Shown here: positions 1 to 64,000 of the stretch, in pieces | How positions within the stretch are numbered: position 1 is the stretch's first letter | How the letters are laid out: every line of letters begins with the position of its first letter | Origin: Escherichia coli | GTDB lineage: Bacteria; Pseudomonadota; Gammaproteobacteria; Enterobacterales; Enterobacteriaceae | Direction: 5' to 3' (one strand) | Assembly (NCBI RefSeq): GCF_003334305.1 | Contig: NZ_QOWS01000009.1 | DNA length: 64,000 nt | The notes under the pieces: generated by a model | The model's input: only the letters and a program-made list of their open reading frames with translations | What the model was told of the DNA's origin: nothing | Databases searched by the model: none | Translations under genes and position numbers: made by a program

Positions 1-1539
1 CAAATCCGCCATATTCTGGCCCGTCATGAACAGGGCGCGGGATTTATCGCTCAGGGGATGGCGCGCACCGACGGTAAACCGGCGGTCTGTATGGCCTGTA
101 GCGGACCGGGTGCGACTAACCTGGTGACCGCCATTGCCGATGCGCGGCTGGACTCCATCCCGCTGATTTGCATCACCGGTCAGGTTCCCGCCTCGATGAT
201 CGGCACCGACGCCTTCCAGGAAGTGGACACCTACGGCATCTCTATCCCCATCACCAAACACAACTATCTGGTCAGACATATCGAAGAACTCCCGCAGGTC
301 ATGAGCGATGCCTTCCGCATTGCGCAATCAGGCCGCCCAGGCCCGGTGTGGATAGACATTCCTAAGGATGTGCAAACGGCAGTTTTTGAGATTGAAACAC
401 AGCCCGCTATGGCAGAAAAAGCCGCCGCCCCCGCCTTTAGCGAAGAAAGCATTCGTGACGCAGCGGCGATGATTAACGCTGCCAAACGCCCGGTGCTTTA
501 TCTGGGCGGCGGTGTGATCAATGCGCCCGCACGGGTGCGTGAACTGGCGGAGAAAGCGCAACTGCCTACCACCATGACTTTAATGGCGCTGGGCATGTTG
601 CCAAAAGCGCATCCGTTGTCGCTGGGTATGCTGGGGATGCACGGCGTGCGCAGCACCAACTATATTTTGCAGGAGGCGGATTTGTTGATAGTGCTCGGTG
701 CGCGTTTTGATGACCGGGCGATTGGCAAAACCGAGCAGTTCTGTCCGAATGCCAAAATTATTCATGTCGATATCGATCGCGCAGAGCTGGGTAAAATCAA
801 GCAGCCGCATGTGGCGATTCAGGCGGATGTTGATGACGTGCTGGCGCAATTGATCCCGCAGGTGGAAGCGCAACCGCGTGCAGAGTGGCACCAGTTGGTA
901 GCGGATTTGCAGCGCGAATTCCCGTGTCCAATCCCGAAAGCGTGCGATCCATTAAGCCATTACGGCCTGATCAACGCCGTTGCCGCCTGTGTCGATGACA
1001 ATGCGATTATCACCACCGATGTGGGTCAGCATCAGATGTGGACCGCGCAAGCTTATCCGCTCAATCGCCCACGCCAGTGGCTGACCTCCGGTGGGCTGGG
1101 CACGATGGGTTTTGGCCTGCCTGCGGCGATTGGCGCGGCGCTGGCGAACCCGGATCGCAAAGTGTTGTGTTTCTCCGGCGACGGCAGCCTGATGATGAAT
1201 ATTCAGGAGATGGCGACCGCCAGTGAAAATCAGCTGGATGTCAAAATCATTCTGATGAACAACGAAGCGCTGGGGCTGGTGCATCAGCAACAGAGTCTGT
1301 TCTACGAGCAAGGCGTTTTTGCCGCCACCTATCCGGGCAAAATCAACTTTATGCAGATTGCCGCCGGATTCGGCCTCGAAACCTGTGATTTGAATAACGA
1401 AGCCGATCCGCAGGCTGCATTGCAGGAAATCATCAATCGCCCTGGCCCGGCGCTGATCCATGTGCGCATTGATGCCGAAGAAAAAGTTTACCCGATGGTG
1501 CCGCCAGGTGCGGCGAATACTGAAATGGTGGGGGAATAA
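1..1539 (+). CDS. ilvB: Acetolactate synthase I large subunit, 5'-truncated by window edge (C-terminal ~513 aa present)
   Basis: Open frame from position 1 in the frame of ORF 58..1539; TPP-enzyme motifs (GDGS..MNIQE); immediately followed by a 96-aa small subunit. Confidence 0.93.
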   Translation, partial: QIRHILARHEQGAGFIAQGMARTDGKPAVCMACSGPGATNLVTAIADARLDSIPLICITGQVPASMIGTDAFQEVDTYGISIPITKHNYLVRHIEELPQVMSDAFRIAQSGRPGPVWIDIPKDVQTAVFEIETQPAMAEKAAAPAFSEESIRDAAAMINAAKRPVLYLGGGVINAPARVRELAEKAQLPTTMTLMALGMLPKAHPLSLGMLGMHGVRSTNYILQEADLLIVLGARFDDRAIGKTEQFCPNAKIIHVDIDRAELGKIKQPHVAIQADVDDVLAQLIPQVEAQPRAEWHQLVADLQREFPCPIPKACDPLSHYGLINAVAACVDDNAIITTDVGQHQMWTAQAYPLNRPRQWLTSGGLGTMGFGLPAAIGAALANPDRKVLCFSGDGSLMMNIQEMATASENQLDVKIILMNNEALGLVHQQQSLFYEQGVFAATYPGKINFMQIAAGFGLETCDLNNEADPQAALQEIINRPGPALIHVRIDAEEKVYPMVPPGAANTEMVGE

Positions 1540-1542
1540 GCC

Positions 1543-1833
1543 ATGCAAAACACAACTCATAACAACGTAATTCTGGAGCTCACCGTTCGCAACCATCCGG
1601 GCGTAATGACCCACGTTTGTGGCCTTTTTGCCCGCCGCGCTTTTAACGTTGAAGGCATTCTTTGTCTGCCGATTCAGGACAGCGACAAAAGCCATATCTG
1701 GCTACTGGTCAATGACGACCAGCGTCTGGAGCAGATGATAAGCCAAATCGATAAGCTGGAAGATGTCGTGAAAGTGCAGCGTAATCAGTCCGATCCGACG
1801 ATGTTTAACAAGATCGCGGTGTTTTTTCAGTAA
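1543..1833 (+). CDS. ilvN: Acetolactate synthase I small (regulatory) subunit
   Basis: 96-aa ORF 4 nt after ilvB stop; sequence [40 protein letters not shown] matches IlvN. Confidence 0.95.
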
Positions 1834-1855
1834 CCGCTCAAGGCTTGAACAACAT

Positions 1856-1889
1856 CGCGCTTATCGTTAAGGTAAGCGCGTTTTTTTTT
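1856..1889 (+). terminator. Rho-independent terminator of ilvBN
   Basis: Inverted repeat CGCGCTTA-N9-TAAGCGCG followed by a T9 run, 23 nt after ilvN stop. Confidence 0.65.
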
Positions 1890-1907
1890 ACCCGCCAGGA
1901 CAAGACC

Positions 1908-2498
1908 ATGATCACCGTTGCCCTTATAGACGATCACCTCATCGTCCGCTCCGGCTTTGCGCAGCTGCTGGGGCTGGAACCTGATTTGCAGGTAGTTGCC
2001 GAGTTTGGTTCGGGGCGCGAGGCGCTGGCGGGGCTGCCGGGGCGCGGTGTGCAGGTGTGTATTTGCGATATCTCCATGCCCGATATCTCCGGTCTGGAAC
2101 TGCTAAGCCAGCTGCCGAAAGGTATGGCGACAATAATGCTCTCTGTTCATGACAGTCCGGCGCTGGTTGAGCAGGCGCTTAACGCGGGGGCGCGCGGCTT
2201 TCTCTCCAAACGCTGTAGCCCTGACGAACTGATTGCGGCGGTGCATACGGTTGCTACGGGCGGCTGTTATCTGACGCCGGATATTGCCATTAAACTGGCA
2301 TCCGGTCGTCAGGACCCGCTGACCAAACGTGAACGCCAGGTGGCGGAAAAACTGGCGCAAGGAATGGCGGTGAAAGAGATTGCCGCCGAACTGGGCTTGT
2401 CACCGAAAACGGTACACGTCCATCGCGCCAATCTGATGGAAAAACTGGGCGTCAGTAACGACGTAGAACTGGCGCGCCGCATGTTTGATGGCTGGTGA
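1908..2498 (+). CDS. uhpA: Response regulator UhpA (LuxR/NarL family)
   Basis: 196-aa frame from internal ATG ([17 protein letters not shown]...) of ORF 1845..2498; receiver plus HTH domains; AGGA SD upstream. Confidence 0.93.
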
Positions 2499-4000
2499 TG
2501 AAGACGTTGTTCTCCCGCTTAATTACCGTTATTGCCTGCTTTTTTATCTTCTCTGCCGCATGGTTTTGCCTGTGGAGTATCAGCCTGCACCTGGTTGAGC
2601 GCCCTGATATGGCGGTGCTGTTATTTCCGTTTGGTCTGCGGCTAGGGCTAATGCTGCAATGCCCGCGCGGATACTGGCCCGTATTGCTGGGTGCGGAATG
2701 GCTGCTAATTTACTGGCTAACGCAGGCGGTCGGTTTAACCCATTTTCCGTTATTGATGATCGGTAGTTTACTGACGTTACTGCCCGTAGCGCTGATCTCG
2801 CGCTATCGCCATCAGCGTGACTGGCGCACCTTGCTGTTACAGGGGGCGGCGTTAACGGCGGCGGCGTTGTTGCAGTCGCTGCCCTGGCTTTGGCACGGCA
2901 AAGAGTCGTGGAATGCGCTGTTGCTGACTTTAACTGGCGGCCTGACGCTGGCCCCGATATGTCTGGTGTTCTGGCACTATCTCGCCAATAACACCTGGCT
3001 GCCGCTCGGCCCGTCACTGGTTTCTCAACCGATCAACTGGCGCGGGCGGCATCTGGTCTGGTACTTGCTGTTGTTTGTTATTAGTCTCTGGCTCCAGTTG
3101 GGATTGCCGGACGAACTGTCGCGCTTTACGCCATTCTGCCTGGCGCTGCCGATTATCGCGCTGGCCTGGCACTACGGTTGGCAAGGGGCGCTGATCGCGA
3201 CGTTGATGAACGCCATCGCGCTGATCGCCAGTCAAACCTGGCGCGATCATCCGGTGGATTTATTGCTCTCGTTGCTGGTGCAAAGTCTGACAGGGTTGTT
3301 ACTGGGCGCTGGCATCCAGCGGTTGCGTGAACTTAACCAGTCGCTGCAAAAGGAACTGGCGCGCAATCAGCATCTGGCTGAACGGTTGCTGGAAACCGAA
3401 GAGAGCGTGCGTCGTGATGTGGCGCGTGAGCTGCATGATGATATCGGTCAGACCATCACTGCTATTCGTACTCAGGCGGGCATTGTTCAGCGGCTGGCGG
3501 CAGATAACGCCAGCGTGAAGCAGAGCGGGCAGCTCATCGAACAACTATCGCTGGGCGTTTACGACGCGGTGCGCCGTTTGTTGGGTCGGTTACGTCCGCG
3601 CCAGTTGGATGATCTCACCCTGGAGCAGGCCATCCGCTCACTGATGCGGGAAATGGAGCTGGAAGGGCGCGGTATTGTCAGCCATCTCGAATGGCGAATC
3701 GATGAATCAGCATTAAGTGAAAACCAGCGCGTGACGCTGTTTCGTGTCTGCCAGGAAGGGCTGAACAACATTGTGAAACATGCTGATGCCAGCGCGGTCA
3801 CGCTGCAAGGCTGGCAGCAGGATGAACGGTTGATGCTGGTTATTGAAGACGATGGCAGCGGTTTGCCGCCGGGTTCCGGGCAACAAGGTTTTGGCCTCAC
3901 CGGAATGCGCGAGCGCGTAACGGCGCTGGGTGGCACATTACACATTTCCTGTCTGCACGGCACGCGTGTCAGCGTTTCTCTACCTCAACGCTATGTCTAA
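2498..4000 (+). CDS. uhpB: Sensor histidine kinase UhpB
   Basis: 500 aa from ATG overlapping the uhpA stop (ATGA); polytopic N-terminus plus HisKA_3/HATPase C-terminus. Confidence 0.95.
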
Positions 4001-4009
4001 GGTTTGATG

Positions 4010-5329
4010 ATGTTGCCGTTTCTGAAAGCGCCTGCCGATGCGCCATTAATGACTGATAAATATGAAATTGATGCCCGCTATCGCTACTGGCGTCGGCATA
4101 TTCTGCTGACCATCTGGCTGGGTTATGCGCTGTTTTACTTCACGCGGAAAAGTTTTAACGCCGCCGTACCAGAAATCCTTGCTAACGGCGTGCTCAGCCG
4201 TAGCGATATCGGCCTGTTAGCGACCCTGTTTTACATTACCTATGGCGTGTCGAAGTTTGTCTCCGGCATTGTCAGCGATCGCTCAAATGCCCGTTATTTT
4301 ATGGGGATAGGGCTTATCGCCACGGGCATTATCAACATTCTGTTTGGCTTCTCGACGTCGCTATGGGCGTTTGCCGTGCTCTGGGTGCTGAACGCCTTTT
4401 TCCAGGGCTGGGGTTCACCGGTGTGTGCGCGTCTGTTAACGGCCTGGTATTCACGTACCGAGCGCGGCGGTTGGTGGGCATTATGGAACACGGCGCATAA
4501 CGTCGGCGGCGCACTCATTCCCATTGTGATGGCAGCGGCTGCACTACATTACGGCTGGCGTGCCGGGATGATGATTGCTGGTTGTATGGCGATCGTCGTG
4601 GGAATTTTTCTCTGCTGGCGGCTGCGCGATCGCCCGCAGGCGTTAGGTTTACCGGCGGTCGGTGAATGGCGACACGACGCGCTGGAGATAGCTCAACAAC
4701 AAGAAGGGGCAGGGCTGACGCGTAAAGAGATCCTCACCAAATATGTGTTGCTGAATCCGTATATCTGGCTGCTTTCGTTTTGCTATGTGCTGGTCTATGT
4801 GGTCCGGGCGGCAATCAACGACTGGGGCAATTTGTATATGTCCGAGACGCTGGGCGTCGATCTGGTCACGGCGAATACGGCAGTGACGATGTTTGAACTG
4901 GGCGGATTTATCGGTGCGCTGGTAGCCGGTTGGGGCTCGGACAAATTGTTTAACGGCAACCGTGGGCCGATGAATTTGATTTTCGCCGCCGGAATTTTGC
5001 TTTCAGTCGGCTCGCTGTGGCTGATGCCATTTGCCAGCTACGTGATGCAGGCAACCTGCTTCTTCACCATTGGTTTTTTTGTCTTTGGCCCGCAGATGTT
5101 AATCGGCATGGCGGCGGCAGAGTGTTCCCACAAAGAGGCGGCAGGGGCGGCGACGGGGTTTGTCGGCTTGTTTGCTTATCTGGGGGCGTCGCTTGCTGGT
5201 TGGCCGCTGGCGAAAGTACTCGATACCTGGCACTGGAGCGGATTTTTTGTGGTTATCTCTATCGCCGCCGGGATTTCCGCACTGCTGTTACTGCCCTTTT
5301 TGAACGCCCAGGCACCGCGCGAAGCGTGA
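4010..5329 (+). CDS. uhpC: MFS membrane sensor UhpC (glucose-6-phosphate receptor)
   Basis: 439 aa from second ATG (MLPFLKAPADAPL...); organophosphate:Pi antiporter family; ORF track gives 4004..5329 from an upstream TTG. Confidence 0.93.
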   Translation: MLPFLKAPADAPLMTDKYEIDARYRYWRRHILLTIWLGYALFYFTRKSFNAAVPEILANGVLSRSDIGLLATLFYITYGVSKFVSGIVSDRSNARYFMGIGLIATGIINILFGFSTSLWAFAVLWVLNAFFQGWGSPVCARLLTAWYSRTERGGWWALWNTAHNVGGALIPIVMAAAALHYGWRAGMMIAGCMAIVVGIFLCWRLRDRPQALGLPAVGEWRHDALEIAQQQEGAGLTRKEILTKYVLLNPYIWLLSFCYVLVYVVRAAINDWGNLYMSETLGVDLVTANTAVTMFELGGFIGALVAGWGSDKLFNGNRGPMNLIFAAGILLSVGSLWLMPFASYVMQATCFFTIGFFVFGPQMLIGMAAAECSHKEAAGAATGFVGLFAYLGASLAGWPLAKVLDTWHWSGFFVVISIAAGISALLLLPFLNAQAPREA

Positions 5330-5349
5330 TGCATCTCACCTTTTCACTT

Positions 5350-5440
5350 CATATCCGGCAAAACTAAGAAATTTTCCAGGTTTTGCCTGGACGCTATCTC
5401 AGGCCTGATTTGCTGCTGATTTTTACAATGCATGCCTCAC
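5350..5440 (+). promoter_or_regulatory. uhpT promoter region with candidate UhpA-binding dyad and -10 element
   Basis: Perfect dyad TCCAGG-N5-CCTGGA at 5375..5391 and TACAAT at 5424..5429, about 38 nt upstream of the uhpT ATG; assignment to UhpA binding is from known uhpT regulation, not proven here. Confidence 0.45.
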
Positions 5441-5466
5441 GCAGGTATTCATTTCAGGAGTAACCC

Positions 5467-6858
5467 ATGCTGGCTTTCTTAAACCAGGTTCGCAAGCCGA
5501 CCCTGGACCTTCCGCTCGAAGTGCGGCGCAAAATGTGGTTCAAACCGTTCATGCAATCCTACCTGGTGGTCTTTATCGGCTACCTGACGATGTACCTGAT
5601 TCGCAAGAACTTTAACATCGCGCAGAACGACATGATTTCGACCTACGGGTTGAGCATGACGCAACTGGGGATGATCGGCCTGGGTTTCTCCATCACTTAT
5701 GGCGTGGGTAAAACGCTGGTTTCCTACTACGCCGACGGCAAAAACACCAAACAATTCCTGCCGTTTATGCTTATCCTGTCTGCCATTTGTATGCTGGGCT
5801 TCAGTGCCAGTATGGGCAGCGGCTCGGTTAGCCTGTTCCTGATGATTGCCTTCTACGCCTTAAGCGGCTTTTTCCAGAGTACCGGCGGTTCGTGCAGTTA
5901 CTCCACCATCACCAAATGGACGCCGCGTCGTAAACGCGGGACATTCCTCGGTTTCTGGAATATTTCTCACAACCTTGGCGGTGCAGGCGCAGCAGGTGTG
6001 GCGCTGTTCGGGGCAAATTACCTGTTCGATGGCCATGTCATCGGCATGTTTATCTTCCCGTCGATTATCGCGCTGATTGTCGGTTTTATCGGCCTGCGTT
6101 ACGGTAGCGACTCCCCGGAATCTTATGGCCTCGGCAAAGCTGAAGAACTGTTCGGCGAGGAGATCAGCGAAGAGGACAAAGAGACAGAATCTACCGATAT
6201 GACCAAGTGGCAGATCTTTGTTGAGTATGTGCTGAAAAACAAAGTGATCTGGCTGCTGTGCTTCGCCAACATTTTCCTCTATGTGGTACGTATTGGTATC
6301 GACCAGTGGTCAACCGTATACGCGTTCCAGGAACTGAAACTCTCTAAAGCGGTGGCGATTCAGGGCTTTACGCTGTTTGAAGCTGGTGCGCTGGTCGGTA
6401 CGCTGCTGTGGGGCTGGCTCTCTGACCTGGCGAACGGTCGCCGTGGCCTGGTGGCCTGCATCGCGCTGGCGTTGATTATCGCCACGCTCGGTGTGTATCA
6501 ACATGCCAGCAACGAATATATCTATCTGGCTTCTCTCTTTGCGTTGGGTTTCCTGGTCTTTGGCCCGCAATTGTTGATTGGTGTGGCTGCTGTTGGCTTT
6601 GTACCTAAAAAAGCGATTGGCGCTGCCGATGGTATTAAAGGCACCTTTGCTTACCTGATTGGTGACAGCTTTGCCAAGTTAGGTCTGGGAATGATTGCCG
6701 ATGGGACGCCGGTATTCGGCCTTACCGGCTGGGCAGGCACATTCGCCGCACTTGATATCGCCGCGATTGGTTGTATCTGCCTGATGGCGATAGTGGCGGT
6801 GATGGAAGAACGCAAAATCCGCCGCGAGAAAAAAATTCAGCAGTTGACAGTGGCATAA
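5467..6858 (+). CDS. uhpT: Hexose-6-phosphate:phosphate antiporter UhpT
   Basis: 463-aa MFS protein, [33 protein letters not shown]...; SD AGGAG upstream. Confidence 0.97.
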
Positions 6859-6876
6859 ACGTAACTGGTGACTTTT

Positions 6877-6904
6877 GCCCGGCATGACGCCGGGCTTTTT
6901 TATT
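6877..6904. terminator. Bidirectional rho-independent terminator between convergent uhpT and ade
   Basis: GCCCGGC-atgac-GCCGGGC hairpin followed by TTTTTTATT; A-run on the other strand. Confidence 0.7.
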
Positions 6905-8669
6905 ATTCCGTGACTTCCAGCGTAGTGAAGGCAAACTTCTCGCCATCAAATAGCCCCTGACTGGTTAGTTTTAGCGCGGGGATCACTGGCAGAGAAAGAA
7001 ACGCCATCTGAATAAACGGCTCATCGGGTAACGGACCGCATTCACGGGCGGCGGCTTTCAAGGCGTCAATCTGTTCCGCCAGCGACTGCGCCGTGTCGGT
7101 GCTCATCAGGCCGGCAATGGGCAACGGCAGATGACTTTGGACCTGGCCGTTACGTACCACGCACAGCCCGCCGCCATCCTGAATCACCTGATTGACCGCC
7201 AGCGCCATCTCTTCGGCACTGCGACCGATCACCACAATATTATGGCTGTCATGGCTGACCGTCGCAGCCAGCGCACCTTCATTCAGTCCAAAGCCGCCAA
7301 GCAAACCACAAGCCGGAGCCAGCCGTTGCCCGTAACGCTCAAGTACGGCAATAAAGCTCACATCATCGCGATCAAAACCATTTTCGCTGTAGACGCTGGA
7401 GTGGGAGTGCGTAATCAATTCGTTATGGATGACGTCAATGACCCGATAGCGTTTTCCGGGCGTAAATTGCAGGGCAAAGTCGCTGGCGGAAACTGGCTGG
7501 CGGGCAATGGTGTTGCCATATGGCGGAGCGGATTGTGCCAGTCTCGCCGACTCTTCCGCCTGTAAGGTTTGCGCATCAATCGGCTCGCCTTTCACCAGTA
7601 CCTGCTGCACCGTGACCTTACGCGCATCGCTCAACAGGACGATATCGGCCTGCTTGCCGGGTGCCAGTAAGCCGAGGTGATTCAGACCAAAGTGGCGCGC
7701 CGTCGACCAGCTGGCGACGCGATATGCCACATGCAGCGGCACATTGTGTTGTTCGATCAGGCGGCGAATTAAGGCATCGATGTGTCCTTCATGGGCGATC
7801 TCCCACGGGTTACGGTCATCGGTACAGAGCATGCATTGCGGGCTGTTAAATTCGTTGATCAACGGTGCCAGCGCGTTGAGATTGCGGGCAGCGGACCCTT
7901 CGCGGATCATCAACGACATGCCGAGTTGTAATTTCCGGCGTCCTTCTTCCAGCTGATAACTTTCGTGGCAGTTTTCAATACCCGCAGTAATATAGGCGTT
8001 AAGTTCTTTACCACCCAAACCCGGGCAGTGACCGTCCAGCGTCAGGTGGCGAAATGCATCCAGTTTATCGAGCAGCGCATTCTGCCCGCTAATTACGCCA
8101 GGGTAGTCCATCATTTCTGCAAGGCCGGTAACCTGCGGATGGTCCCGCCAGGCGAGCATCTGTTCAAGGGTAAAACTGGCACCGTTAACATCGCAGCCTT
8201 CCAGGGCGGGTACGCAAGAGCTGACCTGTAAGTACTGGTTTTGCCTTGCCTGTTCGGCACAGCGGGCAAACCAGGCGAATCCGGCTTCTCCCATCACGTT
8301 GACGATTTCATGAGGGTCGCAAATAACGGTCGTCAGGCCGCGCGGCAGGGTAGCGGTTTCAAAAGTGACCGGCGTCATCATGCTGGATTCAATATGCAGG
8401 TGAGCATCAATAAACCCTGGCACCGCCGTTGCGCCGCGAGCATCAATCCGCTGCAAAGCCGGAGCATCAGCGTATTCTGCGCCAACACCGGCAATGTAAC
8501 GTCCTTTAATCACAATTGGGCCGGAAATTTCTCCGCCATTGATCAGGTCGAGAATAGAGACATTATCAATAATATAATCGGCAACAGCGTCGCCACGGGA
8601 AACGGCTAACAATTCCTGGTATTCAGCCCGGCTAATGTGATGAAATTTATGGTTAATAGAATTATTCAT
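6903..8669 (-). CDS. ade: Adenine deaminase
   Basis: 588-aa ORF, amidohydrolase metal-binding motifs ([10 protein letters not shown]), matches Ade/YicP. Confidence 0.95.
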
Positions 8670-8843
8670 ATTTTTCTCATTTTAATTTTATCAATTTGAT
8701 TATTATTTATCATAAAGAAACGTCGCGAGATTATTAAAGAATATCCATTAATGTGCAATTGAAATGTGATAATTATCACTGAACCGTTGTTGTCATTTGT
8801 TTTACAAAAGCAAGGGATTAAATCTCCTCCAATGGACAAAAAA

Positions 8844-10178
8844 ATGAATAATGACAATACCGATTACGTGAGTAATGAATCAGGGACGCTTTCGCGATTA
8901 TTTAAACTACCTCAGCATGGGACCACCGTCCGCACAGAATTGATTGCGGGGATGACCACTTTTTTAACCATGGTGTACATCGTTTTTGTGAACCCGCAAA
9001 TCCTCGGCGCGGCACAAATGGACCCGAAAGTGGTGTTTGTTACCACCTGTTTGATTGCCGGTATCGGCAGTATTGCGATGGGGATATTTGCTAACTTACC
9101 CGTGGCGCTGGCTCCGGCAATGGGGCTGAACGCCTTCTTTGCCTTCGTGGTCGTGGGGGCGATGGGCATCTCCTGGCAGACCGGGATGGGCGCAATATTC
9201 TGGGGCGCAGTTGGACTATTTTTGCTCACGCTGTTTCGTATCCGGTACTGGATGATCTCCAACATTCCCTTAAGTTTACGTATTGGTATCACCAGCGGAA
9301 TTGGATTATTTATCGCCTTAATGGGATTAAAAAATACTGGCGTTATTGTCGCCAATAAAGACACGCTGGTGATGATTGGCGATTTAAGTTCTCACGGCGT
9401 GTTGTTAGGTATTTTAGGGTTTTTTATTATAACCGTGTTGTCATCACGTCATTTTCATGCCGCGGTGCTGGTTTCTATTGTGGTGACGTCTTGCTGTGGA
9501 TTATTTTTCGGTGATGTTCATTTTAGCGGCGTCTATTCCATTCCGCCTGATATTAGCGGCGTCATTGGTGAAGTAGATTTGAGCGGCGCGTTAACACTTG
9601 AACTCGCCGGTATCATTTTCTCCTTTATGCTGATCAACCTATTTGATTCATCAGGAACATTAATTGGTGTAACTGATAAAGCGGGCTTAATAGATGGTAA
9701 CGGTAAATTCCCCAATATGAATAAGGCGCTGTATGTTGATAGCGTCAGTTCGGTGGCGGGTGCGTTTATCGGCACCTCGTCTGTTACTGCCTATATTGAA
9801 AGTACTTCTGGTGTGGCAGTCGGTGGCCGCACGGGGCTGACTGCGGTTGTGGTTGGCGTTATGTTCCTGTTGGTTATGTTCTTCTCACCGCTGGTGGCGA
9901 TGGTTCCTCCTTACGCAACCGCCGGAGCGTTAATCTTTGTTGGCGTGCTGATGACTTCGAGCCTGGCGCGCGTTAACTGGGATGATTTTACCGAATCGGT
10001 GCCTGCGTTTATTACCACGGTGATGATGCCCTTTACTTTCTCGATCACCGAAGGGATTGCACTCGGCTTTATGTCGTACTGCATCATGAAAGTGTGCACC
10101 GGGCGCTGGCGCGATCTGAACCTGTGTGTGGTGGTGGTCGCAGCTCTGTTTGCACTGAAGATTATTCTGGTGGATTAG
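8844..10178 (+). CDS. adeQ: Adenine permease (NCS2/AzgA family)
   Basis: 444 aa from internal ATG (MNNDNTDYVSNESGTL...) of ORF 8766..10178; polytopic transporter. Confidence 0.9.
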   Translation: MNNDNTDYVSNESGTLSRLFKLPQHGTTVRTELIAGMTTFLTMVYIVFVNPQILGAAQMDPKVVFVTTCLIAGIGSIAMGIFANLPVALAPAMGLNAFFAFVVVGAMGISWQTGMGAIFWGAVGLFLLTLFRIRYWMISNIPLSLRIGITSGIGLFIALMGLKNTGVIVANKDTLVMIGDLSSHGVLLGILGFFIITVLSSRHFHAAVLVSIVVTSCCGLFFGDVHFSGVYSIPPDISGVIGEVDLSGALTLELAGIIFSFMLINLFDSSGTLIGVTDKAGLIDGNGKFPNMNKALYVDSVSSVAGAFIGTSSVTAYIESTSGVAVGGRTGLTAVVVGVMFLLVMFFSPLVAMVPPYATAGALIFVGVLMTSSLARVNWDDFTESVPAFITTVMMPFTFSITEGIALGFMSYCIMKVCTGRWRDLNLCVVVVAALFALKIILVD

Positions 10179-10230
10179 TAACTGGCGAGGGTTTCCAGAT
10201 ATCATGAGTTCTGATTACGCAGGAGAACTC

Positions 10231-10683
10231 ATGATCTGGATAATGCTCGCCACGCTGGCAGTGGTGTTTGTGGTTGGTTTTCGGGTGCTGACATCCGGGG
10301 CCAGAAAAGCGATTCGCCGTCTCAGCGATCGGCTGAATATCGATGTCATACCCGTGGAGTCGATGGTCGATCAAATGGGAAAGTCAGCCGGTGACGAATT
10401 TTTACGTTATTTGCATCGTCCGGATGAGTCGCACCTGCAAAACGCCGCGCAGGTGTTGCTCATCTGGCAAATTGTCATTGTCGATGGTAGCGAACAGAAC
10501 CTGCTGCAATGGCATCGGATTTTACAAAAAGCCCGTCTTGCCGCGCCGATTACCGATGCTCAGGTCAGGCTGGCGCTGGGGTTTCTGCGCGAAACCGAAC
10601 CTGAAATGCAGGATATTAATGCTTTTCAGATGCGCTATAACGCGTTCTTTCAGCCTGCCGAGGGCGTTCACTGGCTGCATTAA
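10231..10683 (+). CDS. yicN: DUF1198 family small membrane-anchored protein YicN
   Basis: 150 aa from internal ATG (MIWIMLATLAVVFVV...) of ORF 10204..10683; N-terminal TM helix. Confidence 0.8.
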   Translation: MIWIMLATLAVVFVVGFRVLTSGARKAIRRLSDRLNIDVIPVESMVDQMGKSAGDEFLRYLHRPDESHLQNAAQVLLIWQIVIVDGSEQNLLQWHRILQKARLAAPITDAQVRLALGFLRETEPEMQDINAFQMRYNAFFQPAEGVHWLH

Positions 10684-10689
10684 AACCGC

Positions 10690-10757
10690 TTCGTCTTATC
10701 AGCCTACAGACCGCGCCTGACCTGTCGGGTGGATAAGACGTTCACGCCGCATCCGGT
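10690..10757. repeat. REP/BIME-like extragenic palindromic repeat units
   Basis: cgtcttatcagcctacag and ggataagacgttcacgccgcatccgg resemble the REP consensus (GCCGGATGCGGCGTGAACGCCTTATCC) in opposite orientations. Confidence 0.55.
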
Positions 10758-10893
10758 AATCTTTGCCCTGTTCCGTTTCGATCTTAACTCCAGCTCAAGC
10801 AACACCGTAAAAGTTGCAAAAACGTTAAATGCGTCACACATTTCAATGTTAAAGTGGTCGGCTTTTCCCCTGAAACATGCGACGGGTAACACC

Positions 10894-12084
10894 ATGAGTG
10901 AATTTATTGCCGAAAACCGCGGCGCGGATGCCATCACCCGACCGAACTGGTCAGCCGTTTTCTCGGTGGCGTTTTGTGTCGCCTGTCTGATTATCGTTGA
11001 GTTTTTGCCCGTCAGTTTGTTGACGCCAATGGCCCAGGATTTAGGCATTTCGGAAGGGGTTGCCGGGCAATCGGTGACCGTGACCGCCTTTGTGGCAATG
11101 TTTGCCAGTTTGTTTATTACCCAGACAATTCAGGCCACTGACCGCCGCTACGTTGTTATTTTGTTTGCCGTTTTGCTGACGCTCTCCTGCTTGCTGGTTT
11201 CCTTTGCTAACTCATTCAGTTTGCTTTTAATCGGTCGTGCCTGTCTGGGGCTGGCGCTGGGCGGGTTCTGGGCGATGTCGGCGTCGCTGACCATGCGTCT
11301 GGTACCGCCGCGTACGGTGCCGAAGGCGCTGTCGGTGATCTTCGGCGCGGTTTCTATTGCGCTGGTGATTGCCGCGCCGTTGGGCAGTTTTTTAGGCGAG
11401 CTTATCGGTTGGCGCAATGTCTTTAATGCGGCGGCGGTGATGGGCGTGCTGTGTATTTTCTGGATTATCAAATCATTGCCTTCACTGCCAGGCGAACCCT
11501 CGCATCAGAAACAAAATACTTTCCGCTTATTACAACGTCCGGGTGTGATGGCAGGGATGATCGCCATCTTCATGTCTTTCGCCGGGCAGTTTGCTTTCTT
11601 CACGTATATTCGCCCGGTGTATATGAACCTGGCGGGATTCGGCGTGGATGGCTTAACGCTGGTGCTGTTGAGTTTTGGTATCGCCAGCTTTATTGGTACG
11701 TCGCTTTCGTCGTTCATTCTTAAACGTTCGGTAAAACTGGCCTTAGCAGGCGCGCCGTTAATACTGGCTGTGAGTGCGTTGGTACTGACGTTGTGGGGAA
11801 GCGATAAAATCGTTGCTACCGGCGTGGCGATTATCTGGGGGCTAACTTTTGCATTGGTTCCCGTCGGCTGGTCAACGTGGATCACCCGCTCGCTGGCCGA
11901 TCAGGCAGAAAAAGCCGGGTCTATTCAGGTGGCGGTTATTCAGCTTGCTAATACCTGTGGCGCGGCAATCGGCGGTTATGCGCTGGATAATATTGGTCTG
12001 ACTTCGCCGTTGATGTTGTCCGGCACATTGATGTTGCTGACTGCATTGTTGGTTACTGCAAAGGTGAAAATGAAGAAATCCTGA
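10894..12084 (+). CDS. nepI: Purine ribonucleoside efflux pump NepI (MFS)
   Basis: 396 aa from internal ATG ([20 protein letters not shown]...) of ORF 10729..12084. Confidence 0.9.
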
Positions 12085-12124
12085 TATCAGGTAAAGAAGC
12101 GTTGGTCAGTAGTTGTTGCTGTTC

Positions 12125-12418
12125 TTACATATCCGGGCATTCTACCTTACCCAACGCTTCCCAATAATTGCTCTGATTATTACGTTCCATCGCCACGATG
12201 GCCTCGCGTATATGTTGTTTATTGTTTTCATCTGACAACATTAACTTTTCCCACGCTTCATCTGATAATGACGCCTGTGGCGTGCAAATTTTACGTAAAT
12301 CTTGTAATACCGTGGTTTTCTCTTTTGCGGACTGCAGTGAGCTAAAAGGCGACTCGGCGTATACGATGCCTGGCATAGCGAAAAAAGTGAAAATAAGCAG
12401 TAGTGTCGTTGGTTTCAT
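12125..12418 (-). CDS. yicS: Small periplasmic protein YicS
   Basis: 97 aa with cleavable signal peptide (MKPTTLLLIFTFFAMPGIVYA). Confidence 0.85.
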   Translation of the reverse strand: MKPTTLLLIFTFFAMPGIVYAESPFSSLQSAKEKTTVLQDLRKICTPQASLSDEAWEKLMLSDENNKQHIREAIVAMERNNQSNYWEALGKVECPDM

Positions 12419-12639
12419 GGATTCAACCTTTTACAAATGTGTATCGAATGAAGCATAAGTGTAGTTTGCTTTCATCGCTCTCATCATGCTGTACGAAACG
12501 CGCTTGCGTGGTCAGTAAGAAGTGCCAGACTTTATATTCCACTTTTATTCCTTTTTATTCTTATCGATAGCGTTTCGTTTTTTAAACCGCAGCGACCTTA
12601 CCGCTATAGTCAGGTAATCATTAATAAAAGGATAAAAAA

Positions 12640-13458
12640 ATGAAACTGACAACACATCATCTACGGACAGGGGCCGCATTATTGCTGGCCGGAATTCTGC
12701 TGGCAGGTTGCGACCAGAGTAGCAGCGATGCAAAACACATTAAAGTTGGCGTTATAAATGGCGCAGAACAAGATGTCGCGGAAGTCGCTAAAAAGGTGGC
12801 AAAAGAGAAATATGGCCTCGATGTTGAACTGGTAGGATTTAGCGGTTCGTTGCTACCGAACGATGCGACAAATCATGGCGAACTTGATGCGAATGTCTTC
12901 CAGCATCGACCCTTTCTTGAACAAGATAATCAGGCGCATGGTTATAAACTGGTAGCGGTGGGAAATACGTTTGTCTTCCCTATGGCGGGTTATTCCAAAA
13001 AAATCAAAACCGTGGCGCAAATAAAAGAAGGCGCGACAGTGGCGATCCCCAACGACCCGACCAACCTTGGTCGCGCACTTTTACTGTTGCAAAAAGAGAA
13101 GCTAATTACTCTGAAAGAGGGAAAAGGGTTATTACCTACCGCGCTGGATATAACCGATAATCCTCGTCATTTGCAGATTATGGAACTCGAGGGGGCGCAG
13201 CTTCCGCGCGTACTGGATGATCCCAAAGTTGATGTAGCGATTATCAGCACCACTTACATTCAGCAGACAGGGCTTTCTCCGGTGCACGACAGCGTATTTA
13301 TTGAAGATAAAAATTCGCCGTATGTGAATATTTTGGTGGCACGGGAAGATAATAAGAATGCAGAAAACGTGAAGGAATTTCTGCAATCTTATCAATCATC
13401 CGAAGTCGCTAAAGCGGCAGAAACCATCTTTAACGGTGGCGCGGTGCCTGGCTGGTAA
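12640..13458 (+). CDS. nlpA: Lipoprotein-28 NlpA (methionine-binding lipoprotein family)
   Basis: 272 aa, lipobox LLAGC after signal peptide. Confidence 0.95.
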   Translation: MKLTTHHLRTGAALLLAGILLAGCDQSSSDAKHIKVGVINGAEQDVAEVAKKVAKEKYGLDVELVGFSGSLLPNDATNHGELDANVFQHRPFLEQDNQAHGYKLVAVGNTFVFPMAGYSKKIKTVAQIKEGATVAIPNDPTNLGRALLLLQKEKLITLKEGKGLLPTALDITDNPRHLQIMELEGAQLPRVLDDPKVDVAIISTTYIQQTGLSPVHDSVFIEDKNSPYVNILVAREDNKNAENVKEFLQSYQSSEVAKAAETIFNGGAVPGW

Positions 13459-13461
13459 TTC

Positions 13462-14385
13462 TCACTCATCCCGCGCCGGACGATTTATTTTTCTGGCGCG
13501 GCGACGGGAATCCATTGAAATCAAAATTACCGATGACAGAATCAGCAGCGTTCCCAGCCAGTCCGGTAATGTGAACGTGATCCCCAGCAACAGCAAAGAG
13601 AGTAGCGCGCTACTTAATGGTTCTGCACAGCTCAAAATGCTGGCTTTTGGACCGCCAATTAATTGTGCTCCTTTCAGGTACAGACTAAATGTCAGGGACG
13701 TACCAATGACGATCAAATAAAAAAACGCCAAAATCAAACTGCCGTTAACGACAAAGTTTGTCCCTTGTCTGGCATAAAAAGGCAACAGAATCAGACCGCC
13801 GATCAGCATACTCCAGCCGACGACAGACAACGTGCCATAGCGGGCAATTAGCGTTGAGGGATAGGTGGTATAGAATGCAGCAGCAAATGCCGAGGCAATG
13901 CCCCAGAACAACGCGGCAGGAGAGATCGATAATGACGTCGGATTACCGTGTGTCACCAATAAAAAAGTCCCGACCAGCGATGTCAAAATAGCGCAGAAAA
14001 CCAGAATGCCCGGGCGCGATTTACGCACCAGTGAGAACCAGGCGACGATAATCGTCGGTGAGAGGAATTGCAGCACCGTTGCCGTGGCTGCGTTCGATTT
14101 TTCGATGGTTAGCAAAAAAGTGAGCTGTACAGTTAGCGCGCCAACCACGGAAAAAATCAGCAGGCTAATGGCATCTTTATGATTGTTAATAATAGAAAAG
14201 ATTTTATCGCCATGAACAAATGACAGCGTCAGTAGAATCAAACCGGCGAATATCAAACGCGTCATAGTCAAAAACTGCGACGACATCTGGCTTTGCTCCA
14301 TGATGTATTGCGCGCAGACCCCTGAACTTCCCCACAACACGGCGGCAATCAGAACGTTCAGCATCCCCTTTCTGGTGGAACCCAT
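13462..14385 (-). CDS. yicL: EamA/DMT family transporter YicL
   Basis: 307 aa, 10-TM DMT-type pattern; convergent with nlpA with a 3-nt gap. Confidence 0.9.
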
Positions 14386-14495
14386 TTTTCCCTCTGCATA
14401 CTGTTTTGTCGTTTATGTATGCAGGCATGATAGCAAAAATGGCGAGGATGGCTCTGTTTGCGCCACGCCGATTTTTCTTAGCCCAGACTGGTGAG

Positions 14496-15680
14496 CTAAA
14501 TATCTTTAATAAACAGCAGGCAAATCATCGCAATACCCAACATCCCTATCGCCAGCCAGAACAACGCATGGTAGCTCCAGATTTCAACCATAATTCCGTC
14601 AACAGAGCCGGCGATAATCCAGCCGACGCGTGAAGTATTTGCATATAACGTTGTCGCAGAGCCTATTTTTTCAGGCATCAAGTCCTGAAAATAAAGCATG
14701 CCGATACCACAGAGAATACCAAGGAAGATGGCATTAAGAATTTGCAATTCCAGCTCAACCGCCGGAGTCGTCGCCATGAGTACGCTGGCGTAAAAACACA
14801 TTCCACTCACGATAGCAATGAGCATTAATAGTCGCTTGCCAATATGTTTCATGTAATAGCCTGCGATTAACATCATCGGAATTTCCAGACCGGCAGCGAT
14901 ACCAATCATTTCTCCAGCCAGTTTATCGGTTAGATGCAGTTCATCAATAATAAATAGCGGCATATTTATCATGTAGAGATTATTCGCCGCCCACATCATT
15001 GAACAGACCACAAAAAGTAGCCGCGTATCCCGCTTCCTGTGGGTGGAGGGTAAAATTTCTACGGGTTGGGTAACGACAGGAATATTTCTTTGTATTGATG
15101 GCAAAAACAACCAGACTATCAGTCCGCAAACAACAAATGCGATGGCAGCGGTGAGATACATCACTTTAAAACTAAATCCCATTGCCAGTTCATAAGCGAG
15201 CGGTGGCCCGATAACCCAGGCAAGCGAGATCTGAGCACGTAAAAATGTACTGAACATGACCGTCTCACGGCCTGTTCTGTCGGCGTGTTCACGGGCGAGG
15301 GCGAACATTTGCGGGTTTGCGGTGGAAGCAAAACTACTCAGAAGTACGCCCGTTGAGAGGAGAATGAAGTAGTTGCGATTCCACGCAAAAAGCGTGCAGG
15401 CCAGCACTCCAAATAAGCAACATAGCAGAATCAGTAATTTACGGTCGCCTTGTTTATCGGAGTGCCTTGCCAGAAATTGACTGACCAGAATTCCCATAAT
15501 AGCGCTACCGGTGAAGAAAAAACCTACCATTATAGGACGGGCTTTCAGTTCATCTGCGAGGAATATACTTAGGGTAGGAGTCTGAAGAGCGCCCGCAATA
15601 CCCGTCAGAAAGGCGACAAGTAAAAATGCCGCGGCAGTGAGATCAAGTATTTTTGATGGAGTGGTAGCCGTTTTTTGCAT
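14496..15680 (-). CDS. setC: Sugar efflux transporter SetC (MFS)
   Basis: 394-aa MFS protein; SetA/SetB-like. Confidence 0.88.
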   Translation of the reverse strand: MQKTATTPSKILDLTAAAFLLVAFLTGIAGALQTPTLSIFLADELKARPIMVGFFFTGSAIMGILVSQFLARHSDKQGDRKLLILLCCLFGVLACTLFAWNRNYFILLSTGVLLSSFASTANPQMFALAREHADRTGRETVMFSTFLRAQISLAWVIGPPLAYELAMGFSFKVMYLTAAIAFVVCGLIVWLFLPSIQRNIPVVTQPVEILPSTHRKRDTRLLFVVCSMMWAANNLYMINMPLFIIDELHLTDKLAGEMIGIAAGLEIPMMLIAGYYMKHIGKRLLMLIAIVSGMCFYASVLMATTPAVELELQILNAIFLGILCGIGMLYFQDLMPEKIGSATTLYANTSRVGWIIAGSVDGIMVEIWSYHALFWLAIGMLGIAMICLLFIKDI

Positions 15681-16316
15681 TCTTCTGAATCACCGGGCGA
15701 AAAAATATAACTGAGTTACAAATAAGTACCAGTCGAATGAGTATTGTATTAAGAATTTTTGAGTATCGCTGATACAACCAGAAAGCAATGCTAGCGCAAT
15801 ATTATAGGGCCAGCAATTGAGATTATTAGCAAAAGCATGTTAAGAATTAATTACCGAATTTATATATTAATTATAGTAAGGCAATGAGCTATTTTTGATA
15901 GTAAAAATAAAACAAGTTGATTTGATATATTAAATGAACAAATTAATCTTGATGGCAGTCTGATTATTGGTGAAGTTTATAGTCAGTTTTTTTCGCCAGC
16001 GGTTAAAGAAATAGAATAGTCGTATAAAAAAGGGTGTTCTGGGGCGAGTAAAACAACATCTTCACCTTAATGGCGATACAGTTGGCTGAGAGTCAGCAGG
16101 GGGGCAAATCACCTGCAAATAAACACGGCGCATACTGGCGTGAATATCGCGGATGCGTTCGAGGACAGAAGAACCGACAGGCGGATTCTTCAGCCGCTCA
16201 TCGTCCATCACAAAACCTTAGACCAGGTATTCCTGAAGCCGATTGAATATTGAGCAGTAGAAAATATCTGGATTGACAGTATTACAAGGGGTTGGAGAAC
16301 GTCAGGAGAGGCATTT

Positions 16317-16411
16317 TGGCGGAAGATCACAGGAGTCGAACCTGCCCGGGACCGCTGGCGGCCCCAACTGGATTTGAAGTCCAGCCGCCTCACCGGAGAC
16401 GACGATCTTCC
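16317..16411 (-). tRNA. selC: tRNA-Sec (selenocysteine tRNA, UCA anticodon)
   Basis: Reverse complement reads GGAAGATCGTCGTCTCCGGTGAGGCGGCTGGACTTCAAATCCAGTTGGGGCCGCCAGCGGTCCCGGGCAGGTTCGACTCCTGTGATCTTCCGCCA, a 95-nt match to E. coli selC with encoded CCA. Confidence 0.97.
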
Positions 16412-16703
16412 GCGCCTCGATTGCTACATGGAGGCGGGGCGCATTATAGCTACTTCCTTGAGTTTCTACATCCCCCAGATCAGTTTTTTCCGCCTAATAC
16501 ACGCAGCGTATTATCACGAAAGCATTATAGTTCATATAAAACCCATATTTTACAATGATATATGAGCGGAATTAACGCTACCACGATCACATAAAACAAG
16601 AATCATAAATTAATAACCAGATATCGGAATATTCGCTCTCACAGGGATGGTTTACAAAATGCGTTATCGGTCTCAGCACCCCTATAGCATCAAGGAAAAG
16701 CAG

Positions 16704-18086
16704 ATGAAGAGTGAAGTGTTGTCCGTTAAAGAGAAAATTGGTTATGGCATGGGAGACGCCGCCAGCCACATTATTTTCGATAACGTAATGTTATATATGA
16801 TGTTCTTTTATACCGATATTTTTGGCATTCCTGCCGGTTTTGTCGGAACCATGTTTTTGGTCGCTCGTGCACTGGATGCGATTTCCGATCCTTGCATGGG
16901 GTTGTTGGCCGATCGAACGCGCTCTCGCTGGGGTAAATTTCGTCCGTGGGTACTGTTTGGCGCACTGCCATTCGGGATCGTCTGTGTACTGGCCTATAGC
17001 ACGCCAGATCTCAGTATGAACGGCAAAATGATCTATGCAGCAATTACTTACACCCTACTTACCTTACTTTATACCGTCGTCAATATCCCTTACTGCGCAT
17101 TGGGTGGTGTAATCACCAATGACCCGACTCAGCGTATCTCGCTGCAATCCTGGCGTTTTGTGCTGGCGACCGCGGGAGGCATGCTTTCTACTGTTCTGAT
17201 GATGCCACTGGTTAATTTAATTGGCGGTGATAATAAACCACTCGGTTTCCAGGGCGGTATCGCGGTCCTTTCCGTGGTGGCATTCATGATGCTGGCATTT
17301 TGTTTCTTCACCACTAAAGAACGCGTTGAAGCACCACCTACAACAACGTCTATGCGGGAAGATTTACGTGATATCTGGCAAAACGACCAGTGGCGGATTG
17401 TCGGTTTACTAACCATTTTCAATATCCTGGCGGTGTGCGTACGCGGTGGGGCGATGATGTATTACGTCACATGGATTTTGGGCACGCCGGAAGTGTTTGT
17501 CGCTTTTCTCACCACTTATTGCGTGGGTAACCTGATTGGTTCCGCACTGGCAAAACCTCTGACCGACTGGAAATGTAAAGTCACTATCTTCTGGTGGACG
17601 AACGCCCTGCTGGCAGTGATTAGCCTCGCGATGTTCTTTGTTCCCATGCAGGCCAGCATCACTATGTTTGTCTTCATCTTCGTGATTGGTGTGTTGCATC
17701 AACTGGTGACACCTATCCAGTGGGTAATGATGTCCGATACCGTCGACTACGGCGAGTGGTGCAATGGTAAACGCCTGACCGGGATCAGTTTTGCTGGCAC
17801 GCTGTTTGTGCTCAAACTGGGGTTGGCCTTCGGCGGCGCTCTTATCGGCTGGATGCTGGCTTATGGCGGATATGATGCGGCAGAAAAAGCGCAGAACAGC
17901 GCCACGATTAGCATCATTATTGCGCTATTCACGATTGTTCCGGCGATCTGTTATTTGCTGAGCGCGATTATCGCTAAACGCTACTACTCACTCACGACGC
18001 ACAATCTGAAAACCGTTATGGAACAGCTGGCTCAGGGTAAACGCCGTTGCCAGCAACAATTCACCTCTCAAGAAGTGCAGAACTAA
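16704..18086 (+). CDS. yicJ: GPH-family glycoside/pentoside:cation symporter YicJ
   Basis: 460 aa from internal ATG (MKSEVLSVKEKIGYGMGDAASH...) of ORF 16647..18086. Confidence 0.9.
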   Translation: MKSEVLSVKEKIGYGMGDAASHIIFDNVMLYMMFFYTDIFGIPAGFVGTMFLVARALDAISDPCMGLLADRTRSRWGKFRPWVLFGALPFGIVCVLAYSTPDLSMNGKMIYAAITYTLLTLLYTVVNIPYCALGGVITNDPTQRISLQSWRFVLATAGGMLSTVLMMPLVNLIGGDNKPLGFQGGIAVLSVVAFMMLAFCFFTTKERVEAPPTTTSMREDLRDIWQNDQWRIVGLLTIFNILAVCVRGGAMMYYVTWILGTPEVFVAFLTTYCVGNLIGSALAKPLTDWKCKVTIFWWTNALLAVISLAMFFVPMQASITMFVFIFVIGVLHQLVTPIQWVMMSDTVDYGEWCNGKRLTGISFAGTLFVLKLGLAFGGALIGWMLAYGGYDAAEKAQNSATISIIIALFTIVPAICYLLSAIIAKRYYSLTTHNLKTVMEQLAQGKRRCQQQFTSQEVQN

Positions 18087-18095
18087 GGAACGGCA

Positions 18096-20414
18096 ATGAA
18101 AATTAGCGATGGAAACTGGTTGATTCAACCTGGCCTCAATTTGATTCACCCGCTTCAGGTGTTCGAGGTTGAACAGCAGGATAATGAAATGGTGGTCTAT
18201 GCTGCCCCCCGTGATGTGCGTGAACGTACCTGGCAGCTTGATACGCCTTTATTTACGTTGCGCTTTTTCTCCCCACAGGAAGGTATTGTCGGTGTGCGGA
18301 TTGAGCATTTTCAGGGGGCGCTGAATAACGGTCCTCATTATCCGCTCAATATTTTGCAGGACGTGAAGGTCACAATCGAAAACACAGAACGTTATGCTGA
18401 GTTTAAAAGTGGCAACTTAAGCGCGCGTGTCAGCAAAGGTGAGTTCTGGTCACTGGATTTTCTGCGCAACGGCGAACGTATTACCGGTAGTCAGGTGAAA
18501 AATAATGGCTACGTGCAGGACACGAATAATCAACGCAATTATATGTTTGAGCGGCTTGATCTTGGCGTTGGCGAAACAGTTTACGGTCTGGGAGAGCGCT
18601 TTACTGCCCTGGTGCGCAATGGCCAGACGGTAGAGACCTGGAACCGGGACGGCGGCACAAGTACTGAACAGGCGTATAAAAATATCCCGTTCTACATGAC
18701 TAACCGTGGTTATGGGGTACTGGTCAATCATCCCCAGTGTGTCTCTTTTGAAGTGGGATCGGAGAAAGTCTCCAAAGTGCAGTTCAGCGTTGAGAGTGAA
18801 TATCTCGAATACTTTGTTATCGACGGCCCGACGCCGAAAGCGGTACTTGATCGTTATACCCGCTTTACTGGTCGTCCGGCGCTGCCGCCCGCGTGGTCCT
18901 TCGGCCTGTGGCTAACCACTTCATTTACCACCAACTACGACGAAGCGACGGTAAACAGCTTTATCGATGGTATGGCGGAACGCAATCTGCCGCTGCATGT
19001 TTTCCACTTTGACTGTTTCTGGATGAAAGCCTTCCAGTGGTGCGATTTTGAGTGGGACCCGCTGACTTTCCCTGACCCGGAAGGGATGATCCGCCGCCTG
19101 AAAGCGAAAGGGCTGAAAATCTGCGTCTGGATTAACCCCTATATCGGTCAAAAATCCCCCGTCTTTAAAGAGTTACAAGAGAAAGGCTATTTACTCAAAC
19201 GCCCCGACGGTTCGCTATGGCAGTGGGATAAATGGCAGCCAGGTCTGGCGATTTATGACTTTACCAATCCGGATGCCTGCAAATGGTACGCCGACAAACT
19301 GAAAGGTCTGGTCGCGATGGGCGTTGATTGCTTTAAGACCGACTTTGGCGAACGTATCCCAACTGATGTTCAGTGGTTTGACGGTTCCGATCCGCAGAAA
19401 ATGCATAACCATTATGCGTACATCTACAACGAACTGGTGTGGAACGTGCTCAAGGACACCGTTGGTGAGGAAGAAGCTGTCTTGTTTGCCCGCTCGGCCT
19501 CCGTCGGTGCGCAGAAATTCCCGGTACACTGGGGTGGCGATTGTTACGCTAACTACGAATCAATGGCGGAAAGCCTGCGCGGTGGTTTGTCTATTGGCCT
19601 TTCAGGTTTTGGCTTCTGGAGCCACGATATCGGCGGCTTTGAAAATACCGCTCCGGCGCACGTTTACAAACGCTGGTGCGCGTTTGGTTTGCTCTCCAGC
19701 CATAGCCGTTTACACGGTAGCAAATCTTATCGTGTGCCGTGGGCCTACGATGATGAGTCCTGTGATGTGGTGCGCTTCTTCACGCAACTGAAATGCCGCA
19801 TGATGCCGTATCTGTATCGTGAAGCTGCGCGTGCGAACGCGCGGGGTACGCCGATGATGCGGGCCATGATGATGGAGTTCCCGGACGATCCGGCTTGTGA
19901 TTACCTTGACCGTCAATACATGTTAGGCGACAACGTGATGGTTGCGCCGGTGTTCACTGAAGCGGGCGATGTGCAGTTCTACCTGCCGGAAGGTCGCTGG
20001 ACACACCTGTGGCACAACGATGAACTCGACGGTAGTCGCTGGCATAAACAGCAGCACGGCTTCCTGAGTCTGCCCGTTTATGTGCGTGATAACACTCTAC
20101 TGGCGCTGGGCAACAACGATCAACGTCCCGATTACGTGTGGCACGAAGGCACGGCATTCCACCTCTTTAATCTGCAAGACGGGCATGAAGCCGTCTGTGA
20201 AGTGCCCGCTACTGACGGATCGGTGATCTTTACTTTAAAAGCAGCACGTACTGGCAACACGATTACTGTGACTGGTGCGGGCGAGGCGAAGAACTGGACG
20301 CTGTGCCTGCGCAATGTTGTGAAAGTAAATGGTCTGCAAGACGGTTCGCAGGCTGAAAGTGAGCAGGGGCTGGTGGTGAAGCCTCAAGGGAATGCGCTGA
20401 CAATTACGTTGTAA
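18096..20414 (+). CDS. yicI: Alpha-xylosidase (GH31)
   Basis: 772 aa, 9 nt downstream of yicJ; GH31 catalytic region (WINPYIG.., GGDC). Confidence 0.95.
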
Positions 20415-20428
20415 TCTATTGATGGAAT

Positions 20429-20455
20429 GCCGGGTACGTCTGAGTCGTACCCGGC
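20429..20455. terminator. Hairpin terminator between convergent yicI and yicH
   Basis: GCCGGGTACG-tctgagt-CGTACCCGGC perfect 10-bp stem. Confidence 0.55.
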
Positions 20456-20466
20456 GAGATTGATGT

Positions 20467-22176
20467 TTACCGCACCGGCTCCGTCGATGTAACTTCACCG
20501 CTGGAAACGATGCCAGCATTCATGGTTTGAGTCACTTGCTGCTTTGCGGCGTTCACGGCATGCAATTGCCCGCTAACCGTAGGTTTCAACGGGACATTGG
20601 CCTGAATATCGCCACTGGCGGTAAGCTGAATATTGCCGTCGCCAGTCAACGGTAATTTAGGCCATCCCCACTGTTGCAAAATATTCACCGGCACACCGCG
20701 TCCATTCAGGCTGATATGTGTCTGACGTTGTGGCGTTTGTGAAACACTGGCGGTGGCTTCCAGAATGCCTTTTTCAGTAAATGCACTCAGTTCGCTGATA
20801 TTCACCGTGCTGCTGTTGGCGGTCAGCGCCAGCGACGGGCGACGAACATCAACACGATTGAATGTCGCGGCGGCGGCATTCAGATTCGCCGAGCCACTCC
20901 AGACGCCCCATTTATGATCGGTAACCAGCGTCAGGTTGGCACCGTAACCATCGAGCGTGGTGAGCTGCCACGGGAAGTCAGGGTCGATATCAATGATCAG
21001 ATTGCGGCTGGCGCTAAATCTCTTCAGTTGCAGGCTGTTTAACCAACCGGGTGTCGTTTCCATCCACAACTGTTGCCAGTTTTTCGGCAAGGTATATTCC
21101 AGCCCGGCAATTGCCGCATCATCAAGGATCAACGTTTTCCCGTCACGCAGCCAGTTCCCTGACGTTCTGACCATACCCCCTTCCCAGCGGCTGGTGAACT
21201 GGCGCAGCGCTACGCCCTGCGGGGAAAATTCCGCGTTTATAATCGGGTCAAATAAATGCAGCGAACCATAAATGAACTCTCTAGCGTTCATCGACAGTTT
21301 GCCTTCTTGTGTCTGCCAGTCATCTTTACTGAAGGTCATGTTGCGCAAGCTGAGATCGAGGTCGGTCACCGCCCAGTCCGGACCTTGCAAACGAGCATCG
21401 ATCACTTCCAGGCGACCAATCTGCAACGACGGGACAGAGCGTAATGGCGCAAAGAAGTCGGTTAGCGATTTTTCGCTTTGTAGACGTATATCCGCCATGC
21501 GCAGGTTTTCCACTTGCCAGCTGCCGTCGGCGTTACGCTGCGCGTTTCCGGTTAATGTCCCGCGGGCGATGTCGGCACCCAGGTTAGTCAGCGTAACGCG
21601 ATCATTATCAATACTGCCTTCAATCAGTACATTGGTGGCAGGAACATCATTGAGCGAAAGCGATCCGGCACTAAACTGAATCTGCGCCTTCGTACCCAGC
21701 ACTTTACCGGCTTCTGGTGACCACGGAACCACGCCGCCATTTACCCGCTGCGCGCTCAGTTTCCATTCGCTATTCGGGCTATTAAACGCCATATCACGCA
21801 GTTGCAGACGATCGGCTTTGAACGGTAGCGGCGCGGTCTGGTCGGTGAGATTCAGCGTCCCGTTTTCCAGCAGGATGGTATCGACATGGCGTGGTTCGGT
21901 CAGTTGCCGACTGCTTAGCGCAATGTCGACACTTTTTGCCACCAGGGTCGCGGGCTGACCATCACGACCAAACGTGACGTTCTCCAGCACGATATGAGAT
22001 GGCGCGGAAAAACGGTGATCCATCGCCCCGAAGGCCAGATGATAGTCGCTATTCTCGGAAACCCATGCGCTGATATGTTCTGCTCCCCAGCGGGTTTGCA
22101 GAAGAAAATAGAGGCCAGCGATCACCACTAACAGAGCGATGAGAATGTAGAGAAGCAGCTTCCCAATAAATTTCAT
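20467..22176 (-). CDS. yicH: AsmA-family outer-membrane biogenesis protein YicH
   Basis: 569 aa from internal ATG (MKFIGKLLLYILIALLVVIAG...) of ORF 20467..22200; N-terminal anchor. Confidence 0.9.
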   Translation of the reverse strand: MKFIGKLLLYILIALLVVIAGLYFLLQTRWGAEHISAWVSENSDYHLAFGAMDHRFSAPSHIVLENVTFGRDGQPATLVAKSVDIALSSRQLTEPRHVDTILLENGTLNLTDQTAPLPFKADRLQLRDMAFNSPNSEWKLSAQRVNGGVVPWSPEAGKVLGTKAQIQFSAGSLSLNDVPATNVLIEGSIDNDRVTLTNLGADIARGTLTGNAQRNADGSWQVENLRMADIRLQSEKSLTDFFAPLRSVPSLQIGRLEVIDARLQGPDWAVTDLDLSLRNMTFSKDDWQTQEGKLSMNAREFIYGSLHLFDPIINAEFSPQGVALRQFTSRWEGGMVRTSGNWLRDGKTLILDDAAIAGLEYTLPKNWQQLWMETTPGWLNSLQLKRFSASRNLIIDIDPDFPWQLTTLDGYGANLTLVTDHKWGVWSGSANLNAAAATFNRVDVRRPSLALTANSSTVNISELSAFTEKGILEATASVSQTPQRQTHISLNGRGVPVNILQQWGWPKLPLTGDGNIQLTASGDIQANVPLKPTVSGQLHAVNAAKQQVTQTMNAGIVSSGEVTSTEPVR

Positions 22177-22296
22177 GGTCTTCCATCCCGTGAAATGCAC
22201 ATAAGGGAGTTATGCACGATTTACGCGCAATCCTCAAGGCGGGAATGGTGAAAGAGGTGAGACTGCGGCGGTAATTATCTTACCGCCGCCAGTGAA

Positions 22297-23688
22297 TTAC
22301 TGTTTTTCTGGTGGGAAAATCAGATTCAGCACGATGGCAGTAATACCGCCCGCGGCGATCCCGGAGGAGAGCAGGTTTTTCAGCCATTCAGGGGCAAACT
22401 GCAAAATCAGCGGCTGCTGAGACACGCCCAGACCAACCGCCAGCGACAGCGCGATAATCAGAATCGCCCGACGGTTCAGCGGCTCACGAGAAACGATACG
22501 CACACCGGAGGCGGCGATGGTGCCAAACATTACAAGCGTTGCGCCGCCCAGAACCGGTTCTGGAATGTGTTGTACAAAACCGCTCACTGCCGGGAACAGA
22601 CCCAGCACGATCAACATCAGCGCGACGACAAAACCGACATAGCGGCTGGCAACACCAGTCAACTGGATCACTCCGTTGTTTTGCCCGAAGCAGGAGTTCG
22701 GGAAGGTGTTAAACACCGCCGAAACAAACGAGTTCAGGCCGTTTGCCAGCACGCCGCCTTTCAGGCGTTTCATGTACAGCGGACCGGACACTGGCTGTTC
22801 GGAAACGTCAGAGGTCGCCGTGATATCGCCAATGGTTTCCAGCGAAGTGATCATAAAGACCAGCATCAGCGGCAGCAGCAGACTCCATTCAATGCCAAGA
22901 CCGTAATAGAGCGGCGTTGGCACCATAATCAGTTCTTGCGTCATCGGTTCGTTGCTTTCTGGCAACATGCCCATAAACCACGCCAGCGCATATCCGGCCG
23001 CCATCGCAATCACCAGTGAGGCCACGCGTAAGTAAGGGTTACGTTGACGGTTAAGCAGGATAATTAAGGCTAAGACCACGCCTGCCAGCAGCAGATTTTT
23101 CGGTGCGCCGAAGGTGTTATCGCTCATGGCTGCGTAACCGCCGCCAATGGACGTTAACCCAACCTGAATTAGCGACAGGCCGATAATCATCACCACAACG
23201 CCAGAAACCAGCGGCGTAATAATGCGGCGCGCCAGATGCAGAACGCGGGAGAGCACCATCTCGGTGCAACTTGCCAGCATCAACGTGCCGAACAAAGCCG
23301 CCATCATGGTAGGAACATCAGCACCACCGGTTTTCAGCGCGGTACCGCCCATAATCAGCGGGGCAACAAAGTTGAAGCTGGTGCCCTGAATAGACAACAG
23401 CCCGGAGCCAACCGGACCCCAGGCCTTAATTTGAATAATCGATGCCACACCGGAGGCAAACAGCGACATACTAATAATGTGTTGCGTGTCTTGTGCCGGT
23501 AAACCCAGCGCCTGGCAGATTAATAGCGCTGGCGTGATCACCGCAACGAACATCGCCAGCAGATGCTGACAGGCGGCAAACAGGGTTTGAGGAAGCGGCG
23601 GACGATCTTCAAGACGGTAAATCAGTTCGCTGTTTTGAGTCTGCGCAACCGGTTGCGCATTTTCTGACTCGAGGGTGGAAACAGACAT
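22297..23688 (-). CDS. xanP: Xanthine permease XanP (NCS2)
   Basis: 463 aa from internal ATG ([18 protein letters not shown]...) of ORF 22297..23697. Confidence 0.93.
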
Positions 23689-23967
23689 CGAAAACAATCC
23701 CGTGGTAGCAAAGCGGGCATTTTAGCTGACCGAAAGAGAAAAGCAAACGTTTGCCACATCCTCATCTAAATATTTAAATGAGATAAATGCACTTTTTTAT
23801 ATAACTTTTGGTATTTTTCTGCTTAAAATCCATGCCATTTGTTCATTAACAGCTGAGAATTTGACCCAGGAAAGCATAACTCGATACCCGTCATAGTTCA
23901 TGAAGTTGCCACTGCGCGATGAAGTATGACGAGTATGAAAGAGTGATGCGGATACAAAGGAGTAACT

Positions 23968-25173
23968 ATGTTTCATCTCGATACTTTAGCAACGCTTGTT
24001 GCCGCAACGCTGACGTTGCTGCTCGGGCGTAAGTTGGTCCATTCCGTCTCCTTTTTGAAGAAATACACCATACCGGAACCTGTTGCGGGTGGTTTGTTGG
24101 TGGCGCTGGCGCTACTAGTACTGAAAAAAAGCATGGGCTGGGAAGTCAACTTTGATATGTCCCTGCGCGATCCGTTAATGCTGGCTTTCTTCGCCACCAT
24201 TGGCCTGAACGCCAACATTGCCAGTTTGCGTGCCGGTGGGCGTGTGGTTGGCATCTTCTTGATTGTGGTTGTTGGTCTGTTGGTGATGCAAAATGCCATT
24301 GGCATTGGTATGGCTAGCCTGTTAGGGCTTGATCCGCTGATGGGGCTGTTGGCCGGTTCTATTACGCTTTCCGGCGGTCACGGTACGGGCGCTGCGTGGA
24401 GTAAATTGTTCATTGAACGTTATGGCTTCACCAATGCGACGGAAGTGGCGATGGCCTGTGCAACGTTCGGTCTGGTGCTGGGCGGCTTGATTGGCGGTCC
24501 GGTGGCGCGCTATCTGGTGAAACACTCCACCACGCCGAACGGTATTCCGGATGACCAGGAAGTCCCGACGGCGTTTGAAAAGCCGGATGTGGGCCGCATG
24601 ATCACCTCGCTGGTGCTGATTGAAACTATCGCGCTGATTGCTATCTGCCTGACGGTGGGGAAAATTGTTGCGCAACTTTTGGCTGGCACTGCTTTTGAAC
24701 TGCCGACCTTCGTCTGTGTCCTGTTTGTTGGCGTGATTCTGAGCAACGGTCTGTCAATGATGGGCTTTTACCGCGTCTTTGAGCGTGCGGTATCCGTGCT
24801 GGGTAACGTAAGCCTGTCGTTGTTCCTGGCGATGGCGCTGATGGGGCTGAAACTGTGGGAGCTGGCTTCGCTGGCGCTGCCGATGCTGGCGATTCTGGTG
24901 GTACAGACCATCTTCATGGCGTTGTATGCCATCTTCGTTACCTGGCGCATGATGGGCAAAAACTACGATGCGGCAGTGCTGGCTGCGGGTCACTGTGGTT
25001 TTGGCCTCGGTGCAACGCCAACGGCAATCGCCAACATGCAGGCGATCACTGAACGCTTTGGCCCGTCGCACATGGCGTTTTTGGTGGTGCCGATGGTCGG
25101 TGCGTTCTTTATCGATATCGTCAATGCGCTGGTGATTAAGCTGTATTTAATGTTGCCGATTTTTGCCGGTTAA
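23968..25173 (+). CDS. gltS: Sodium/glutamate symporter GltS
   Basis: 401 aa, MFHLDTLATLVAATLTLLLGRKLV...; SD AGGAG upstream. Confidence 0.95.
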   Translation: MFHLDTLATLVAATLTLLLGRKLVHSVSFLKKYTIPEPVAGGLLVALALLVLKKSMGWEVNFDMSLRDPLMLAFFATIGLNANIASLRAGGRVVGIFLIVVVGLLVMQNAIGIGMASLLGLDPLMGLLAGSITLSGGHGTGAAWSKLFIERYGFTNATEVAMACATFGLVLGGLIGGPVARYLVKHSTTPNGIPDDQEVPTAFEKPDVGRMITSLVLIETIALIAICLTVGKIVAQLLAGTAFELPTFVCVLFVGVILSNGLSMMGFYRVFERAVSVLGNVSLSLFLAMALMGLKLWELASLALPMLAILVVQTIFMALYAIFVTWRMMGKNYDAAVLAAGHCGFGLGATPTAIANMQAITERFGPSHMAFLVVPMVGAFFIDIVNALVIKLYLMLPIFAG

Positions 25174-25175
25174 AA

Positions 25176-26042
25176 ATGAAAAAGCGTCGGAAGGAACCGG
25201 AAACGCTACGTGAACACTGTCGCCATATTTTTGGTGATGAGCCGCCAGTGCTCTGTGTATGGGAAACGGAATTTGATTACGCAGATGCCGAACTCAAGGC
25301 GCTGGCGGCTAAAGAGTGGCAGCAGATCAGCGTATGGGATTTGAGTGCTTACTATGTACTCAATCTCGTTTATAACGAACCGATGCAAATAGATTTGTTT
25401 CGCTATCTGTTTCCGCTCTGCCTGGCGCAATGGCATGAAACCGTTTTAGCTGGCGGTTATGGTGATCACTTCGAAGAATCCTTAATGAAGGCATTGTGTC
25501 GGCCCTATCTCTGGCAGGAGATGATGAATGCTTCCCAACGCCAGCAGGTACGGCAATTTTTACTGGACACCGCGTTGCAGCGTATGGATAACGAGCGTGG
25601 TTTCAATAACGTTCTTTGCTGGCTGGCGGTGTTCAATACTCTGGGTGGGGCCGCGCCGTTAATTCGTTCTCTCTGGTCGCGCTGGTGGGCGCTGGATACG
25701 CCAGGAAAAGCGGTGTGTGCTATTCAGTATGCCGCGCATCTAATTTATCCCATAGAAGCCAATCCGTTATGGTCGCAAGAATGGATAGGCTGGGGGCATC
25801 CATTAGGCCATAAAGATGGCTGGTCCTCTGATAATCGCGCTTTTCTTCGCCAAATGTTAACACCTGAAATGATTGTGGCTGGCGTACAGGCAGCGGCTGA
25901 AATTCTGCGTGGTGAACCGGAAGGCGCAATGGCGGCGCGAATTGCACAGGATGCGTATGAGGCAATGGATATCCTCACTATCCAGATTGAAGATTTACTG
26001 CGTGACTTGTCTTGTGATGAGTCTGGTCATGCGTTGGAGTAA
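25176..26042 (+). CDS. Uncharacterised Trp-rich cytoplasmic protein (hypothetical)
   Basis: 288-aa ORF with ATG 3 nt after gltS stop; no TM helix or signal peptide; 13 Trp; host-like codon usage; 3' end overlaps recG 3' end by 16 nt; no recognisable family. Confidence 0.6.
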   Translation: MKKRRKEPETLREHCRHIFGDEPPVLCVWETEFDYADAELKALAAKEWQQISVWDLSAYYVLNLVYNEPMQIDLFRYLFPLCLAQWHETVLAGGYGDHFEESLMKALCRPYLWQEMMNASQRQQVRQFLLDTALQRMDNERGFNNVLCWLAVFNTLGGAAPLIRSLWSRWWALDTPGKAVCAIQYAAHLIYPIEANPLWSQEWIGWGHPLGHKDGWSSDNRAFLRQMLTPEMIVAGVQAAAEILRGEPEGAMAARIAQDAYEAMDILTIQIEDLLRDLSCDESGHALE

Positions 26043-28108
26043 CGTTCCGTCTCCGGCATCCAGCGTTCTATCAGGGCTTTTGCTTGTTGTGGGTAACGTT
26101 CGTGAATATGTCGCGCCAGGCGCTGAACTTCCGGGATCATCGCCTGATCGCGCAGTAAATCCGCCACTTTAAATTCAGCATTACCCGTCTGACGCGTGCC
26201 TAACAATTCGCCAGGGCCGCGAATCTCCAGATCTTTTTGCGCAATCACAAAACCGTCGTTACTGTCGCGCAGCACTTGCAGGCGAATTTGCGCCGTTTTG
26301 GAGAGCGGCGTTTTGTAGAGCAGCACGCAGTGAGAAGCCACCGCGCCACGACCTACGCGCCCGCGCAGCTGGTGTAACTGCGCTAGACCCAGACGCTCAG
26401 GGTTTTCGATAATCATCAGACTGGCGTTAGGCACATCAACGCCGACTTCAATAACGGTAGTGGCAACCAGCAGTTGTAGCTCACCTTGTTTAAACGACGC
26501 CATCACCGCCTGTTTCTCGGCTGGTTTCATCCGCCCGTGTACCAGGCCAACATTCAATTCTGGTAGCGCCAGTTTCAACTCTTCCCAGGTAGCTTCCGCC
26601 GCCTGCGCTTCCAGTAACTCTGACTCTTCAATCAACGTACAAACCCAGTACGCCTGACGACCTTCAGTCATGCAGGCGTGGCGCACGCGGTCAATGATGT
26701 CGGTACGGCGGGTATCAGGAATAGCGACCGTAGTCACTGGCGTGCGGCCTGGCGGCAGCTCATCTATCACCGAGGTATCGAGATCGGCATACGCCGTCAT
26801 TGCCAGCGTGCGGGGGATCGGCGTGGCGGTCATGATCAACTGATGCGGATGGAAGCCCTGCTGCTGGCCTTTCTCCCACAATGCCAGACGCTGATGCACG
26901 CCAAAACGATGCTGTTCATCGATAATCACCAGCGCCAGACCGTTAAACTGCACCTGTTCCTGGAAGATGGCGTGTGTACCGACAATCATCTGCACCTGAC
27001 CGCTGGCGATGGCTTCCTGCTGTGCCAGTCGCGCTTTACCTTTCTGCTTACCGGCGAGCCAGCCCACTTCGATACCGAGCGGTGCAAACCAGTTGCGGAA
27101 GTTATTGGCGTGCTGCTCGGCGAGTAATTCGGTTGGTGCCATCAGGGCCACCTGTTTGCCGTGGGCAATCGCACGCAGCGCGGCGAGGGCGGCGACCAGT
27201 GTTTTACCGGAACCTACATCGCCCTGCACCAGGCGCATCATTGGAACATCCAGCGCCATATCATGCTCGATCTCCGCCACTACGCGTGCCTGTGCGCCCG
27301 TTGGCTTGAACGGTAAGGCGGCGAGGAGTTTATTTTTCAGCGCGTCATTGGCGCTCAGCGGCTGGGCATGAAAACGCTGTGCTCCGGCACGTAAGGCTAA
27401 CATGCTGAGGTTGTGCGCCAGCAGTTCTTCCAGAATCAGACGACGTTGCGCCGGATGCTGCCCGGTTTCCAGATCGCTAAGCTGTAGCGTCGGCGGCGGG
27501 CGGTGCAAAGTGCGCAACGCTTCCGGTAGCGTCATCATTCCTTGTGACAGTTCCGGCGGCAGGAGTTCTTCAATGGCGCAGGTGTCGAGCAGATCCAGCG
27601 CCTGGTCGGTTAATTTACGCAGCGTGGCCTGCTTTACGCCTTCCGTTGTTGGATAAACCGGCGTGAGCGTTTCCTGTAATTCTGGCGTGCTGAGATCGCC
27701 CTGCACGCGGTATTCCGGGTGGATCATCTCCGCACCATATTTACCGCGCTTTGCTTCGCCATAAGCCAGTACACGGCGGCCCGTCGCCAGGCTATTTTTC
27801 ATTGCCGCGCTGAAATTGAAAAAGCGCATGGTGAGGATGCCGGAACCGTCGCTGATCTGGCAGGTCATCATCCGCCGACCGCCGAAGGAGATATTGCAGT
27901 TCAGCACTTCGCCTTCCACCGTGGCATAAACGCCCGGCAGTAGTTCTCCGATGGGGTAGAGATGGGTGCGATCTTCGTAGCGCAGGGGAAGGTGTAAGAG
28001 TAGATCCTGCACGGTATGCAGGTTGATTTTCGCCAGTTTGTTACTAAGTGCTGCGCCAACGCCCGTTAGGGAACTGAGTGGGACAGCATCTAACAGGCGA
28101 CCTTTCAT
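26027..28108 (-). CDS. recG: ATP-dependent DNA helicase RecG
   Basis: 693 aa from internal ATG (MKGRLLDAVPLSSLTGVG...) of ORF 26027..28141; Walker A GDVGSGKT, DEQH box. Confidence 0.97.
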   Translation of the reverse strand: MKGRLLDAVPLSSLTGVGAALSNKLAKINLHTVQDLLLHLPLRYEDRTHLYPIGELLPGVYATVEGEVLNCNISFGGRRMMTCQISDGSGILTMRFFNFSAAMKNSLATGRRVLAYGEAKRGKYGAEMIHPEYRVQGDLSTPELQETLTPVYPTTEGVKQATLRKLTDQALDLLDTCAIEELLPPELSQGMMTLPEALRTLHRPPPTLQLSDLETGQHPAQRRLILEELLAHNLSMLALRAGAQRFHAQPLSANDALKNKLLAALPFKPTGAQARVVAEIEHDMALDVPMMRLVQGDVGSGKTLVAALAALRAIAHGKQVALMAPTELLAEQHANNFRNWFAPLGIEVGWLAGKQKGKARLAQQEAIASGQVQMIVGTHAIFQEQVQFNGLALVIIDEQHRFGVHQRLALWEKGQQQGFHPHQLIMTATPIPRTLAMTAYADLDTSVIDELPPGRTPVTTVAIPDTRRTDIIDRVRHACMTEGRQAYWVCTLIEESELLEAQAAEATWEELKLALPELNVGLVHGRMKPAEKQAVMASFKQGELQLLVATTVIEVGVDVPNASLMIIENPERLGLAQLHQLRGRVGRGAVASHCVLLYKTPLSKTAQIRLQVLRDSNDGFVIAQKDLEIRGPGELLGTRQTGNAEFKVADLLRDQAMIPEVQRLARHIHERYPQQAKALIERWMPETERYSNA

Positions 28109-28113
28109 GGCAC

Positions 28114-28803
28114 TTACCCTGCAGCCTGCATAGTAGCCCACCAGTCGGCATCAGCTTCGATCTCGCCTTGCTGATTGACGTGGGGATAAGGCAGGCCTTT
28201 GCGTTTTGCGACTTTCGCCAGCACCGGATAGCCGCCTTCAAACAACAGGCGTTGTTGCTCTGCTTCCGGCAACATGCTGTTTTCACGCAGGTACATGCCT
28301 GCATTTTGCCGCTGACGCTGGGCTTCGTAAAGAATGAGGGCTGAGGCAACGGAAACATTCAGCGACTGCACCATGCCGATCATCGGAATGATGATGTCCT
28401 GATCCGCCAGGGCCAATGCTTCCTGCGTGATGCCCGTTTTCTCCTGTCCCATCAAAATGCAGGTCGGGCGAGTGTAATCAATTTCGCGGAAATCGACAGC
28501 GTTATCAGAAAGATGGGTTGCCAGAATCTGCATGCCCTGGCCTTTGAGATGAGCGACGGCATCGCCAATGGTGCGGTGTGTTTTCACCTGTACCCAGCTG
28601 TTACTACCCGCCGCTGCCGAAGCCATGGTGCGCATGCGGCTACCAGGCCAGACGGCGTGAACTTCATGTACGCCAACGGCATCTGCGGTACGAATAATCG
28701 CAGAAACGTTATGAGGTTTGTGGACCTGCTCCATGCAGACGGTCAGATCAGGCTGCCGCCTGGCGAGCATTTCGCAGATGCGTGCATAACGTGTTGGGTT
28801 CAT
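28114..28803 (-). CDS. trmH: tRNA (guanosine18-2'-O)-methyltransferase TrmH (SpoU)
   Basis: 229 aa, SPOUT methyltransferase. Confidence 0.95.
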   Translation of the reverse strand: MNPTRYARICEMLARRQPDLTVCMEQVHKPHNVSAIIRTADAVGVHEVHAVWPGSRMRTMASAAAGSNSWVQVKTHRTIGDAVAHLKGQGMQILATHLSDNAVDFREIDYTRPTCILMGQEKTGITQEALALADQDIIIPMIGMVQSLNVSVASALILYEAQRQRQNAGMYLRENSMLPEAEQQRLLFEGGYPVLAKVAKRKGLPYPHVNQQGEIEADADWWATMQAAG

Positions 28804-28809
28804 AAAACA

Positions 28810-30918
28810 TTAATTTCGGTTTCGGGTGACTTTAATCACGTCTGGCATCACGCGGATTTTGCGCATGATATTCGCCAGATGCACACGGTCACGGGCGGTC
28901 AGACGAATAAAGGCGCTGTAGACGCGACCATCTTTCTCTTCCGTATTCAAACTTTGAATATTCGAAGTCGTGGTGTTAATTGCCGCCGTCAGGTTTGCCA
29001 GCGCGCCCTGATGATTGAACATCTCCACCTTGATTTCGGTGATGAACTCCTGCGCCGTCTCTTTATCCCATTCCACAGCCATAAACTTCTCTGGCTCTTT
29101 CTGGTAGCCACGGATATTACGGCAGGATTCATGGTGGATCACCAGACCTTTACCGGGGCTGACGTGGGCGATAATCGGGTCGCCAGGAATAGGGCGGCAG
29201 CATTTCGCAAAGGTGATCAGCACGCCATCGGCACCTTTAATGGGCAGATGTCCGTGGCTTTGGGTTGCCGGTGGAATGGAGGCGTCCCCATGTTGCAGAT
29301 TTTTCGCGACCACCACGCTCATTGCGTTACCAAGTCCGATTTCTGCCAGCAGATCGTCAAGCGTTGCCAGCTTCATGCGATCCAGCTCGCGCTGAATATT
29401 TTCCTGCGGGATTTCATTCAGCTTACGGCTACCACCCAAAGCATGGTTGAGCAGACGACGGCCCAGGCTTACAGAATCATCACGCTTGAGGTTTTTCAGC
29501 AACTGACGAATTTTGGCGCGCGCTTTTGAGCTAACGACAAAGTTCAGCCACGCGGCATTCGGGCGAGCGCCCGGTGCGGTAATGATTTCAACGGTTTGAC
29601 CGCTGGTAAGCGGCTGCGACAGCGGGTAAGGCTGGCGGTCAACGCGTGCGCCCACGCAGGCATGACCGATATCGGTATGCACTGCATAAGCGAAGTCGAC
29701 GGGCGTTGCACCGGCAGGCAGCTCGACAATTCGCCCTTCCGGTGTGAAAACGTAAATCTCATCCGGGAAGAGATCGGATTTAACGCTCTCGATAAATTCA
29801 AACGAACTACCGGCGCTCTGTTGCAGCTCCAGCAGGCTTTGCATCCAGCGCTGGGCGCGGATTTGCGCGGTGGTGCTGGTTTCGCCGTGCTCTTTATAAG
29901 CCCAGTGCGCGGCAACACCCATCTCCGCCATCTGATCCATATCTTCGGTACGGATCTGGACCTCAACCGGCACACCGTGCGGGCCGATCATCGAGGTGTG
30001 CAAAGACTGATAGCCGTTCGCTTTTGGAATGGCGATGTAGTCTTTCACGCGACCCGGACGCGGCTTGTACAGGCTATGCATTTGCCCGAGCACGCGATAA
30101 CAGGTGTCAGAATCATTGACGATCACGCGGAAAGCGTAGATGTCCATGATTGAGTGAAAACGCTGCTCTTTGAGCACCATTTTGCAGTAAATCGAATAAA
30201 GATGCTTTTCGCGACCACTGACGCGGCACGGTATTCCCGCTTCCTGCAAACGCCCTTCGATTTCAGAGAGGATTTTTTGGATCATCTCTTTACGGTTGCC
30301 GCGCGCGGCTTTCACCACTTCTTTAATTACGCGGTAACGATTGGGATACAGCGCCTCAAAACCCAGCTCTTCGAGTTCGGTTTTAATGTGGTGGATACCT
30401 AAACGGTGCGCCAGCGGGCTATAAATTTCGAGAGTTTCACGGGCGATGCGGCGACGTTTGTCCGGGCGAAGTGAGCCCAGCGTGCGCATGTTGTGGGTAC
30501 GGTCGGCAAGTTTGATGAGGATGACGCGGATATCCTGCACCATCGCCATAATCATCTTGCGAAAGTTTTCGGCCTGCGCCTCTTTCTTATCGCGGAACTT
30601 GAGTTTATCAAGTTTCGACACCCCCTCTACCAGCTCGGCGACGCTTTTACCAAAAAGCTGTTCCATATCCTGGTAGGTGGCGGGAGTATCTTCAATCACG
30701 TCATGCAGCAGCGCCGCCATCAGCGTTTCATAGTCGAGTTTCATCTCGGCCAGAATGCAGGCAACCGCTACCGGGTGCGTGATATAGGGTTCACCGCTTG
30801 AACGTGTTTGCCCCTCGTGAGCATCACGTGCAACGAGATACGCCTGCCGCAGACGCTTGATTTGGTCTTCCGGCAGGTAGGTTTGAATCAGTTGATTCAG
30901 GCTTTCAAACAGATACAA
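28810..30918 (-). CDS. spoT: Bifunctional (p)ppGpp synthetase/hydrolase SpoT
   Basis: 702 aa; HD, RelA/SpoT, TGS and ACT domains; first codon is TTG (plus-strand caa at 30916..30918). Confidence 0.97.
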   Translation of the reverse strand: MYLFESLNQLIQTYLPEDQIKRLRQAYLVARDAHEGQTRSSGEPYITHPVAVACILAEMKLDYETLMAALLHDVIEDTPATYQDMEQLFGKSVAELVEGVSKLDKLKFRDKKEAQAENFRKMIMAMVQDIRVILIKLADRTHNMRTLGSLRPDKRRRIARETLEIYSPLAHRLGIHHIKTELEELGFEALYPNRYRVIKEVVKAARGNRKEMIQKILSEIEGRLQEAGIPCRVSGREKHLYSIYCKMVLKEQRFHSIMDIYAFRVIVNDSDTCYRVLGQMHSLYKPRPGRVKDYIAIPKANGYQSLHTSMIGPHGVPVEVQIRTEDMDQMAEMGVAAHWAYKEHGETSTTAQIRAQRWMQSLLELQQSAGSSFEFIESVKSDLFPDEIYVFTPEGRIVELPAGATPVDFAYAVHTDIGHACVGARVDRQPYPLSQPLTSGQTVEIITAPGARPNAAWLNFVVSSKARAKIRQLLKNLKRDDSVSLGRRLLNHALGGSRKLNEIPQENIQRELDRMKLATLDDLLAEIGLGNAMSVVVAKNLQHGDASIPPATQSHGHLPIKGADGVLITFAKCCRPIPGDPIIAHVSPGKGLVIHHESCRNIRGYQKEPEKFMAVEWDKETAQEFITEIKVEMFNHQGALANLTAAINTTTSNIQSLNTEEKDGRVYSAFIRLTARDRVHLANIMRKIRVMPDVIKVTRNRN

Positions 30919-30936
30919 GGGCGACCCGCTTTGTGA

Positions 30937-31212
30937 TTAACGACGACCTTCAGCAATAGCGGTAACGGCTTGTAATTCAGCGGCTTCCTGCTCTTGCTGT
31001 TCCTGGCGTTCGCGAACGTCGAGGATCTGGTTGTTGATCAGACCTTCTTCGATTTCGCGCAGCGCGATTACAGTGGTTTTATCGTTTTCTTCCGGTACCA
31101 GCGGATCCTTTCCGCCTACCTGCATCTGACGAGCGCGACGCGCGGCGACCAGTACCAGGTCAAAACGGTTACCAATTTTCTCTACAGCGTCCTGAACAGT
31201 TACGCGTGCCAT
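30937..31212 (-). CDS. rpoZ: RNA polymerase omega subunit
   Basis: 91 aa, [29 protein letters not shown]... Confidence 0.97.
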
Positions 31213-31266
31213 ACTTAAAAAGCTCCACAGGTGAAGAAATGACTGGGCATGATACTGAAATCAGGT

Positions 31267-32014
<748 letters not shown>

Positions 32015-32033
32015 TTTCCGCATTTGCCTGTGA

Positions 32034-34444
<2,411 letters not shown>

Positions 34445-34735
34445 GGTTCTCTCCCTAAAAATCTGTCTGGCAGGGTAGCGATTTGTGCGTATTGTCACGA
34501 TTGAGATTTTTTAAGGTGAGAGGAAATTGATAACTTGTAGTTATGTGAAATCGCTATTTTCTGTAGCGTAGATGCATTCTTCTGACTTCTTGTCTGAGAA
34601 AATGCATAAGAAAAAATAGGTTAAAATTGAGGGGTGGAAAAGAAAGGTGCAATGTTTAGCCATTGTGTTCACCGCACCTGGACTTTGGCTTACGCATCGG
34701 GCATCTCAATCAACAAAAAGAGTTTTTAGTTTCTG

Positions 34736-35560
34736 CTATTTCTTCTCTGTAATTTTTACACTGTTTTCCAACTGCTTGATGCTGACCTGCGGGGTCGGCA
34801 ACTCCTCAGGCATGGTTCCGCCAAGTTCCTGAATGGTTTGCCTCACCTTGCTACCCACGTCAAAGTGTGTGGTATTAGCTTGCTGTTTTGAATTCACGCC
34901 ATCCCGCTTGAGTTTTTCTTCTGTTTGGGTAGCTCGAAAGAGATTAGCCGCCAGTTCTGTTGAACCCATATGATCCAGGATCTTCTGACTCTTTTTCAGC
35001 CCCTTCAGTTGGTGGATGGCTTTCTGATCTAATCCACCATACAGCCCCTGGTAACCATGATTCTGAAATATGGCGAAATCAGTAGCTGTCGCTACCCCAG
35101 CTTGCTGTGCTGCCTCAACCAATTGTTTGTTATGTTCTTTCAACTCATTTCTCAGAAACAGACGCTTTTCGTCTTCACGAAGTTGCTTAAATGCTTCATC
35201 GTCAGCAAGCTCCTGCCGTCGGGTCTGGATAGCAAAATAAGTCTGCCCTGCCGCAATGACCGGTTTCGCAGGGTCGCCGTTTTGTACTACCAGGTAACAG
35301 GCATAGCGGGAGAGATGAACATCTTCAAGTTCTCGTTGAGCCCCTGAACCTAATACAACCATTTTGGTGGTTTCAACGAAATGGTCAGATGCAGCTTGAT
35401 TGCTGGCTTCGCACGCTTGAGTCGCGCGGGCCAGTACCTTTTGAAAATTGCGCCAGTCCCGATAATCCAGTAACGGTGCCAATTCTCTAGCTGACCAAAA
35501 TTCTTGCCCTTCAGTGCCATAATGCCGTATTTCTTCAAAAGGTTGATGATGTTCGTTCAT
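34736..35560 (-). CDS. dinD: DNA damage-inducible protein DinD
   Basis: 274 aa from internal ATG (MNEHHQPFEEIRHYGTEGQEF...) of ORF 34736..35572; LexA box upstream. Confidence 0.9.
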   Translation of the reverse strand: MNEHHQPFEEIRHYGTEGQEFWSARELAPLLDYRDWRNFQKVLARATQACEASNQAASDHFVETTKMVVLGSGAQRELEDVHLSRYACYLVVQNGDPAKPVIAAGQTYFAIQTRRQELADDEAFKQLREDEKRLFLRNELKEHNKQLVEAAQQAGVATATDFAIFQNHGYQGLYGGLDQKAIHQLKGLKKSQKILDHMGSTELAANLFRATQTEEKLKRDGVNSKQQANTTHFDVGSKVRQTIQELGGTMPEELPTPQVSIKQLENSVKITEKK

Positions 35561-35605
35561 TGCCCACTCCATGTGATATCGATTGCAAAGAAAGTAAATC
35601 TGTAA

Positions 35606-35621
35606 CTGTATTTATATACAG
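35606..35621. promoter_or_regulatory. LexA (SOS) box in the dinD promoter
   Basis: CTGTATTTATATACAG matches the CTGT-N8-ACAG consensus, about 45 bp upstream of the dinD start. Confidence 0.75.
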
Positions 35622-35710
35622 TTGTGAGTATCTCACGTTCTCAGTGTGCTGGGCAAAAAAACATCGCAAAATCTGGAGCAGGCACGCAAAACAGAATTGA
35701 AGTTGCGGGG

Positions 35711-35746
35711 AAGAAAAATGCCGCTCTGTTTGAGTGGGCGGCATTT
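35711..35746 (-). terminator. Rho-independent terminator downstream of yicC
   Basis: On the minus strand, AAATGCCGCC..GCGGCATTT hairpin followed by a T-rich run. Confidence 0.5.
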
Positions 35747-35780
35747 GTGAAGGCTGAAAAGTAAGAATTAGTGTTACGAG

Positions 35781-36644
35781 TTACTCAATATTCTGAATCT
35801 GCTCGCGCATCTGCTCAATCAACACTTTCAGCTCGATGGCGGAGTTTGTCACTTCGGCATTGATAGATTTCGACGCAAGAGTGTTCGACTCGCGGTTGAA
35901 TTCCTGCATCATAAAGTCCAGACGACGACCAACGGCTTCTTTTTTCTTCAGAATGTTGTAGGTCTCTTTGACATGCGCTTCCAGGCGGTCCAGTTCTTCG
36001 GCAACGTCAATTCGTTGTGCCAGCAGAACCAGCTCCTGCTCCAGACGGTTGTTTTCCAACTGAACCTGAGCATCTTCCAGCTTCGCGACCAGACGCTCAC
36101 GCTGCCATTGCAGGATTTCCGGCATATGGGCGCGGACTTTGACCACTTCGGCGGTGACGCCTTCCAGACGCTGCTCGATCAATGCTTTCAGCGCCTGACC
36201 TTCGGTTTCGCGCGCGACGATAAAGTCGTCCAGCGTACCATCCAACGCCGCGAGAATTTCAGCGGCAATCGCGTCGAGATCCTGCTCCTGGGCTGCCATC
36301 ACGCCCGGCCAGCGTAGAATATCAACCGGGTTGATTTCCCCTTCGTCACTCTGCATTTTTACCCAGTTCGCGGCAGTTACCAGCTGTTTAGCCAGTTTTT
36401 CATTGAGGATCAGCTCACCTTGTGCGCTAACATCTGGCTCATAGCGCAGGGTACATTCCACTTTACCGCGCGTCAGGCGAGAACGAATACGCTCGCGAAC
36501 GACAGGTTCAAGGCTACGGAACTGCTCCGGCAGACGAAAGTAAGTTTCCAGATAACGCTGGTTTACCGAGCGCATTTCCCAGGTTGCGCTCCCCCATTCA
36601 CCCTTGATTTCACGCCGGGCGTAGGCGGTCATACTGCGGATCAT
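35781..36644 (-). CDS. yicC: YicC-family protein (stress-induced, RNase-associated)
   Basis: 287 aa, MIRSMTAYARREIKGEWGSATWEMRSVNQRYLETYFRLPEQ... Confidence 0.93.
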   Translation of the reverse strand: MIRSMTAYARREIKGEWGSATWEMRSVNQRYLETYFRLPEQFRSLEPVVRERIRSRLTRGKVECTLRYEPDVSAQGELILNEKLAKQLVTAANWVKMQSDEGEINPVDILRWPGVMAAQEQDLDAIAAEILAALDGTLDDFIVARETEGQALKALIEQRLEGVTAEVVKVRAHMPEILQWQRERLVAKLEDAQVQLENNRLEQELVLLAQRIDVAEELDRLEAHVKETYNILKKKEAVGRRLDFMMQEFNRESNTLASKSINAEVTNSAIELKVLIEQMREQIQNIE

Positions 36645-36770
36645 AGACGTTCCTGTTTATAAAAGGAGAGGTGGAAGGATTATAGCCATCGATGCCTTGT
36701 CAGGATAGGAATAACCGCCGGAAGTCCGTATAATGCGCAGCCACATTTGTTTCAAGCCGGAGATTTCAAT

Positions 36771-37487
36771 ATGCGTCCAGCAGGCCGTAGCAATAATCAG
36801 GTGCGTCCCGTTACCCTGACTCGTAACTATACAAAACATGCAGAAGGCTCGGTGCTGGTCGAATTTGGCGATACCAAAGTGTTGTGTACCGCCTCTATTG
36901 AAGAAGGCGTGCCGCGCTTCCTGAAAGGTCAGGGCCAGGGCTGGATCACCGCAGAGTACGGTATGCTGCCGCGTTCTACCCACACCCGTAACGCTCGTGA
37001 AGCGGCGAAAGGTAAGCAGGGTGGACGCACAATGGAAATCCAGCGTCTGATCGCCCGTGCTCTTCGCGCGGCAGTAGATTTGAAAGCGCTGGGTGAGTTC
37101 ACCATTACGCTGGACTGCGACGTGCTTCAGGCTGATGGTGGCACTCGTACCGCGTCGATTACGGGTGCCTGCGTGGCGCTGGCAGATGCGCTACAGAAGC
37201 TGGTGGAAAACGGCAAGCTGAAAACCAACCCGATGAAAGGGATGGTAGCCGCAGTTTCTGTCGGAATTGTGAACGGCGAAGCGGTTTGCGATCTGGAATA
37301 CGTTGAAGACTCTGCCGCAGAGACCGACATGAACGTAGTGATGACCGAAGACGGGCGCATCATTGAAGTGCAGGGGACGGCAGAAGGCGAACCGTTCACC
37401 CACGAAGAATTACTCACCTTGTTGGCTCTGGCCCGAGGGGGAATCGAATCCATTGTAGCGACGCAGAAGGCGGCGCTGGCAAACTGA
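36771..37487 (+). CDS. rph: Ribonuclease PH, apparently intact full length
   Basis: 238 aa from ATG preceded by GGAG ([26 protein letters not shown]...); runs without frameshift to the stop just before the pyrE attenuator. Confidence 0.95.
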
Positions 37488-37492
37488 TTTTT

Positions 37493-37520
37493 AAGGCGAC
37501 TGATGAGTCGCCTTTTTTTT
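37493..37520 (+). promoter_or_regulatory. pyrE attenuator (intrinsic terminator hairpin plus U-tract)
   Basis: AAGGCGAC-tgatga-GTCGCCTT followed by T8, 6 nt after rph stop and 33 nt before pyrE ATG. Confidence 0.8.
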
Positions 37521-37552
37521 GTCTGTAGAAAAGTAAGATGAGGAGCGAAGGC

Positions 37553-38194
37553 ATGAAACCATATCAGCGCCAGTTTATTGAATTTGCGCTTGGCAAGCAG
37601 GTGTTAAAGTTTGGCGAGTTTACGTTGAAGTCCGGGCGCAAAAGCCCCTATTTCTTCAACGCCGGGCTGTTTAATACCGGGCGCGATCTGGCACTGTTAG
37701 GCCGTTTTTACGCTGAAGCGTTGGTGGATTCCGGCCTTGAGTTCGATCTGCTGTTTGGCCCTGCTTACAAAGGGATCCCGATTGCCACCACTACCGCCGT
37801 GGCGCTGGCGGAGCATCATGACCTTGACCTGCCGTACTGCTTTAACCGCAAAGAGGCAAAAGACCACGGTGAAGGCGGCAATCTGGTTGGTAGCGCGTTA
37901 CAAGGACGCGTAATGCTGGTAGATGATGTGATCACCGCCGGAACGGCGATTCGCGAATCGATGGAGATTATTCAGGCTAATGGCGCGACGCTTGCTGGCG
38001 TGTTGATTTCGCTCGATCGTCAGGAACGGGGGCGCAGCGAGATTTCGGCGATTCAGGAAGTTGAGCGTGATTACAACTGCAAAGTGATCTCTATCATCAC
38101 CCTGAAAGACCTGATTGCTTACCTGGAAGAGAAGCCGGAAATGGCGGAACATCTGGCGGCGGTTAAGGCCTATCGCGAAGAGTTTGGCGTTTAA
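37553..38194 (+). CDS. pyrE: Orotate phosphoribosyltransferase
   Basis: 213 aa from internal ATG ([23 protein letters not shown]...) of ORF 37538..38194; PRPP motif [13 protein letters not shown]. Confidence 0.97.
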
Positions 38195-38201
38195 AGAAAC
38201 T

Positions 38202-38225
38202 CGCCGGATGAAAAGTCATCCGGCG
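38202..38225. terminator. Bidirectional hairpin between convergent pyrE and slmA
   Basis: CGCCGGATGA-aaag-TCATCCGGCG perfect palindrome. Confidence 0.6.
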
Positions 38226-38230
38226 TCATA

Positions 38231-38827
38231 TTACTGCAACTGCGCGGCAATTAGCGGCCAGCGGGCGTCAAAATCATCCGTCGGGCGGTATTTAAATTCG
38301 CTGCGGACAAAACGTGACAGCATACCTTCACAGAAGGCCAGGATCTGGCTTGCCAGCAGGGTTTCATCGGTGGTGTAACCTTCACCCTCACGCATTCTCT
38401 TTTCACGCAATACCTGGCGCAGCTGCGCTTCAATACGCTCGAACAGCTGGTTGATGCGCCCTTGCAGGCGATCCTGTTCAAACATTAGCGCATGACCAGT
38501 GAGGATGCGGGTCAGGCCAGGATTACGCTCACCAAAACCGAGAAGCAGCAACACAATCAGACGCAGGCGCGCTGTGGTGTCTTTCTCATCTTTCAGAATC
38601 AGGTTGATGCGAGTAATCAGGCTATCTTCGATAAACTCAATCAGGCTATCGAACATGCGGGTCTTACTGGGGAAGTGGCGATACAGTGCCGCTTCGGAAA
38701 CGCCGACAGAGGCGGCCAGTTTTGCCGTCGTGATACGTTGGCTTCCATCGCTGGATTCCAGCATCAGCGCCAGAGACTGAAGTATTTCCTCGCGACGGTT
38801 CCTTTTCGCAGTTTGTTTTTCTGCCAT
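38231..38827 (-). CDS. slmA: Nucleoid occlusion factor SlmA (TetR family)
   Basis: 198 aa from internal ATG ([24 protein letters not shown]...) of ORF 38231..38869. Confidence 0.93.
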
Positions 38828-38933
38828 GTTACAAAATACCCCTGAAAATAAGCACTTGCCAGGCGGCACCCACGCTATGACCGCAAACGAAATGTTTGCG
38901 GCTATGTTATGACGTTATTCGGATGCGTATGTG

Positions 38934-39392
38934 TTACTGACGACCAGAGTGACCAAAGCCGCCTTCACCGCGGTCGGTGGCGTCGAAATCTTCCACCAGA
39001 TTAAATTCAGCCTGTACTACCGGAACAAAAATCATCTGGGCGATGCGTTCGCCAGGTTGAATGGTGAAGCTGTCCTGACCACGGTTCCACACGGAAATCA
39101 TCAACTGGCCCTGATAGTCAGAATCGATCAATCCTACCAGGTTACCAAGCACGATACCGTGCTTATGTCCCAATCCGGAGCGCGGCAGCATCATTGCCGC
39201 CAGTGAAGGATCGGCAATATGAATCGCCAGCCCGGTCGGAACCAGCGTAGTGTCACCCGGAGCCAGTTCTACGGCGTCGTCGAGACAGGCACGCAGGTCA
39301 AGTCCGGCAGAGCCAGAGGTGGCATAAGTCGGGAGCGGAAATTCCTTCCCAACGCGCGGGTCCAGAATCTTAACGTCGATTTTTTTCATCAT
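38934..39392 (-). CDS. dut: dUTP diphosphatase
   Basis: 152-aa ORF ([21 protein letters not shown]...); true start may be the second ATG at 39389. Confidence 0.95.
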
Positions 39393-40590
39393 AACGGGTC
39401 ACGATCTCGTCGAGTAATAATTGGCCAAGGAGCTCTTTGCGCTCAAGCGGTAAGACTTTATCTCCGTCCTGCCAGAAAAGGTGTAATGCGTTGTTGTCGC
39501 TGTTAAATCCTTGAGTTGGCTGGGAAACATCGTTCGCGCAGATCAGATCAAGGTTTTTACGGATACGTTTTTGCCGGGCGTATTCTTCCACATTATTTGT
39601 TTCGGCGGCAAATCCAACGACGTAGGGTCGATGGTCTTTTAGTGCGGCAACGCCTGCGACGATATCGGGGTTTTTAACCATTTTTATTGTTAATTCATCA
39701 CCCTGCGTGGCCTGCTTTTTGATTTTCTCTGGGGCCACGGTAGCTGCGCGATAATCCGCCACGGCGGCGCAGCCGATAAAAATATTTTGCTGCTGTACAG
39801 AAGCATTCACGGCGGCTTCCATTTCCAGCGCGGTCATCACATCAACACGTTTAACAAACGGTGGCGTCGGTAGTGAAACCGGACCTGATACCAGCGTGAC
39901 GTTCGCGCCACGACGGGCAGCGGCGGCGGCGATAGCAAAACCCATCTTGCCGGAGCTGTGATTAGAGATATAACGCACGGGATCGAGCGGTTCACGCGTC
40001 GGGCCGGCGGTAATCATAATGTTCAGATGTTTCAGGTCGTTGACGGGCGAAAAATGCGCTACCGCCATATCCACAATGGTTAACGGATCGAGCATTCGCC
40101 CAGGACCGATATCACCACAAGCCTGACTGCCACTGTCTGGCCCCCAGATGAGCAAACCACGGGAAGCAAGCACCTCTAAATTATGCTGCGTGGCAGCGGC
40201 ACGGTACATCTGCTGGTTCATGGCGGGGAGCACGGCTACAGGCGCAGGTGTAGCCAGACAAATCGTCGATACCAGGTCATTCGCCATTCCGGCAGCAACA
40301 CGGGCAATCAAATCTGCCGTGGCAGGGGCGAGAATCACTAAATCAGCCCATTTACCCAGCTCAATATGGCCCATAGCGGCTTCGGCTGCCGGGTTCAGCA
40401 GACTGTCGGAAACGGGATAACCAGAAACCGCCTGCAAGCTAAGTGGGGTGATAAAGGCTTTTGCCGCTTCGGTCATGGCTACGCGGACGTCGGCCCCGCG
40501 ATCGCGCAAACGACGCACCAGTTCAGGGGTTTTATAGGCAGCAATACCGCCGCTAACGCCGAGAACGATTTTTTTACCGGCCAGGCTCAT
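39370..40590 (-). CDS. coaBC: Bifunctional phosphopantothenoylcysteine decarboxylase/synthetase
   Basis: 406 aa from internal ATG ([24 protein letters not shown]...) of ORF 39370..40662; 3' end overlaps dut start by 23 nt. Confidence 0.95.
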
Positions 40591-40755
40591 GATGATTTTT
40601 CCTGTTGGGTGACACCAGAAGTTGGCGATTTTATCACAATACTTTTGTTGTCGTGCCTTCACCTGAGAATCACTTTGCGAGGCGCTTTCCAGGATTGAAA
40701 ACTGGCCGTCGATTTAACGGAACGGCTATGACAGGATGCGAGCACCACAAAGGAG

Positions 40756-41430
40756 GTGAAGGTGAAAAACAATTCACAGCTGATGATGCCGCGCGAAAAA
40801 ATGCTGAAGTTTGGTATTAGCGCCTTAACGGATGTCGAGCTGCTGGCGCTATTTCTGCGTACCGGAACGCGCGGTAAAGATGTATTAACCCTGGCAAAAG
40901 AGATGCTGGAGAATTTCGGCTCTCTTTATGGCTTGTTAACCTCTGAATATGAACAATTTAGTGGCGTTCATGGAATTGGCGTGGCGAAATTTGCCCAGTT
41001 AAAGGGGATTGCTGAACTGGCGCGGCGTTACTACAACGTGCGGATGCGTGAAGAAAGCCCTTTACTCAGCCCGGAGATGACGAGGGAATTTTTACAAAGC
41101 CAGCTCACGGGTGAGGAGCGGGAGATCTTTATGGTGATCTTTCTCGACTCCCAACACCGGGTTATAACGCATAGCCGTCTTTTTTCCGGCACGCTAAACC
41201 ATGTTGAAGTCCATCCTCGGGAAATTATCCGCGAAGCGATAAAAATAAACGCCTCGGCGCTGATCCTTGCACATAATCACCCTTCGGGTTGTGCTGAACC
41301 CAGTAAAGCGGATAAACTCATTACTGAACGGATAATAAAGAGTTGTCAGTTCATGGATTTACGCGTGCTCGACCATATCGTGATTGGGCGTGGAGAGTAT
41401 GTTTCTTTTGCCGAACGCGGCTGGATTTAA
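40756..41430 (+). CDS. yicR: RadC-like JAB-domain protein (UPF0758) YicR
   Basis: 224-aa ORF; JAMM motif HNHPSG; start codon uncertain (GTG at 40756 or 40762, or ATG at 40783). Confidence 0.88.
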
Positions 41431-41625
41431 CCCGCTATGCGCGATCCTTCGGGATCTTTGTCTGTTCGGGACTTGAGCACATCGCTGAGTCAGCGTATAC
41501 TACGCCACCTTTGAGAATCTCGGGTTTGGCATTTGGGCCTGGCAATCGAGAGTTCACATAGAACTGCGATGACCGGGCTGTAAAGCCTGACGAGGCGCCA
41601 ATACCCCATACGAAGCTCGAGCTAA

Positions 41626-41883
<258 letters not shown>

Positions 41884-41900
41884 GTACTTAGAGGAAATAA

Positions 41901-42071
<171 letters not shown>

Positions 42072-42088
42072 TTCTCGCTTTGATGTAA

Positions 42089-42120
42089 CAAAAAACCTCG
42101 CTCCGGCGGGGTTTTTTGTT
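42089..42120 (+). terminator. Rho-independent terminator of rpmBG
   Basis: AAAAAACCTCGC-tccg-GCGGGGTTTTTT hairpin with U-tract. Confidence 0.7.
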
Positions 42121-42168
42121 ATCTGCTTGCCCCCATATTGACTGCATCTGTTCATTCCTGGAGATGCT

Positions 42169-42978
42169 ATGCCTGAATTACCCGAAGTTGAAACCAGCCG
42201 CCGCGGCATAGAACCGCATCTCGTTGGTGCAACCATTCTTCATGCAGTGGTGCGCAACGGACGCTTGCGCTGGCCGGTTTCAGAAGAGATCTACCGTTTA
42301 AGCGACCAACCAGTGCTTAGCGTGCAGCGGCGGGCTAAATATTTGCTGCTGGAGCTGCCTGAGGGCTGGATTATCATTCATTTGGGGATGTCTGGCAGCC
42401 TGCGCATCCTTCCAGAAGAACTTCCCCCTGAAAAGCATGACCATGTGGATTTGGTGATGAGCAACGGTAAAGTGCTGCGCTACACCGATCCGCGCCGCTT
42501 TGGTGCCTGGCTGTGGACCAAAGAGCTGGAAGGGCATAATGTGCTGGCCCATCTTGGACCGGAGCCGCTCAGCGACGATTTCAATGGTGAGTATCTGCAT
42601 CAGAAGTGCGCGAAGAAAAAAACGGCGATTAAACCGTGGCTGATGGATAACAAGCTGGTGGTAGGGGTAGGGAATATCTATGCCAGCGAATCACTGTTTG
42701 CGGCGGGGATCCATCCGGATCGGCTGGCGTCATCACTGTCGCTGGCAGAGTGTGAATTGTTAGCTCGGGTGATTAAAGCGGTGTTGCTGCGTTCGATTGA
42801 GCAGGGCGGTACAACGCTGAAAGATTTTCTGCAAAGTGATGGTAAACCGGGCTATTTCGCACAGGAATTGCAGGTTTACGGGCGAAAAGGCGAGCCGTGT
42901 CGGGTGTGCGGTACGCCGATTGTGGCGACTAAACATGCGCAGCGGGCAACGTTTTATTGTCGGCAGTGCCAGAAGTAA
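42169..42978 (+). CDS. mutM: Formamidopyrimidine-DNA glycosylase
   Basis: 269 aa, N-terminal PELPEVE and C-terminal zinc finger CxxC..CxxC. Confidence 0.97.
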
Positions 42979-42987
42979 TTCATGCGC

Positions 42988-43009
42988 GCCGGATGGCATA
43001 CCATCCGGC
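42988..43009. terminator. Bidirectional hairpin between convergent mutM and coaD
   Basis: GCCGGATGG-cata-CCATCCGGC perfect palindrome. Confidence 0.6.
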
Positions 43010-43016
43010 ATAAACG

Positions 43017-44781
<1,765 letters not shown>

Positions 44782-45094
44782 AGTAAATAGCTGACTTATG
44801 GATGTGCTGGGGATTCTATGTATTTAGCTGTGGCTTTACCATTACTTTTCCCGTTTTTGACTTAAATAGCAATTTACCCGCCAATTCTTGCTGAACATCT
44901 ATACTTTTTTTGTATTTTTATGCGATTCATTGATTTCTGCTGTACGTGCAGGAAGGAATCGCAGAGCAACAGTGAAAGAATATGGTTGCTAATGATTTTA
45001 TTTGATTGATTTCTTTATTGAAAATCAACAATGTGCTTAAAAATCATTCGGGTCGGATTGCCGCGAAAGAAGTGATACACTAGCGCGTCAATAT

Positions 45095-45144
45095 CAGTGC
45101 GGTATCAGTATTCAGGTAGCTGTTGAGCCTGGGGCGGTAGCGTG
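45095..45144 (+). promoter_or_regulatory. JUMPStart-like element containing the ops site (GGCGGTAGCGTG) in the waaQ leader
   Basis: TCAGGTAGCTGTTGAGCCTGGGGCGGTAGCGTG with ops at 45133..45144, about 50 nt upstream of the waaQ start. Confidence 0.75.
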
Positions 45145-45193
45145 CTTTTTCTGCTTCACCTTAATCGGATAATCTCAACAAAAAGAGTTACTT

Positions 45194-46252
45194 GTGGATA
45201 AGCCATTTCGAAGAATTTTGCTCATTAAGATGCGTTTTCATGGGGATATGTTATTAACTACTCCCGTCATTAGTTCGCTGAAAAAAAATTACCCTGACGC
45301 AAAAATCGATGTGCTGCTTTATCAGGACACCATCCCGATCCTGTCTGAAAATCCAGAGATTAACGCGCTCTACGGCATAAAAAATAAAAAAGCAAAAGCC
45401 TCAGAAAAAATTGCCAACTTTTTTCATCTCATCAAGGTATTACGTGCCAATAAGTATGACCTTATCGTCAATCTTACCGATCAATGGATGGTTGCTATAC
45501 TGGTTCGCTTATTAAATGCCCGTGTGAAAATTTCCCAGGATTATCATCATCGGCAGTCTGCTTTTTGGCGTAAAAGTTTCACCCATTTGGTGCCGTTGCA
45601 GGGTGGAAATGTGGTGGAAAGTAACTTATCCGTGCTGACACCATTGGGACTTGATTCGTTGGTGAAGCAGACAACCATGAGTTACCCGCCTGCAAGCTGG
45701 AAACGTATGCGTCGCGAACTTGATCACGCTGGTGTTGGACAAAATTATGTGGTTATCCAACCTACGGCGCGGCAAATCTTCAAATGCTGGGACAACGCCA
45801 AGTTTTCCGCTGTGATTGATGCCTTACATGCTCGTGGTTATGAAGTCGTTCTGACGTCCGGCCCAGATAAAGACGATCTGGCCTGCGTCAATGAAATTGC
45901 GCAGGGATGCCAGACGCCACCAGTAACGGCGCTGGCTGGAAAGGTGACCTTCCCGGAACTTGGTGCGTTAATCGATCATGCGCAGCTGTTTATTGGCGTT
46001 GATTCCGCACCGGCGCATATTGCCGCTGCAGTTAATACGCCGCTGATATCGCTGTTTGGTGCGACAGACCATATTTTCTGGCGTCCCTGGTCAAATAACA
46101 TGATTCAATTCTGGGCGGGAGATTACCGGGAAATGCCAACGCGCGATCAGCGTGACCGAAATGAGATGTATCTTTCGGTTATTCCGGCGGCAGATGTCAT
46201 TGCTGCTGTCGATAAATTACTGCCCTCCTCCACGACAGGTACGTCGTTATGA
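45194..46252 (+). CDS. waaQ: LPS heptosyltransferase III WaaQ
   Basis: 352 aa from GTG; GT9; conserved N-terminal RRILLIKMRFHGD requires a start upstream of the first ATG. Confidence 0.88.
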   Translation: MDKPFRRILLIKMRFHGDMLLTTPVISSLKKNYPDAKIDVLLYQDTIPILSENPEINALYGIKNKKAKASEKIANFFHLIKVLRANKYDLIVNLTDQWMVAILVRLLNARVKISQDYHHRQSAFWRKSFTHLVPLQGGNVVESNLSVLTPLGLDSLVKQTTMSYPPASWKRMRRELDHAGVGQNYVVIQPTARQIFKCWDNAKFSAVIDALHARGYEVVLTSGPDKDDLACVNEIAQGCQTPPVTALAGKVTFPELGALIDHAQLFIGVDSAPAHIAAAVNTPLISLFGATDHIFWRPWSNNMIQFWAGDYREMPTRDQRDRNEMYLSVIPAADVIAAVDKLLPSSTTGTSL

Positions 46253-47373
46253 TCGTTGCTTTTTGTTTATATAAATATTTTCCCTTTGGCGGTTTGCAGC
46301 GTGATTTTATGCGTATTGCTCAGACAGTCGCCGCCCGAGGTCATCATGTTCGGGTTTATACCCAGTCGTGGGAAGGCGAATGCCCTGATGTATTTGAACT
46401 GATCAAAGTGCCGGTTAAATCGCATACCAATCACGGGCGCAATGCGGAGTATTTTGCCTGGGTGCAAAAACATTTACGCGAACATCCCGTCGATAAAGTC
46501 GTTGGATTCAACAAAATGCCGGGGCTGGACGTTTATTATGCCGCTGATGTTTGTTATGCCGAGAAAGTAGCGCAGGAAAAAGGCTTTTTCTATCGCCTGA
46601 CGTCACGTTATCGCCATTATGCCGCCTTTGAGCGGGCAACCTTCGAACAGGGCAAGCCGACACAGCTGCTGATGCTGACAGATAAGCAAATCGCCGATTT
46701 CCAGAAACATTATCAGACTGAAGCGGAGCGTTTTCATATTCTGCCACCGGGGATTTATCCTGATCGTAAATATAGCCAGCAGCCAGCCAATAGCCGTGAA
46801 ATCTTCCGTAAGAAGAATGGAATAACCGAACAACAATATTTATTGTTGCAGGTCGGTTCAGACTTCACGCGTAAAGGTGTCGATCGTTCCATTGAAGCAC
46901 TTGCTTCGTTACCGGATTCGCTGCGCCACAACACATTGCTATATGTTGTTGGGCAGGATAAACCGCGAAAATTTGAGGCGCTGGCAGAAAAACGCGGTGT
47001 GCGCAGTAATGTTCACTTTTTCTCGGGGCGCAATGATGTCTCGGAATTAATGGCGGCGGCGGATTTATTACTGCATCCTGCCTACCAGGAAGCGGCGGGA
47101 ATTGTGCTGCTGGAAGCGATTACTGCAGGATTACCGGTACTAACAACTGCCGTTTGTGGCTATGCGCATTATATTGTCGACGCTAATTGCGGCGAGGCTA
47201 TTGCTGAGCCATTCCGCCAGGAAACATTGAATGAGATTTTACGCAAAGCGTTAACGCAATCTTCATTGCGCCAGGCCTGGGCGGAAAATGCGCGACATTA
47301 TGCTGATACACAAGATTTATACAGTCTGCCAGAGAAAGCGGCGGATATCATAACGGGTGGTCTGGATGGTTGA
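46249..47373 (+). CDS. waaG: LPS glucosyltransferase I WaaG (GT4)
   Basis: 374 aa; start overlaps waaQ stop by 4 nt. Confidence 0.95.
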
Positions 47374-48163
47374 ACTTAAAGAGCCGTTTGCCACGTTATG
47401 GCGCGGCAAAGATCCTTTTGAGGAAGTTAAAACCTTGCAGGGTGAGGTATTTCGTGAACTGGAAACTCGCCGTACTCTGCGCTTTGAAATGGCGGGCAAA
47501 AGCTATTTTCTCAAATGGCATCGCGGCACGACCCTGAAAGAGATAATCAAAAATTTACTCTCATTGCGGATGCCAGTATTAGGCGCTGACCGCGAATGGA
47601 ATGCGATTCATCGACTGCGGGATGTCGGCGTTGATACTATGTATGGGGTGGTATTTGGCGAAAAAGGCATGAATCCGCTGACCAGAACTTCATTTATTAT
47701 TACCGAAGATCTGACACCAACCATAAGTCTGGAAGATTACTGTGCTGACTGGGCGACTACCCCTCCAGATGTTCGCGTAAAGCGTATGCTTATTAAGCGT
47801 GTCGCGACGATGGTGCGCGATATGCATGCTGCGGGCATTAACCACCGTGACTGTTATATCTGTCATTTCCTGCTGCACTTGCCTTTTTCCGGTAAGGAAG
47901 AGGAGTTAAAAATTTCGGTAATTGACCTGCACCGGGCGCAGCTTCGCACGCGCGTTCCACGTCGTTGGCGGGATAAAGATCTTATTGGGCTTTATTTTTC
48001 TTCGATGAATATCGGCCTGACTCAGCGGGATATCTGGCGGTTTATGAAAGTGTATTTTGCCGCCCCGCTTAAAGACATTCTCAAGCAGGAACAAGGACTG
48101 CTGTCGCAAGCAGAAGCAAAAGCCACAAAAATCAGGGAAAGAACGATTCGAAAATCGTTGTAA
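47366..48163 (+). CDS. waaP: LPS core heptose I kinase WaaP
   Basis: 265 aa from ATG overlapping waaG 3' end by 8 nt ([21 protein letters not shown]...). Confidence 0.93.
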
Positions 48164-48178
48164 TTTCCGGAGAGAAAT

Positions 48179-49195
48179 ATGAGTGCCCACTATTTTAATC
48201 CACAAGAGATGATCAATAAGACAATCATCTTCGATGAAAGGCCAGCGGCGTCAGTGGCATCATCATTCCATGTTGCTTATGGCATTGATAAAAACTTTCT
48301 TTTTGGTTGTGGTGTTTCAATCACGTCAGTTTTGTTACATAACAACGACGTGAGTTTTGTTTTCCACGTTTTTATTGATGATATCCCTGAAGCCGATATC
48401 CAGCGTTTAGCCCAATTGGCGAAAAGCTATCGTACCTGTATCCAGATCCATCTAGTAAATTGTGAACGGCTTAAGGCATTACCGACGACCAAAAATTGGT
48501 CTATTGCCATGTATTTCCGTTTTGTAATTGCAGATTACTTTATTGATCAACAAGATAAGATCCTTTACCTGGATGCTGATATCGCCTGTCAGGGAAACTT
48601 AAAGCCGCTGATAACAATGGATCTTGCCAATAACGTTGCTGCTGTTGTTACTGAACGCGATGCTAACTGGTGGTCGTTACGGGGTCAAAGTCTGCAGTGT
48701 AATGAACTTGAAAAGGGTTACTTTAATTCAGGTGTCCTGTTAATTAATACACTAGCGTGGGCGCAGGAGTCCGTTTCTGCTAAAGCGATGTCGATGCTTG
48801 CTGATAAAGCCATCGTTTCCCGTTTAACCTATATGGATCAAGATATCCTTAATCTTATCCTGTTAGGGAAAGTTAAATTCATTGATGCTAAATACAATAC
48901 GCAATTTAGTTTAAATTATGAATTAAAAAAATCATTTGTTTGTCCAATTAATGATGAAACCGTATTAATTCATTATGTCGGCCCGACAAAACCCTGGCAT
49001 TACTGGGCCGGTTATCCAAGTGCGCAACCTTTTATCAAAGCCAAAGAAGCATCGCCCTGGAAAAATGAACCGTTAATGCGGCCAGTTAACTCAAACTATG
49101 CTCGTTATTGCGCCAAGCATAATTTTAAACAAAACAAACCAATTAACGGGATAATGAATTATATTTATTATTTTTATTTAAAGATAATAAAATGA
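48179..49195 (+). CDS. waaO: GT8 LPS alpha-1,3-glucosyltransferase (WaaO/WaaI type)
   Basis: 338 aa; DxD motif LYLDADIACQG and HYVGPTKPW motif; first gene after waaP; AT-rich. Confidence 0.8.
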   Translation: MSAHYFNPQEMINKTIIFDERPAASVASSFHVAYGIDKNFLFGCGVSITSVLLHNNDVSFVFHVFIDDIPEADIQRLAQLAKSYRTCIQIHLVNCERLKALPTTKNWSIAMYFRFVIADYFIDQQDKILYLDADIACQGNLKPLITMDLANNVAAVVTERDANWWSLRGQSLQCNELEKGYFNSGVLLINTLAWAQESVSAKAMSMLADKAIVSRLTYMDQDILNLILLGKVKFIDAKYNTQFSLNYELKKSFVCPINDETVLIHYVGPTKPWHYWAGYPSAQPFIKAKEASPWKNEPLMRPVNSNYARYCAKHNFKQNKPINGIMNYIYYFYLKIIK

Positions 49196-49211
49196 AATTG
49201 AGAAAAGTTAA

Positions 49212-50207
49212 ATGAATGAATTTATAAAAGAACGGTTTTCGTATTTAGCAGATAATAAAAAAGAAAACGCCCCAGAGCTAAATGTTTCCTACGGTATCGA
49301 TAAGAATTTTTTGTATGGTGCTGGCGTTTCAATTTCTTCCGTTTTGATTAATAATTCAGATATTAATTTTGTCTTTCATGTTTTCACTGATTATGTGGAT
49401 GATGATTATTTAAAGTCATTTAATGAAACAGCAAAACAATTTAATACCTCAATTATTGTATATTTAATTGACCCCAAATACTTTGCTGATCTGCCGACGT
49501 CACAGTTTTGGTCGTACGCGACATACTTCAGGGTATTGTCTTTTGAATATCTGAGTGAAAGTATTTCCACACTGCTGTATCTGGATGCCGATGTTGTTTG
49601 TAAAGGAAGCCTGAAACCTCTCACAGAAATTATATTTAAAGATGAGTTTGCTGCGGTCATTCCTGACAATGATAGTACTCAGGCGGCATGTGCAAAACGC
49701 CTCAACATTCCCGAAATGAATGGACGTTATTTCAATGCAGGCGTTATCTATGTCAATCTTAAAAAATGGCATGAAGCAAATTTGACACCGTATTTACTCA
49801 AACTTTTACGAGGGGAAACTAAATATGGCTCTCTTAAATATTTAGATCAGGATGCGTTGAATATCGCATTTAATATGAATAATATCTACCTTGCGAAGAA
49901 TTTTGATACTATTTATACCCTGAAAAACGAACTTTATGATCGTAGTCATCGAAAGTATCAGCAAACCATTACCGATAAAACAGTGTTGATTCACTATACA
50001 GGGATAACTAAACCATGGCATAGCTGGGCTGGATATCCGTCTGCATCATACTTTAATATCGCGCGTGAACAATCTCCCTGGAAGAAATATCCTCTTAAAG
50101 AGGCGCGGACTGTTGCAGAAATGCAGAAACAATATAAGCATCTGTTTGCCCATGGTGAGTATATAAAAGGCATAACTTCATTAATTAAGTACAAGCTTAA
50201 GAAATAA
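49212..50207 (+). CDS. waaT: GT8 LPS alpha-1,2-glycosyltransferase (WaaT-like, R1 outer core)
   Basis: 331 aa; LYLDADVVCKG and HYTGITKPW; name assigned from R1 gene order, not from a search. Confidence 0.65.
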   Translation: MNEFIKERFSYLADNKKENAPELNVSYGIDKNFLYGAGVSISSVLINNSDINFVFHVFTDYVDDDYLKSFNETAKQFNTSIIVYLIDPKYFADLPTSQFWSYATYFRVLSFEYLSESISTLLYLDADVVCKGSLKPLTEIIFKDEFAAVIPDNDSTQAACAKRLNIPEMNGRYFNAGVIYVNLKKWHEANLTPYLLKLLRGETKYGSLKYLDQDALNIAFNMNNIYLAKNFDTIYTLKNELYDRSHRKYQQTITDKTVLIHYTGITKPWHSWAGYPSASYFNIAREQSPWKKYPLKEARTVAEMQKQYKHLFAHGEYIKGITSLIKYKLKK

Positions 50208-50216
50208 ATTACTCTT

Positions 50217-50909
50217 ATGATTACAAGTATACGTTATCGCGGCTTCTCATTTTATTACAAAGATAATGATAATAAATATAAAGAAATCTTTGATGAAATA
50301 CTGGCCTATAATTTTAAAACAGTAAAAGTATTACGTAATATTGATGATACCAAAGTATCATTGATTGATACGAAATATGGTCGCTATGTTTTTAAAGTCT
50401 TTGCCCCGAAAACGAAAAGGAATGAACGTTTTTTAAAATCTTTTGTAAAAGGTGACTACTATCAGAATTTGATCGTTGAAACCGATCGTGTCAGAAGTGC
50501 AGGTCTTACTTTTCCTAATGATTTTTATTTTCTGGCTGAGCGTAAAATTTTCAACTATGCCAGTGTTTTTATTATGCTTATCGAGTATGTCGAGGGCGTA
50601 GAGCTCAATGATATGCCGATTATTCCAGAAAATGTTAAAGCAGAAATTAAGGCTTCAATGGAAAAATTGCATGCCTTAAATATGCTATCGGGCGACCCAC
50701 ACCGGGGTAATTTTATCGTTAGTAAAGATGGTGTCAGGATAATTGACCTATCCGGTAAAAGCTGTACGGCAGAGCGTAAAGCTCGTGATCGTCTGGCCAT
50801 GGAACGTCACCTGGGTATTGCCAACGAAATAAAAGATTATGGCTACTATTCAGTAATCTACAGAACCAAACTACGCAAATTTATTAAAAAATTAAAAGGC
50901 AAAGCGTAA
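50217..50909 (+). CDS. waaY: LPS core heptose II kinase WaaY
   Basis: 230-aa small kinase-like protein between GT8 genes; matches WaaY family. Confidence 0.82.
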   Translation: MITSIRYRGFSFYYKDNDNKYKEIFDEILAYNFKTVKVLRNIDDTKVSLIDTKYGRYVFKVFAPKTKRNERFLKSFVKGDYYQNLIVETDRVRSAGLTFPNDFYFLAERKIFNYASVFIMLIEYVEGVELNDMPIIPENVKAEIKASMEKLHALNMLSGDPHRGNFIVSKDGVRIIDLSGKSCTAERKARDRLAMERHLGIANEIKDYGYYSVIYRTKLRKFIKKLKGKA

Positions 50910-50934
50910 ACCACACAGTCAAAACGGAACCAAC

Positions 50935-51960
50935 ATGGATTTATTAGCTGAGAGTATTACTGAAGTCGCTGTCTCTGGGGAAATTGCTAACACCGATCGT
51001 GTGTTAAATATCGCTTACGGTATTGACCGTAACTTTTTATTTGGTGCGGCAGTATCTATGCAATCAGTTGTTATGCATAACCCGGACCTTGCGGTTAAGT
51101 TTCATCTCTTTACCGACTACATTGATGAAGATTATCTACAACGTGTTAATGCTTTTACCAGCAAAAATGCTAACGTTGAAGTAATAATTTATAAAGTCTC
51201 CAATGCCTTTATTGATATCTTCCCCAGCCTGAAACAGTGGTCTTATGCAACATTCTTCCGTTTAGTTGCGTTCCAGTATTTGAGTGAAACTATTGAAAAT
51301 CTGTTATATATCGATGCTGATGTCATCTGTAAAGGCTCATTAGCTGGATTGCTTGATATTAATTTTGATGAGGATAAGTTCGCAGCTGTTATTAAAGATG
51401 TGCCTTTTATGCAGGAAAAACCAGCGAAGCGTCTGGCTATAGAGGGACTTCCAGGGAATTATTTCAACGCCGGTGTAGTATATCTGCAGCTTGAAGCATG
51501 GGCGAAAAATGATTTTATGAATAAAGCCATTGCTATGCTGGCAAGTGACCCGCAGCACACGAAGTATAAATGCCTTGATCAGGATATTTTAAATATTCTG
51601 TTCTTTGGTCATTGTATTTTTATTAGCGGCGATTATGATTGCTTTTATGGCATTGACTATGAGTTAAAAAATAAAAGCGATGAAGATTATAAAAAGACCA
51701 TTACCGATGATACTAAGCTGATTCATTATGTTGGCGTAACGAAGCCCTGGAACGACTGGACGAATTATCCCTGCCAGAAGTATTTTAATGAGGCTTATCA
51801 GGCTTCTTGCTGGAATGATGTGGCGTTTATTCCAGCCACGAATGAAAAGCAGTATCAAGTGAAATATCAACATGCAAAGAAAAATGGTGATACGTTTAAC
51901 GCTTTTATTTACTTCATTAAATTTAAATTAAATAAGTATAAAAGAAAACTATTTGGATAA
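50935..51960 (+). CDS. waaW: GT8 LPS alpha-1,2-glycosyltransferase (WaaW-like, R1 outer core)
   Basis: 341 aa; LYIDADVICKG and HYVGVTKPW; position after waaY. Confidence 0.65.
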   Translation: MDLLAESITEVAVSGEIANTDRVLNIAYGIDRNFLFGAAVSMQSVVMHNPDLAVKFHLFTDYIDEDYLQRVNAFTSKNANVEVIIYKVSNAFIDIFPSLKQWSYATFFRLVAFQYLSETIENLLYIDADVICKGSLAGLLDINFDEDKFAAVIKDVPFMQEKPAKRLAIEGLPGNYFNAGVVYLQLEAWAKNDFMNKAIAMLASDPQHTKYKCLDQDILNILFFGHCIFISGDYDCFYGIDYELKNKSDEDYKKTITDDTKLIHYVGVTKPWNDWTNYPCQKYFNEAYQASCWNDVAFIPATNEKQYQVKYQHAKKNGDTFNAFIYFIKFKLNKYKRKLFG

Positions 51961-52044
51961 TAATAAAAATCATGGATGTCTGAGTTACAATAATAATTAA
52001 GGATGAGTACTATCATATTTTATTAGTTCAGGCAAGAGAACACG

Positions 52045-53028
52045 ATGAGCAATGATTACCCTTTAGTATCCATAATAATACCGACGTATAATTCATCTGA
52101 TTACATTACTGAAACTCTAACGAAATTAGAAAAACAAACTTACCCAAATTTTGAAATTGTTATTGTTAATGATGGTTCTAAAGATAACACATCAAACGTT
52201 TTGAGAGAGTATGGGTTAACCCACTCTCGATTAATTATTATCAATAAAGAAAATGGCGGTGTTTCGTCTGCCAGGAATACAGGTATCCGCAAGGCGCAAG
52301 GACAGTTTATATGTTTTATGGATGATGATGATGAGATAGATCCTAACTATCTGCTGAAGATGTATACCAGACAACATGAGACGGGAGGGGATGCGATTTA
52401 TTGTGGGCTTTATGGCCATTATATAAAAGATGGTGTTACTTACTCACCTATAAATACAGAGTTTAATGAAGGATCTTTACTTTTCGACTTTTTTTATAAA
52501 AAGGTTAGATTCCATATAGGGTGCTTGTTTATAAGAAAACAACTTCTGGAAGAGAATAATCTTTTTTTTGATGAAGATTTACGACTAGGAGAAGATCTTG
52601 ATTTTATCTATCGACTGCTAATTACATGCGATATGTATGCGGTTCCATATTATATGTATAAGCATAACTATAGAGAAAATTCCTTAATGAACTCATGTAG
52701 AACCATCACTCATTATCGACATGAGTCATTTGCGCACGAAAGAATCTACTCTTCTGTGATGCAGTTATACAAAGGTAACCGGAAAGAAGAAATTCATACA
52801 TTATTGAGTCAAAATAGAGCTTATCATAAAACTCGTTATTTATGGAATGTTCTACTTAATGGTGATTTTAAACTATTGAATCAATTAGTTGAAAACAATG
52901 ATAAAGAATTAAGAGATTGTAATCTTCCTGGCAAGAGAGATAAGAGACGAGCAAAAATATTAGCATCAAAAAATTATATTCTCTGGAGGATGGTAAGACT
53001 GGTAAATAGAAAAAAGAATAAACGTTAG
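52045..53028 (+). CDS. waaV: GT2 beta-glycosyltransferase (WaaV-like, R1 outer core)
   Basis: 327 aa; N-terminal GT2 signature VSIIIPTYNSSDYITETL..EIVIVNDGSKD; GT2 rather than GT25 argues R1 rather than R4. Confidence 0.65.
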   Translation: MSNDYPLVSIIIPTYNSSDYITETLTKLEKQTYPNFEIVIVNDGSKDNTSNVLREYGLTHSRLIIINKENGGVSSARNTGIRKAQGQFICFMDDDDEIDPNYLLKMYTRQHETGGDAIYCGLYGHYIKDGVTYSPINTEFNEGSLLFDFFYKKVRFHIGCLFIRKQLLEENNLFFDEDLRLGEDLDFIYRLLITCDMYAVPYYMYKHNYRENSLMNSCRTITHYRHESFAHERIYSSVMQLYKGNRKEEIHTLLSQNRAYHKTRYLWNVLLNGDFKLLNQLVENNDKELRDCNLPGKRDKRRAKILASKNYILWRMVRLVNRKKNKR

Positions 53029-53073
53029 ATCTTGCATTAAATAACCCATCCTCGTAGCATAGGTTGAAACTAT

Positions 53074-54327
53074 ATGTCGTTTTGTTGGAATGAAATTAAT
53101 TCTGGTATAAAGTCTTTAATTCTCATATTATGTATTTTTTCTTTAATGACTTTGTCTTTATGGGATGATGTTGCAACAAAGTTTCTTCATGCAGCTGGAA
53201 TTATATCTGCATTGTATTTTCTTGCGACACCAAAAAAAACAATAACTAATAATCCTACTTTGTTAATTTTCATCTCATTATGTCTTTTGGGTATCGTAAA
53301 TATCATCTGGTATTCACATTATAAAGTTTCAGGCTCTGTTTATACCAATGCATATCGTGGCCCAATGGAAACTGGAAAAATTGCCTTGTGTAGCGCTTTT
53401 ATTTTCTTAGTTCTTTTTGCTAAAAATGAGATGAGAACAAAAATAAAATTTGGGAAACTAATTCTGTTCGCATCCCTGGCAACGCAGTTACTTTTTTTTG
53501 CGCATGCCATGTGGCAACATTTCTATTTAAACGTCGACCGTGTTGCATTATCAGCTTCCCACGCTACAACAGCAGGCTACATCATCCTTTTTCCTTCTTT
53601 ACTGGCATCAATTCTCATTTTAAAATCCGACTTTAGACATAAAACAACATTATATACAATTAACTTCATGCTTAGCTTATGTGCTGTCATAGTAACTGAG
53701 ACGCGTGCAGCCATATTAGTGTTTCCATTCTTTGCGTTAATATTAATCGTAATGGATAGTTATATTAATAAGCGAATTAATTATAAGTTATATTGTTTTA
53801 TTACGATTGCATTATTAGCAGGTGTATTTTCTTTTAAAGATACATTGCTTATGAGAATGAATGACTTAAATAACGATTTAGTTAATTATTCGCATGATAA
53901 CACCAGAACTTCAGTCGGTGCCCGTCTGGCAATGTATGAAGTTGGCTTAAAAACATATTCTCCAATAGGACAATCACTGGAAAAACGTGCGGAAAAAATA
54001 CATGAACTAGAAGAAAAAGAGCCTAGATTGAGTGGCGCTTTACCCTATGTAGATTCTCATTTGCATAACGATCTCATAGATACGTTATCAACGCGTGGTA
54101 TTCCTGGAGTTGTATTAACAATTTTAGCATTTTCAGCAATACTCATATATGCCTTAAGAACTGCTAAAGAACCTTATATTTTAATCTTGCTTTTTTCACT
54201 ACTGGTAGTAGGACTAAGTGATGTAATACTCTTTTCTAAACCGGTTCCGACTGCTGTGTTTATCACCATAATATTGCTTTGTGCTTATTTTAAAGCACAA
54301 TCGGACCAATGTTTATTAGAGAAGTAA
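53074..54327 (+). CDS. waaL: O-antigen ligase WaaL
   Basis: 417-aa polytopic protein; Wzy_C-type motifs TETRAAILVFP and GARLAMYEVGL shared with K-12 WaaL; last gene of the plus-strand operon. Confidence 0.85.
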   Translation: MSFCWNEINSGIKSLILILCIFSLMTLSLWDDVATKFLHAAGIISALYFLATPKKTITNNPTLLIFISLCLLGIVNIIWYSHYKVSGSVYTNAYRGPMETGKIALCSAFIFLVLFAKNEMRTKIKFGKLILFASLATQLLFFAHAMWQHFYLNVDRVALSASHATTAGYIILFPSLLASILILKSDFRHKTTLYTINFMLSLCAVIVTETRAAILVFPFFALILIVMDSYINKRINYKLYCFITIALLAGVFSFKDTLLMRMNDLNNDLVNYSHDNTRTSVGARLAMYEVGLKTYSPIGQSLEKRAEKIHELEEKEPRLSGALPYVDSHLHNDLIDTLSTRGIPGVVLTILAFSAILIYALRTAKEPYILILLFSLLVVGLSDVILFSKPVPTAVFITIILLCAYFKAQSDQCLLEK

Positions 54328-54341
54328 TGAATATGTGAAAT

Positions 54342-54370
54342 AAAATCAGCAAGGAAGCTGATTTTATTTC
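54342..54370. terminator. Bidirectional hairpin between convergent waaL and waaC
   Basis: AAAATCAGC-aaggaa-GCTGATTTT followed by a T-rich run. Confidence 0.6.
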
Positions 54371-54396
54371 AAAATTATCTATTAAAGAGTTGTAAT

Positions 54397-55368
54397 TTAA
54401 ATCATGGCAGCGTTTTCTTCAATGAACCGCTTAACAGCATTTGCTGTCAATTGAGACAACTCATTCCCCGGAGCCCTACAAACCATCTGATTCTTCCCAT
54501 ACCCACCAATTAATCCCGGATCGGTTGGTCCATAAACCGTGATATTGGGTCTATCCAGTGCCGCCGTTAAATGGCTTAACCCCGTATCCACCGACACTAC
54601 AAATTTAGCCCCGGCCAGCACGCGGGCAACGCCTTCCAGACTCATCTTCGGCAATACTTCAACATAAGCAAATCCTTCCGCCAGTCGTTTCGCCCGTTCT
54701 TCCTCATGCGGCGCGCCCCACGGAAGTTTAATCCGTATTCCTGAATCAGCCAGTAAACCAATCAATTCTCGCCAGTGTTCTTCCGGCCAGTGTTTATCAT
54801 CACGGGTCGTCGCATGAAGAAATACGGCATATTCGCCAGCATCTGTAGGCAGGTTCGTCAGAAAATGCTGTGCGATAGCATAATCGCCCTGGGTTTGCGG
54901 TTTGCTATAGCCCAAACTTTTGGCAAACAGTTCGCGGGTGCGTTCTACGGCGTGCTGCTGTTTTGCAATATGATGCTTACGATTGTAAAACAGGCTGGCT
55001 AAAGGTTCGCGAGCGGTTTGCCAGTCCATGCCATGCTTTACGCCATGCGCCAGACGCGTCACCAGCGCCGCGCTTTTTACCAGCCCCTGAGCGTCGATAA
55101 CTGCGTCATAGTTCTCTGCTTGTAGCGCTTCACGAAACGCTTTGCGTTCAGCTTTTATAGGGGCCGAGAACCAGGCTTTACGCCAGCGACGTATTGCCAC
55201 AGGAATAACTCGCTCAACGGCAGCGTGCCAGGAAGGAATCTGTGCGAACCCTTCTTCCACCACCCAGTCAAACTTAATTTCTGGGATTGCCTGCTGGGCA
55301 TCAGTGAGTGCGGGCAACGTATGGAGAACATCGCCCATCGACGATGTTTTAACGATCAAAACCCGCAT
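54397..55368 (-). CDS. waaC: LPS heptosyltransferase I WaaC
   Basis: 323 aa, GT9, MRVLIVKTSSMGDVLHTLPALTDA... Confidence 0.95.
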   Translation of the reverse strand: MRVLIVKTSSMGDVLHTLPALTDAQQAIPEIKFDWVVEEGFAQIPSWHAAVERVIPVAIRRWRKAWFSAPIKAERKAFREALQAENYDAVIDAQGLVKSAALVTRLAHGVKHGMDWQTAREPLASLFYNRKHHIAKQQHAVERTRELFAKSLGYSKPQTQGDYAIAQHFLTNLPTDAGEYAVFLHATTRDDKHWPEEHWRELIGLLADSGIRIKLPWGAPHEEERAKRLAEGFAYVEVLPKMSLEGVARVLAGAKFVVSVDTGLSHLTAALDRPNITVYGPTDPGLIGGYGKNQMVCRAPGNELSQLTANAVKRFIEENAAMI

Positions 55369-55371
55369 CCG

Positions 55372-56418
55372 TCAGGCTTCCTCTTGTAACAATAGCGCGT
55401 TGAGTTCTTCCAGTACGCGCTGGGGAGTAATGTCGATCAAGCTCTGGTGATAACCCTCCGCAGCGTCACCTTTACGCACTTTGTGATAGCCGGTAATCAG
55501 GCGGATCACGCGCGCTTTATGGGATAGCGGCGGTGTGAAGTCCGGGCTACTCGGACCATACAGGGCAACCAGCGGACGATTGAGCGCCGCCGCAACGTGC
55601 ATCAGGCCAGAATCGTTAGTGACAATGGCTTTACAGGCTGCAATCAGGATAACCGCTTGATCAAGCTGTGTTTCCCCCGCCAGGTTCCGACACCATGCCT
55701 GCTGCTCGGTATTCAAAGCGGCAAGAATCTCATTGCCTGCTTCATGATCTTTCGCCGAGCCAAACAGAACCACCTGATAACCTTCATCAATCAGCTGCTT
55801 TGCCAGCTCCGCATAGTGGTAGTGTGGCCAGCGTTTTGCCGGACCAAACTCCGCACCCGGGCAAAAACCAATCATCGGACGTTCTGATGAAAGCGAAAAT
55901 TGATTACAGGTATATGATTTTTCACCTTCGCTCACCTGCAACTGCGGCCATAACAATGGCTGCGGCAGATCTTGTGCTGTGCGCATAATGCCTTTGTCAT
56001 AGGCCAGCGCGACATAGCGTTCCACCATTAGCGGCCAGGCTTCTTTATCGAGCACGCGTACATCGTTGAGTAAACCGTAGCGCATCTCGCCGCGCCAGCC
56101 GGTGCGATGAGGAATACCCGCGAAGAAAGGCACTAATGCGGATTTGAAGGAGTTGGGTAAGACGTAGGCGCGGTCGTAGCGCTTTTCACGCAGGCTATGA
56201 CCCAGTTTGCGGCGTTCGCCGATTTCCAGCGCTCCGTGACCGAGAGGCATAGGGATAGCTTCGTTAACTTCCGGCATCCGCGATAATAATGGACGGCACC
56301 ATGCCGGTGCCATCACATCGATTATCGCCTGGGGATAGCGCGCCTGGAGCGTGCGATAGAGACTTTGCGACATCATCATGTCGCCAACCCAAGACGGGCC
56401 GATCACCAGTATTTTCAT
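55372..56418 (-). CDS. waaF: LPS heptosyltransferase II WaaF
   Basis: 348 aa, GT9, MKILVIGPSWVGDMMMSQSLYRTL... Confidence 0.95.
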   Translation of the reverse strand: MKILVIGPSWVGDMMMSQSLYRTLQARYPQAIIDVMAPAWCRPLLSRMPEVNEAIPMPLGHGALEIGERRKLGHSLREKRYDRAYVLPNSFKSALVPFFAGIPHRTGWRGEMRYGLLNDVRVLDKEAWPLMVERYVALAYDKGIMRTAQDLPQPLLWPQLQVSEGEKSYTCNQFSLSSERPMIGFCPGAEFGPAKRWPHYHYAELAKQLIDEGYQVVLFGSAKDHEAGNEILAALNTEQQAWCRNLAGETQLDQAVILIAACKAIVTNDSGLMHVAAALNRPLVALYGPSSPDFTPPLSHKARVIRLITGYHKVRKGDAAEGYHQSLIDITPQRVLEELNALLLQEEA

Positions 56419-56427
56419 GCAGAGCTC

Positions 56428-57360
56428 TTATGCGTCGCGATTCAGCCAGGCCATGTATTCCGTTACACCTTCAGCAACGGTTTTGAACGGTTTGTCGTAA
56501 CCCGCCGCGCGCAGATTTGTCAGATCTGCCTGAGTGAACGCCTGGTAGCGGCCTTTCAGCTTATCCGGGAACGGAATGTATTCGATCTGGCCTTTCTTGT
56601 GATAAGCCAGCGTAGCATCTGCTACTGCCTGGAAGGATTCTGCACGACCGGTGCCGAGGTTGAAGATACCGGAAACGCCATTTTCCAGGAACCACAGGTT
56701 TACATCTGCCACGTCGCCCACATAGACGAAGTCGCGTTTGAAGTTCTCGCTACCTTCAAACAGCTTCGGTGATTCACCGTTGTTAAGCTGAGTGTTGAGA
56801 TGGAACGCGACGCTCGCCATGCTGCCTTTATGGCCTTCACGCGGTCCATAAACGTTGAAATAACGGAAGCCAACAATCTGCGAGTTCGCTTCAGGCAGGA
56901 TTTGGCGAACATATTCATCAAACAGGAATTTTGAGTAACCGTAGACGTTCAACGGTTTTTCGTACTCGCGGGATTCAATAAAGTCGGAGGTGCGTCCGCC
57001 GTAGGTGGCTGCGGAAGAAGCGTACAGGAACGGGATTTCGCGCTCCAGGCAGTAGTGCAGCAGCTCCTTGGAGTATTGATAGTTGTTATCCATCATATAC
57101 TTGCCGTCCCACTCGGTGGTGGAAGAGCATGCGCCTTCGTGGAAAATCGCTTCGACATCGCCGAACTCTTCGCCAGCCATAATCTGGATCAGGAAGTCTT
57201 CCTTATCCATATAGTCCGCGATATCCAGATCCACCAGGTTCACAAACTTGGTGCCGTCTTTCAGGTTGTCCACCACCAGAATATCGGTGATGCCTTTATC
57301 ATTCAGGGCCTTAACGATGTTGCTGCCGATAAAGCCCGCGCCGCCGGTAACGATGATCAT
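56428..57360 (-). CDS. hldD: ADP-L-glycero-D-manno-heptose 6-epimerase
   Basis: 310 aa, Rossmann [11 protein letters not shown]. Confidence 0.97.
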
Positions 57361-57573
57361 AACTGTAACCTTCGAATTATGGAGTCAGAGACAATCTCAG
57401 ACACGAATACTTCTATCATATCACTACACGGCGTTGGCTTCAGCCATTCGCCAAAAGTGAGATTGATGGACGTTATTTATCCTGAATTTTGCAGAAGTGT
57501 TAACGCGTCATCTCGTCGCGACCTATAAGTTTGGGTAATATGTGCTGGAATTTGCCCTGTCTGGAGAATCGCA

Positions 57574-58770
57574 ATGCGTGGAGAATTTTATCAGCAGTTA
57601 ACCAACGATCTGGAAACCGCACGGGCGGAAGGGTTGTTTAAAGAAGAGCGCATTATTACGTCTGCGCAGCAAGCAGATATCACTGTGGCTGATGGAAGCC
57701 ACGTCATTAACTTTTGTGCCAACAACTATCTCGGGCTGGCGAATCATCCGGATCTGATTGCGGCAGCAAAGGCGGGAATGGATTCTCACGGTTTCGGCAT
57801 GGCTTCGGTGCGTTTTATTTGCGGCACTCAGGACAGCCATAAAGAGCTTGAACAAAAACTGGCGGCATTCCTGGGGATGGAAGATGCGATTCTCTACTCT
57901 TCCTGCTTTGATGCTAACGGTGGACTGTTTGAAACGCTGCTGGGTGCGGAAGACGCCATTATCTCCGACGCACTGAACCACGCGTCTATTATTGATGGTG
58001 TGCGTCTGTGCAAAGCTAAACGCTATCGCTATGCCAACAACGATATGCAGGAGCTGGAAGCACGTCTGAAAGAAGCGCGTGAAGCCGGTGCGCGTCATGT
58101 GCTGATTGCCACCGATGGTGTGTTCTCAATGGACGGCGTGATTGCCAACCTGAAAGGCGTTTGCGATCTGGCAGATAAATACGATGCCCTGGTGATGGTG
58201 GATGACTCCCACGCGGTCGGTTTTGTCGGTGAAAATGGTCGTGGTTCCCATGAATACTGCGATGTGATGGGCCGGGTCGATATTATCACCGGTACGCTTG
58301 GTAAAGCGCTGGGCGGGGCTTCTGGTGGTTATACCGCGGCGCGCAAAGAGGTGGTTGAGTGGCTGCGCCAGCGTTCTCGTCCGTACCTGTTCTCCAACTC
58401 GCTGGCACCGGCCATTGTTGCCGCGTCCATCAAAGTACTGGAGATGGTCGAAGCGGGCAGCGAACTGCGTGACCGTCTGTGGGCGAACGCGCGCCAGTTC
58501 CGTGAGCAAATGTCGGCGGCGGGCTTTACCCTGGCGGGAGCCGATCATGCCATTATTCCGGTCATGCTTGGCGATGCAGTAGTGGCGCAGAAATTTGCCC
58601 GTGAGCTGCAAAAAGAGGGCATTTACGTCACCGGTTTCTTCTATCCGGTCGTTCCGAAAGGTCAGGCGCGTATTCGTACCCAGATGTCTGCGGCGCATAC
58701 CCCTGAGCAAATTACGCGTGCAGTAGAAGCATTCACGCGTATTGGTAAACAACTGGGCGTTATCGCCTGA
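57574..58770 (+). CDS. kbl: 2-amino-3-ketobutyrate CoA ligase
   Basis: 398 aa, PLP-dependent. Confidence 0.97.
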
Positions 58771-58779
58771 GGATGTGAG

Positions 58780-59805
58780 ATGAAAGCGTTATCCAAACTG
58801 AAAGCGGAAGAGGGCATCTGGATGACCGACGTTCCTGTACCGGAACTCGGGCATAACGATCTGCTGATTAAAATCCGTAAAACAGCCATCTGCGGGACTG
58901 ACGTTCACATCTATAACTGGGATGAGTGGTCGCAAAAAACCATCCCGGTGCCGATGGTCGTAGGCCATGAATATGTCGGTGAAGTGGTAGGTATTGGTCA
59001 GGAAGTGAAAGGCTTCAAAATCGGCGATCGCGTTTCTGGCGAAGGCCATATCACCTGCGGTCACTGTCGCAACTGTCGTGGCGGTCGTACCCATCTGTGC
59101 CGCAACACCATTGGTGTCGGTGTTAACCGTCCGGGCTGCTTCGCCGAATATCTGGTGATTCCGGCGTTCAACGCTTTCAAAATCCCCGACAATATCTCCG
59201 ACGACCTGGCTTCCATTTTTGATCCCTTCGGTAACGCCGTGCATACCGCGCTGTCGTTCGATCTGGTGGGCGAAGATGTGCTGGTTTCTGGTGCAGGTCC
59301 GATAGGTATTATGGCTGCGGCGGTGGCGAAACACGTTGGTGCACGCAATGTGGTGATCACCGATGTTAACGAATACCGCCTTGAGCTGGCGCGCAAAATG
59401 GGTATCACCCGTGCGGTCAACGTCGCTAAAGAAAACCTTAATGATGTGATGGCAGAACTGGGCATGACCGAAGGCTTTGATGTCGGTCTGGAAATGTCCG
59501 GTGCGCCGCCAGCGTTTCGTACCATGCTCGACACCATGAACCACGGCGGTCGCATTGCGATGCTGGGTATTCCACCGTCCGATATGTCTATCGACTGGAC
59601 CAAAGTAATCTTTAAAGGCTTGTTCATTAAAGGTATTTACGGTCGTGAGATGTTTGAAACCTGGTACAAGATGGCGGCGCTGATTCAGTCAGGTCTGGAT
59701 CTCTCGCCGATCATTACCCATCGTTTCTCTATCGATGATTTCCAGAAGGGCTTTGACGCTATGCGTTCGGGCCAGTCCGGGAAAGTAATTCTGAGTTGGG
59801 ATTAA
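58780..59805 (+). CDS. tdh: L-threonine 3-dehydrogenase
   Basis: 341 aa, zinc-dependent MDR ([15 protein letters not shown]). Confidence 0.97.
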
Positions 59806-59812
59806 CACGAAC

Positions 59813-59838
59813 AAGGGCTGGTATTCCAGCCCTTTTGC
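59813..59838 (+). terminator. Rho-independent terminator of kbl-tdh
   Basis: AAGGGCTGG-tattc-CAGCCCTT followed by TTG. Confidence 0.65.
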
Positions 59839-60043
59839 CTGAGGATAATCCGTTAAATATGTAAAATCCTGTCAGTGTAATAAAGATATCGTAATTGCGC
59901 TGATCTCTTATATAGCTGCTCTCATTATCTCTCTACCCTGAAGTGACTCTCTCACCTGTAAAAATAATATCTCACAGGCTTAATAGTTTCTTAATACAAA
60001 GCCTGTAAAACGTCAGGATAACTTCAGAGGTCGTCGGTAATTT

Positions 60044-61078
60044 ATGATGAACAGCACCAATAAACTTAGTGTTATTATTCCGTTATATAATGCGGGCGAT
60101 GATTTCCGCACTTGTATGGAATCTTTAATTACGCAAACCTGGACTGCTCTGGAAATCATTATTATTAACGATGGTTCAACGGATAATTCTGTTGAAATAG
60201 CAAAGCATTACGCAGAAAACTATCCGCACGTTCGTTTGTTGCATCAGGCGAATGCTGGCGCATCGGTAGCGCGTAATCGTGGGATCGAGGTGGCGACGGG
60301 CAAATATGTCGCTTTTGTCGATGCTGACGATGAGGTCTATCCCACCATGTACGAAACGCTGATGACCATGGCGTTAGAGGATGACCTCGACGTGGCGCAG
60401 TGCAACGCTGACTGGTGTTTTCGTGAAACGGGAGAAACCTGGCAATCCATCCCCAGCGATCGCCTTCGCTCAACCGGCGTATTAACCGGCCCGGACTGGC
60501 TGCGGATGGGGCTTTCTTCGCGCCGTTGGACTCACGTTGTCTGGATGGGGGTTTATCGCCGTGATGTTATTGTTAAAAATAACATTAAATTTATTGCCGG
60601 ATTACATCATCAGGATATTGTCTGGACAACAGAATTCATGTTTAACGCGCTGCGTGCGCGATATACCGAGCAATCATTATATAAATATTATCTGCATAAT
60701 ACGTCAGTGAGTCGGTTGCATAGACAAGGGAATAAAAACCTTAATTATCAACGTCACTATATTAAGATTACCCGCCTGCTGGAGAAATTAAATCGAAATT
60801 ATGCCGACAAAATTACGATTTATCCGGAATTTCATCAGCAAATAACTTACGAAGCATTGCGTGTTTGCCATGCGGTGCGCAAAGAGCCGGATATTCTTAC
60901 CCGCCAACGGATGATTGCCGAGATATTTACTTCCGGTATGTATAAGCGCCTGATTACCAATGTGCGCAGCGTGAAGGTCGGTTACCAGGCGTTACTGTGG
61001 TCTTTCCGCTTATGGCAATGGCGCGACAAAACGCGGTCGCACCATCGCATTACGCGTAGCGCCTTTAATTTGCGCTAG
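60044..61078 (+). CDS. waaH: GT2 glycosyltransferase WaaH (YibD)
   Basis: 344 aa, LSVIIPLYNAGDDF..IIIINDGSTDNS GT2 signature. Confidence 0.9.
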   Translation: MMNSTNKLSVIIPLYNAGDDFRTCMESLITQTWTALEIIIINDGSTDNSVEIAKHYAENYPHVRLLHQANAGASVARNRGIEVATGKYVAFVDADDEVYPTMYETLMTMALEDDLDVAQCNADWCFRETGETWQSIPSDRLRSTGVLTGPDWLRMGLSSRRWTHVVWMGVYRRDVIVKNNIKFIAGLHHQDIVWTTEFMFNALRARYTEQSLYKYYLHNTSVSRLHRQGNKNLNYQRHYIKITRLLEKLNRNYADKITIYPEFHQQITYEALRVCHAVRKEPDILTRQRMIAEIFTSGMYKRLITNVRSVKVGYQALLWSFRLWQWRDKTRSHHRITRSAFNLR

Positions 61079-62024
61079 CGTTAAACTTCGCCGCTTCGGG
61101 CTGTTTGCCCCAGCCTTGCCACTGATGCTGGAAGTAAACGATCAGCGTGCTCTGGCTGATGCTTTCGCTTAATACTTCAAAGAAGCGATTAGCATAAACA
61201 GGTTCTATCGGTTTCTTCGGTTTGCACAGCTTCACGCCACGGAACGGATTACGCGGTGCATCAGGCACAGCGTTTTTCGGCGGTGTAGAAGTATCAACCT
61301 GCGGTTCATTCAGCAAGCTGCTGGCTTTCACCAGCGTAATGTCTGGCGGCAGGTTATAAACCATCTGTTGTAGCACGCGTACCGTTGAAGGGTGAGGATG
61401 CCCAATGGCAATGGTTGAACCGTTGCGACGCGCCAGATCAATTGCGCGATTAAATTGCACACGGATGTCCGCTTCGTTCTGCGAATCGTCGAGGAACACC
61501 TTCCGTTTGATCACCTTCACGCCAGTACCTTGCGCGGCGCGCATCGCCTGGGTATTACCGATGGTTACGCTGTCGAGGAAGTAAAGATTGTAACGCTCCA
61601 GTGCCTGCATCACTTTCTGCATACCAAACAGGTTAGAGGTCATCTTGCTACCCATGTGGTTGTTGATCCCCACGGCATAGGGCACGTTATTGACCGCACT
61701 ACGAATAATGCGCTCAATTTCGTCGCTGCTCATCTCCGGGCGCAGCGTATTTTTCTCCAGCGGCTGTTTACTCAGTGGTGCCATCGGGAGATGAATCAAC
61801 ACTTCGTGCCCGCTGTTATGCGCTTTGGTCGCCATCTCTCTGGCGTGCGGTGAATCGGGTAATACAGCGACGGAGATAGCGGAGGGCATCGCCAGCACCT
61901 GGTTTTCGTTGTGCGGGCGATACCCAAAATCATCAATGACGATGGCAAGTTTGCCAGCAAGTACGGGGGAGGAGAGCGCCAACAGAGCGGCAAATGCAAG
62001 AACGTTACGACGAAATGGAAACAA
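61065..62024 (-). CDS. yibQ: Divergent polysaccharide deacetylase family protein YibQ
   Basis: 319 aa, signal peptide, TTG start; 3' end overlaps waaH 3' end by 14 nt. Confidence 0.88.
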   Translation of the reverse strand: MFPFRRNVLAFAALLALSSPVLAGKLAIVIDDFGYRPHNENQVLAMPSAISVAVLPDSPHAREMATKAHNSGHEVLIHLPMAPLSKQPLEKNTLRPEMSSDEIERIIRSAVNNVPYAVGINNHMGSKMTSNLFGMQKVMQALERYNLYFLDSVTIGNTQAMRAAQGTGVKVIKRKVFLDDSQNEADIRVQFNRAIDLARRNGSTIAIGHPHPSTVRVLQQMVYNLPPDITLVKASSLLNEPQVDTSTPPKNAVPDAPRNPFRGVKLCKPKKPIEPVYANRFFEVLSESISQSTLIVYFQHQWQGWGKQPEAAKFNASAN

Positions 62025-62027
62025 AAC

Positions 62028-63287
62028 TTATCTTCCCAACCACGGCTGTGGATTGACCGCCTGACCCTGGCGGCGAATTTCGAAATAGAGTGAAGGCCGA
62101 CCCTGACCGCCACTGCTGCCCACCAGTGCAATTGGCTGGCCCGCGCGAACCTGCGAACCAACGCTCACCAGTGCGCTCTGATTATAGCCGTAAAGACTCA
62201 TGTCGCCTTTACCGTGCTCAACCACCACCACCAGACCGTAACCTTGCAGCCAGTCAGCCAGAATCACCCGACCGTCGGCAATCGCTTTAACTTCAGTACC
62301 TTCAGAGGCACCGATAACCATTCCTTTCCAGCGTAGTTCGCCCTGTAGCTGTTCACCATAGCGATGCAGCGTCGGCCCGCGAACCGGCCAGAATGCCTGA
62401 CCACGCGGCGCACCCAGGCCACCAGTTCGGGACATCAGCGATTTTTCGCTTTCGGTCGGTTTATAGGTGGTGCCTTTGCGCGTCGCTTCTTTCTGGCGGT
62501 CGCGAACCGCCTGGGCCTCACGCGCTTCTCGTTCAGCACGCGCTTTCGCCGCGGCTTCCGCACGGGCAATGCTGTTACGCAGACGGGATTCGTTGGCACG
62601 CAGTTCACTTAGCTGCTGCTGACCTTGCTGGATGGAAGATTCCAGCCCCGCCAGCGTCTTTTTACGCTCGTTCAGAGCCTGAGTCAGTTTCGCCTGTTGG
62701 GCGCGCTGTTCATATAACAGCGTTTGTTGCTCGCTTTGTTTCTCTTCCAGTTCAGCACGCTGCATGGCGACTTCTTCACGCGTTTGCTTCAACTGGGCAA
62801 TGGTTTCTTGTCGCGCCTGGTTGAGATAGCCGAAATAAGCCTGTAAACGCTGTCCACGCTGGCTTTCTTCACCGCTGAGAATTAGCTGAATACCGGTATG
62901 CTCGCCCTGACGGAATGCGGCATCCAGTTGCGCGGCGAGGCTGCGCTCCTGGGCGGCTTTTTGCTGCTCCAGTTTGGCAATCGACGCGTTCATCTCATCA
63001 ATCTGTTTATTGAGTTGATTGAGCGTGTTTTGCGTTTCGCGCAGCTTACGGGTGGCTTCAGAGATCGCTTCTTCCTGCTTTTTCAATTGTGCGAGCAGGC
63101 TTGCGCGTTGTTGTTGCTTTTGGCGTACCGCGCGCTCTTTTGCGGCGATATCGGCCTGAATAGATTTGAGTTGGTCACGCTCATCCGCGTGGGCGGAAAA
63201 GGCGCACAACAATACGCCAGCGCTAAGAACGCTGGCGTAGATGATGGGCCTGATTGCAAACCTGCGCGGTTTCACGGCCCGTGTCAT
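62028..63287 (-). CDS. envC: Murein hydrolase activator EnvC
   Basis: 419 aa from internal ATG (MTRAVKPRRFAIRPIIYASVL...) of ORF 62028..63311; coiled coil plus LytM/M23 domain; coordinates taken from the ORF track. Confidence 0.92.
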   Translation of the reverse strand: MTRAVKPRRFAIRPIIYASVLSAGVLLCAFSAHADERDQLKSIQADIAAKERAVRQKQQQRASLLAQLKKQEEAISEATRKLRETQNTLNQLNKQIDEMNASIAKLEQQKAAQERSLAAQLDAAFRQGEHTGIQLILSGEESQRGQRLQAYFGYLNQARQETIAQLKQTREEVAMQRAELEEKQSEQQTLLYEQRAQQAKLTQALNERKKTLAGLESSIQQGQQQLSELRANESRLRNSIARAEAAAKARAEREAREAQAVRDRQKEATRKGTTYKPTESEKSLMSRTGGLGAPRGQAFWPVRGPTLHRYGEQLQGELRWKGMVIGASEGTEVKAIADGRVILADWLQGYGLVVVVEHGKGDMSLYGYNQSALVSVGSQVRAGQPIALVGSSGGQGRPSLYFEIRRQGQAVNPQPWLGR

Positions 63288-63320
63288 GGTATTAATCGCC
63301 TTTCCCCTCATGGGGAGGGA

Positions 63321-64000
63321 TTATTCCACGATGAACAGCGGCTTACCAGTCATCTCTTGCGGGATTTCCATACCCATCAGCGACAACATGGTCGGCGCGA
63401 TGTCAGAAAGTTTGCCGCCTTCAACCGCTTTCACGTTCTTATCACCAACATAAATCAGCGGAACTGGCAGGTTGGTGTGTGCCGTGTGTGCCTGACCCGT
63501 TGCCGGATCGCGCATCTGTTCAGCGTTACCGTGGTCAGCGGTGATCAGCAGTTGTCCACCCACGGACTCAACCGCTTTCGCGACTTCTTCCACGCAGTGA
63601 TCCAGTGCTTCAACCGCTTTAACCGCCGCTTCCATCACCCCGGTGTGACCTACCATGTCGCCGTTCGGATAGTTACAGATAATGGTGTCGTATTTGCCGC
63701 TCTTGATGGCCGCAACCAGTTTTTCGGTCAGCTCTGCGGAGCTCATTTCCGGTTGCAGATCGTAGGTAGCCACTTTCGGTGAGTTGATCAGAATGCGATC
63801 TTCGCCTTTGAACGACTCTTCTACGCCACCGTTGAAGAAGAAAGTAACGTGGGCATATTTTTCGGTTTCGGAAATACGCAACTGAGTTTTGTCGTTTTTC
63901 GCCATCCACTCGCCGAAGGTGTTAACCAGGGAAGCGGGTGGGTAAGCAACCGCAGTTTTGATGTCAGCGGCGTATTCGGTCAGCATCACGAAATCGACGT
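63321..64000 (-). CDS. gpmM: 2,3-bisphosphoglycerate-independent phosphoglycerate mutase, C-terminal part (5' end beyond window)
   Basis: Open frame to the window end; C-terminal ...[26 protein letters not shown] matches GpmI. Confidence 0.92.

What the first reader, a model, noticed from the sequence alone, without database searches (positions are those of the whole stretch)
48179..54327. R1-type LPS outer-core cassette (waaO-T-Y-W-V-L) with waaL on the waaQ-operon strand
After the conserved waaQ-G-P, the locus carries GT8, GT8, WaaY, GT8, GT2 and WaaL, all on the plus strand. That pattern fits the R1 core type (waaQGPOTYWVL) rather than K-12 (waaQGPSBOJYZU with waaL in the hldD-waaFC operon). 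The about 6 kb from waaO to waaL is visibly AT-rich relative to its flanks, consistent with a horizontally exchanged cassette recombined between conserved waaP and waaC. Gene names here are assigned from family signatures and order only.
Basis: partly seen in the sequence, partly recalled or inferred. Interest (0 to 1): 0.4.

Follow-up and report, generated by a model that had tools for sequence, protein, structure and literature searches.

The report
Ordinary E. coli R1 LPS core locus
This stretch is the well-known R1-type gene set that builds the outer core sugars of E. coli lipopolysaccharide and attaches the O-antigen. It is intact, it is the commonest of the five known E. coli core types, and nothing about it is new.

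Summary
Window 48179-54327 carries six tightly packed plus-strand genes: GT8, GT8, WaaY kinase, GT8, GT2 and a Wzy_C ligase. They follow waaQ-G-P and converge on waaC-waaF-hldD.

- **Composition:** GC is 35.0%, against 49.7% and 52.5% in the flanks. This is the lowest 6-kb stretch in the window.
- **Core type:** In-silico PCR with published typing primers gives the exact 842-bp R1 amplicon. No R2, R3, R4 or K-12 primer site is present. An R4 genome with near-identical flanks has a GT25 gene and a 35%-identical ligase where this window has waaV-waaL.
- **Frequency:** The whole cassette is present at 97.8% identity or more in 1826 of 5426 complete E. coli genomes. The window is 100% identical to strain A7.

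The interpretation needs three refinements.

- waaQGP is not conserved against K-12 (WaaQ is 73% identical).
- The right junction lies inside the 3' end of waaC.
- AT-richness is shared by all core-type alleles, and the cassette has diverged in step with its flanks. It therefore marks an old polymorphism reshuffled by homologous recombination, not a recent import.

The finding is already known and of low interest.

The parts
43504..44781 (-). waaA (Kdo transferase), transcribed divergently from waaQ. It marks the left limit of sequence conserved against K-12.
   Evidence: Annotated in the 100%-identical strain A7. Identity to K-12 is 96-100% up to about 44720, then drops.
45106..45144 (+). JUMPstart element containing the ops motif GGCGGTAG, in the waaQ leader. 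It is the expected RfaH loading site for antitermination through the long operon.
   Evidence: Rfam RF01707 at 55.2 bits against a gathering score of 35. The sequence gggGGCGGTAGcgtg was read. RfaH dependence is inferred from established knowledge.
45194..46252 (+). waaQ (heptosyltransferase III)
   Evidence: NCBIfam RfaQ equivalog, 714 bits. 100% aa identity to R3 and R4 strains, 73% to K-12.
46249..47373 (+). waaG (GT4 glucosyltransferase I; adds the first outer-core glucose)
   Evidence: Annotated waaG in A7. 90% aa identity to K-12 WaaG.
47366..48163 (+). waaP (heptose I kinase)
   Evidence: NCBIfam RfaP equivalog, 479 bits. The start used here is the PGAP start; the mechanical ORF begins at 47357.
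48179..49195 (+). waaO (GT8; alpha-1,3 transfer of the second glucose)
   Evidence: NF011718 at 612 bits against a cut-off of 461. Its DAD motif aligns with the DXD motif of LgtC, PDB 1G9R. 100% identical to the WaaO of the R4 strain. The sugar specificity is taken from the literature.
49212..50207 (+). waaT (GT8; alpha-1,2 galactosyltransferase). Intact, and a rare allele.
   Evidence: Pfam GT8 plus GT8C. 99.7% identical to R4 WaaT. Two substitutions, C172R and D230N, against the commonest allele. In the E. coli B derivative BAP1 this gene is split by IS1.
50217..50909 (+). waaY (heptose II kinase)
   Evidence: NCBIfam RfaY equivalog, 401 bits.
50935..51960 (+). waaW (GT8; alpha-1,2 galactosyltransferase acting on galactose). 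Its 3' end holds the R1/R4 junction at 51892.
   Evidence: Pfam GT8 plus GT8C. [quoted passage not shown] Identity to R4 ends at 51892.
52045..53028 (+). waaV (GT2; R1-specific beta-1,3 glucosyltransferase that makes the O-antigen attachment residue)
   Evidence: Pfam Glycos_transf_2 at 1.7e-39. No homologue in the R3, R4 or K-12 loci. The R1-F typing primer matches exactly at 52627-52645. At 327 aa it has the same length as the WaaV studied in strain TK001.
53074..54327 (+). waaL (R1-type O-antigen ligase), last gene of the waaQ transcription unit
   Evidence: Pfam Wzy_C at 1.1e-18. Matches the solved WaaL 7TPG at E 1.9e-12. 35% identical to R4 WaaL, 31% to K-12 WaaL, and no hit to R3 WaaL.
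54336..54371 (.). Perfect 15-bp palindrome between the convergent stop codons of waaL and waaC. It is a likely bidirectional transcription stop.
   Evidence: Found. It folds at -18.9 and -19.4 kcal/mol, with z-scores of -5.3 and -6.9. The function is inferred; there is no canonical U-tract.
54397..55368 (-). waaC (heptosyltransferase I). Its C-terminal tail is specific to the core type, so the right recombination junction lies inside this gene.
   Evidence: All types are identical up to '...CRAP' and then diverge. R1 and R3 share nine further residues. Homology to R4 and K-12 resumes at 54469/54470, and to R3 at 54440.
55372..57360 (-). waaF and hldD (rfaD), the conserved hldD-waaF-waaC operon. 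It carries no waaL here.
   Evidence: 99.4-100% aa identity to all the other core types.

Best explanation
This is an intact chromosomal R1-type waa (rfa) locus of Escherichia coli.

How transcription is expected to run: it starts upstream of waaQ and is carried through the roughly 9-kb AT-rich operon by RfaH, recruited at the JUMPstart/ops element. The transcript covers waaQ-G-P-O-T-Y-W-V-L and ends near the palindrome that faces waaC.

Enzyme roles, taken from published R1 enzymology and not tested here:
- WaaG adds glucose I to heptose II.
- WaaO adds glucose II.
- WaaT adds galactose I.
- WaaW adds galactose II.
- WaaV adds the beta-linked glucose side branch.
- WaaP and WaaY phosphorylate heptoses I and II, and WaaQ adds heptose III.
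- The R1-specific ligase WaaL joins the undecaprenyl-linked O-antigen to the WaaV-added glucose.

The locus is one of five allelic forms kept in the species. The forms are reshuffled by homologous recombination in the conserved flanks and in shared internal genes. The minimal R1-versus-R4 module is waaV-waaL, together with the 3' tails of waaW and waaC.
For: Shown here:
- Gene order, strands and family signatures match R1.
- The R1-F and R1R4-R primers of Trofimova et al. 2025 (PMC13293308) match exactly and span 51804-52645, which is the published 842 bp. None of the R2, R3, R4 or K-12 primers matches within 3 mismatches.
- The cassette is present in full at 97.8-100% identity in 1826 of 5426 complete E. 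coli genomes, or 33.7%. That agrees with the published R1 frequency of 35.4%.
- The whole window is 100% identical to strain A7.
- An R4 genome has flanks 99.3-99.7% identical and waaOTYW 99.5% identical, but carries a GT25 gene and a 35%-identical ligase in place of waaV-waaL.
- BAP1, a BL21 derivative, carries the same cassette at 98.3-99.3% identity with IS1 inserted in waaT. From my own knowledge, E. coli B has a truncated R1 core.
- JUMPstart lies upstream of waaQ. A palindrome follows waaL.
- All six ORFs are full length relative to their protein clusters, and the DXD motifs are present.

From the literature: enzyme roles and order of action, and loss of O-antigen in waaV mutants.
Against: - No direct comparison with the F470 reference sequences was possible. 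The primary papers (Heinrichs 1998, Amor 2000) are not held, and the reference record is not in the searchable collections.
- No expression or LPS chemistry was measured. Co-transcription of waaL with waaQ and termination at the palindrome are inferred.
- The WaaT allele carries two uncommon substitutions whose effect is unknown.
Confidence: 0.95

Rival explanations
1. The locus is R4 type, or an R1/R4 hybrid of the kind described for ECOR46. It would then make a core with a beta-galactose in place of, or as well as, the beta-glucose attachment site.
For: waaO-T-Y-W are shared at 99.5% identity with an R4 genome, and the gene order is the same. Hybrids carrying both waaV and waaX exist.
Against: - There is no GT25 gene in the locus.
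- The R4-F primer is absent from the whole 64-kb window, even allowing 3 mismatches.
- The ligase is only 34.7% identical to R4 WaaL.
- The identical strain A7 has a single copy of the cassette (places_in_record = 1).
Confidence: 0.01
2. The cassette is a recently acquired genomic island from a low-GC donor, imported as one 6-kb unit between waaP and waaC.
For: GC drops sharply from about 50% to 35%, and GC3 to 0.26-0.37. The content between conserved flanks differs among strains.
Against: - There are no integrase, transposase, tRNA or flanking direct repeats; only short chance repeats were found.
- Every alternative allele is equally AT-rich: R4 34.6%, R3 33.1%, K-12 33.3%. Two loci from other taxa show the same low GC.
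- In a distant R1 strain the cassette and its flanks have diverged equally, 1.5-2.8% against 1.8-2.7%.
- The junctions are nested and lie inside genes (waaW, waaO, waaC), as expected for homologous recombination between alleles.
Confidence: 0.03
3. The locus is R1 by sequence but functionally defective, giving a rough or truncated core as in E. coli B.
For: - R1 loci are known to be inactivated, for example by IS1 in waaT in BAP1.
- Phage selection readily yields waaV, waaW and waaT frameshifts.
- The WaaT allele here is rare, seen on 12 contigs, and has the substitutions C172R and D230N.
Against: - All nine genes of the operon are intact and of full length.
- The DXD motifs are retained.
- The two WaaT changes fall at positions that vary among the GT8 paralogues and LgtC, as read.
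Confidence: 0.04

Closest known systems
E. coli R1 core-type waa locus (prototype strain F470; also E. coli C, NCTC122 and many ExPEC)
   Same: - Gene order waaQ-G-P-O-T-Y-W-V-L, convergent on hldD-waaF-waaC.
- A GT2 WaaV and an R1-specific WaaL.
- An exact 842-bp R1 typing amplicon.
- At least 97.8% nucleotide identity to the locus in 1826 complete genomes.
   Different: Nothing of substance. This allele is 100% identical to strain A7 and has two uncommon WaaT substitutions. Direct alignment to F470 itself was not possible with these tools.
E. coli R4 core-type waa locus
   Same: The architecture is identical, including waaL as the last gene of the waaQ operon. waaQGPOTY and most of waaW are 99.5% identical.
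   Different: R4 has a GT25 WaaX where R1 has the GT2 WaaV. Its WaaL is only 34.7% identical. The last ~23 codons of waaW and the last ~20 codons of waaC differ.
E. coli K-12 and R3 core-type loci
   Same: The flanking genes are the same (waaA; hldD-waaF-waaC). Both have JUMPstart-led waaQ operons and low-GC outer-core genes at 33%.
   Different: - waaL lies in the hldD operon on the opposite strand.
- The outer-core gene sets differ: K-12 has waaS-B-O-J-Y-Z-U, and R3 has waaI-Y-J-D.
- The homologous GT8 and WaaY proteins are only 37-55% identical.
- K-12 waaQGP is itself divergent, at 73-90% aa.
E. coli B (BL21 lineage) R1 locus disrupted by IS1
   Same: The same cassette at 98.3-99.3% identity.
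   Different: In the B lineage waaT is split by IS1A. In this window waaT is intact.

Membership tests
E. coli R1 core-type waa locus | Gene order waaQ-G-P-O-T-Y-W-V-L on one strand, with waaL last and convergent on waaC | tested here: met
   ORF map and family assignments. Identical annotation in strain A7.
E. coli R1 core-type waa locus | R1-specific waaV (a GT2 beta-glucosyltransferase) between waaW and waaL, in place of the GT25 waaX | tested here: met
   Pfam PF00535 at 1.7e-39. The R4 genome has a GT25 protein at this position. WaaV has no homologue in the R3, R4 or K-12 loci.
E. coli R1 core-type waa locus | Published R1 typing amplicon (R1-F in waaV with R1R4-R in waaW, 842 bp) and no amplicon for the other types | tested here: met
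   Exact matches at 51804-51823 (+) and 52627-52645 (-) give an 842-bp product. The other seven primers are absent at up to 3 mismatches.
E. coli R1 core-type waa locus | R1-type WaaL, distinct from the ligases of the other core types | tested here: met
   34.7% identical to R4 WaaL, 31.1% to K-12 WaaL, and no hit to R3 WaaL. The waaV-waaL segment is 98.3% identical at nucleotide level to that of the BL21-derived BAP1 locus.
E. coli R1 core-type waa locus | Sequence identity to the F470 prototype proteins (WaaO, WaaT, WaaW, WaaV, WaaL) | not tested
   The F470 record and the primary papers are not in the available collections. The assignment rests on typing primers validated on known R1 strains, and on the BL21 lineage.
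E. coli R1 core-type waa locus | R1 outer-core chemical structure (Glc-Glc-Gal-Gal backbone with a beta-Glc branch) | not testable with these tools
   This requires LPS mass spectrometry or NMR.
E. coli R4 core-type waa locus | GT25 waaX and an R4 WaaL; 380-bp R4 amplicon | tested here: not met
   No GT25 ORF is present and the R4-F primer is absent. WaaL is 34.7% identical to R4 WaaL.
E. coli K-12 / R2 / R3 core types | waaL in the hldD-waaF-waaC operon; type-specific genes (waaS/B/Z/U, waaK, waaD) | tested here: not met
   waaL is on the opposite strand to waaC. There are no primer sites and no homologues of those genes in the locus.
Mobile genomic island (recent horizontal acquisition) | Mobility genes, tRNA or attachment-site repeats at the borders, and composition atypical relative to the alternative alleles | tested here: not met
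   No integrase, IS or tRNA is present. Only short chance repeats were found. Low GC is shared by all allelic forms. Cassette and flanks have diverged together.
RfaH-dependent long operon | JUMPstart/ops element in the 5' leader | tested here: met
   RF01707 at 45106-45144, 55.2 bits. The ops motif GGCGGTAG was read. Actual RfaH dependence was not tested.

The most novel reading that the evidence does not exclude
The most novel reading not excluded is that the core-type-specific C-terminal tails of WaaC and WaaW are not mere recombination scars. Those tails lie inside the 2.6-kb waaV-waaL exchange module. On this reading they are co-adapted parts of it, for example membrane-proximal tails that organise the type-specific enzymes. 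A related possibility is that the rare WaaT C172R/D230N allele alters acceptor or donor specificity. Either would make this a functional sub-variant of R1.
Probability: 0.04. Interest if true: 0.3.

Novelty: already known. Interest (0 to 1): 0.07.

Why it matters
Core type determines which phages, colicins and anti-core antibodies recognise a strain, and where the O-antigen is attached. Knowing that this strain is R1 is therefore useful for typing. R1 is the commonest E. coli core type, and its genetics, enzymology and distribution have been described since 1998 and re-surveyed in 2025. The finding adds no new biology.

The only small additions made here are:
- precise junction coordinates of the nested R1/R4/R3/K-12 mosaic;
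- the demonstration that AT-richness is a shared, old property of all the alleles;
- a collinear R1-like locus, about 82% identical, in an unnamed metagenomic organism.

Tried and rejected
- **Primary papers:** I tried to read Amor et al. 2000 (PMC97256) and Heinrichs et al. 1998 (JBC). Neither is held. I used the typing primers and summaries from PMC13293308, PMC3526765, PMC12548472 and a bioRxiv preprint instead.
- **NCBIfam on WaaL:** this gave no family. Pfam and PDB searches were needed to place it.
- **PADLOC:** a scan of WaaT, WaaW, WaaV and WaaL found no defence-system families.
- **Repeat search across 47500-55000:** this found only short chance repeats and no island borders.
- **Promoter and terminator scans:** counts were no higher than in shuffled sequence. 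Only the palindrome at 54336-54371 stands out.
- **Identifying the organism behind the R1-like locus L007:** an exact protein look-up found those proteins only in three unnamed Logan assemblies. I ran no further search on this side question.
- **Rejected readings:** R4, an R1/R4 hybrid, a recent island and a pseudogenised locus. See the rival explanations.


Full report
**1. Observation**

The ORF list shows six back-to-back plus-strand ORFs at exactly the stated coordinates:

| Gene | Coordinates | Length (aa) |
|---|---|---|
| waaO | 48179-49195 | 338 |
| waaT | 49212-50207 | 331 |
| waaY | 50217-50909 | 230 |
| waaW | 50935-51960 | 341 |
| waaV | 52045-53028 | 327 |
| waaL | 53074-54327 | 417 |

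They are preceded on the same strand by waaQ (45194-46252), waaG (46249-47373) and waaP (47366-48163). They are followed on the opposite strand by waaC (54397-55368), waaF (55372-56418) and hldD (56428-57360).

- WaaO exceeds the NCBIfam equivalog cut-off (612 bits against 461).
- WaaY exceeds the RfaY cut-off (401 against 248), and WaaQ and WaaP exceed theirs.
- ORF2 and ORF4 are GT8 plus the GT8 C-terminal domain, at E about 1e-72.
- ORF5 is GT2, at E 1.7e-39.
- ORF6 carries Wzy_C, at E 1.1e-18. It matches the solved O-antigen ligase 7TPG at E 1.9e-12.
- The DXD motifs of the three GT8 enzymes (LDAD/IDAD) and of the GT2 enzyme (DDDD) are visible in the translations. The WaaO motif aligns with that of LgtC.

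The compositional claim is also correct. The cassette has 35.0% GC with GC3 of 0.26-0.37. The left flank has 49.7% GC and the right flank 52.5%. It is the lowest-GC 6-kb stretch of the whole 64-kb window.

**2. Identity of the window**

The entire 64 kb is 100% identical and collinear with the chromosome of E. coli strain A7, NZ_CP028767.1 4693791-4757790, reverse strand. It runs from ilvB to gpmM. The locus is therefore a normal chromosomal E. coli waa locus.

**3. Core type**

Trofimova et al. 2025 (PMC13293308) published nine typing oligonucleotides that typed 99% of 4,549 genomes. In the window, R1-F matches exactly at 52627-52645 on the minus strand, inside waaV. R1R4-R matches exactly at 51804-51823 on the plus strand, inside waaW. 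The product is 842 bp, which is the published R1 size. None of the R2, R3, R4 or K-12 primers matches anywhere in the window, even with three mismatches.

A megablast of the cassette against 5,426 complete E. coli genomes finds it in full at 97.8-100% identity in 1,826 genomes, or 33.7%. That agrees with the published R1 frequency of 35.4%. A further set of genomes matches only the first 60%, waaO through most of waaW.

One of those partial matches is strain Res13-Lact-EA06-22. It has a GT25 protein and a different ligase after waaW, which is the R4 arrangement. Protein comparisons are clear:
- WaaV has no homologue in the R4, R3 or K-12 loci.
- WaaL is 34.7% identical to R4 WaaL and 31.1% to K-12 WaaL, with no detectable similarity to R3 WaaL.
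- WaaO, WaaT and WaaY are 99.6-100% identical to R4, but only 38-55% identical to their R3 and K-12 counterparts.

BAP1, a BL21 derivative, carries the same cassette at 98.3-99.3% identity with IS1A inserted in waaT. This fits what I know of the truncated R1 core of E. coli B.

**4. Mechanism**

The enzyme roles come from the literature and were not tested here.
- WaaG and WaaO add the first and second glucose.
- WaaV then adds the beta-glucose to glucose II, and needs prior WaaW action (citing Heinrichs 1998 and Leipold 2007).
- WaaV and WaaX are the determinants that separate R1 from R4.
- In an R1 strain, waaV frameshifts abolish O-antigen capping. This is consistent with ligation to the WaaV-added glucose.

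Features in the sequence support one transcription unit from waaQ to waaL. A JUMPstart element with the ops motif GGCGGTAG lies at 45106-45144 in the waaQ leader. The intergenic gaps are 9-84 nt. A perfect 15-bp palindrome lies at 54336-54371, between the convergent stops of waaL and waaC. It folds at about -19 kcal/mol, with z-scores of -5.3 and -6.9. RfaH dependence, co-transcription and termination at the palindrome are inferences.

**5. Evolutionary interpretation**

The 'cassette between conserved waaP and waaC' picture is a simplification. The differing stretch depends on which core type is compared:

| Compared with | Stretch that differs |
|---|---|
| R4 | 51893-54468 |
| R3 (O157:H7) | 48229-54439 |
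| K-12 | about 44800-54469 |

Against K-12, waaQGP reaches only 63-85% nucleotide identity, and WaaQ, WaaG and WaaP are 73%, 90% and 84% identical as proteins.

The right junction is inside waaC. All types share the protein up to '...CRAP' and then have type-specific tails of 19-29 residues. R1 and R3 share nine further residues.

Low GC is not specific to R1 and is not evidence of recent import. The R4, R3 and K-12 outer-core regions have 34.6%, 33.1% and 33.3% GC. Two loci from other taxa show the same contrast with their flanks.

In a distant R1 strain (APEC O2:K1:H4) the cassette differs from this one by 1.5-2.8%, and the flanks differ by 1.8-2.7%. Cassette and flanks have therefore co-diverged.

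The R4 strain differs by 0.3-0.7% everywhere except the replaced 2.6-kb waaV-waaL module. That is direct evidence for allelic replacement by homologous recombination at that finer scale.

There are no mobility genes, tRNA genes or border repeats. R1 occurs in all the major phylogroups. The best description is an old, maintained polymorphism that is reshuffled by recombination.

**6. Comparison with the known, and verdict**

Every testable defining feature of the R1 waa locus is met. The defining features of R4, R3, K-12 and R2 are not met. Direct alignment to the F470 prototype and LPS chemistry could not be done. The finding is correct, and it is already known: R1 is the commonest E. coli core type, and its genetics have been described since 1998. 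Interest is low.

**7. Side observations**

- A WaaV search found a graded series of full-length relatives at 73-36% identity.
- The 73% relative lies in a fully collinear waaQ-G-P-O-T-Y-W-V-L locus, about 82% identical at nucleotide level, on metagenomic contigs from three Logan runs.
- A 39% relative sits downstream of waaC, in the hldD-waaF-waaC operon of a 4.35-Mb JGI contig with a K-12/Salmonella-like layout.
- htrL/yibB is absent between hldD and kbl in this window, but present in K-12 and O157.
- selC, at 16321-16411, has a rhuM pseudogene remnant beside it in the identical A7 annotation.
- The NCBIfam equivalog names WaaO a '3-alpha-galactosyltransferase', although R1 WaaO is described as a glucosyltransferase.

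Noticed in passing
L007:1-9238 (Logan SRR22936684 contig); also L008 and L009: A fully collinear waaQ-G-P-O-T-Y-W-V-L locus converging on waaC, about 82% nucleotide-identical to window 45349-54555. Protein identities are WaaV 73%, WaaL 80%, WaaO 85% and WaaG 95%. The proteins are known only from three Logan runs and are unnamed. This looks like an R1-like core locus in an uncharacterised relative of E. coli.
   Followed up: partly
window 54397-54470 (3' end of waaC, minus strand): The WaaC C-terminal tail after '...CRAP' differs between core types, with 19-29 type-specific residues. R1 and R3 share nine extra residues (GNELSQLTA). The right recombination junction of the core-type polymorphism therefore lies inside waaC.
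   Followed up: yes
window 44800-48163 (waaA-waaQ intergenic region and waaQGP): Against K-12 this 'conserved' region is only 63-85% nucleotide-identical (WaaQ 73% aa). Against R3 and R4 strains it is 99.4-99.6% identical. Two deep lineages of the inner-core modification genes coexist in E. coli.
   Followed up: yes
window 49212-50207 (waaT): The WaaT allele differs from the commonest allele by C172R and D230N. This exact sequence is recorded on only 12 contigs, against more than 1000 for the common allele.
   Followed up: partly
window 57361-57573 (hldD-kbl intergenic region): htrL/yibB lies between hldD and kbl in K-12 and O157:H7. It is absent here, and also absent in the A7, R4 and APEC strains examined.
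   Followed up: no
window 16321-16411 (minus strand) and about 16077-16238: The selC tRNA-Sec gene is a classic island integration site. In the identical A7 annotation only a short rhuM pseudogene remnant sits beside it. Mild low GC occurs at about 15750.
   Followed up: no
window 54336-54371: A perfect 15-bp AT-rich palindrome lies between the convergent waaL and waaC stop codons. It folds at about -19 kcal/mol on either strand, with z-scores of -5.3 and -6.9. It is probably a bidirectional terminator and lies within the R1-specific segment.
   Followed up: partly
window 48179-49195 (waaO): The NCBIfam/PGAP equivalog name is 'lipopolysaccharide 3-alpha-galactosyltransferase'. The R1 literature describes WaaO as adding glucose. 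The automated product name is likely carried over from the Salmonella/R3 WaaI enzyme.
   Followed up: no
L010:8001-8987 (JGI 3300056842, 4.35-Mb contig): A 39%-identical WaaV relative is named 'UDP-glucose:(glucosyl)LPS beta-1,3-glucosyltransferase' by its source. It sits immediately downstream of waaC in the hldD-waaF-waaC operon of another enterobacterial genome. That genome's waaL is on the opposite strand, so the same enzyme family is placed differently in other core loci.
   Followed up: no
summary (E. coli genomes): Three of the 2540 matching places for the R1 cassette are on plasmids rather than chromosomes. Some genomes have up to three places.
   Followed up: no

Follow-up and report, generated by a model that had tools for sequence, protein, structure and literature searches.

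A compact, htrL-less hldD–kbl control region in an R1-core Escherichia coli strain: probably the ancestral state of a slot linked to core type

The annotation of Escherichia coli K-12 places yibB/htrL, an 858-bp gene read in the direction of kbl, between rfaD (hldD) and kbl, whereas no gene separates hldD from kbl in the E. coli DNA analysed here (64,000 nucleotides of contig NZ_QOWS01000009.1, hereafter the window). The presence or absence of htrL is an already known accessory-gene polymorphism, and the gene has been listed with the waa genes as variable (PMC8303582). A preliminary description of the window took K-12 as the implied norm and proposed that the missing gene might indicate where the exchanged LPS-core segment has one of its ends. 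The locus raises the questions of whether htrL was lost here or gained in K-12, and of whether the junction is the edge of that segment.

The genes hldD, kbl, tdh and waaH all scored above their NCBIfam equivalog cut-offs (Table 1), and hldD is the first gene of the hldD-waaF-waaC operon. The divergent arrangement of hldD and kbl, 213 bp apart with no ORF between them, was exactly as first described. The ORF listing contains no ORF of at least 20 aa wholly within 57361-57573, and all ORFs of at least 20 codons that touch the spacer overlap hldD or kbl or lie antisense to them. The 213 bp must hold both promoters, in agreement with the description of a compact divergent promoter region. The absence of htrL was also borne out. 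The best tblastn match of K-12 HtrL in the 64-kb window has an E value of only 5.5, blastn of the 1283-bp K-12 segment against the whole window gave zero matches, and these searches with K-12 HtrL protein and DNA placed no ORF of the PF09612/TIGR02192 family in the junction. Neither an htrL elsewhere in the 64-kb window nor a compact K-12 arrangement was found, either of which would have spoken against the difference. The junction is real and not an assembly artefact, because 3466 complete E. coli genomes have the same one. Window 56900-58100 is 100% identical in E. coli M8 (a mouse isolate), in whose annotation the hldD counterpart is named rfaD, and in JNEC-KY180. At the gathering threshold, the only Rfam matches in the 64-kb window are tRNA-Sec (selC, 16321-16411, minus strand) and a JUMPstart element (45106-45144, plus strand), which lies 5' of waaQ.

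Table 1. Features of the hldD–kbl junction and its surroundings, in window positions
Feature	Position	Strand	Basis or remark
Low-G+C (30-41%) outer-core segment, waaO-waaT-waaY-waaW-waaV-waaL	48000-54600		Composition profile; exchangeable core region as delimited by composition
hldD (rfaD/gmhD/htrM), ADP-glyceromanno-heptose 6-epimerase	56428-57360	-	NCBIfam NF008360, 677 bits vs. cut-off 452
Divergent control region, compact htrL-less allele, 213 bp	57361-57573		Between the hldD and kbl CDS
hldD leader, ~48 nt, with RBS AAGG (plus-strand CCTT, 57369-57372)	57361-57408	-	blastn breakpoints, alignments
Conserved hairpin in the hldD leader, UCUGAGAUUGUCUCUGA	57385-57401	-	Compensatory changes, 28 Enterobacterales
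hldD promoter block	57409-57451	-	Footprint and block identities
Invariant ATCATA (minus strand TATGAT), -10-like	57415-57420	-	Footprint
Conserved CTTCAG (minus strand CTGAAG), -35-like, 17-bp spacing	57438-57443	-	Footprint
Poorly conserved 18-bp spacer, empty slot	57452-57469	.	Alignments
kbl-tdh control region, present in both alleles	57470-57573	+	Footprint
AT-rich conserved block, candidate Lrp site	57470-57495	+	
Conserved TCATCTCGT, about -60 from the kbl ATG	57508-57516	+	
-10-like TAATAT	57536-57541	+	
kbl RBS GGAG	57563-57566	+	
kbl, glycine C-acetyltransferase	57574-58770	+	NCBIfam TIGR01822, 747 bits vs. cut-off 493
tdh, 3' of kbl	58780-59805	+	NCBIfam NF003808, 648 bits
waaH, UDP-glucuronate:LPS(HepIII) glycosyltransferase, next after tdh	60044-61078		NCBIfam equivalog cut-off passed

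The anatomy of the spacer was derived from a phylogenetic footprint, in which the window spacer was aligned with those of 18 Enterobacteriaceae. The hldD leader is common to the htrL-bearing alleles, and their left homology breakpoint falls at 57408/57409. Judged from their conservation and spacing, the TATGAT and CTGAAG hexamers are candidate -10 and -35 elements of hldD, which would put the transcription start near 57408. A simple scan of 57250-57700 for sigma-70 consensus promoters and terminators found none, and literature searches for mapped hldD/rfaD transcription starts yielded no more than a report of heat induction of the operon (PMC8745692). The hexamer assignments on the kbl side are likewise putative. 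In Salmonella, expression of kbl-tdh is raised by a G>A change at kbl -60, which was described as part of the -35 element, and by mutations in Lrp sites (PMC6593847); the positions of these mutations fit the location of the conserved kbl blocks.

The hairpin in the hldD leader shows covariation in 28 Enterobacterales: none of 500 shuffles reached its score, and slid controls scored far lower. Its stability in E. coli is ordinary (z = 0.08). The hairpin may work at the level of RNA or, as a palindrome, at that of DNA, and possible roles are a stabiliser of the mRNA 5' end, an operator palindrome or a part of the heat response. A search of 56300-58000 for Rfam families gave none up to E = 1. A 20-codon upstream ORF (57419 to 57357, minus strand), which ends in ATGA on the hldD start, was rejected because its frame is lost in E. 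cloacae (judged by eye) and its ATG lies inside the presumed -10 element.

Alignment to K-12 showed a replacement of DNA rather than the simple absence of a gene. Window 57161-57408 and 57470-57774 are 98.8% and 99% identical to K-12, respectively (blastn), and the 61 bp between them (57409-57469) are replaced by 1283 bp in K-12, with the boundaries at 57408/57409 and 57469/57470. The K-12 segment has a G+C content of 36% vs. 51-54% in hldD and kbl. The hldD promoter block recurs in diverged form in its first ~45 bp, and the identity between the compact block and this counterpart is only 61%. The true insertion point is the unconserved spacer, with both core promoters surviving; in K-12 and the other alleles with htrL, the cassette is bordered by the CTTCAGCC block on one side and by the block beginning at 57470 on the other. 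A repeat search of K-12 locus 2100-3650 found no terminal repeats, duplications or mobility genes flanking the cassette. The best repeat at the cassette ends is an 11-nt inverted pair (GATAAATAACG/CGTTATTTATC), of which ~0.3 are expected by chance by our estimate. With only such short, chance-level repeats present, a mobile-element insertion or excision site (IS, integron or phage att) was rejected. H-NS binding has been recorded in the K-12 htrL-hldD spacer (PMC3946193).

The compact junction is the majority state of the species. It was detected in 3466 of 5426 complete E. coli genomes (64%; at least 80% coverage of the window 56900-58100 query) and the htrL segment in 1959 (~36%), always on the chromosome, and the two sets of genomes are complementary. 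An outgroup scan with HldD, taking one genome per species, yielded 80 loci; this set is without E. fergusonii and Salmonella and within Escherichia contains E. albertii and one divergent record. In nearly all of the outgroup loci that also hold kbl, hldD and kbl are divergent and adjacent. The compact spacer is seen in dozens of Enterobacterales: E. albertii and the divergent Escherichia record have 213 bp, Citrobacter, Enterobacter, Kluyvera, Pluralibacter and others have 214-216 bp, and the more distant Yersinia, Serratia and Photorhabdus have ~230-260 bp. The window spacer is collinear from end to end with those of the 18 Enterobacteriaceae, with the conserved blocks in the same order. Because the outgroups are compact and the spacer is collinear, the compact arrangement is very probably ancestral and the K-12 insertion derived, with nothing lost here. 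The polarity implied by taking K-12 as the norm is therefore reversed.

Core loci were typed by waaL, first with markers in 60 systematically sampled genomes; for the exact counts of core type against htrL state, natural loci were used as queries and matches were counted at 80% coverage. The waa locus of the window has the R1 order waaQ-G-P-O-T-Y-W-V-L (ORFs 45194-54327; M8 annotation), with waaL ending the waaQ operon on the strand opposite to waaC. Comparison of the junction across core types showed that htrL is present in all 1364 R3 genomes (100%), in 451 of the 1033 genomes with a K-12 type core (44%), in 139 of the 1834 R1 genomes (7.6%) and, by subtraction, in at most 5 of the 1195 genomes with all other cores (R2, R4 and untyped; <=0.4%). 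The association is strong (Cramer's V 0.83), although the counts ignore clonal relatedness and, with many O157:H7 and laboratory K-12 records among them, overstate it as a number of independent events. The slot is only 3 kb from the variable waa genes, which accounts for the strong linkage disequilibrium between htrL and core type and leads to the expectation of a compact junction in an R1 strain. The compact state is indeed typical for such a strain (92%). The E. coli core-typing papers searched make no mention of htrL.

Exceptions to the association were verified at single loci: annotation confirmed R1 loci with htrL, and a compact junction was likewise confirmed at a K-12-type locus. Many of the compact K-12-type genomes may belong to ST131, for which a K-12 core has been reported (PMC8715443). 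The htrL alleles of R3 genomes differ by up to about 2%. Two further features were seen in the loci compared. The waaH gene, intact in the window, is a pseudogene in an O157:H7 genome (frameshift, locus 18859-19894) and in another R3 strain (internal stop, locus 16859-17893). In E. coli EC2 (R2 core), rfaD is annotated with 981 bp and not 933 bp (locus 12481-13461) and the rfaF–rfaD gap is 79 bp and not 9; the EC2 haplotype is the most divergent in the junction region, with 93.4% identity over window 56900-58100.

If htrL had been present in the E. coli ancestor and deleted in this lineage and most others, the gene should be old in the species, and it is: E. coli htrL alleles differ by up to about 2-10% and occur in divergent backgrounds. 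However, the htrL allele does not contain the compact sequence as such, as the 61 bp are only ~61% identical to the K-12 block. In its promoter block the compact allele is instead 95% identical to that of E. albertii, and it is collinear, at a constant length, with those of many genera; the cassette is distinguished by its 36% G+C, and the htrL-linked promoter block resembles those of other genera. Such an ancestral htrL is hardly credible against these observations. In strain PKF8 (NZ_CP156813.1), the htrL segment is represented only by its first 219 bp (17%), adjacent to rfaD; the junction could be truncated or rearranged and is the sole candidate intermediate seen. The other alternative takes the junction as the right-hand crossover of the event that imported the R1 outer-core genes, with the absence of htrL marking its edge. 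The strong association of htrL state with core type speaks for it, as does phylogroup A, in which K-12 (K-12 core, htrL-positive) and REL606 (R1, compact) differ at both markers. Crossovers at the edge of the slot do happen, as near-identical hldD alleles lie beside different junction states: O157 (R3, htrL-positive) and SC487 (R4, compact) have 1 difference in 981 positions of hldD and its leader, and AGR4587 (K-12 type, compact) and an R3 htrL-positive strain have 6 differences.

Several observations make a defined edge at the junction improbable nonetheless. The low-G+C, type-specific segment, of which waaV-waaL are specific to R1 in the waaL marker searches, ends at ~54.4-54.6 kb at waaL/waaC, ~3 kb to the left of the junction, and G+C returns to 53% from waaC onwards. 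Both junction states occur in both core types concerned, with 139 R1 genomes carrying htrL and 582 K-12-type genomes compact. In the R1 strains with htrL, the proteins from kbl to yibQ are K-12 alleles and rfaC is the R1-associated allele, so that the boundary in those strains lies inside waaC-hldD and not at the junction. The window and O157 have 2 differences in 1301 positions on the kbl side, and these nearly identical flanks around both states indicate that the alleles of hldD and kbl are not partitioned by the presence of htrL. From waaC to waaH the locus is mosaic throughout, and no single boundary can be read from it in one strain. Thus, the linkage half of the boundary proposal is supported, but a defined boundary is not. 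The junction is a second, linked exchangeable slot, a linked indel that is inside the transferred tract in some events and outside in others.

The htrL cassette is found in the same slot and orientation in Enterobacter sp. Ag1, Cedecea davisae, Citrobacter amalonaticus and Atlantibacter hermannii, whose HtrL proteins are 76-82% identical to K-12 HtrL, and htrL is the sole gene in the cassette in five genera. The htrL-linked promoter blocks are 84-91% identical to that of K-12 in C. davisae, C. amalonaticus and A. hermannii and 79.5% in Enterobacter sp. Ag1. C. davisae, which has htrL, also has an E. coli-like hldD leader, and the compact Cedecea neteri lacks it. The shared promoter block and the C. 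davisae leader suggest that the cassette travels between genera together with hldD-proximal DNA. Since the cassette has no hallmarks of a mobile element, homologous recombination through the conserved hldD and kbl flanks is the most likely mode of spread. In Citrobacter youngae, the slot (locus 3052-4203, minus strand) has a 383-aa homologue of the WaaB-like LPS 1,6-galactosyltransferases in place of htrL (NF007396, 383 bits, cut-off 385), and this position may more generally accommodate accessory LPS glycosyltransferases. Distant HtrL paralogues with 53-61% identity stand alone in unrelated islets of E. coli GCA_900448175 (locus 6001-6975), C. freundii and Salmonella, next to an IS1 transposase gene in the E. 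coli genome and a DinI-family gene in C. freundii. The HtrL family appears mobile beyond the waa region, and these homologues were set aside as uninformative on the hldD–kbl junction.

HtrL belongs to the family PF09612 ('WlaTC/HtrL')/TIGR02192, and NCBI names its relatives 'WlaTC/HtrL family glycosyltransferase'. The AlphaFold model of HtrL has a pLDDT of 91.6, and its best structural matches, though weak (TM about 0.45), are GT-A-fold transferases; a PDB sequence search with HtrL gave no significant match. The protein has an invariant DDD at 232-234. A GT-A-like fold is predicted for HtrL, which probably serves as an accessory LPS glycosyltransferase. The HtrL_YibB family has been described as uncharacterised but linked to LOS synthesis in Salmonella, E. 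coli and Campylobacter, and a member lies in the outer-core locus OCL5 of A. baumannii (PMC4172580). In a bolder reading, HtrL would be an enzyme of the GT-A fold by which certain LPS outer cores are modified; that it accompanies R3 without exception (1364/1364) and is nearly missing from R2, R4 and untyped cores (<=5/1195) would then be due to functional coupling beyond linkage; and the hldD–kbl spacer would be a cross-genus slot for accessory glycosyltransferases, holding htrL in five genera and a WaaB-like gene in C. youngae. We regard this as a tentative and rather unlikely proposal. If it were true, the hldD promoter block that the cassettes bring may change heat-inducible hldD-waaFC expression, and the window would be the empty-slot reference state.

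Taken as a whole, the junction of this strain is very probably an ancestral, uninterrupted divergent control region, and the htrL cassette a derived occupant of a slot linked to core type. The 213-bp interval serves two operons, hldD-waaF-waaC leftwards and kbl-tdh rightwards, and consists, from left to right, of the hldD RBS and ~48-nt leader with its hairpin, the hldD promoter block, the 18-bp unconserved spacer and the kbl blocks. In K-12 and ~36% of E. coli, a 1.28-kb low-G+C cassette, with htrL/yibB and a separate version of the hldD promoter block, stands in place of that block and the spacer, and it has most likely spread by homologous recombination via the conserved hldD and kbl flanks. 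For this strain the difference from K-12 has little consequence, as an htrL-less R1 E. coli is expected and there is nothing unusual about the spacer as a conserved divergent promoter region. At the hldD–kbl junction, K-12 is ill-suited as the standard of what is normal. Because htrL is always found in R3 and almost never in R2/R4, its presence could be an inexpensive indicator that correlates with core type, and what HtrL does could be tested in R3 and K-12 cores against an empty-slot background. The perfect co-occurrence of R3 and htrL, the covarying hldD leader hairpin and the occurrence across genera of a cassette that brings an hldD promoter block each seem to be unreported in the papers searched.

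Compared with the hldD-htrL(yibB)-kbl loci of K-12 and O157:H7, the window has the same flanking genes in the same orientation, and the hldD leader and the kbl control region are 99-100% identical. The difference lies in 61 bp of the window, in place of which K-12 has 1283 bp of 36% G+C with htrL, a promoter of its own and a divergent hldD promoter block. The gene absent here is of the HtrL_YibB/WlaTC family (PF09612, TIGR02192), of which no member is encoded in the window. The compact rfaD-kbl junctions of E. albertii, Citrobacter, Enterobacter and others are like that of the window, with 213-216 bp and the same block order, and differ only by ordinary divergence, which is highest in 57452-57469. 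Core types (R1-R4 and K-12) have been described as exchanged when the low-G+C centre of the waa region undergoes homologous recombination (Leclercq et al. 2021, PMC8715443), in a paper with 0 occurrences each of htrL and hldD. The window is similar to the loci described there, with core-genome G+C at waaC-waaF-hldD and a low-G+C centre, and the htrL slot likewise behaves as a second, linked exchangeable cassette without mobile-element remnants. However, 3 kb of conserved DNA lie between the slot and the variable core genes, and its assortment is in part independent of theirs.

Follow-up and report, generated by a model that had tools for sequence, protein, structure and literature searches.

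The 65-bp stretch between positions 59955 and 60019 is probably the core of the known, activator-dependent promoter of waaH (yibD). The two copies of the 9-mer CCTGTAAAA within it (59955-63 and 60002-10, 47 bp from start to start) are the only occurrences in the window, that is, the whole 64-kb stretch of Escherichia coli DNA that was analyzed, and on balance they appear to be different pieces of this promoter with different jobs, not equivalent sites. The explanation that we favor, with somewhat better than even confidence, combines a BasR box and its −10 element with an upstream array of weak PhoB half-sites. BasR~P and, more weakly, QseB~P would bind the box at 59979-59995, which stands in place of a −35 element, and, when Fe3+ or Zn2+ is sensed, the bound activator would recruit RNA polymerase. 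The downstream CCTGTAAAA copy would provide the end of the spacer and the −10, with its CAGG arm falling between the −10 and a predicted start near 60018, and the upstream copy would supply TGTAAA, the good half-site of a weak Pho-box-like 18-mer at 59957-59974. At the high levels reached in phosphate starvation, PhoB~P most likely binds a low-affinity array of four half-sites spanning 59957-59996, and would activate either from the shared −10, in which case the PmrA box would be its proximal Pho box, or from the hexamer TAGTTT at 59984-89. In this scheme we infer the start site, the bases contacted by PhoB, and the sharing of the box. Its elements are as follows.

59957 to 59974, plus strand: weak Pho-box-like 18-mer TGTAAAAATAATATCTCA, located with a position weight matrix, which holds most of the first CCTGTAAAA copy.
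59979 to 59995, plus strand: perfect PmrA/BasR box CTTAAT-AGTTT-CTTAAT (CTTAATAGTTTCTTAAT), the sole match without mismatches in the window.
59984 to 59989, plus strand: TAGTTT, a candidate −10 that could serve a separate, PhoB-specific start; it follows the distal Pho-like box by 10 bp and lies within the spacer of the PmrA box.
60006 to 60011, plus strand: putative −10 hexamer TAAAAC of the PmrA/BasR-dependent promoter, exactly 10 bp after the box and part of a conserved TAnAAn.
60017 to 60019, plus strand: putative start of transcription from the BasR-dependent promoter, placed 6-8 nt downstream of the −10 (MG1655 3,790,106-3,790,108).

The setting is the E. coli kbl-tdh-waaH locus, in which kbl occupies 57574-58770, tdh 58780-59805, and waaH/yibD 60044-61078. 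Homologues of waaH carry the GT2 domains PF00535 and PF10111. The regulatory region is delimited by the following features.

59803 to 59805: stop codon of tdh.
59813 to 59834, plus strand: intrinsic terminator hairpin of tdh (a terminator-like site and inverted repeat I2), marking the upstream edge of the regulatory region of waaH.
60044 to 61078, plus strand: coding sequence of waaH (yibD), UDP-glucuronate:LPS(HepIII) glycosyltransferase (open reading frame and RefSeq annotation).

A 301-bp intergenic query found matches in 5404 of 5426 complete E. coli genomes, all of them with tdh and waaH annotated. Over 59900-60049, K-12 MG1655 is the same as the window base for base, so the K-12 literature can be transferred base for base (window position p equals MG1655 3,790,081 + (60044 − p)). 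Published work already describes this waaH/yibD promoter, including the PmrA box, the dependence on PhoB, and the application as a phosphate-inducible part.

Regulation by PmrA and QseB has been described in two organisms. In uropathogenic E. coli, a 105-bp yibD promoter fragment is shifted by PmrA~P and, more weakly, by QseB~P in electrophoretic mobility shift assays (EMSA), and the Fe3+ surge of yibD is abolished in a pmrA mutant and fivefold lower in a qseB mutant. In Salmonella, yibD was one of the sources of the PmrA motif CTTAA-N5-CTTAA, and in a preAB mutant it is induced approximately 69-fold by overexpressed PreA, the Salmonella QseB. In strain CFT073, the NsrR ChIP-seq signal peaks 191 bp before the waaH ATG, and the waaH architecture in EcoCyc comprises PhoB sites, BasR, and NsrR. 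A preliminary description of this DNA had proposed that the region binds regulators, and the published in vitro binding of PmrA, QseB, and PhoB bears this out. The same description overlooked the strongest element present, the perfect PmrA/BasR box that separates the two copies, together with the published binding of PmrA, QseB, and NsrR.

By every sequence feature that can be tested, the region is a PmrA/BasR promoter: it has the YTTAAK-N5-YTTAAK repeat, the box stands at the expected position relative to the −10, and the arrangement is conserved among orthologues. A box with no more than one mismatch precedes the start codon by 47-54 bp at 24 orthologous loci, which represent at least 10 genera (Escherichia, Citrobacter, Salmonella, Cedecea, Enterobacter, Pseudescherichia, Superficieibacter, Kosakonia, Pseudocitrobacter, and strain LSJC7 bear it), and it is absent upstream of the waaH orthologues of Pantoea, Erwinia, Rahnella, Serratia, and more distant genera. 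In a conservation profile of 17 of the orthologous promoters anchored on the box, the box itself carries 1.52 bits per column, the 10-bp spacer 0.44, and TAnAAn 1.47; the 30 bp upstream of the box, where the first motif lies, carry 0.36. The T of TAnAAn is found in 16 of the 17 promoters and each of its three As in all 17. The last position of the hexamer is T in none of the 17, and TAAAAC likewise is without the usual final T. This fixed 10-bp geometry, the conservation, and the same layout in K-12 BasR promoters are the reasons for assigning 60006-60011, with moderate confidence, as the −10 of the BasR/QseB-dependent waaH promoter. The second CCTGTAAAA copy is accordingly composed of the last four spacer bases (CCTG) and the TAAAA of the hexamer.

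The K-12 promoters of arnB (CTTAAGGTTAAGTTAAT, 10 bp, TAAAAT), eptA (CTTAAGGTTGGCTTAAT, 10 bp, GAGCAT), and pmrR (CTTAAGGTTCACTTAAT, 10 bp, CATACT) have the same geometry as waaH with its TAAAAC, and all four have in common a YTTAAK-N5-YTTAAK direct repeat that replaces the −35. In waaH, unlike the other three, the box is a perfect repeat of CTTAAT and its spacer is T-rich. A sigma-70 scan of the region returned no −35/−10 pair and no constitutive or distal promoter; the absence of such a pair is expected for an activator-dependent promoter. TAACTT (60020-25) was considered as a −10 and rejected, being conserved in close relatives only and placing the start approximately 12 nt from the ATG; the TAnAA at a fixed distance accounts better for the data. 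Both repeats had been placed in the waaH leader, a placement that does not hold, as copy 1 precedes every plausible start site and copy 2 overlaps the −10. The box at 59979-59995 is likely the QseB site too.

The phosphate-starvation response of waaH, which the preliminary description had mentioned, is confirmed by transcriptome measurements in several strains. Microarrays of EDL933 gave 81-fold higher waaH/yibD expression in low than in high phosphate and 15-fold higher expression in the wild type than in a phoB mutant, and yibD was up 46-fold in a microarray of an avian pathogenic E. coli (APEC) pst mutant. It was also up in a pstCA mutant of C. rodentium. In MG1655, RNA-seq counted approximately 12,700 waaH reads, versus approximately 3,000 in a phoB mutant (log2 2.1). 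As to how PhoB acts, the literature is in conflict at waaH, with PhoB binding in vitro on one side, where the EDL933 waaH promoter is shifted by PhoB in EMSA, and the lack of a PhoB ChIP-seq peak on the other. Neither ChIP-seq nor earlier ChIP-chip of PhoB gave a signal upstream of waaH, and the ChIP-seq authors conclude that regulation is indirect. The same authors concede that any PhoB site at waaH would be of low affinity, and the tagged PhoB of that study was impaired in activity approximately 8-fold. As a separate observation, the high waaH expression in the phoB mutant and the high eptA counts suggest that BasR is active in the MOPS medium used for ChIP.

Phosphate control has also been exploited for engineering. 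The part yibDp, a 137-bp fragment (about 59888-60025), is a tight and very strong phosphate-depletion promoter without the full conserved block that lies farther upstream, and it is widely used as a phosphate-inducible part for two-stage autoinduction. Machine-reading errors in the supplement sequence aside, yibDp equals window positions 59888-60025, so that the PmrA box and the two CCTGTAAAA copies are part of it; the engineering replaced 60026-60043 by a synthetic ribosome-binding site and removed the distal block with the NsrR region.

A PhoB position weight matrix, built from 59 motif-bearing ChIP-seq sites, separates the two repeats. The preliminary description had proposed such a scan, and its outcome is divided: the 18-mer of copy 1 (59957-74) scores 7.1-7.4 bits, a weak match below about 97% of the 59 real ChIP sites, and copy 2 reaches at most 2.1 bits, on which ground the second motif was rejected as a Pho box. 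Within 59957-74, the half-site TGTAAA is good and the half-site TATCTC is defective, with a T at a position occupied by A in 59 of 59 ChIP sites. The resemblance of CTGTAAA to a Pho half-site therefore survives for the upstream copy, as the better half of a weak Pho-box-like 18-mer, and fails for the downstream one. The earlier remark that the match to the full Pho box is imperfect is in line with the lack of any PhoB peak in ChIP-seq. Judged by its bases, the first motif is a marginal Pho-box match with the correct geometry.

It is this geometry that links the first motif to the PmrA box. The 18-mer at 59979-96 that contains the box scores 6.8 bits on the PhoB matrix, has A at both invariant positions, and begins exactly 22 bp, or two half-site periods, downstream of 59957; the four half-sites at 59957, 59968, 59979, and 59990 fall into a single 11-bp register. 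Among about 128,000 positions, this is the sole 22-bp-phased pair in which both boxes score at least 6.5 bits, and an in-phase score of at least 7.1 bits arose in 15 of 20,000 local shuffles. Taken singly, both 18-mers fall below about 97% of the real ChIP sites, and approximately 60 window positions outscore them without being ChIP peaks. The boxes of arnB, eptA, and pmrR score only −1.6 to 2.0 bits on the PhoB matrix, versus 6.8 for that of waaH, and nothing Pho-like lies upstream of them; the in-phase upstream 18-mer is a feature of waaH only. It is conserved in Escherichia and near relatives alone, and in Salmonella it is out of phase by 1 bp.

The spacing from box to −10, read as 10 bp from the sequences of phoA, phoB, and pstS, is found twice in the waaH promoter, once as 59957-73, 10 bp, and TAGTTT, and once as the PmrA-box 18-mer, 10 bp, and TAAAAC. 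The waaH promoter is like pstS, phoA, and phoB in its 11-bp half-site period, a box 10 bp before the −10, the lack of a −35, and its PhoB dependence, and its layout of four half-sites resembles the tandem Pho boxes of pstS. It is unlike Pho-box promoters in that an invariant position is violated in one half-site, no PhoB ChIP-seq peak is present, and the scores are low (7.1 and 6.8 bits, compared to 23.4 and 15.6 for pstS). In addition, what would be its proximal "box" is a genuine binding site for a different response regulator, unlike those of pstS, phoA, and phoB.

With these features in hand, 59957-59974 is the probable distal PhoB site, and direct, low-affinity PhoB binding to 59957-59996 is the most economical reading. 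The PmrA/BasR box may double as the promoter-proximal Pho box, and the notion of one box for two or three response regulators is put forward tentatively, as a possibility well short of an even chance. Under such sharing PhoB~P, aided by the upstream TGTAAA, would compete or alternate with BasR~P or QseB~P and use the same −10. Low affinity combined with BasR occupancy in an iron-containing minimal medium would explain the missing PhoB ChIP-seq signal; MOPS medium contains iron, and that BasR occupancy of an overlapping site contributed to the missing signal is speculation on our part. More generally, low-affinity Pho half-sites that overlap a site of another OmpR-family regulator would reconcile binding in vitro with an absent ChIP peak. 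If the box is indeed shared, waaH would represent a compact integration of phosphate, iron/zinc, and QseBC signals at one activator site, and such single-site integration would govern a modification of the LPS core.

The alternative that survives best, though we regard it as unlikely, grants PhoB a promoter of its own. The 18-mer at 59956/7-59973 would be a stand-alone Pho box with TAGTTT as its −10, transcription would begin near 59996-97 (MG1655 3,790,128-129), BasR/QseB alone would use the PmrA box and TAAAAC, and the second CCTGTAAAA copy would lie in the 5′ UTR in phosphate-starved cells. Such an arrangement obeys the 10-bp box-to-hexamer rule exactly, as in phoA, phoB, and pstS, and TAGTTT has the T-A...T pattern of the PhoB-dependent −10s TATAGT, CATAAT, and TATTTT, whereas TAAAAC is without a final T. 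Against this, the promoter-proximal half-site TATCTC violates the invariant A, and a single 7-bit box would be weaker than about 97% of bound sites. The hexamer itself is poorly kept: its A is replaced in the divergent Escherichia genome L001 (TGGTTT), in C. sedlakii (TTGTTT), and in C. rodentium (TCGTTT), yet yibD is induced in the C. rodentium pst mutant.

Indirect control, for which we see a low probability, holds that PhoB does not bind at waaH in vivo, that a PhoB-dependent factor or altered BasR/QseB activity drives waaH in low phosphate, and that CTGTAAA is a chance match or an AT-rich, UP-like tract. The missing ChIP-seq and ChIP-chip signals, the weak matrix scores, the poor conservation of the first-motif region, and the still high expression of about 3,000 reads in the phoB mutant are all consistent with it. 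The route through BasR is closed by eptA, a BasR target that was not PhoB dependent in the same RNA-seq, so that the PhoB effect on waaH is not routed through BasR activation, and this variant was rejected. Four further points weigh against indirect control in general: the 137-bp fragment is enough for tight, strong phosphate induction; an in-phase Pho-like array of this kind is unlikely to arise by chance and is lacking in other BasR promoters; the ChIP tag cut PhoB activity about 8-fold; and, at least as the second report is cited, two groups have reported PhoB binding in vitro. That second report, by Yoshida in 2011, is reportedly a study of the PhoB-binding site of yibD.

The preliminary description had taken the repeats as two related CCTG-AT-rich-CAGG dyads, which would make them equivalent operators of one dimeric regulator, PhoB or another; we consider this very improbable. 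Its strings, CACCTGTAAAAATAATATCTCACAGG (59953-59978) and GCCTGTAAAACGTCAGG (60001-60017), both between the tdh terminator and waaH, are exact in letters and coordinates, as is the 47-bp distance between the CCTGTAAAA copies, and the same 9-mer does occur twice with a short inverted arm after each. The repeat is nonetheless within chance (p about 0.08). Dinucleotide shuffling of this intergenic DNA produced an exact direct repeat of at least 9 bases within 100 bp in 158 of 2000 trials (7.9%), real 204-bp segments contained one in 124 of 1276 cases (~10%), and shuffling the whole window gave at least two copies of the 9-mer CCTGTAAAA itself in 6 of 100 trials. The arms of the dyads, 4-5 bp each, are neither conserved nor covarying in relatives, the two features by which a palindromic operator would be recognized. 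Across nine Escherichia, Citrobacter, and Salmonella sequences the dyad pairing holds in 57% and 76% of cells, the same as in shuffles (181/500), and by alignment the arms are gone in the divergent Escherichia genome, which has CACTCGTAAAA...CATAAG and ATCTGTACAACGTTAGAG at the dyad positions, as well as in C. sedlakii and Salmonella.

Variation within E. coli points the same way. The 81 bp of 59945-60025 are essentially biallelic, with 4115 genomes identical to the window and 1291 (of about 5411) carrying T59957G (CCGGTAAAA), an allele present in 24% of E. coli genomes and the one change in a stretch where every other base is fixed. This common SNP breaks both the identity of the 9-mers and the first dyad, and lowers the score of the Pho-like 18-mer to 5.4 bits. 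Moreover, PhoB binds direct repeats, not inverted ones, according to the ChIP-seq motif, and copy 2, with at most 2.1 bits as a Pho box, has its conserved bases, TAAAA, explained as the −10 hexamer. The waaH case illustrates that identical 9-mers may be functionally unrelated, one being a −10 and the other an activator half-site.

Least credible of all is an RNA attenuator, in which a distal promoter would give waaH a long leader whose CCTGT/ACAGG/CCTGT/CAGG segments form alternative hairpins: segment pairings 1:2, 2:3, and 3:4 are possible, and a perfect 8-bp inverted repeat, ACAGGCTT/AAGCCTGT (59974-81 and 59999-60006), flanks the PmrA box and in C. sedlakii has C:G in place of a G:C pair, but the folding energy is ordinary relative to shuffles (z = −0.68), the covariation of the 8-bp repeat is marginal (18-28 of 500 shuffles, within the stated false-positive range of the tool), no Rfam family matches at E ≤ 1, no distal sigma-70 promoter was found, and the truncated promoter works without distal sequence, so that stability, covariation, and known family alike give no sign of a structured leader.

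Farther upstream, just downstream of the NsrR ChIP summit, lies one more conserved element.

59855 to 59915, plus strand: distal conserved block TGTAAA-N4-TGTCAG-TGTAAT-AAAGATAT-CGTAATTGCGC...TCTTATATAG, with Pho-like half-sites at non-canonical spacing.

The block is kept in Escherichia, Citrobacter, Salmonella, Kosakonia, Siccibacter, and Pseudocitrobacter and is the most polymorphic stretch of the region within E. coli, where the distal 81 bp vary far more than 59945-60025. It contains the top PhoB matrix match of the intergenic region, 59876-93, at 9.4 bits. It was nevertheless rejected as a canonical Pho box, given that its half-sites are spaced by 10, 6, and 14 bp, its scores vary from 11.8 bits in C. 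rodentium to at most 5.2 in S. enterica, no ChIP peak covers it, and it is dispensable for phosphate induction. An NsrR half-site within the block was also rejected, the match being poor and not conserved when judged by eye. The 10-bp phased GTAAA/GTCAT repeats might conceivably be read as CpxR or OmpR sites, given the consensus sequences of these regulators.

The hexamer assigned as the -10 element of the PmrA/BasR-dependent waaH promoter (TAAAAC, 60006-60011) lies 10 bp 3′ of the perfect PmrA box (59979-59995) and, across the window and 16 orthologous loci (e.g., L003, L005, L016, and L081), follows a conserved TAnAA pattern completed by A, C, or G. A final T, found in 0 of these 17 promoters, is a feature whose absence is unusual for a sigma-70 -10 element; in contrast, the hexamers of the K-12 BasR promoters arnB, eptA, and pmrR all end in T. 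Two sets of repeats lie near the box and the first motif, the repeated 9-mer copy at 59955:

59974-59981 and 59999-60006: perfect 8-bp inverted repeat, ACAGGCTT/AAGCCTGT, flanking the PmrA box on both sides
59929-59940 and 59947-59958: direct repeat, CTCTCTACCCTG/CTCTCTCACCTG, with 18-bp spacing, just 5′ of the first motif

C. sedlakii preserves the inverted repeat by exchanging a G:C pair for C:G, and E. fergusonii shows one G:C to A:T swap; covariation of the repeat is marginal (18-28/500 shuffles). The first copy of the direct repeat overlaps a patch, C.CT.TA...CTG, that is common to Escherichia, Citrobacter, and Salmonella.

Within E. coli, the 81-bp core promoter harbors a sole common polymorphism, T59957G (CCTGTAAAA to CCGGTAAAA), with G present in 1291 genomes versus the window allele in 4115. 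The substitution reduces the score of the Pho-like 18-mer (59957-59974) from 7.1 to 5.4 bits against a PhoB matrix built from 59 ChIP-seq sites, so Pi induction of waaH might vary between lineages. The waaH promoter sites fall far below the window's four best matches to this matrix, which reach 12-12.8 bits:

55902-55919, minus strand: PhoB-matrix match
38224-38241, plus strand: PhoB-matrix match
60560-60577, minus strand: PhoB-matrix match
48322-48339, minus strand: PhoB-matrix match

Since the matching stretch of MG1655 (about 3.786-3.850 Mb, collinearity assumed) has no listed PhoB ChIP-seq peak, matrix score alone is a poor predictor of PhoB occupancy.

Farther upstream, a conserved element lies a short way past the tdh terminator:

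59855-59915: distal conserved block of ~60 bp, kept in at least six genera

Its consensus across these genera is TGTAAA-N4-TGTCAnTGTCATAAAT-nTTnCGTAATTnCGC...TCTTATTTT, and its spacing to the PmrA box differs between genomes. Pho-like half-sites within it are spaced non-canonically, at 10, 6, and 14 bp; the 10-bp phased GTAAA/GTCAT repeats could hint at CpxR or OmpR as candidates. No part of the tdh-waaH intergenic region varies more within E. coli than this block. It lies a short distance downstream of a published NsrR ChIP-seq summit at about 59853, and its removal raises expression in minimal medium. In E. fergusonii (L083), whose waaH has a radical-SAM HemN-like gene instead of tdh as its upstream neighbor, the block still accompanies waaH.

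GGTAAT directly 5′ of the waaH ATG (60036-60043) is common to Escherichia, Citrobacter, and Salmonella. Salmonella lacks the GAGG (60027-60030) that E. coli carries 13 nt from the ATG. These features suggest that the weak GG at 60036-60037 may be the effective ribosome-binding site.

In Citrobacter sp. On2M and FP75, C. youngae ATCC 29220, C. werkmanii, and Kluyvera (L010-L015), tdh is immediately followed by a WaaH-like gene of greater divergence (63-67% identity). The PmrA box is absent upstream of this gene (upstream of position 2501 in these loci), and the conserved sequence that precedes it, CGCTTAATATGCTAAAAAnTGCCG...TACTGTCTGGCAGGAT, is particular to it; together these features suggest a paralogue or replaced allele under different regulation. 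At about 490 bp, the tdh-waaH spacer of S. enterica (L081, 1008-1500) is double the E. coli length; it contains additional sequence resembling hairpins and a called ORF of 46 aa.

Follow-up and report, generated by a model that had tools for sequence, protein, structure and literature searches.

In Listeria, the excludon couples neighbouring genes of opposed function through long antisense transcripts. Short convergent overlaps, in which two facing prokaryotic genes share a few 3' bases, form another described class (Rogozin et al. 2002, cited via PMC2478687; Huvet and Stumpf 2014, PMC4161906), and according to this literature such overlaps persist between species better than spacers do. They are created by the movement of stop codons, their 4-nt class is the minimal form, and the pattern reported for long overlaps is that they occur 'only in very close species'. 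For the transcripts of convergent genes, Rho termination inside the neighbouring gene has been documented (Peters et al. 2012; PMC6061677; PMC7815308), and in the 'protective hairpin' model of the resulting 3' tails, mRNAs that Rho has terminated are shortened as far as stem-loops without U-tracts, some of which lie inside downstream coding regions (Dar and Sorek 2018, PMC6061677). Bidirectional terminators and collision termination offer a further comparison (Ju et al. 2019, cited via bioRxiv 10.1101/2022.10.23.513370), the bidirectional terminators being intergenic GC-rich hairpins with A- and U-tracts.

We compared these systems with three tail-to-tail junctions, waaH/yibQ, Ybl159/recG and ligB/yicG, in a window of 64,000 nucleotides of Escherichia coli DNA (assembly GCF_003334305.1, contig NZ_QOWS01000009.1). 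As in the short convergent overlaps, a few 3' bases are shared, stop-codon movement is the source, and the TTAG of ligB/yicG represents the minimal 4-nt form. Nothing essential separates waaH/yibQ from this class, although its 14 nt are kept in unusually many genera (at least seven) and thereby exceed the pattern reported for long overlaps. The locus also agrees with Rho termination inside a convergent neighbour, given bicyclomycin-sensitive regions antisense to waaH and ligB, and stem-loops lacking U-tracts near the stops match the protective-hairpin model; it differs in that no C-over-G skew is found downstream of yibQ. Convergent 3' transcript overlap is shared with the bidirectional and collision systems, but no GC-rich hairpin with A- and U-tracts lies between or around the stops here. 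The likeness to the excludon consists of an inducible waaH whose transcript is necessarily antisense to the last gene of the neighbouring operon, whereas the long antisense RNA, reciprocal expression and opposed functions are features of the excludon itself.

Taken together, the three junctions are very probably ordinary short tail-to-tail overlaps of real genes that reflect tight packing and drifting stops, with no dedicated device. The overlaps are already known, as they are annotated in RefSeq, two of them also in K-12 MG1655, and the class to which they belong is well described.

Authenticity and frequency of the overlaps

The gene order of the window (ilvB-uhp-adeD ... selC ... gltS-recG-spoT ... 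ligB-yicG ... waa cluster ... tdh-waaH-yibQ-envC) is that of the E. coli chromosome. At selC, strain H15 has a P4-like island; the window is without an island there. The 14-nt and 16-nt overlaps proposed by the first-pass annotation are borne out by the sequence and by identical RefSeq coordinates, and the stop-codon bases that it took to be shared by ligB and yicG are indeed shared (Table 1). NCBI's PGAP places these overlaps identically in genomes that are 100% identical, and K-12 MG1655 has the same 14-nt overlap (yibQ 3788101..3789060, waaH 3789047..3790081) and the same 4-nt overlap (yicG ..3819491, ligB 3819488..). In each pair, coding sequences on opposite strands share 3' bases and each ends at its own in-frame stop. 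The partners are real genes, waaH, yibQ/sddA, recG, ligB and yicG being annotated or characterised and Ybl159 being backed by homologues, synteny and a structure model, and the overlaps are kept elsewhere: waaH/yibQ across genera, Ybl159/recG in a second lineage and ligB/yicG within E. coli.

Table 1. Positions of the genes, overlaps, hairpins and Rho-dependent regions at the three junctions (positions refer to the window except where K-12 is named; Rho scores from PMC7815308)
Feature	Position	Strand	Description
waaH (yibD) CDS	60044..61078	+	UDP-glucuronate:LPS(HepIII) glycosyltransferase; stop TAG 61076-61078; in ORF list, RefSeq and K-12 (b3615)
yibQ (sddA) CDS	61065..62024	-	periplasmic peptidoglycan deacetylase; stop TAA, reads TTA at 61065-61067
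waaH/yibQ overlap	61065..61078	both	14 nt
Ybl159 CDS (WP_000747336.1)	25176..26042	+	288 aa; stop TAA
recG CDS	26027..28108	-	693 aa annotated; stop TGA 26027-26029
Ybl159/recG overlap	26027..26042	both	16 nt
ligB CDS	32148..33830	+	560 aa annotated; stop TAG 33828-33830
yicG CDS	33827..34444	-	205 aa annotated; stop TAA 33827-33829
ligB/yicG overlap	33827..33830	both	4 nt, TTAG
Putative terminator-like hairpin	33782..33807	- (yicG-sense)	19 nt past yicG stop, inside ligB coding end
13-bp hairpin	61015..61048	- (yibQ-sense)	17 nt past yibQ stop, inside waaH; no U-tract
Rho region antisense to waaH	K-12 3789384	+	324 nt past yibQ stop; Rho score 5.5, p = 1.8e-15
Rho region antisense to ligB	K-12 3819922	+	431 nt past yicG stop; Rho score 18.3, p = 2.7e-56
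Rho region inside waaH	K-12 3790042	-	39 nt past start codon; Rho score 5.8
Rho region past recG	K-12 3827414	+	123 nt past recG stop; Rho score 3.0
Rho region inside recG	K-12 3826980	-	480 nt past gltS stop; Rho score 4.4
Presumed equivalent of K-12 3789384(+)	60741	-	mapped by ungapped collinearity
Presumed equivalent of K-12 3819922(+)	33396	-	mapped by collinearity

That the overlaps are artefacts of frameshifting sequence errors, of mis-called stops or of a spurious ORF beside recG is so improbable as to be negligible. No evidence in its favour was found. Published surveys do report that some convergent overlaps, mostly longer than 60 bp, arise from 3'-end errors, and that convergent overlaps are the kind of overlap least affected by annotation error (PMC2478687). 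Of 5426 complete E. coli genomes, 5393 contain the waaH/yibQ junction region and 5415 that of ligB/yicG, and over both regions the window aligns with K-12 without gaps at about 99% identity, with zero mismatches in or near either overlap. Since the junctions are identical in RefSeq, in K-12 and in more than 5,390 independent genomes, mis-called stops and frameshift errors, the objection raised beforehand by the first-pass annotation, are excluded. This is further strengthened by the recurrence of the overlap geometry in other genera and by a Ybl159 family whose members in other taxa share 37-71% identity along the full length, with synteny kept and a confident structure model.

The window contains ten convergent pairs, three of which overlap; the gaps are -16, -14, -4, +3, 36, 38, 40, 44, 52 and 69 nt. 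The published E. coli counts give 75 convergent overlapping pairs among 663 overlaps (PMC4161906) and about 704 convergent pairs genome-wide (bioRxiv 10.64898/2026.03.23.713779). Against a baseline of about 75/704, the probability of at least three overlaps in ten is 0.08; an enrichment of overlaps in the window was therefore rejected as not significant, and their frequency does not go beyond chance.

Conserved C-termini and the tails that face them

To follow the waaH/yibQ junction across enterobacteria, YibQ was used to scan one genome per species, and 80 Enterobacteriaceae species were recovered. With a waaH orthologue facing yibQ, the 14-nt overlap is found in 11 species from at least seven enterobacterial genera (Escherichia, Salmonella, Citrobacter, Leclercia, Enterobacter, Silvania and Cedecea), a gap of -4 in five (three Kluyvera, Pseudescherichia vulneris and one Enterobacteriaceae MAG, UBA5654), a gap of +6 in one (Kosakonia cowanii) and gaps of +10 and +14 in the two Superficieibacter species. 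A gap of 0 is seen in ten species, drawn from Kluyvera and the C. freundii group, whose waaH type is 63-71% identical, and two Pseudocitrobacter species reach +72 and +113 where a REP-like palindrome is inserted at the junction. When any convergent neighbour of yibQ is counted, the gap is zero or negative in 41 of about 67 species, the states seen being -14, -4 and 0, and about ten further species lie at 3-14 nt. The neighbour in Klebsiella pneumoniae is another GT2 gene, which stops 5 nt from yibQ, and in species with tdh directly after yibQ a canonical bidirectional hairpin terminator occupies the 39-41-nt gap.

The two partners differ in what is conserved at their ends. YibQ, the final product of the gpmM-envC-yibQ operon, is conserved through QHQWQGW and then has 1-13 unconserved tail residues, whereas the C-terminus of WaaH is conserved (...ARKALNLR); the yibQ stop is spelled by the complement of conserved (L/F)-N codons of WaaH, and the waaH stop sits within codons of the unconserved YibQ tail. 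At the DNA level, the species with the 14-nt overlap have a majority-base fraction of 0.58 where only the yibQ tail is encoded and of 0.85 within the overlap; the waaH-only part has 0.75-0.83. It is thus the coding constraint on WaaH that holds the overlap. YibQ has been characterised under the name SddA as a deacetylase of septal peptidoglycan, and its long C-terminal region is predicted to be disordered (bioRxiv 10.1101/2025.02.18.638797), which suits a tail that can drift in length.

A parallel arrangement was found at the Ybl159/recG junction. The ORF beside recG, which begins 2 nt past the gltS stop and which the first-pass annotation presented as new and uncharacterised, is not new: it is a RefSeq hypothetical protein with the UniProt name Ybl159, although its function is still unassigned. 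The reading of recG as a 704-aa ORF is merely the longest possible one. Ybl159 is present in 1915 of the 5426 complete E. coli genomes (35%), while those without it, K-12 included, have a spacer of 165-168 bp between gltS and recG; the exchanged segment is bounded exactly by the stops of gltS and recG, and no remnant of the ORF was seen when genomes lacking it were aligned. Homologues that cover the full length are found in Salmonella (68-71% identity), in Superficieibacter (63-66%) and in distant taxa down to 37% identity, the order gltS-ORF-recG is kept in Salmonella and in one 47%-identical lineage, and the ORF stays adjacent to recG where gltS is missing. Ybl159 is thus a real gene of a conserved family. 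Its AlphaFold model is all-alpha (pLDDT 88.5, pTM 0.88), with the last block falling to pLDDT 58. Searches of Pfam, NCBIfam, PADLOC and PHROGs gave zero matches to a family or function, the PDB held no significant sequence match and no fold match, and the AFDB matches were uncharacterised relatives (Cupriavidus, Leminorella, Sulfurovum and planctomycetes) and one weak DUF1822. Ybl159 therefore presents as the more interesting by-product of this analysis, being a conserved protein of unassigned function and unmatched fold that is wedged between gltS and recG in only some one in three complete E. coli genomes.

The conserved core of Ybl159 stops at IQIEDLL..L, and the tail beyond is variable. 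In both E. coli and the 55%-identical lineage L095, the tail ends in ...G(H/Q)ALE* and the overlap is 16 nt; the A-L-E residues and the stop are the antisense of the invariant ...R-Y-S-N-A codons of recG, so that the invariant C-terminus of RecG provides the stop of Ybl159. The Salmonella homologue ends 2 nt before recG (+2) and that of lineage L008 ends 1 nt before it (+1), and none of these four junctions (E. coli, L095, Salmonella, L008) has room for a terminator.

These observations point to a simple origin for the overlaps. Within each pair, one partner has a conserved C-terminus (WaaH ...ARKALNLR; RecG ...RYSNA), and the other (YibQ/SddA or Ybl159) an unconserved, disordered tail that reads through the antisense of its partner's last codons until a chance stop is met. 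The protein-coding constraint on the partner then fixes that stop, which explains how the same 14-nt geometry has persisted across genera.

Transcript 3' ends at the junctions

With no spacer between the stops, there can be no intergenic terminator, and to that extent the remark of the first-pass annotation that the waaH/yibQ layout leaves no room for a terminator stands; for ligB/yicG it needs qualification, since a terminator-like hairpin of yicG is embedded in the coding end of ligB. This putative structure has a 9-bp stem with 7 G-C pairs, a dG of about -17 kcal/mol and a U-rich tail (UUCUUGAUUU), and the look-alike is one-directional, lying on the yicG-sense strand only. Because it is a fair intrinsic-terminator look-alike, the termination of yicG may be mixed. 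For five of the six 3' ends, scans and folding found no hairpin followed by a U-tract, and consensus matches were at chance level; intrinsic terminators at the junctions were accordingly rejected, with yicG alone having a credible look-alike. A bidirectional intrinsic terminator (GC-rich hairpin with an A-tract and a U-tract) is absent at waaH/yibQ and at the ORF/recG junction, and a search of Rfam gave no RNA family at any of the three junctions.

Downstream of yibQ, the 13-bp hairpin is stronger on the yibQ-sense strand owing to two G.U pairs, and that strand is the more stable one in 19 of 26 species (Wilcoxon P = 0.002, with species that are not independent). On the opposite strand, the sequence of the 3' arm encodes the conserved W-R-D of WaaH. 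Covariation of the hairpin is absent across 23 species and the hairpin is limited to Escherichia; by pair counting, 61.5% of cells pair versus 59.8% in shuffles, with shifted-register controls similar, and RNAalifold found no consensus structure past the yibQ stop. A conserved RNA structure downstream of yibQ was rejected on the strength of these negative pair counts and of RNAalifold.

The fate of the transcripts was examined by looking up published K-12 DirectRNA-seq data obtained with and without bicyclomycin (Adams et al. 2021, PMC7815308, Supplementary file 2). At junctions identical to those of the window, bicyclomycin read-through shows Rho dependence in K-12 for both the yibQ-sense and the yicG-sense transcripts (Table 1). 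In LB, waaH transcription meets a Rho region soon after its own start codon (PMC7815308). Regions of the same kind lie antisense to mutM, pyrE, yicI, waaC and nlpA, whose convergent partners are 3-69 nt apart, and likewise antisense to gltS and recG, a convergent pair spaced by up to 168 nt in K-12 (PMC7815308). In this region, transcripts thus generally enter the facing gene and are halted there by Rho, with or without an overlap. An antisense stretch of at least 4-16 nt in the complete mRNA is logically unavoidable in all six directions, and the antisense 3' UTRs that the first-pass annotation had predicted are supported for the yibQ and yicG directions by the K-12 Rho regions, so that its interpretation is partly borne out; their attribution to the overlaps does not hold, since non-overlapping pairs of the window have antisense Rho regions too and the overlap of coding sequences is therefore not the cause of the tails. 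In the 500 nt downstream, the C/G ratio is 1.27 for yicG, 1.31 for recG and 1.18 for Ybl159, compared with 1.01 for yibQ, 0.97 for waaH and 0.96 for ligB (background 1.02 +/- 0.18); judged from base composition, the skew fits a rut site for yicG, recG and Ybl159 and not for yibQ, waaH or ligB.

In the mechanism that we favour, transcription of each gene would run into the facing gene and be ended there mainly by Rho, which would act once the ribosomes leave at the stop codon. The K-12 data demonstrate such an ending inside the facing gene for transcripts of yibQ and yicG, and by extension it would apply to the remaining four directions and to the present strain. The RNA may afterwards be shortened by exonucleases as far as the hairpins 17-19 nt past the yibQ and yicG stops, which could thus serve as the trim-back endpoints of Rho-terminated RNA. 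As the same read-through is seen at non-overlapping convergent neighbours, the overlap of coding sequences adds no special mechanism.

Alternatively, the transcripts could be terminated mainly by the hairpins in the partner coding sequences (33782..33807 for yicG and 61015..61048 for yibQ) or by head-on collision, with Rho as a back-up. The strong stem-loops 17-19 nt past the yicG and yibQ stops and the U-rich tail of the former point in this direction, and collision-driven termination is known to require a hairpin pause site (bioRxiv 10.1101/2022.10.23.513370). Such a scheme is nevertheless quite unlikely, because the bicyclomycin-sensitive read-through in K-12 extends hundreds of nt beyond both hairpins and the PMC7815308 tables contain no Term-seq 3' end near these stops or at either hairpin. 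Moreover, the yibQ hairpin is unconserved and has no U-tract, and the 3' ends of Ybl159, recG and ligB are without hairpin candidates. The weak expression of waaH and ligB under standard conditions suggests that collisions should be rare.

Regulatory coupling and consequences for strain engineering

At the waaH/yibQ junction, the PhoB induction of waaH and the importance of SddA dosage relative to EnvC make a regulatory coupling between the two genes conceivable, through transcriptional interference such as the first-pass annotation envisaged. Without a spacer, the junction could work as an excludon-like module in which PhoB-induced waaH transcription would lower yibQ (sddA) expression, either because polymerases collide or because antisense RNA leads to cleavage by RNase III, so that the SddA:EnvC ratio would shift. 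In line with this, waaH rises 46- to 80-fold on low phosphate or on pst deletion (bioRxiv 10.1101/536201), and an excess of SddA over EnvC leads to cell chaining (bioRxiv 10.1101/2025.02.18.638797), which means that the ratio of the two proteins matters. Likewise, no terminator separates waaH from yibQ, the gap beside a convergent glycosyltransferase gene is zero or negative in most enterobacteria even where the glycosyltransferase is a different one, and where tdh comes directly after yibQ a canonical bidirectional terminator is present instead.

Even so, we regard such a module as unlikely. Antisense read-through is the same at non-overlapping neighbours, untranslated waaH read-through is expected to be stopped by Rho, no covariation is seen in the hairpin of the overlap region, and a gap that varies among -14, -4, 0, +6, +10 and +14, and +72/+113 after REP insertion, resembles drift. 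Furthermore, among the papers searched, none names both waaH and yibQ. That the gap is zero or negative in most enterobacteria might be a product of selection and not of neutral packing. More specifically, the missing spacer and terminator beside yibQ might itself be selected because induced waaH transcription would lower expression of the last gene of gpmM-envC-sddA, a proposal that seems slightly more doubtful still; if it were true, the SddA:EnvC ratio, and hence septal peptidoglycan cleavage, would be retuned during phosphate starvation.

With ordinary overlaps of tightly packed genes as the preferred explanation, the findings carry little weight as a discovery, given that the reference annotation already contains the overlaps and that earlier work has described the class well, together with its effects on transcription, and their value is mainly practical. 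The three junctions are safe from the objection of sequencing error. Any deletion or tagging at the 3' end of waaH, yibQ/sddA, ligB, yicG or recG changes the last codons and the 3' tail of the partner gene, and caution is therefore advised for knock-outs and C-terminal fusions at these overlapping genes.

Transcript ends at the overlapping junctions

The arms of the hairpin that follows yibQ are the antisense of the WaaH codons S-H-H-R and Q-W-R-D, and two G.U pairs give the structure an advantage of about 6 kcal/mol when it forms on the yibQ-sense strand. In this form the hairpin is restricted to E. coli and E. albertii; covariation was absent across 23 species. On the waaH side, a Rho termination region has been mapped in K-12 grown in LB at position 3790042, merely 39 nt inside the gene (PMC7815308), which suggests that transcription of the PhoB-dependent waaH is ended prematurely when the gene is uninduced.

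The hairpin that resembles an intrinsic terminator for yicG combines a 9-bp stem with a U-rich tail, and its opposite strand encodes the LigB residues LGSWLAAQ. Despite this look-alike, strong Rho-dependent read-through extends 431 nt past the yicG stop in K-12 (PMC7815308). The window also holds a fourth near-zero tail-to-tail junction, nlpA/yicL, which the first-pass annotation did not list; a Rho termination region lies antisense to nlpA in K-12 (PMC7815308).

Coordinates of features in the window
Feature	Position	Strand	Remark
nlpA/yicL gap	13459..13461		3 nt; nlpA (+) ends at 13458, yicL (-) at 13462
rhuM pseudogene fragment	16077..16238 and 16317..16411	-	adjoins tRNA-Sec (selC)
Ybl159 CDS	25176..26042	+	WP_000747336.1; conserved, uncharacterised protein
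Intrinsic-terminator look-alike for yicG	33782..33807	-	entirely within the ligB coding end
JUMPstart element	45106..45144	+	Rfam, 55 bits
Rho termination region (equivalent of K-12 3790042)	about 60083	+	39 nt into waaH
13-bp hairpin after yibQ	61015..61048	-	17 nt past the yibQ stop

Variable content between yibQ and tdh

Across the Enterobacteriaceae regions downstream of yibQ (L010-L089), the content of the slot between yibQ and tdh differs (for example, L051 1845..1885, L085 3428..3466 and L077 3401..4189). It may contain an E. coli-type waaH, a second waaH type that is 63-71% identical, a different GT2 gene separated from yibQ by 5 nt (Klebsiella), or one or two same-strand genes. Where the slot is empty, the 39-41-nt gap is occupied by a canonical bidirectional hairpin terminator.

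Ybl159 and other features of the window

The ORF between gltS and recG, initially described as new, is already known as Ybl159. Its coding sequence starts 2 nt downstream of the gltS stop. Among 5426 complete E. coli genomes, 1915 carry the gene; those without it have instead a 165-168-bp spacer, bounded exactly by the gltS and recG stops. Synteny is also kept in other enterobacteria, Salmonella among them. AlphaFold predicts an all-alpha protein with confidence (pLDDT 88.5), for which no fold match was found in the PDB and no family in Pfam, NCBIfam, PADLOC or PHROG. Its AFDB relatives are uncharacterised throughout, with a single weak match to DUF1822. In Superficieibacter electus (L007), the plus-strand homologue ends at 4849, and a putative minus-strand gene of 127 aa (4803..5186) lies between it and recG, the two 3' ends overlapping by 47 nt (4803..4849).

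The selC island site is empty in the window strain, and strain H15, elsewhere identical in the region, carries a P4-like satellite island there. The JUMPstart element occupies its expected location, upstream of the waaQ operon.
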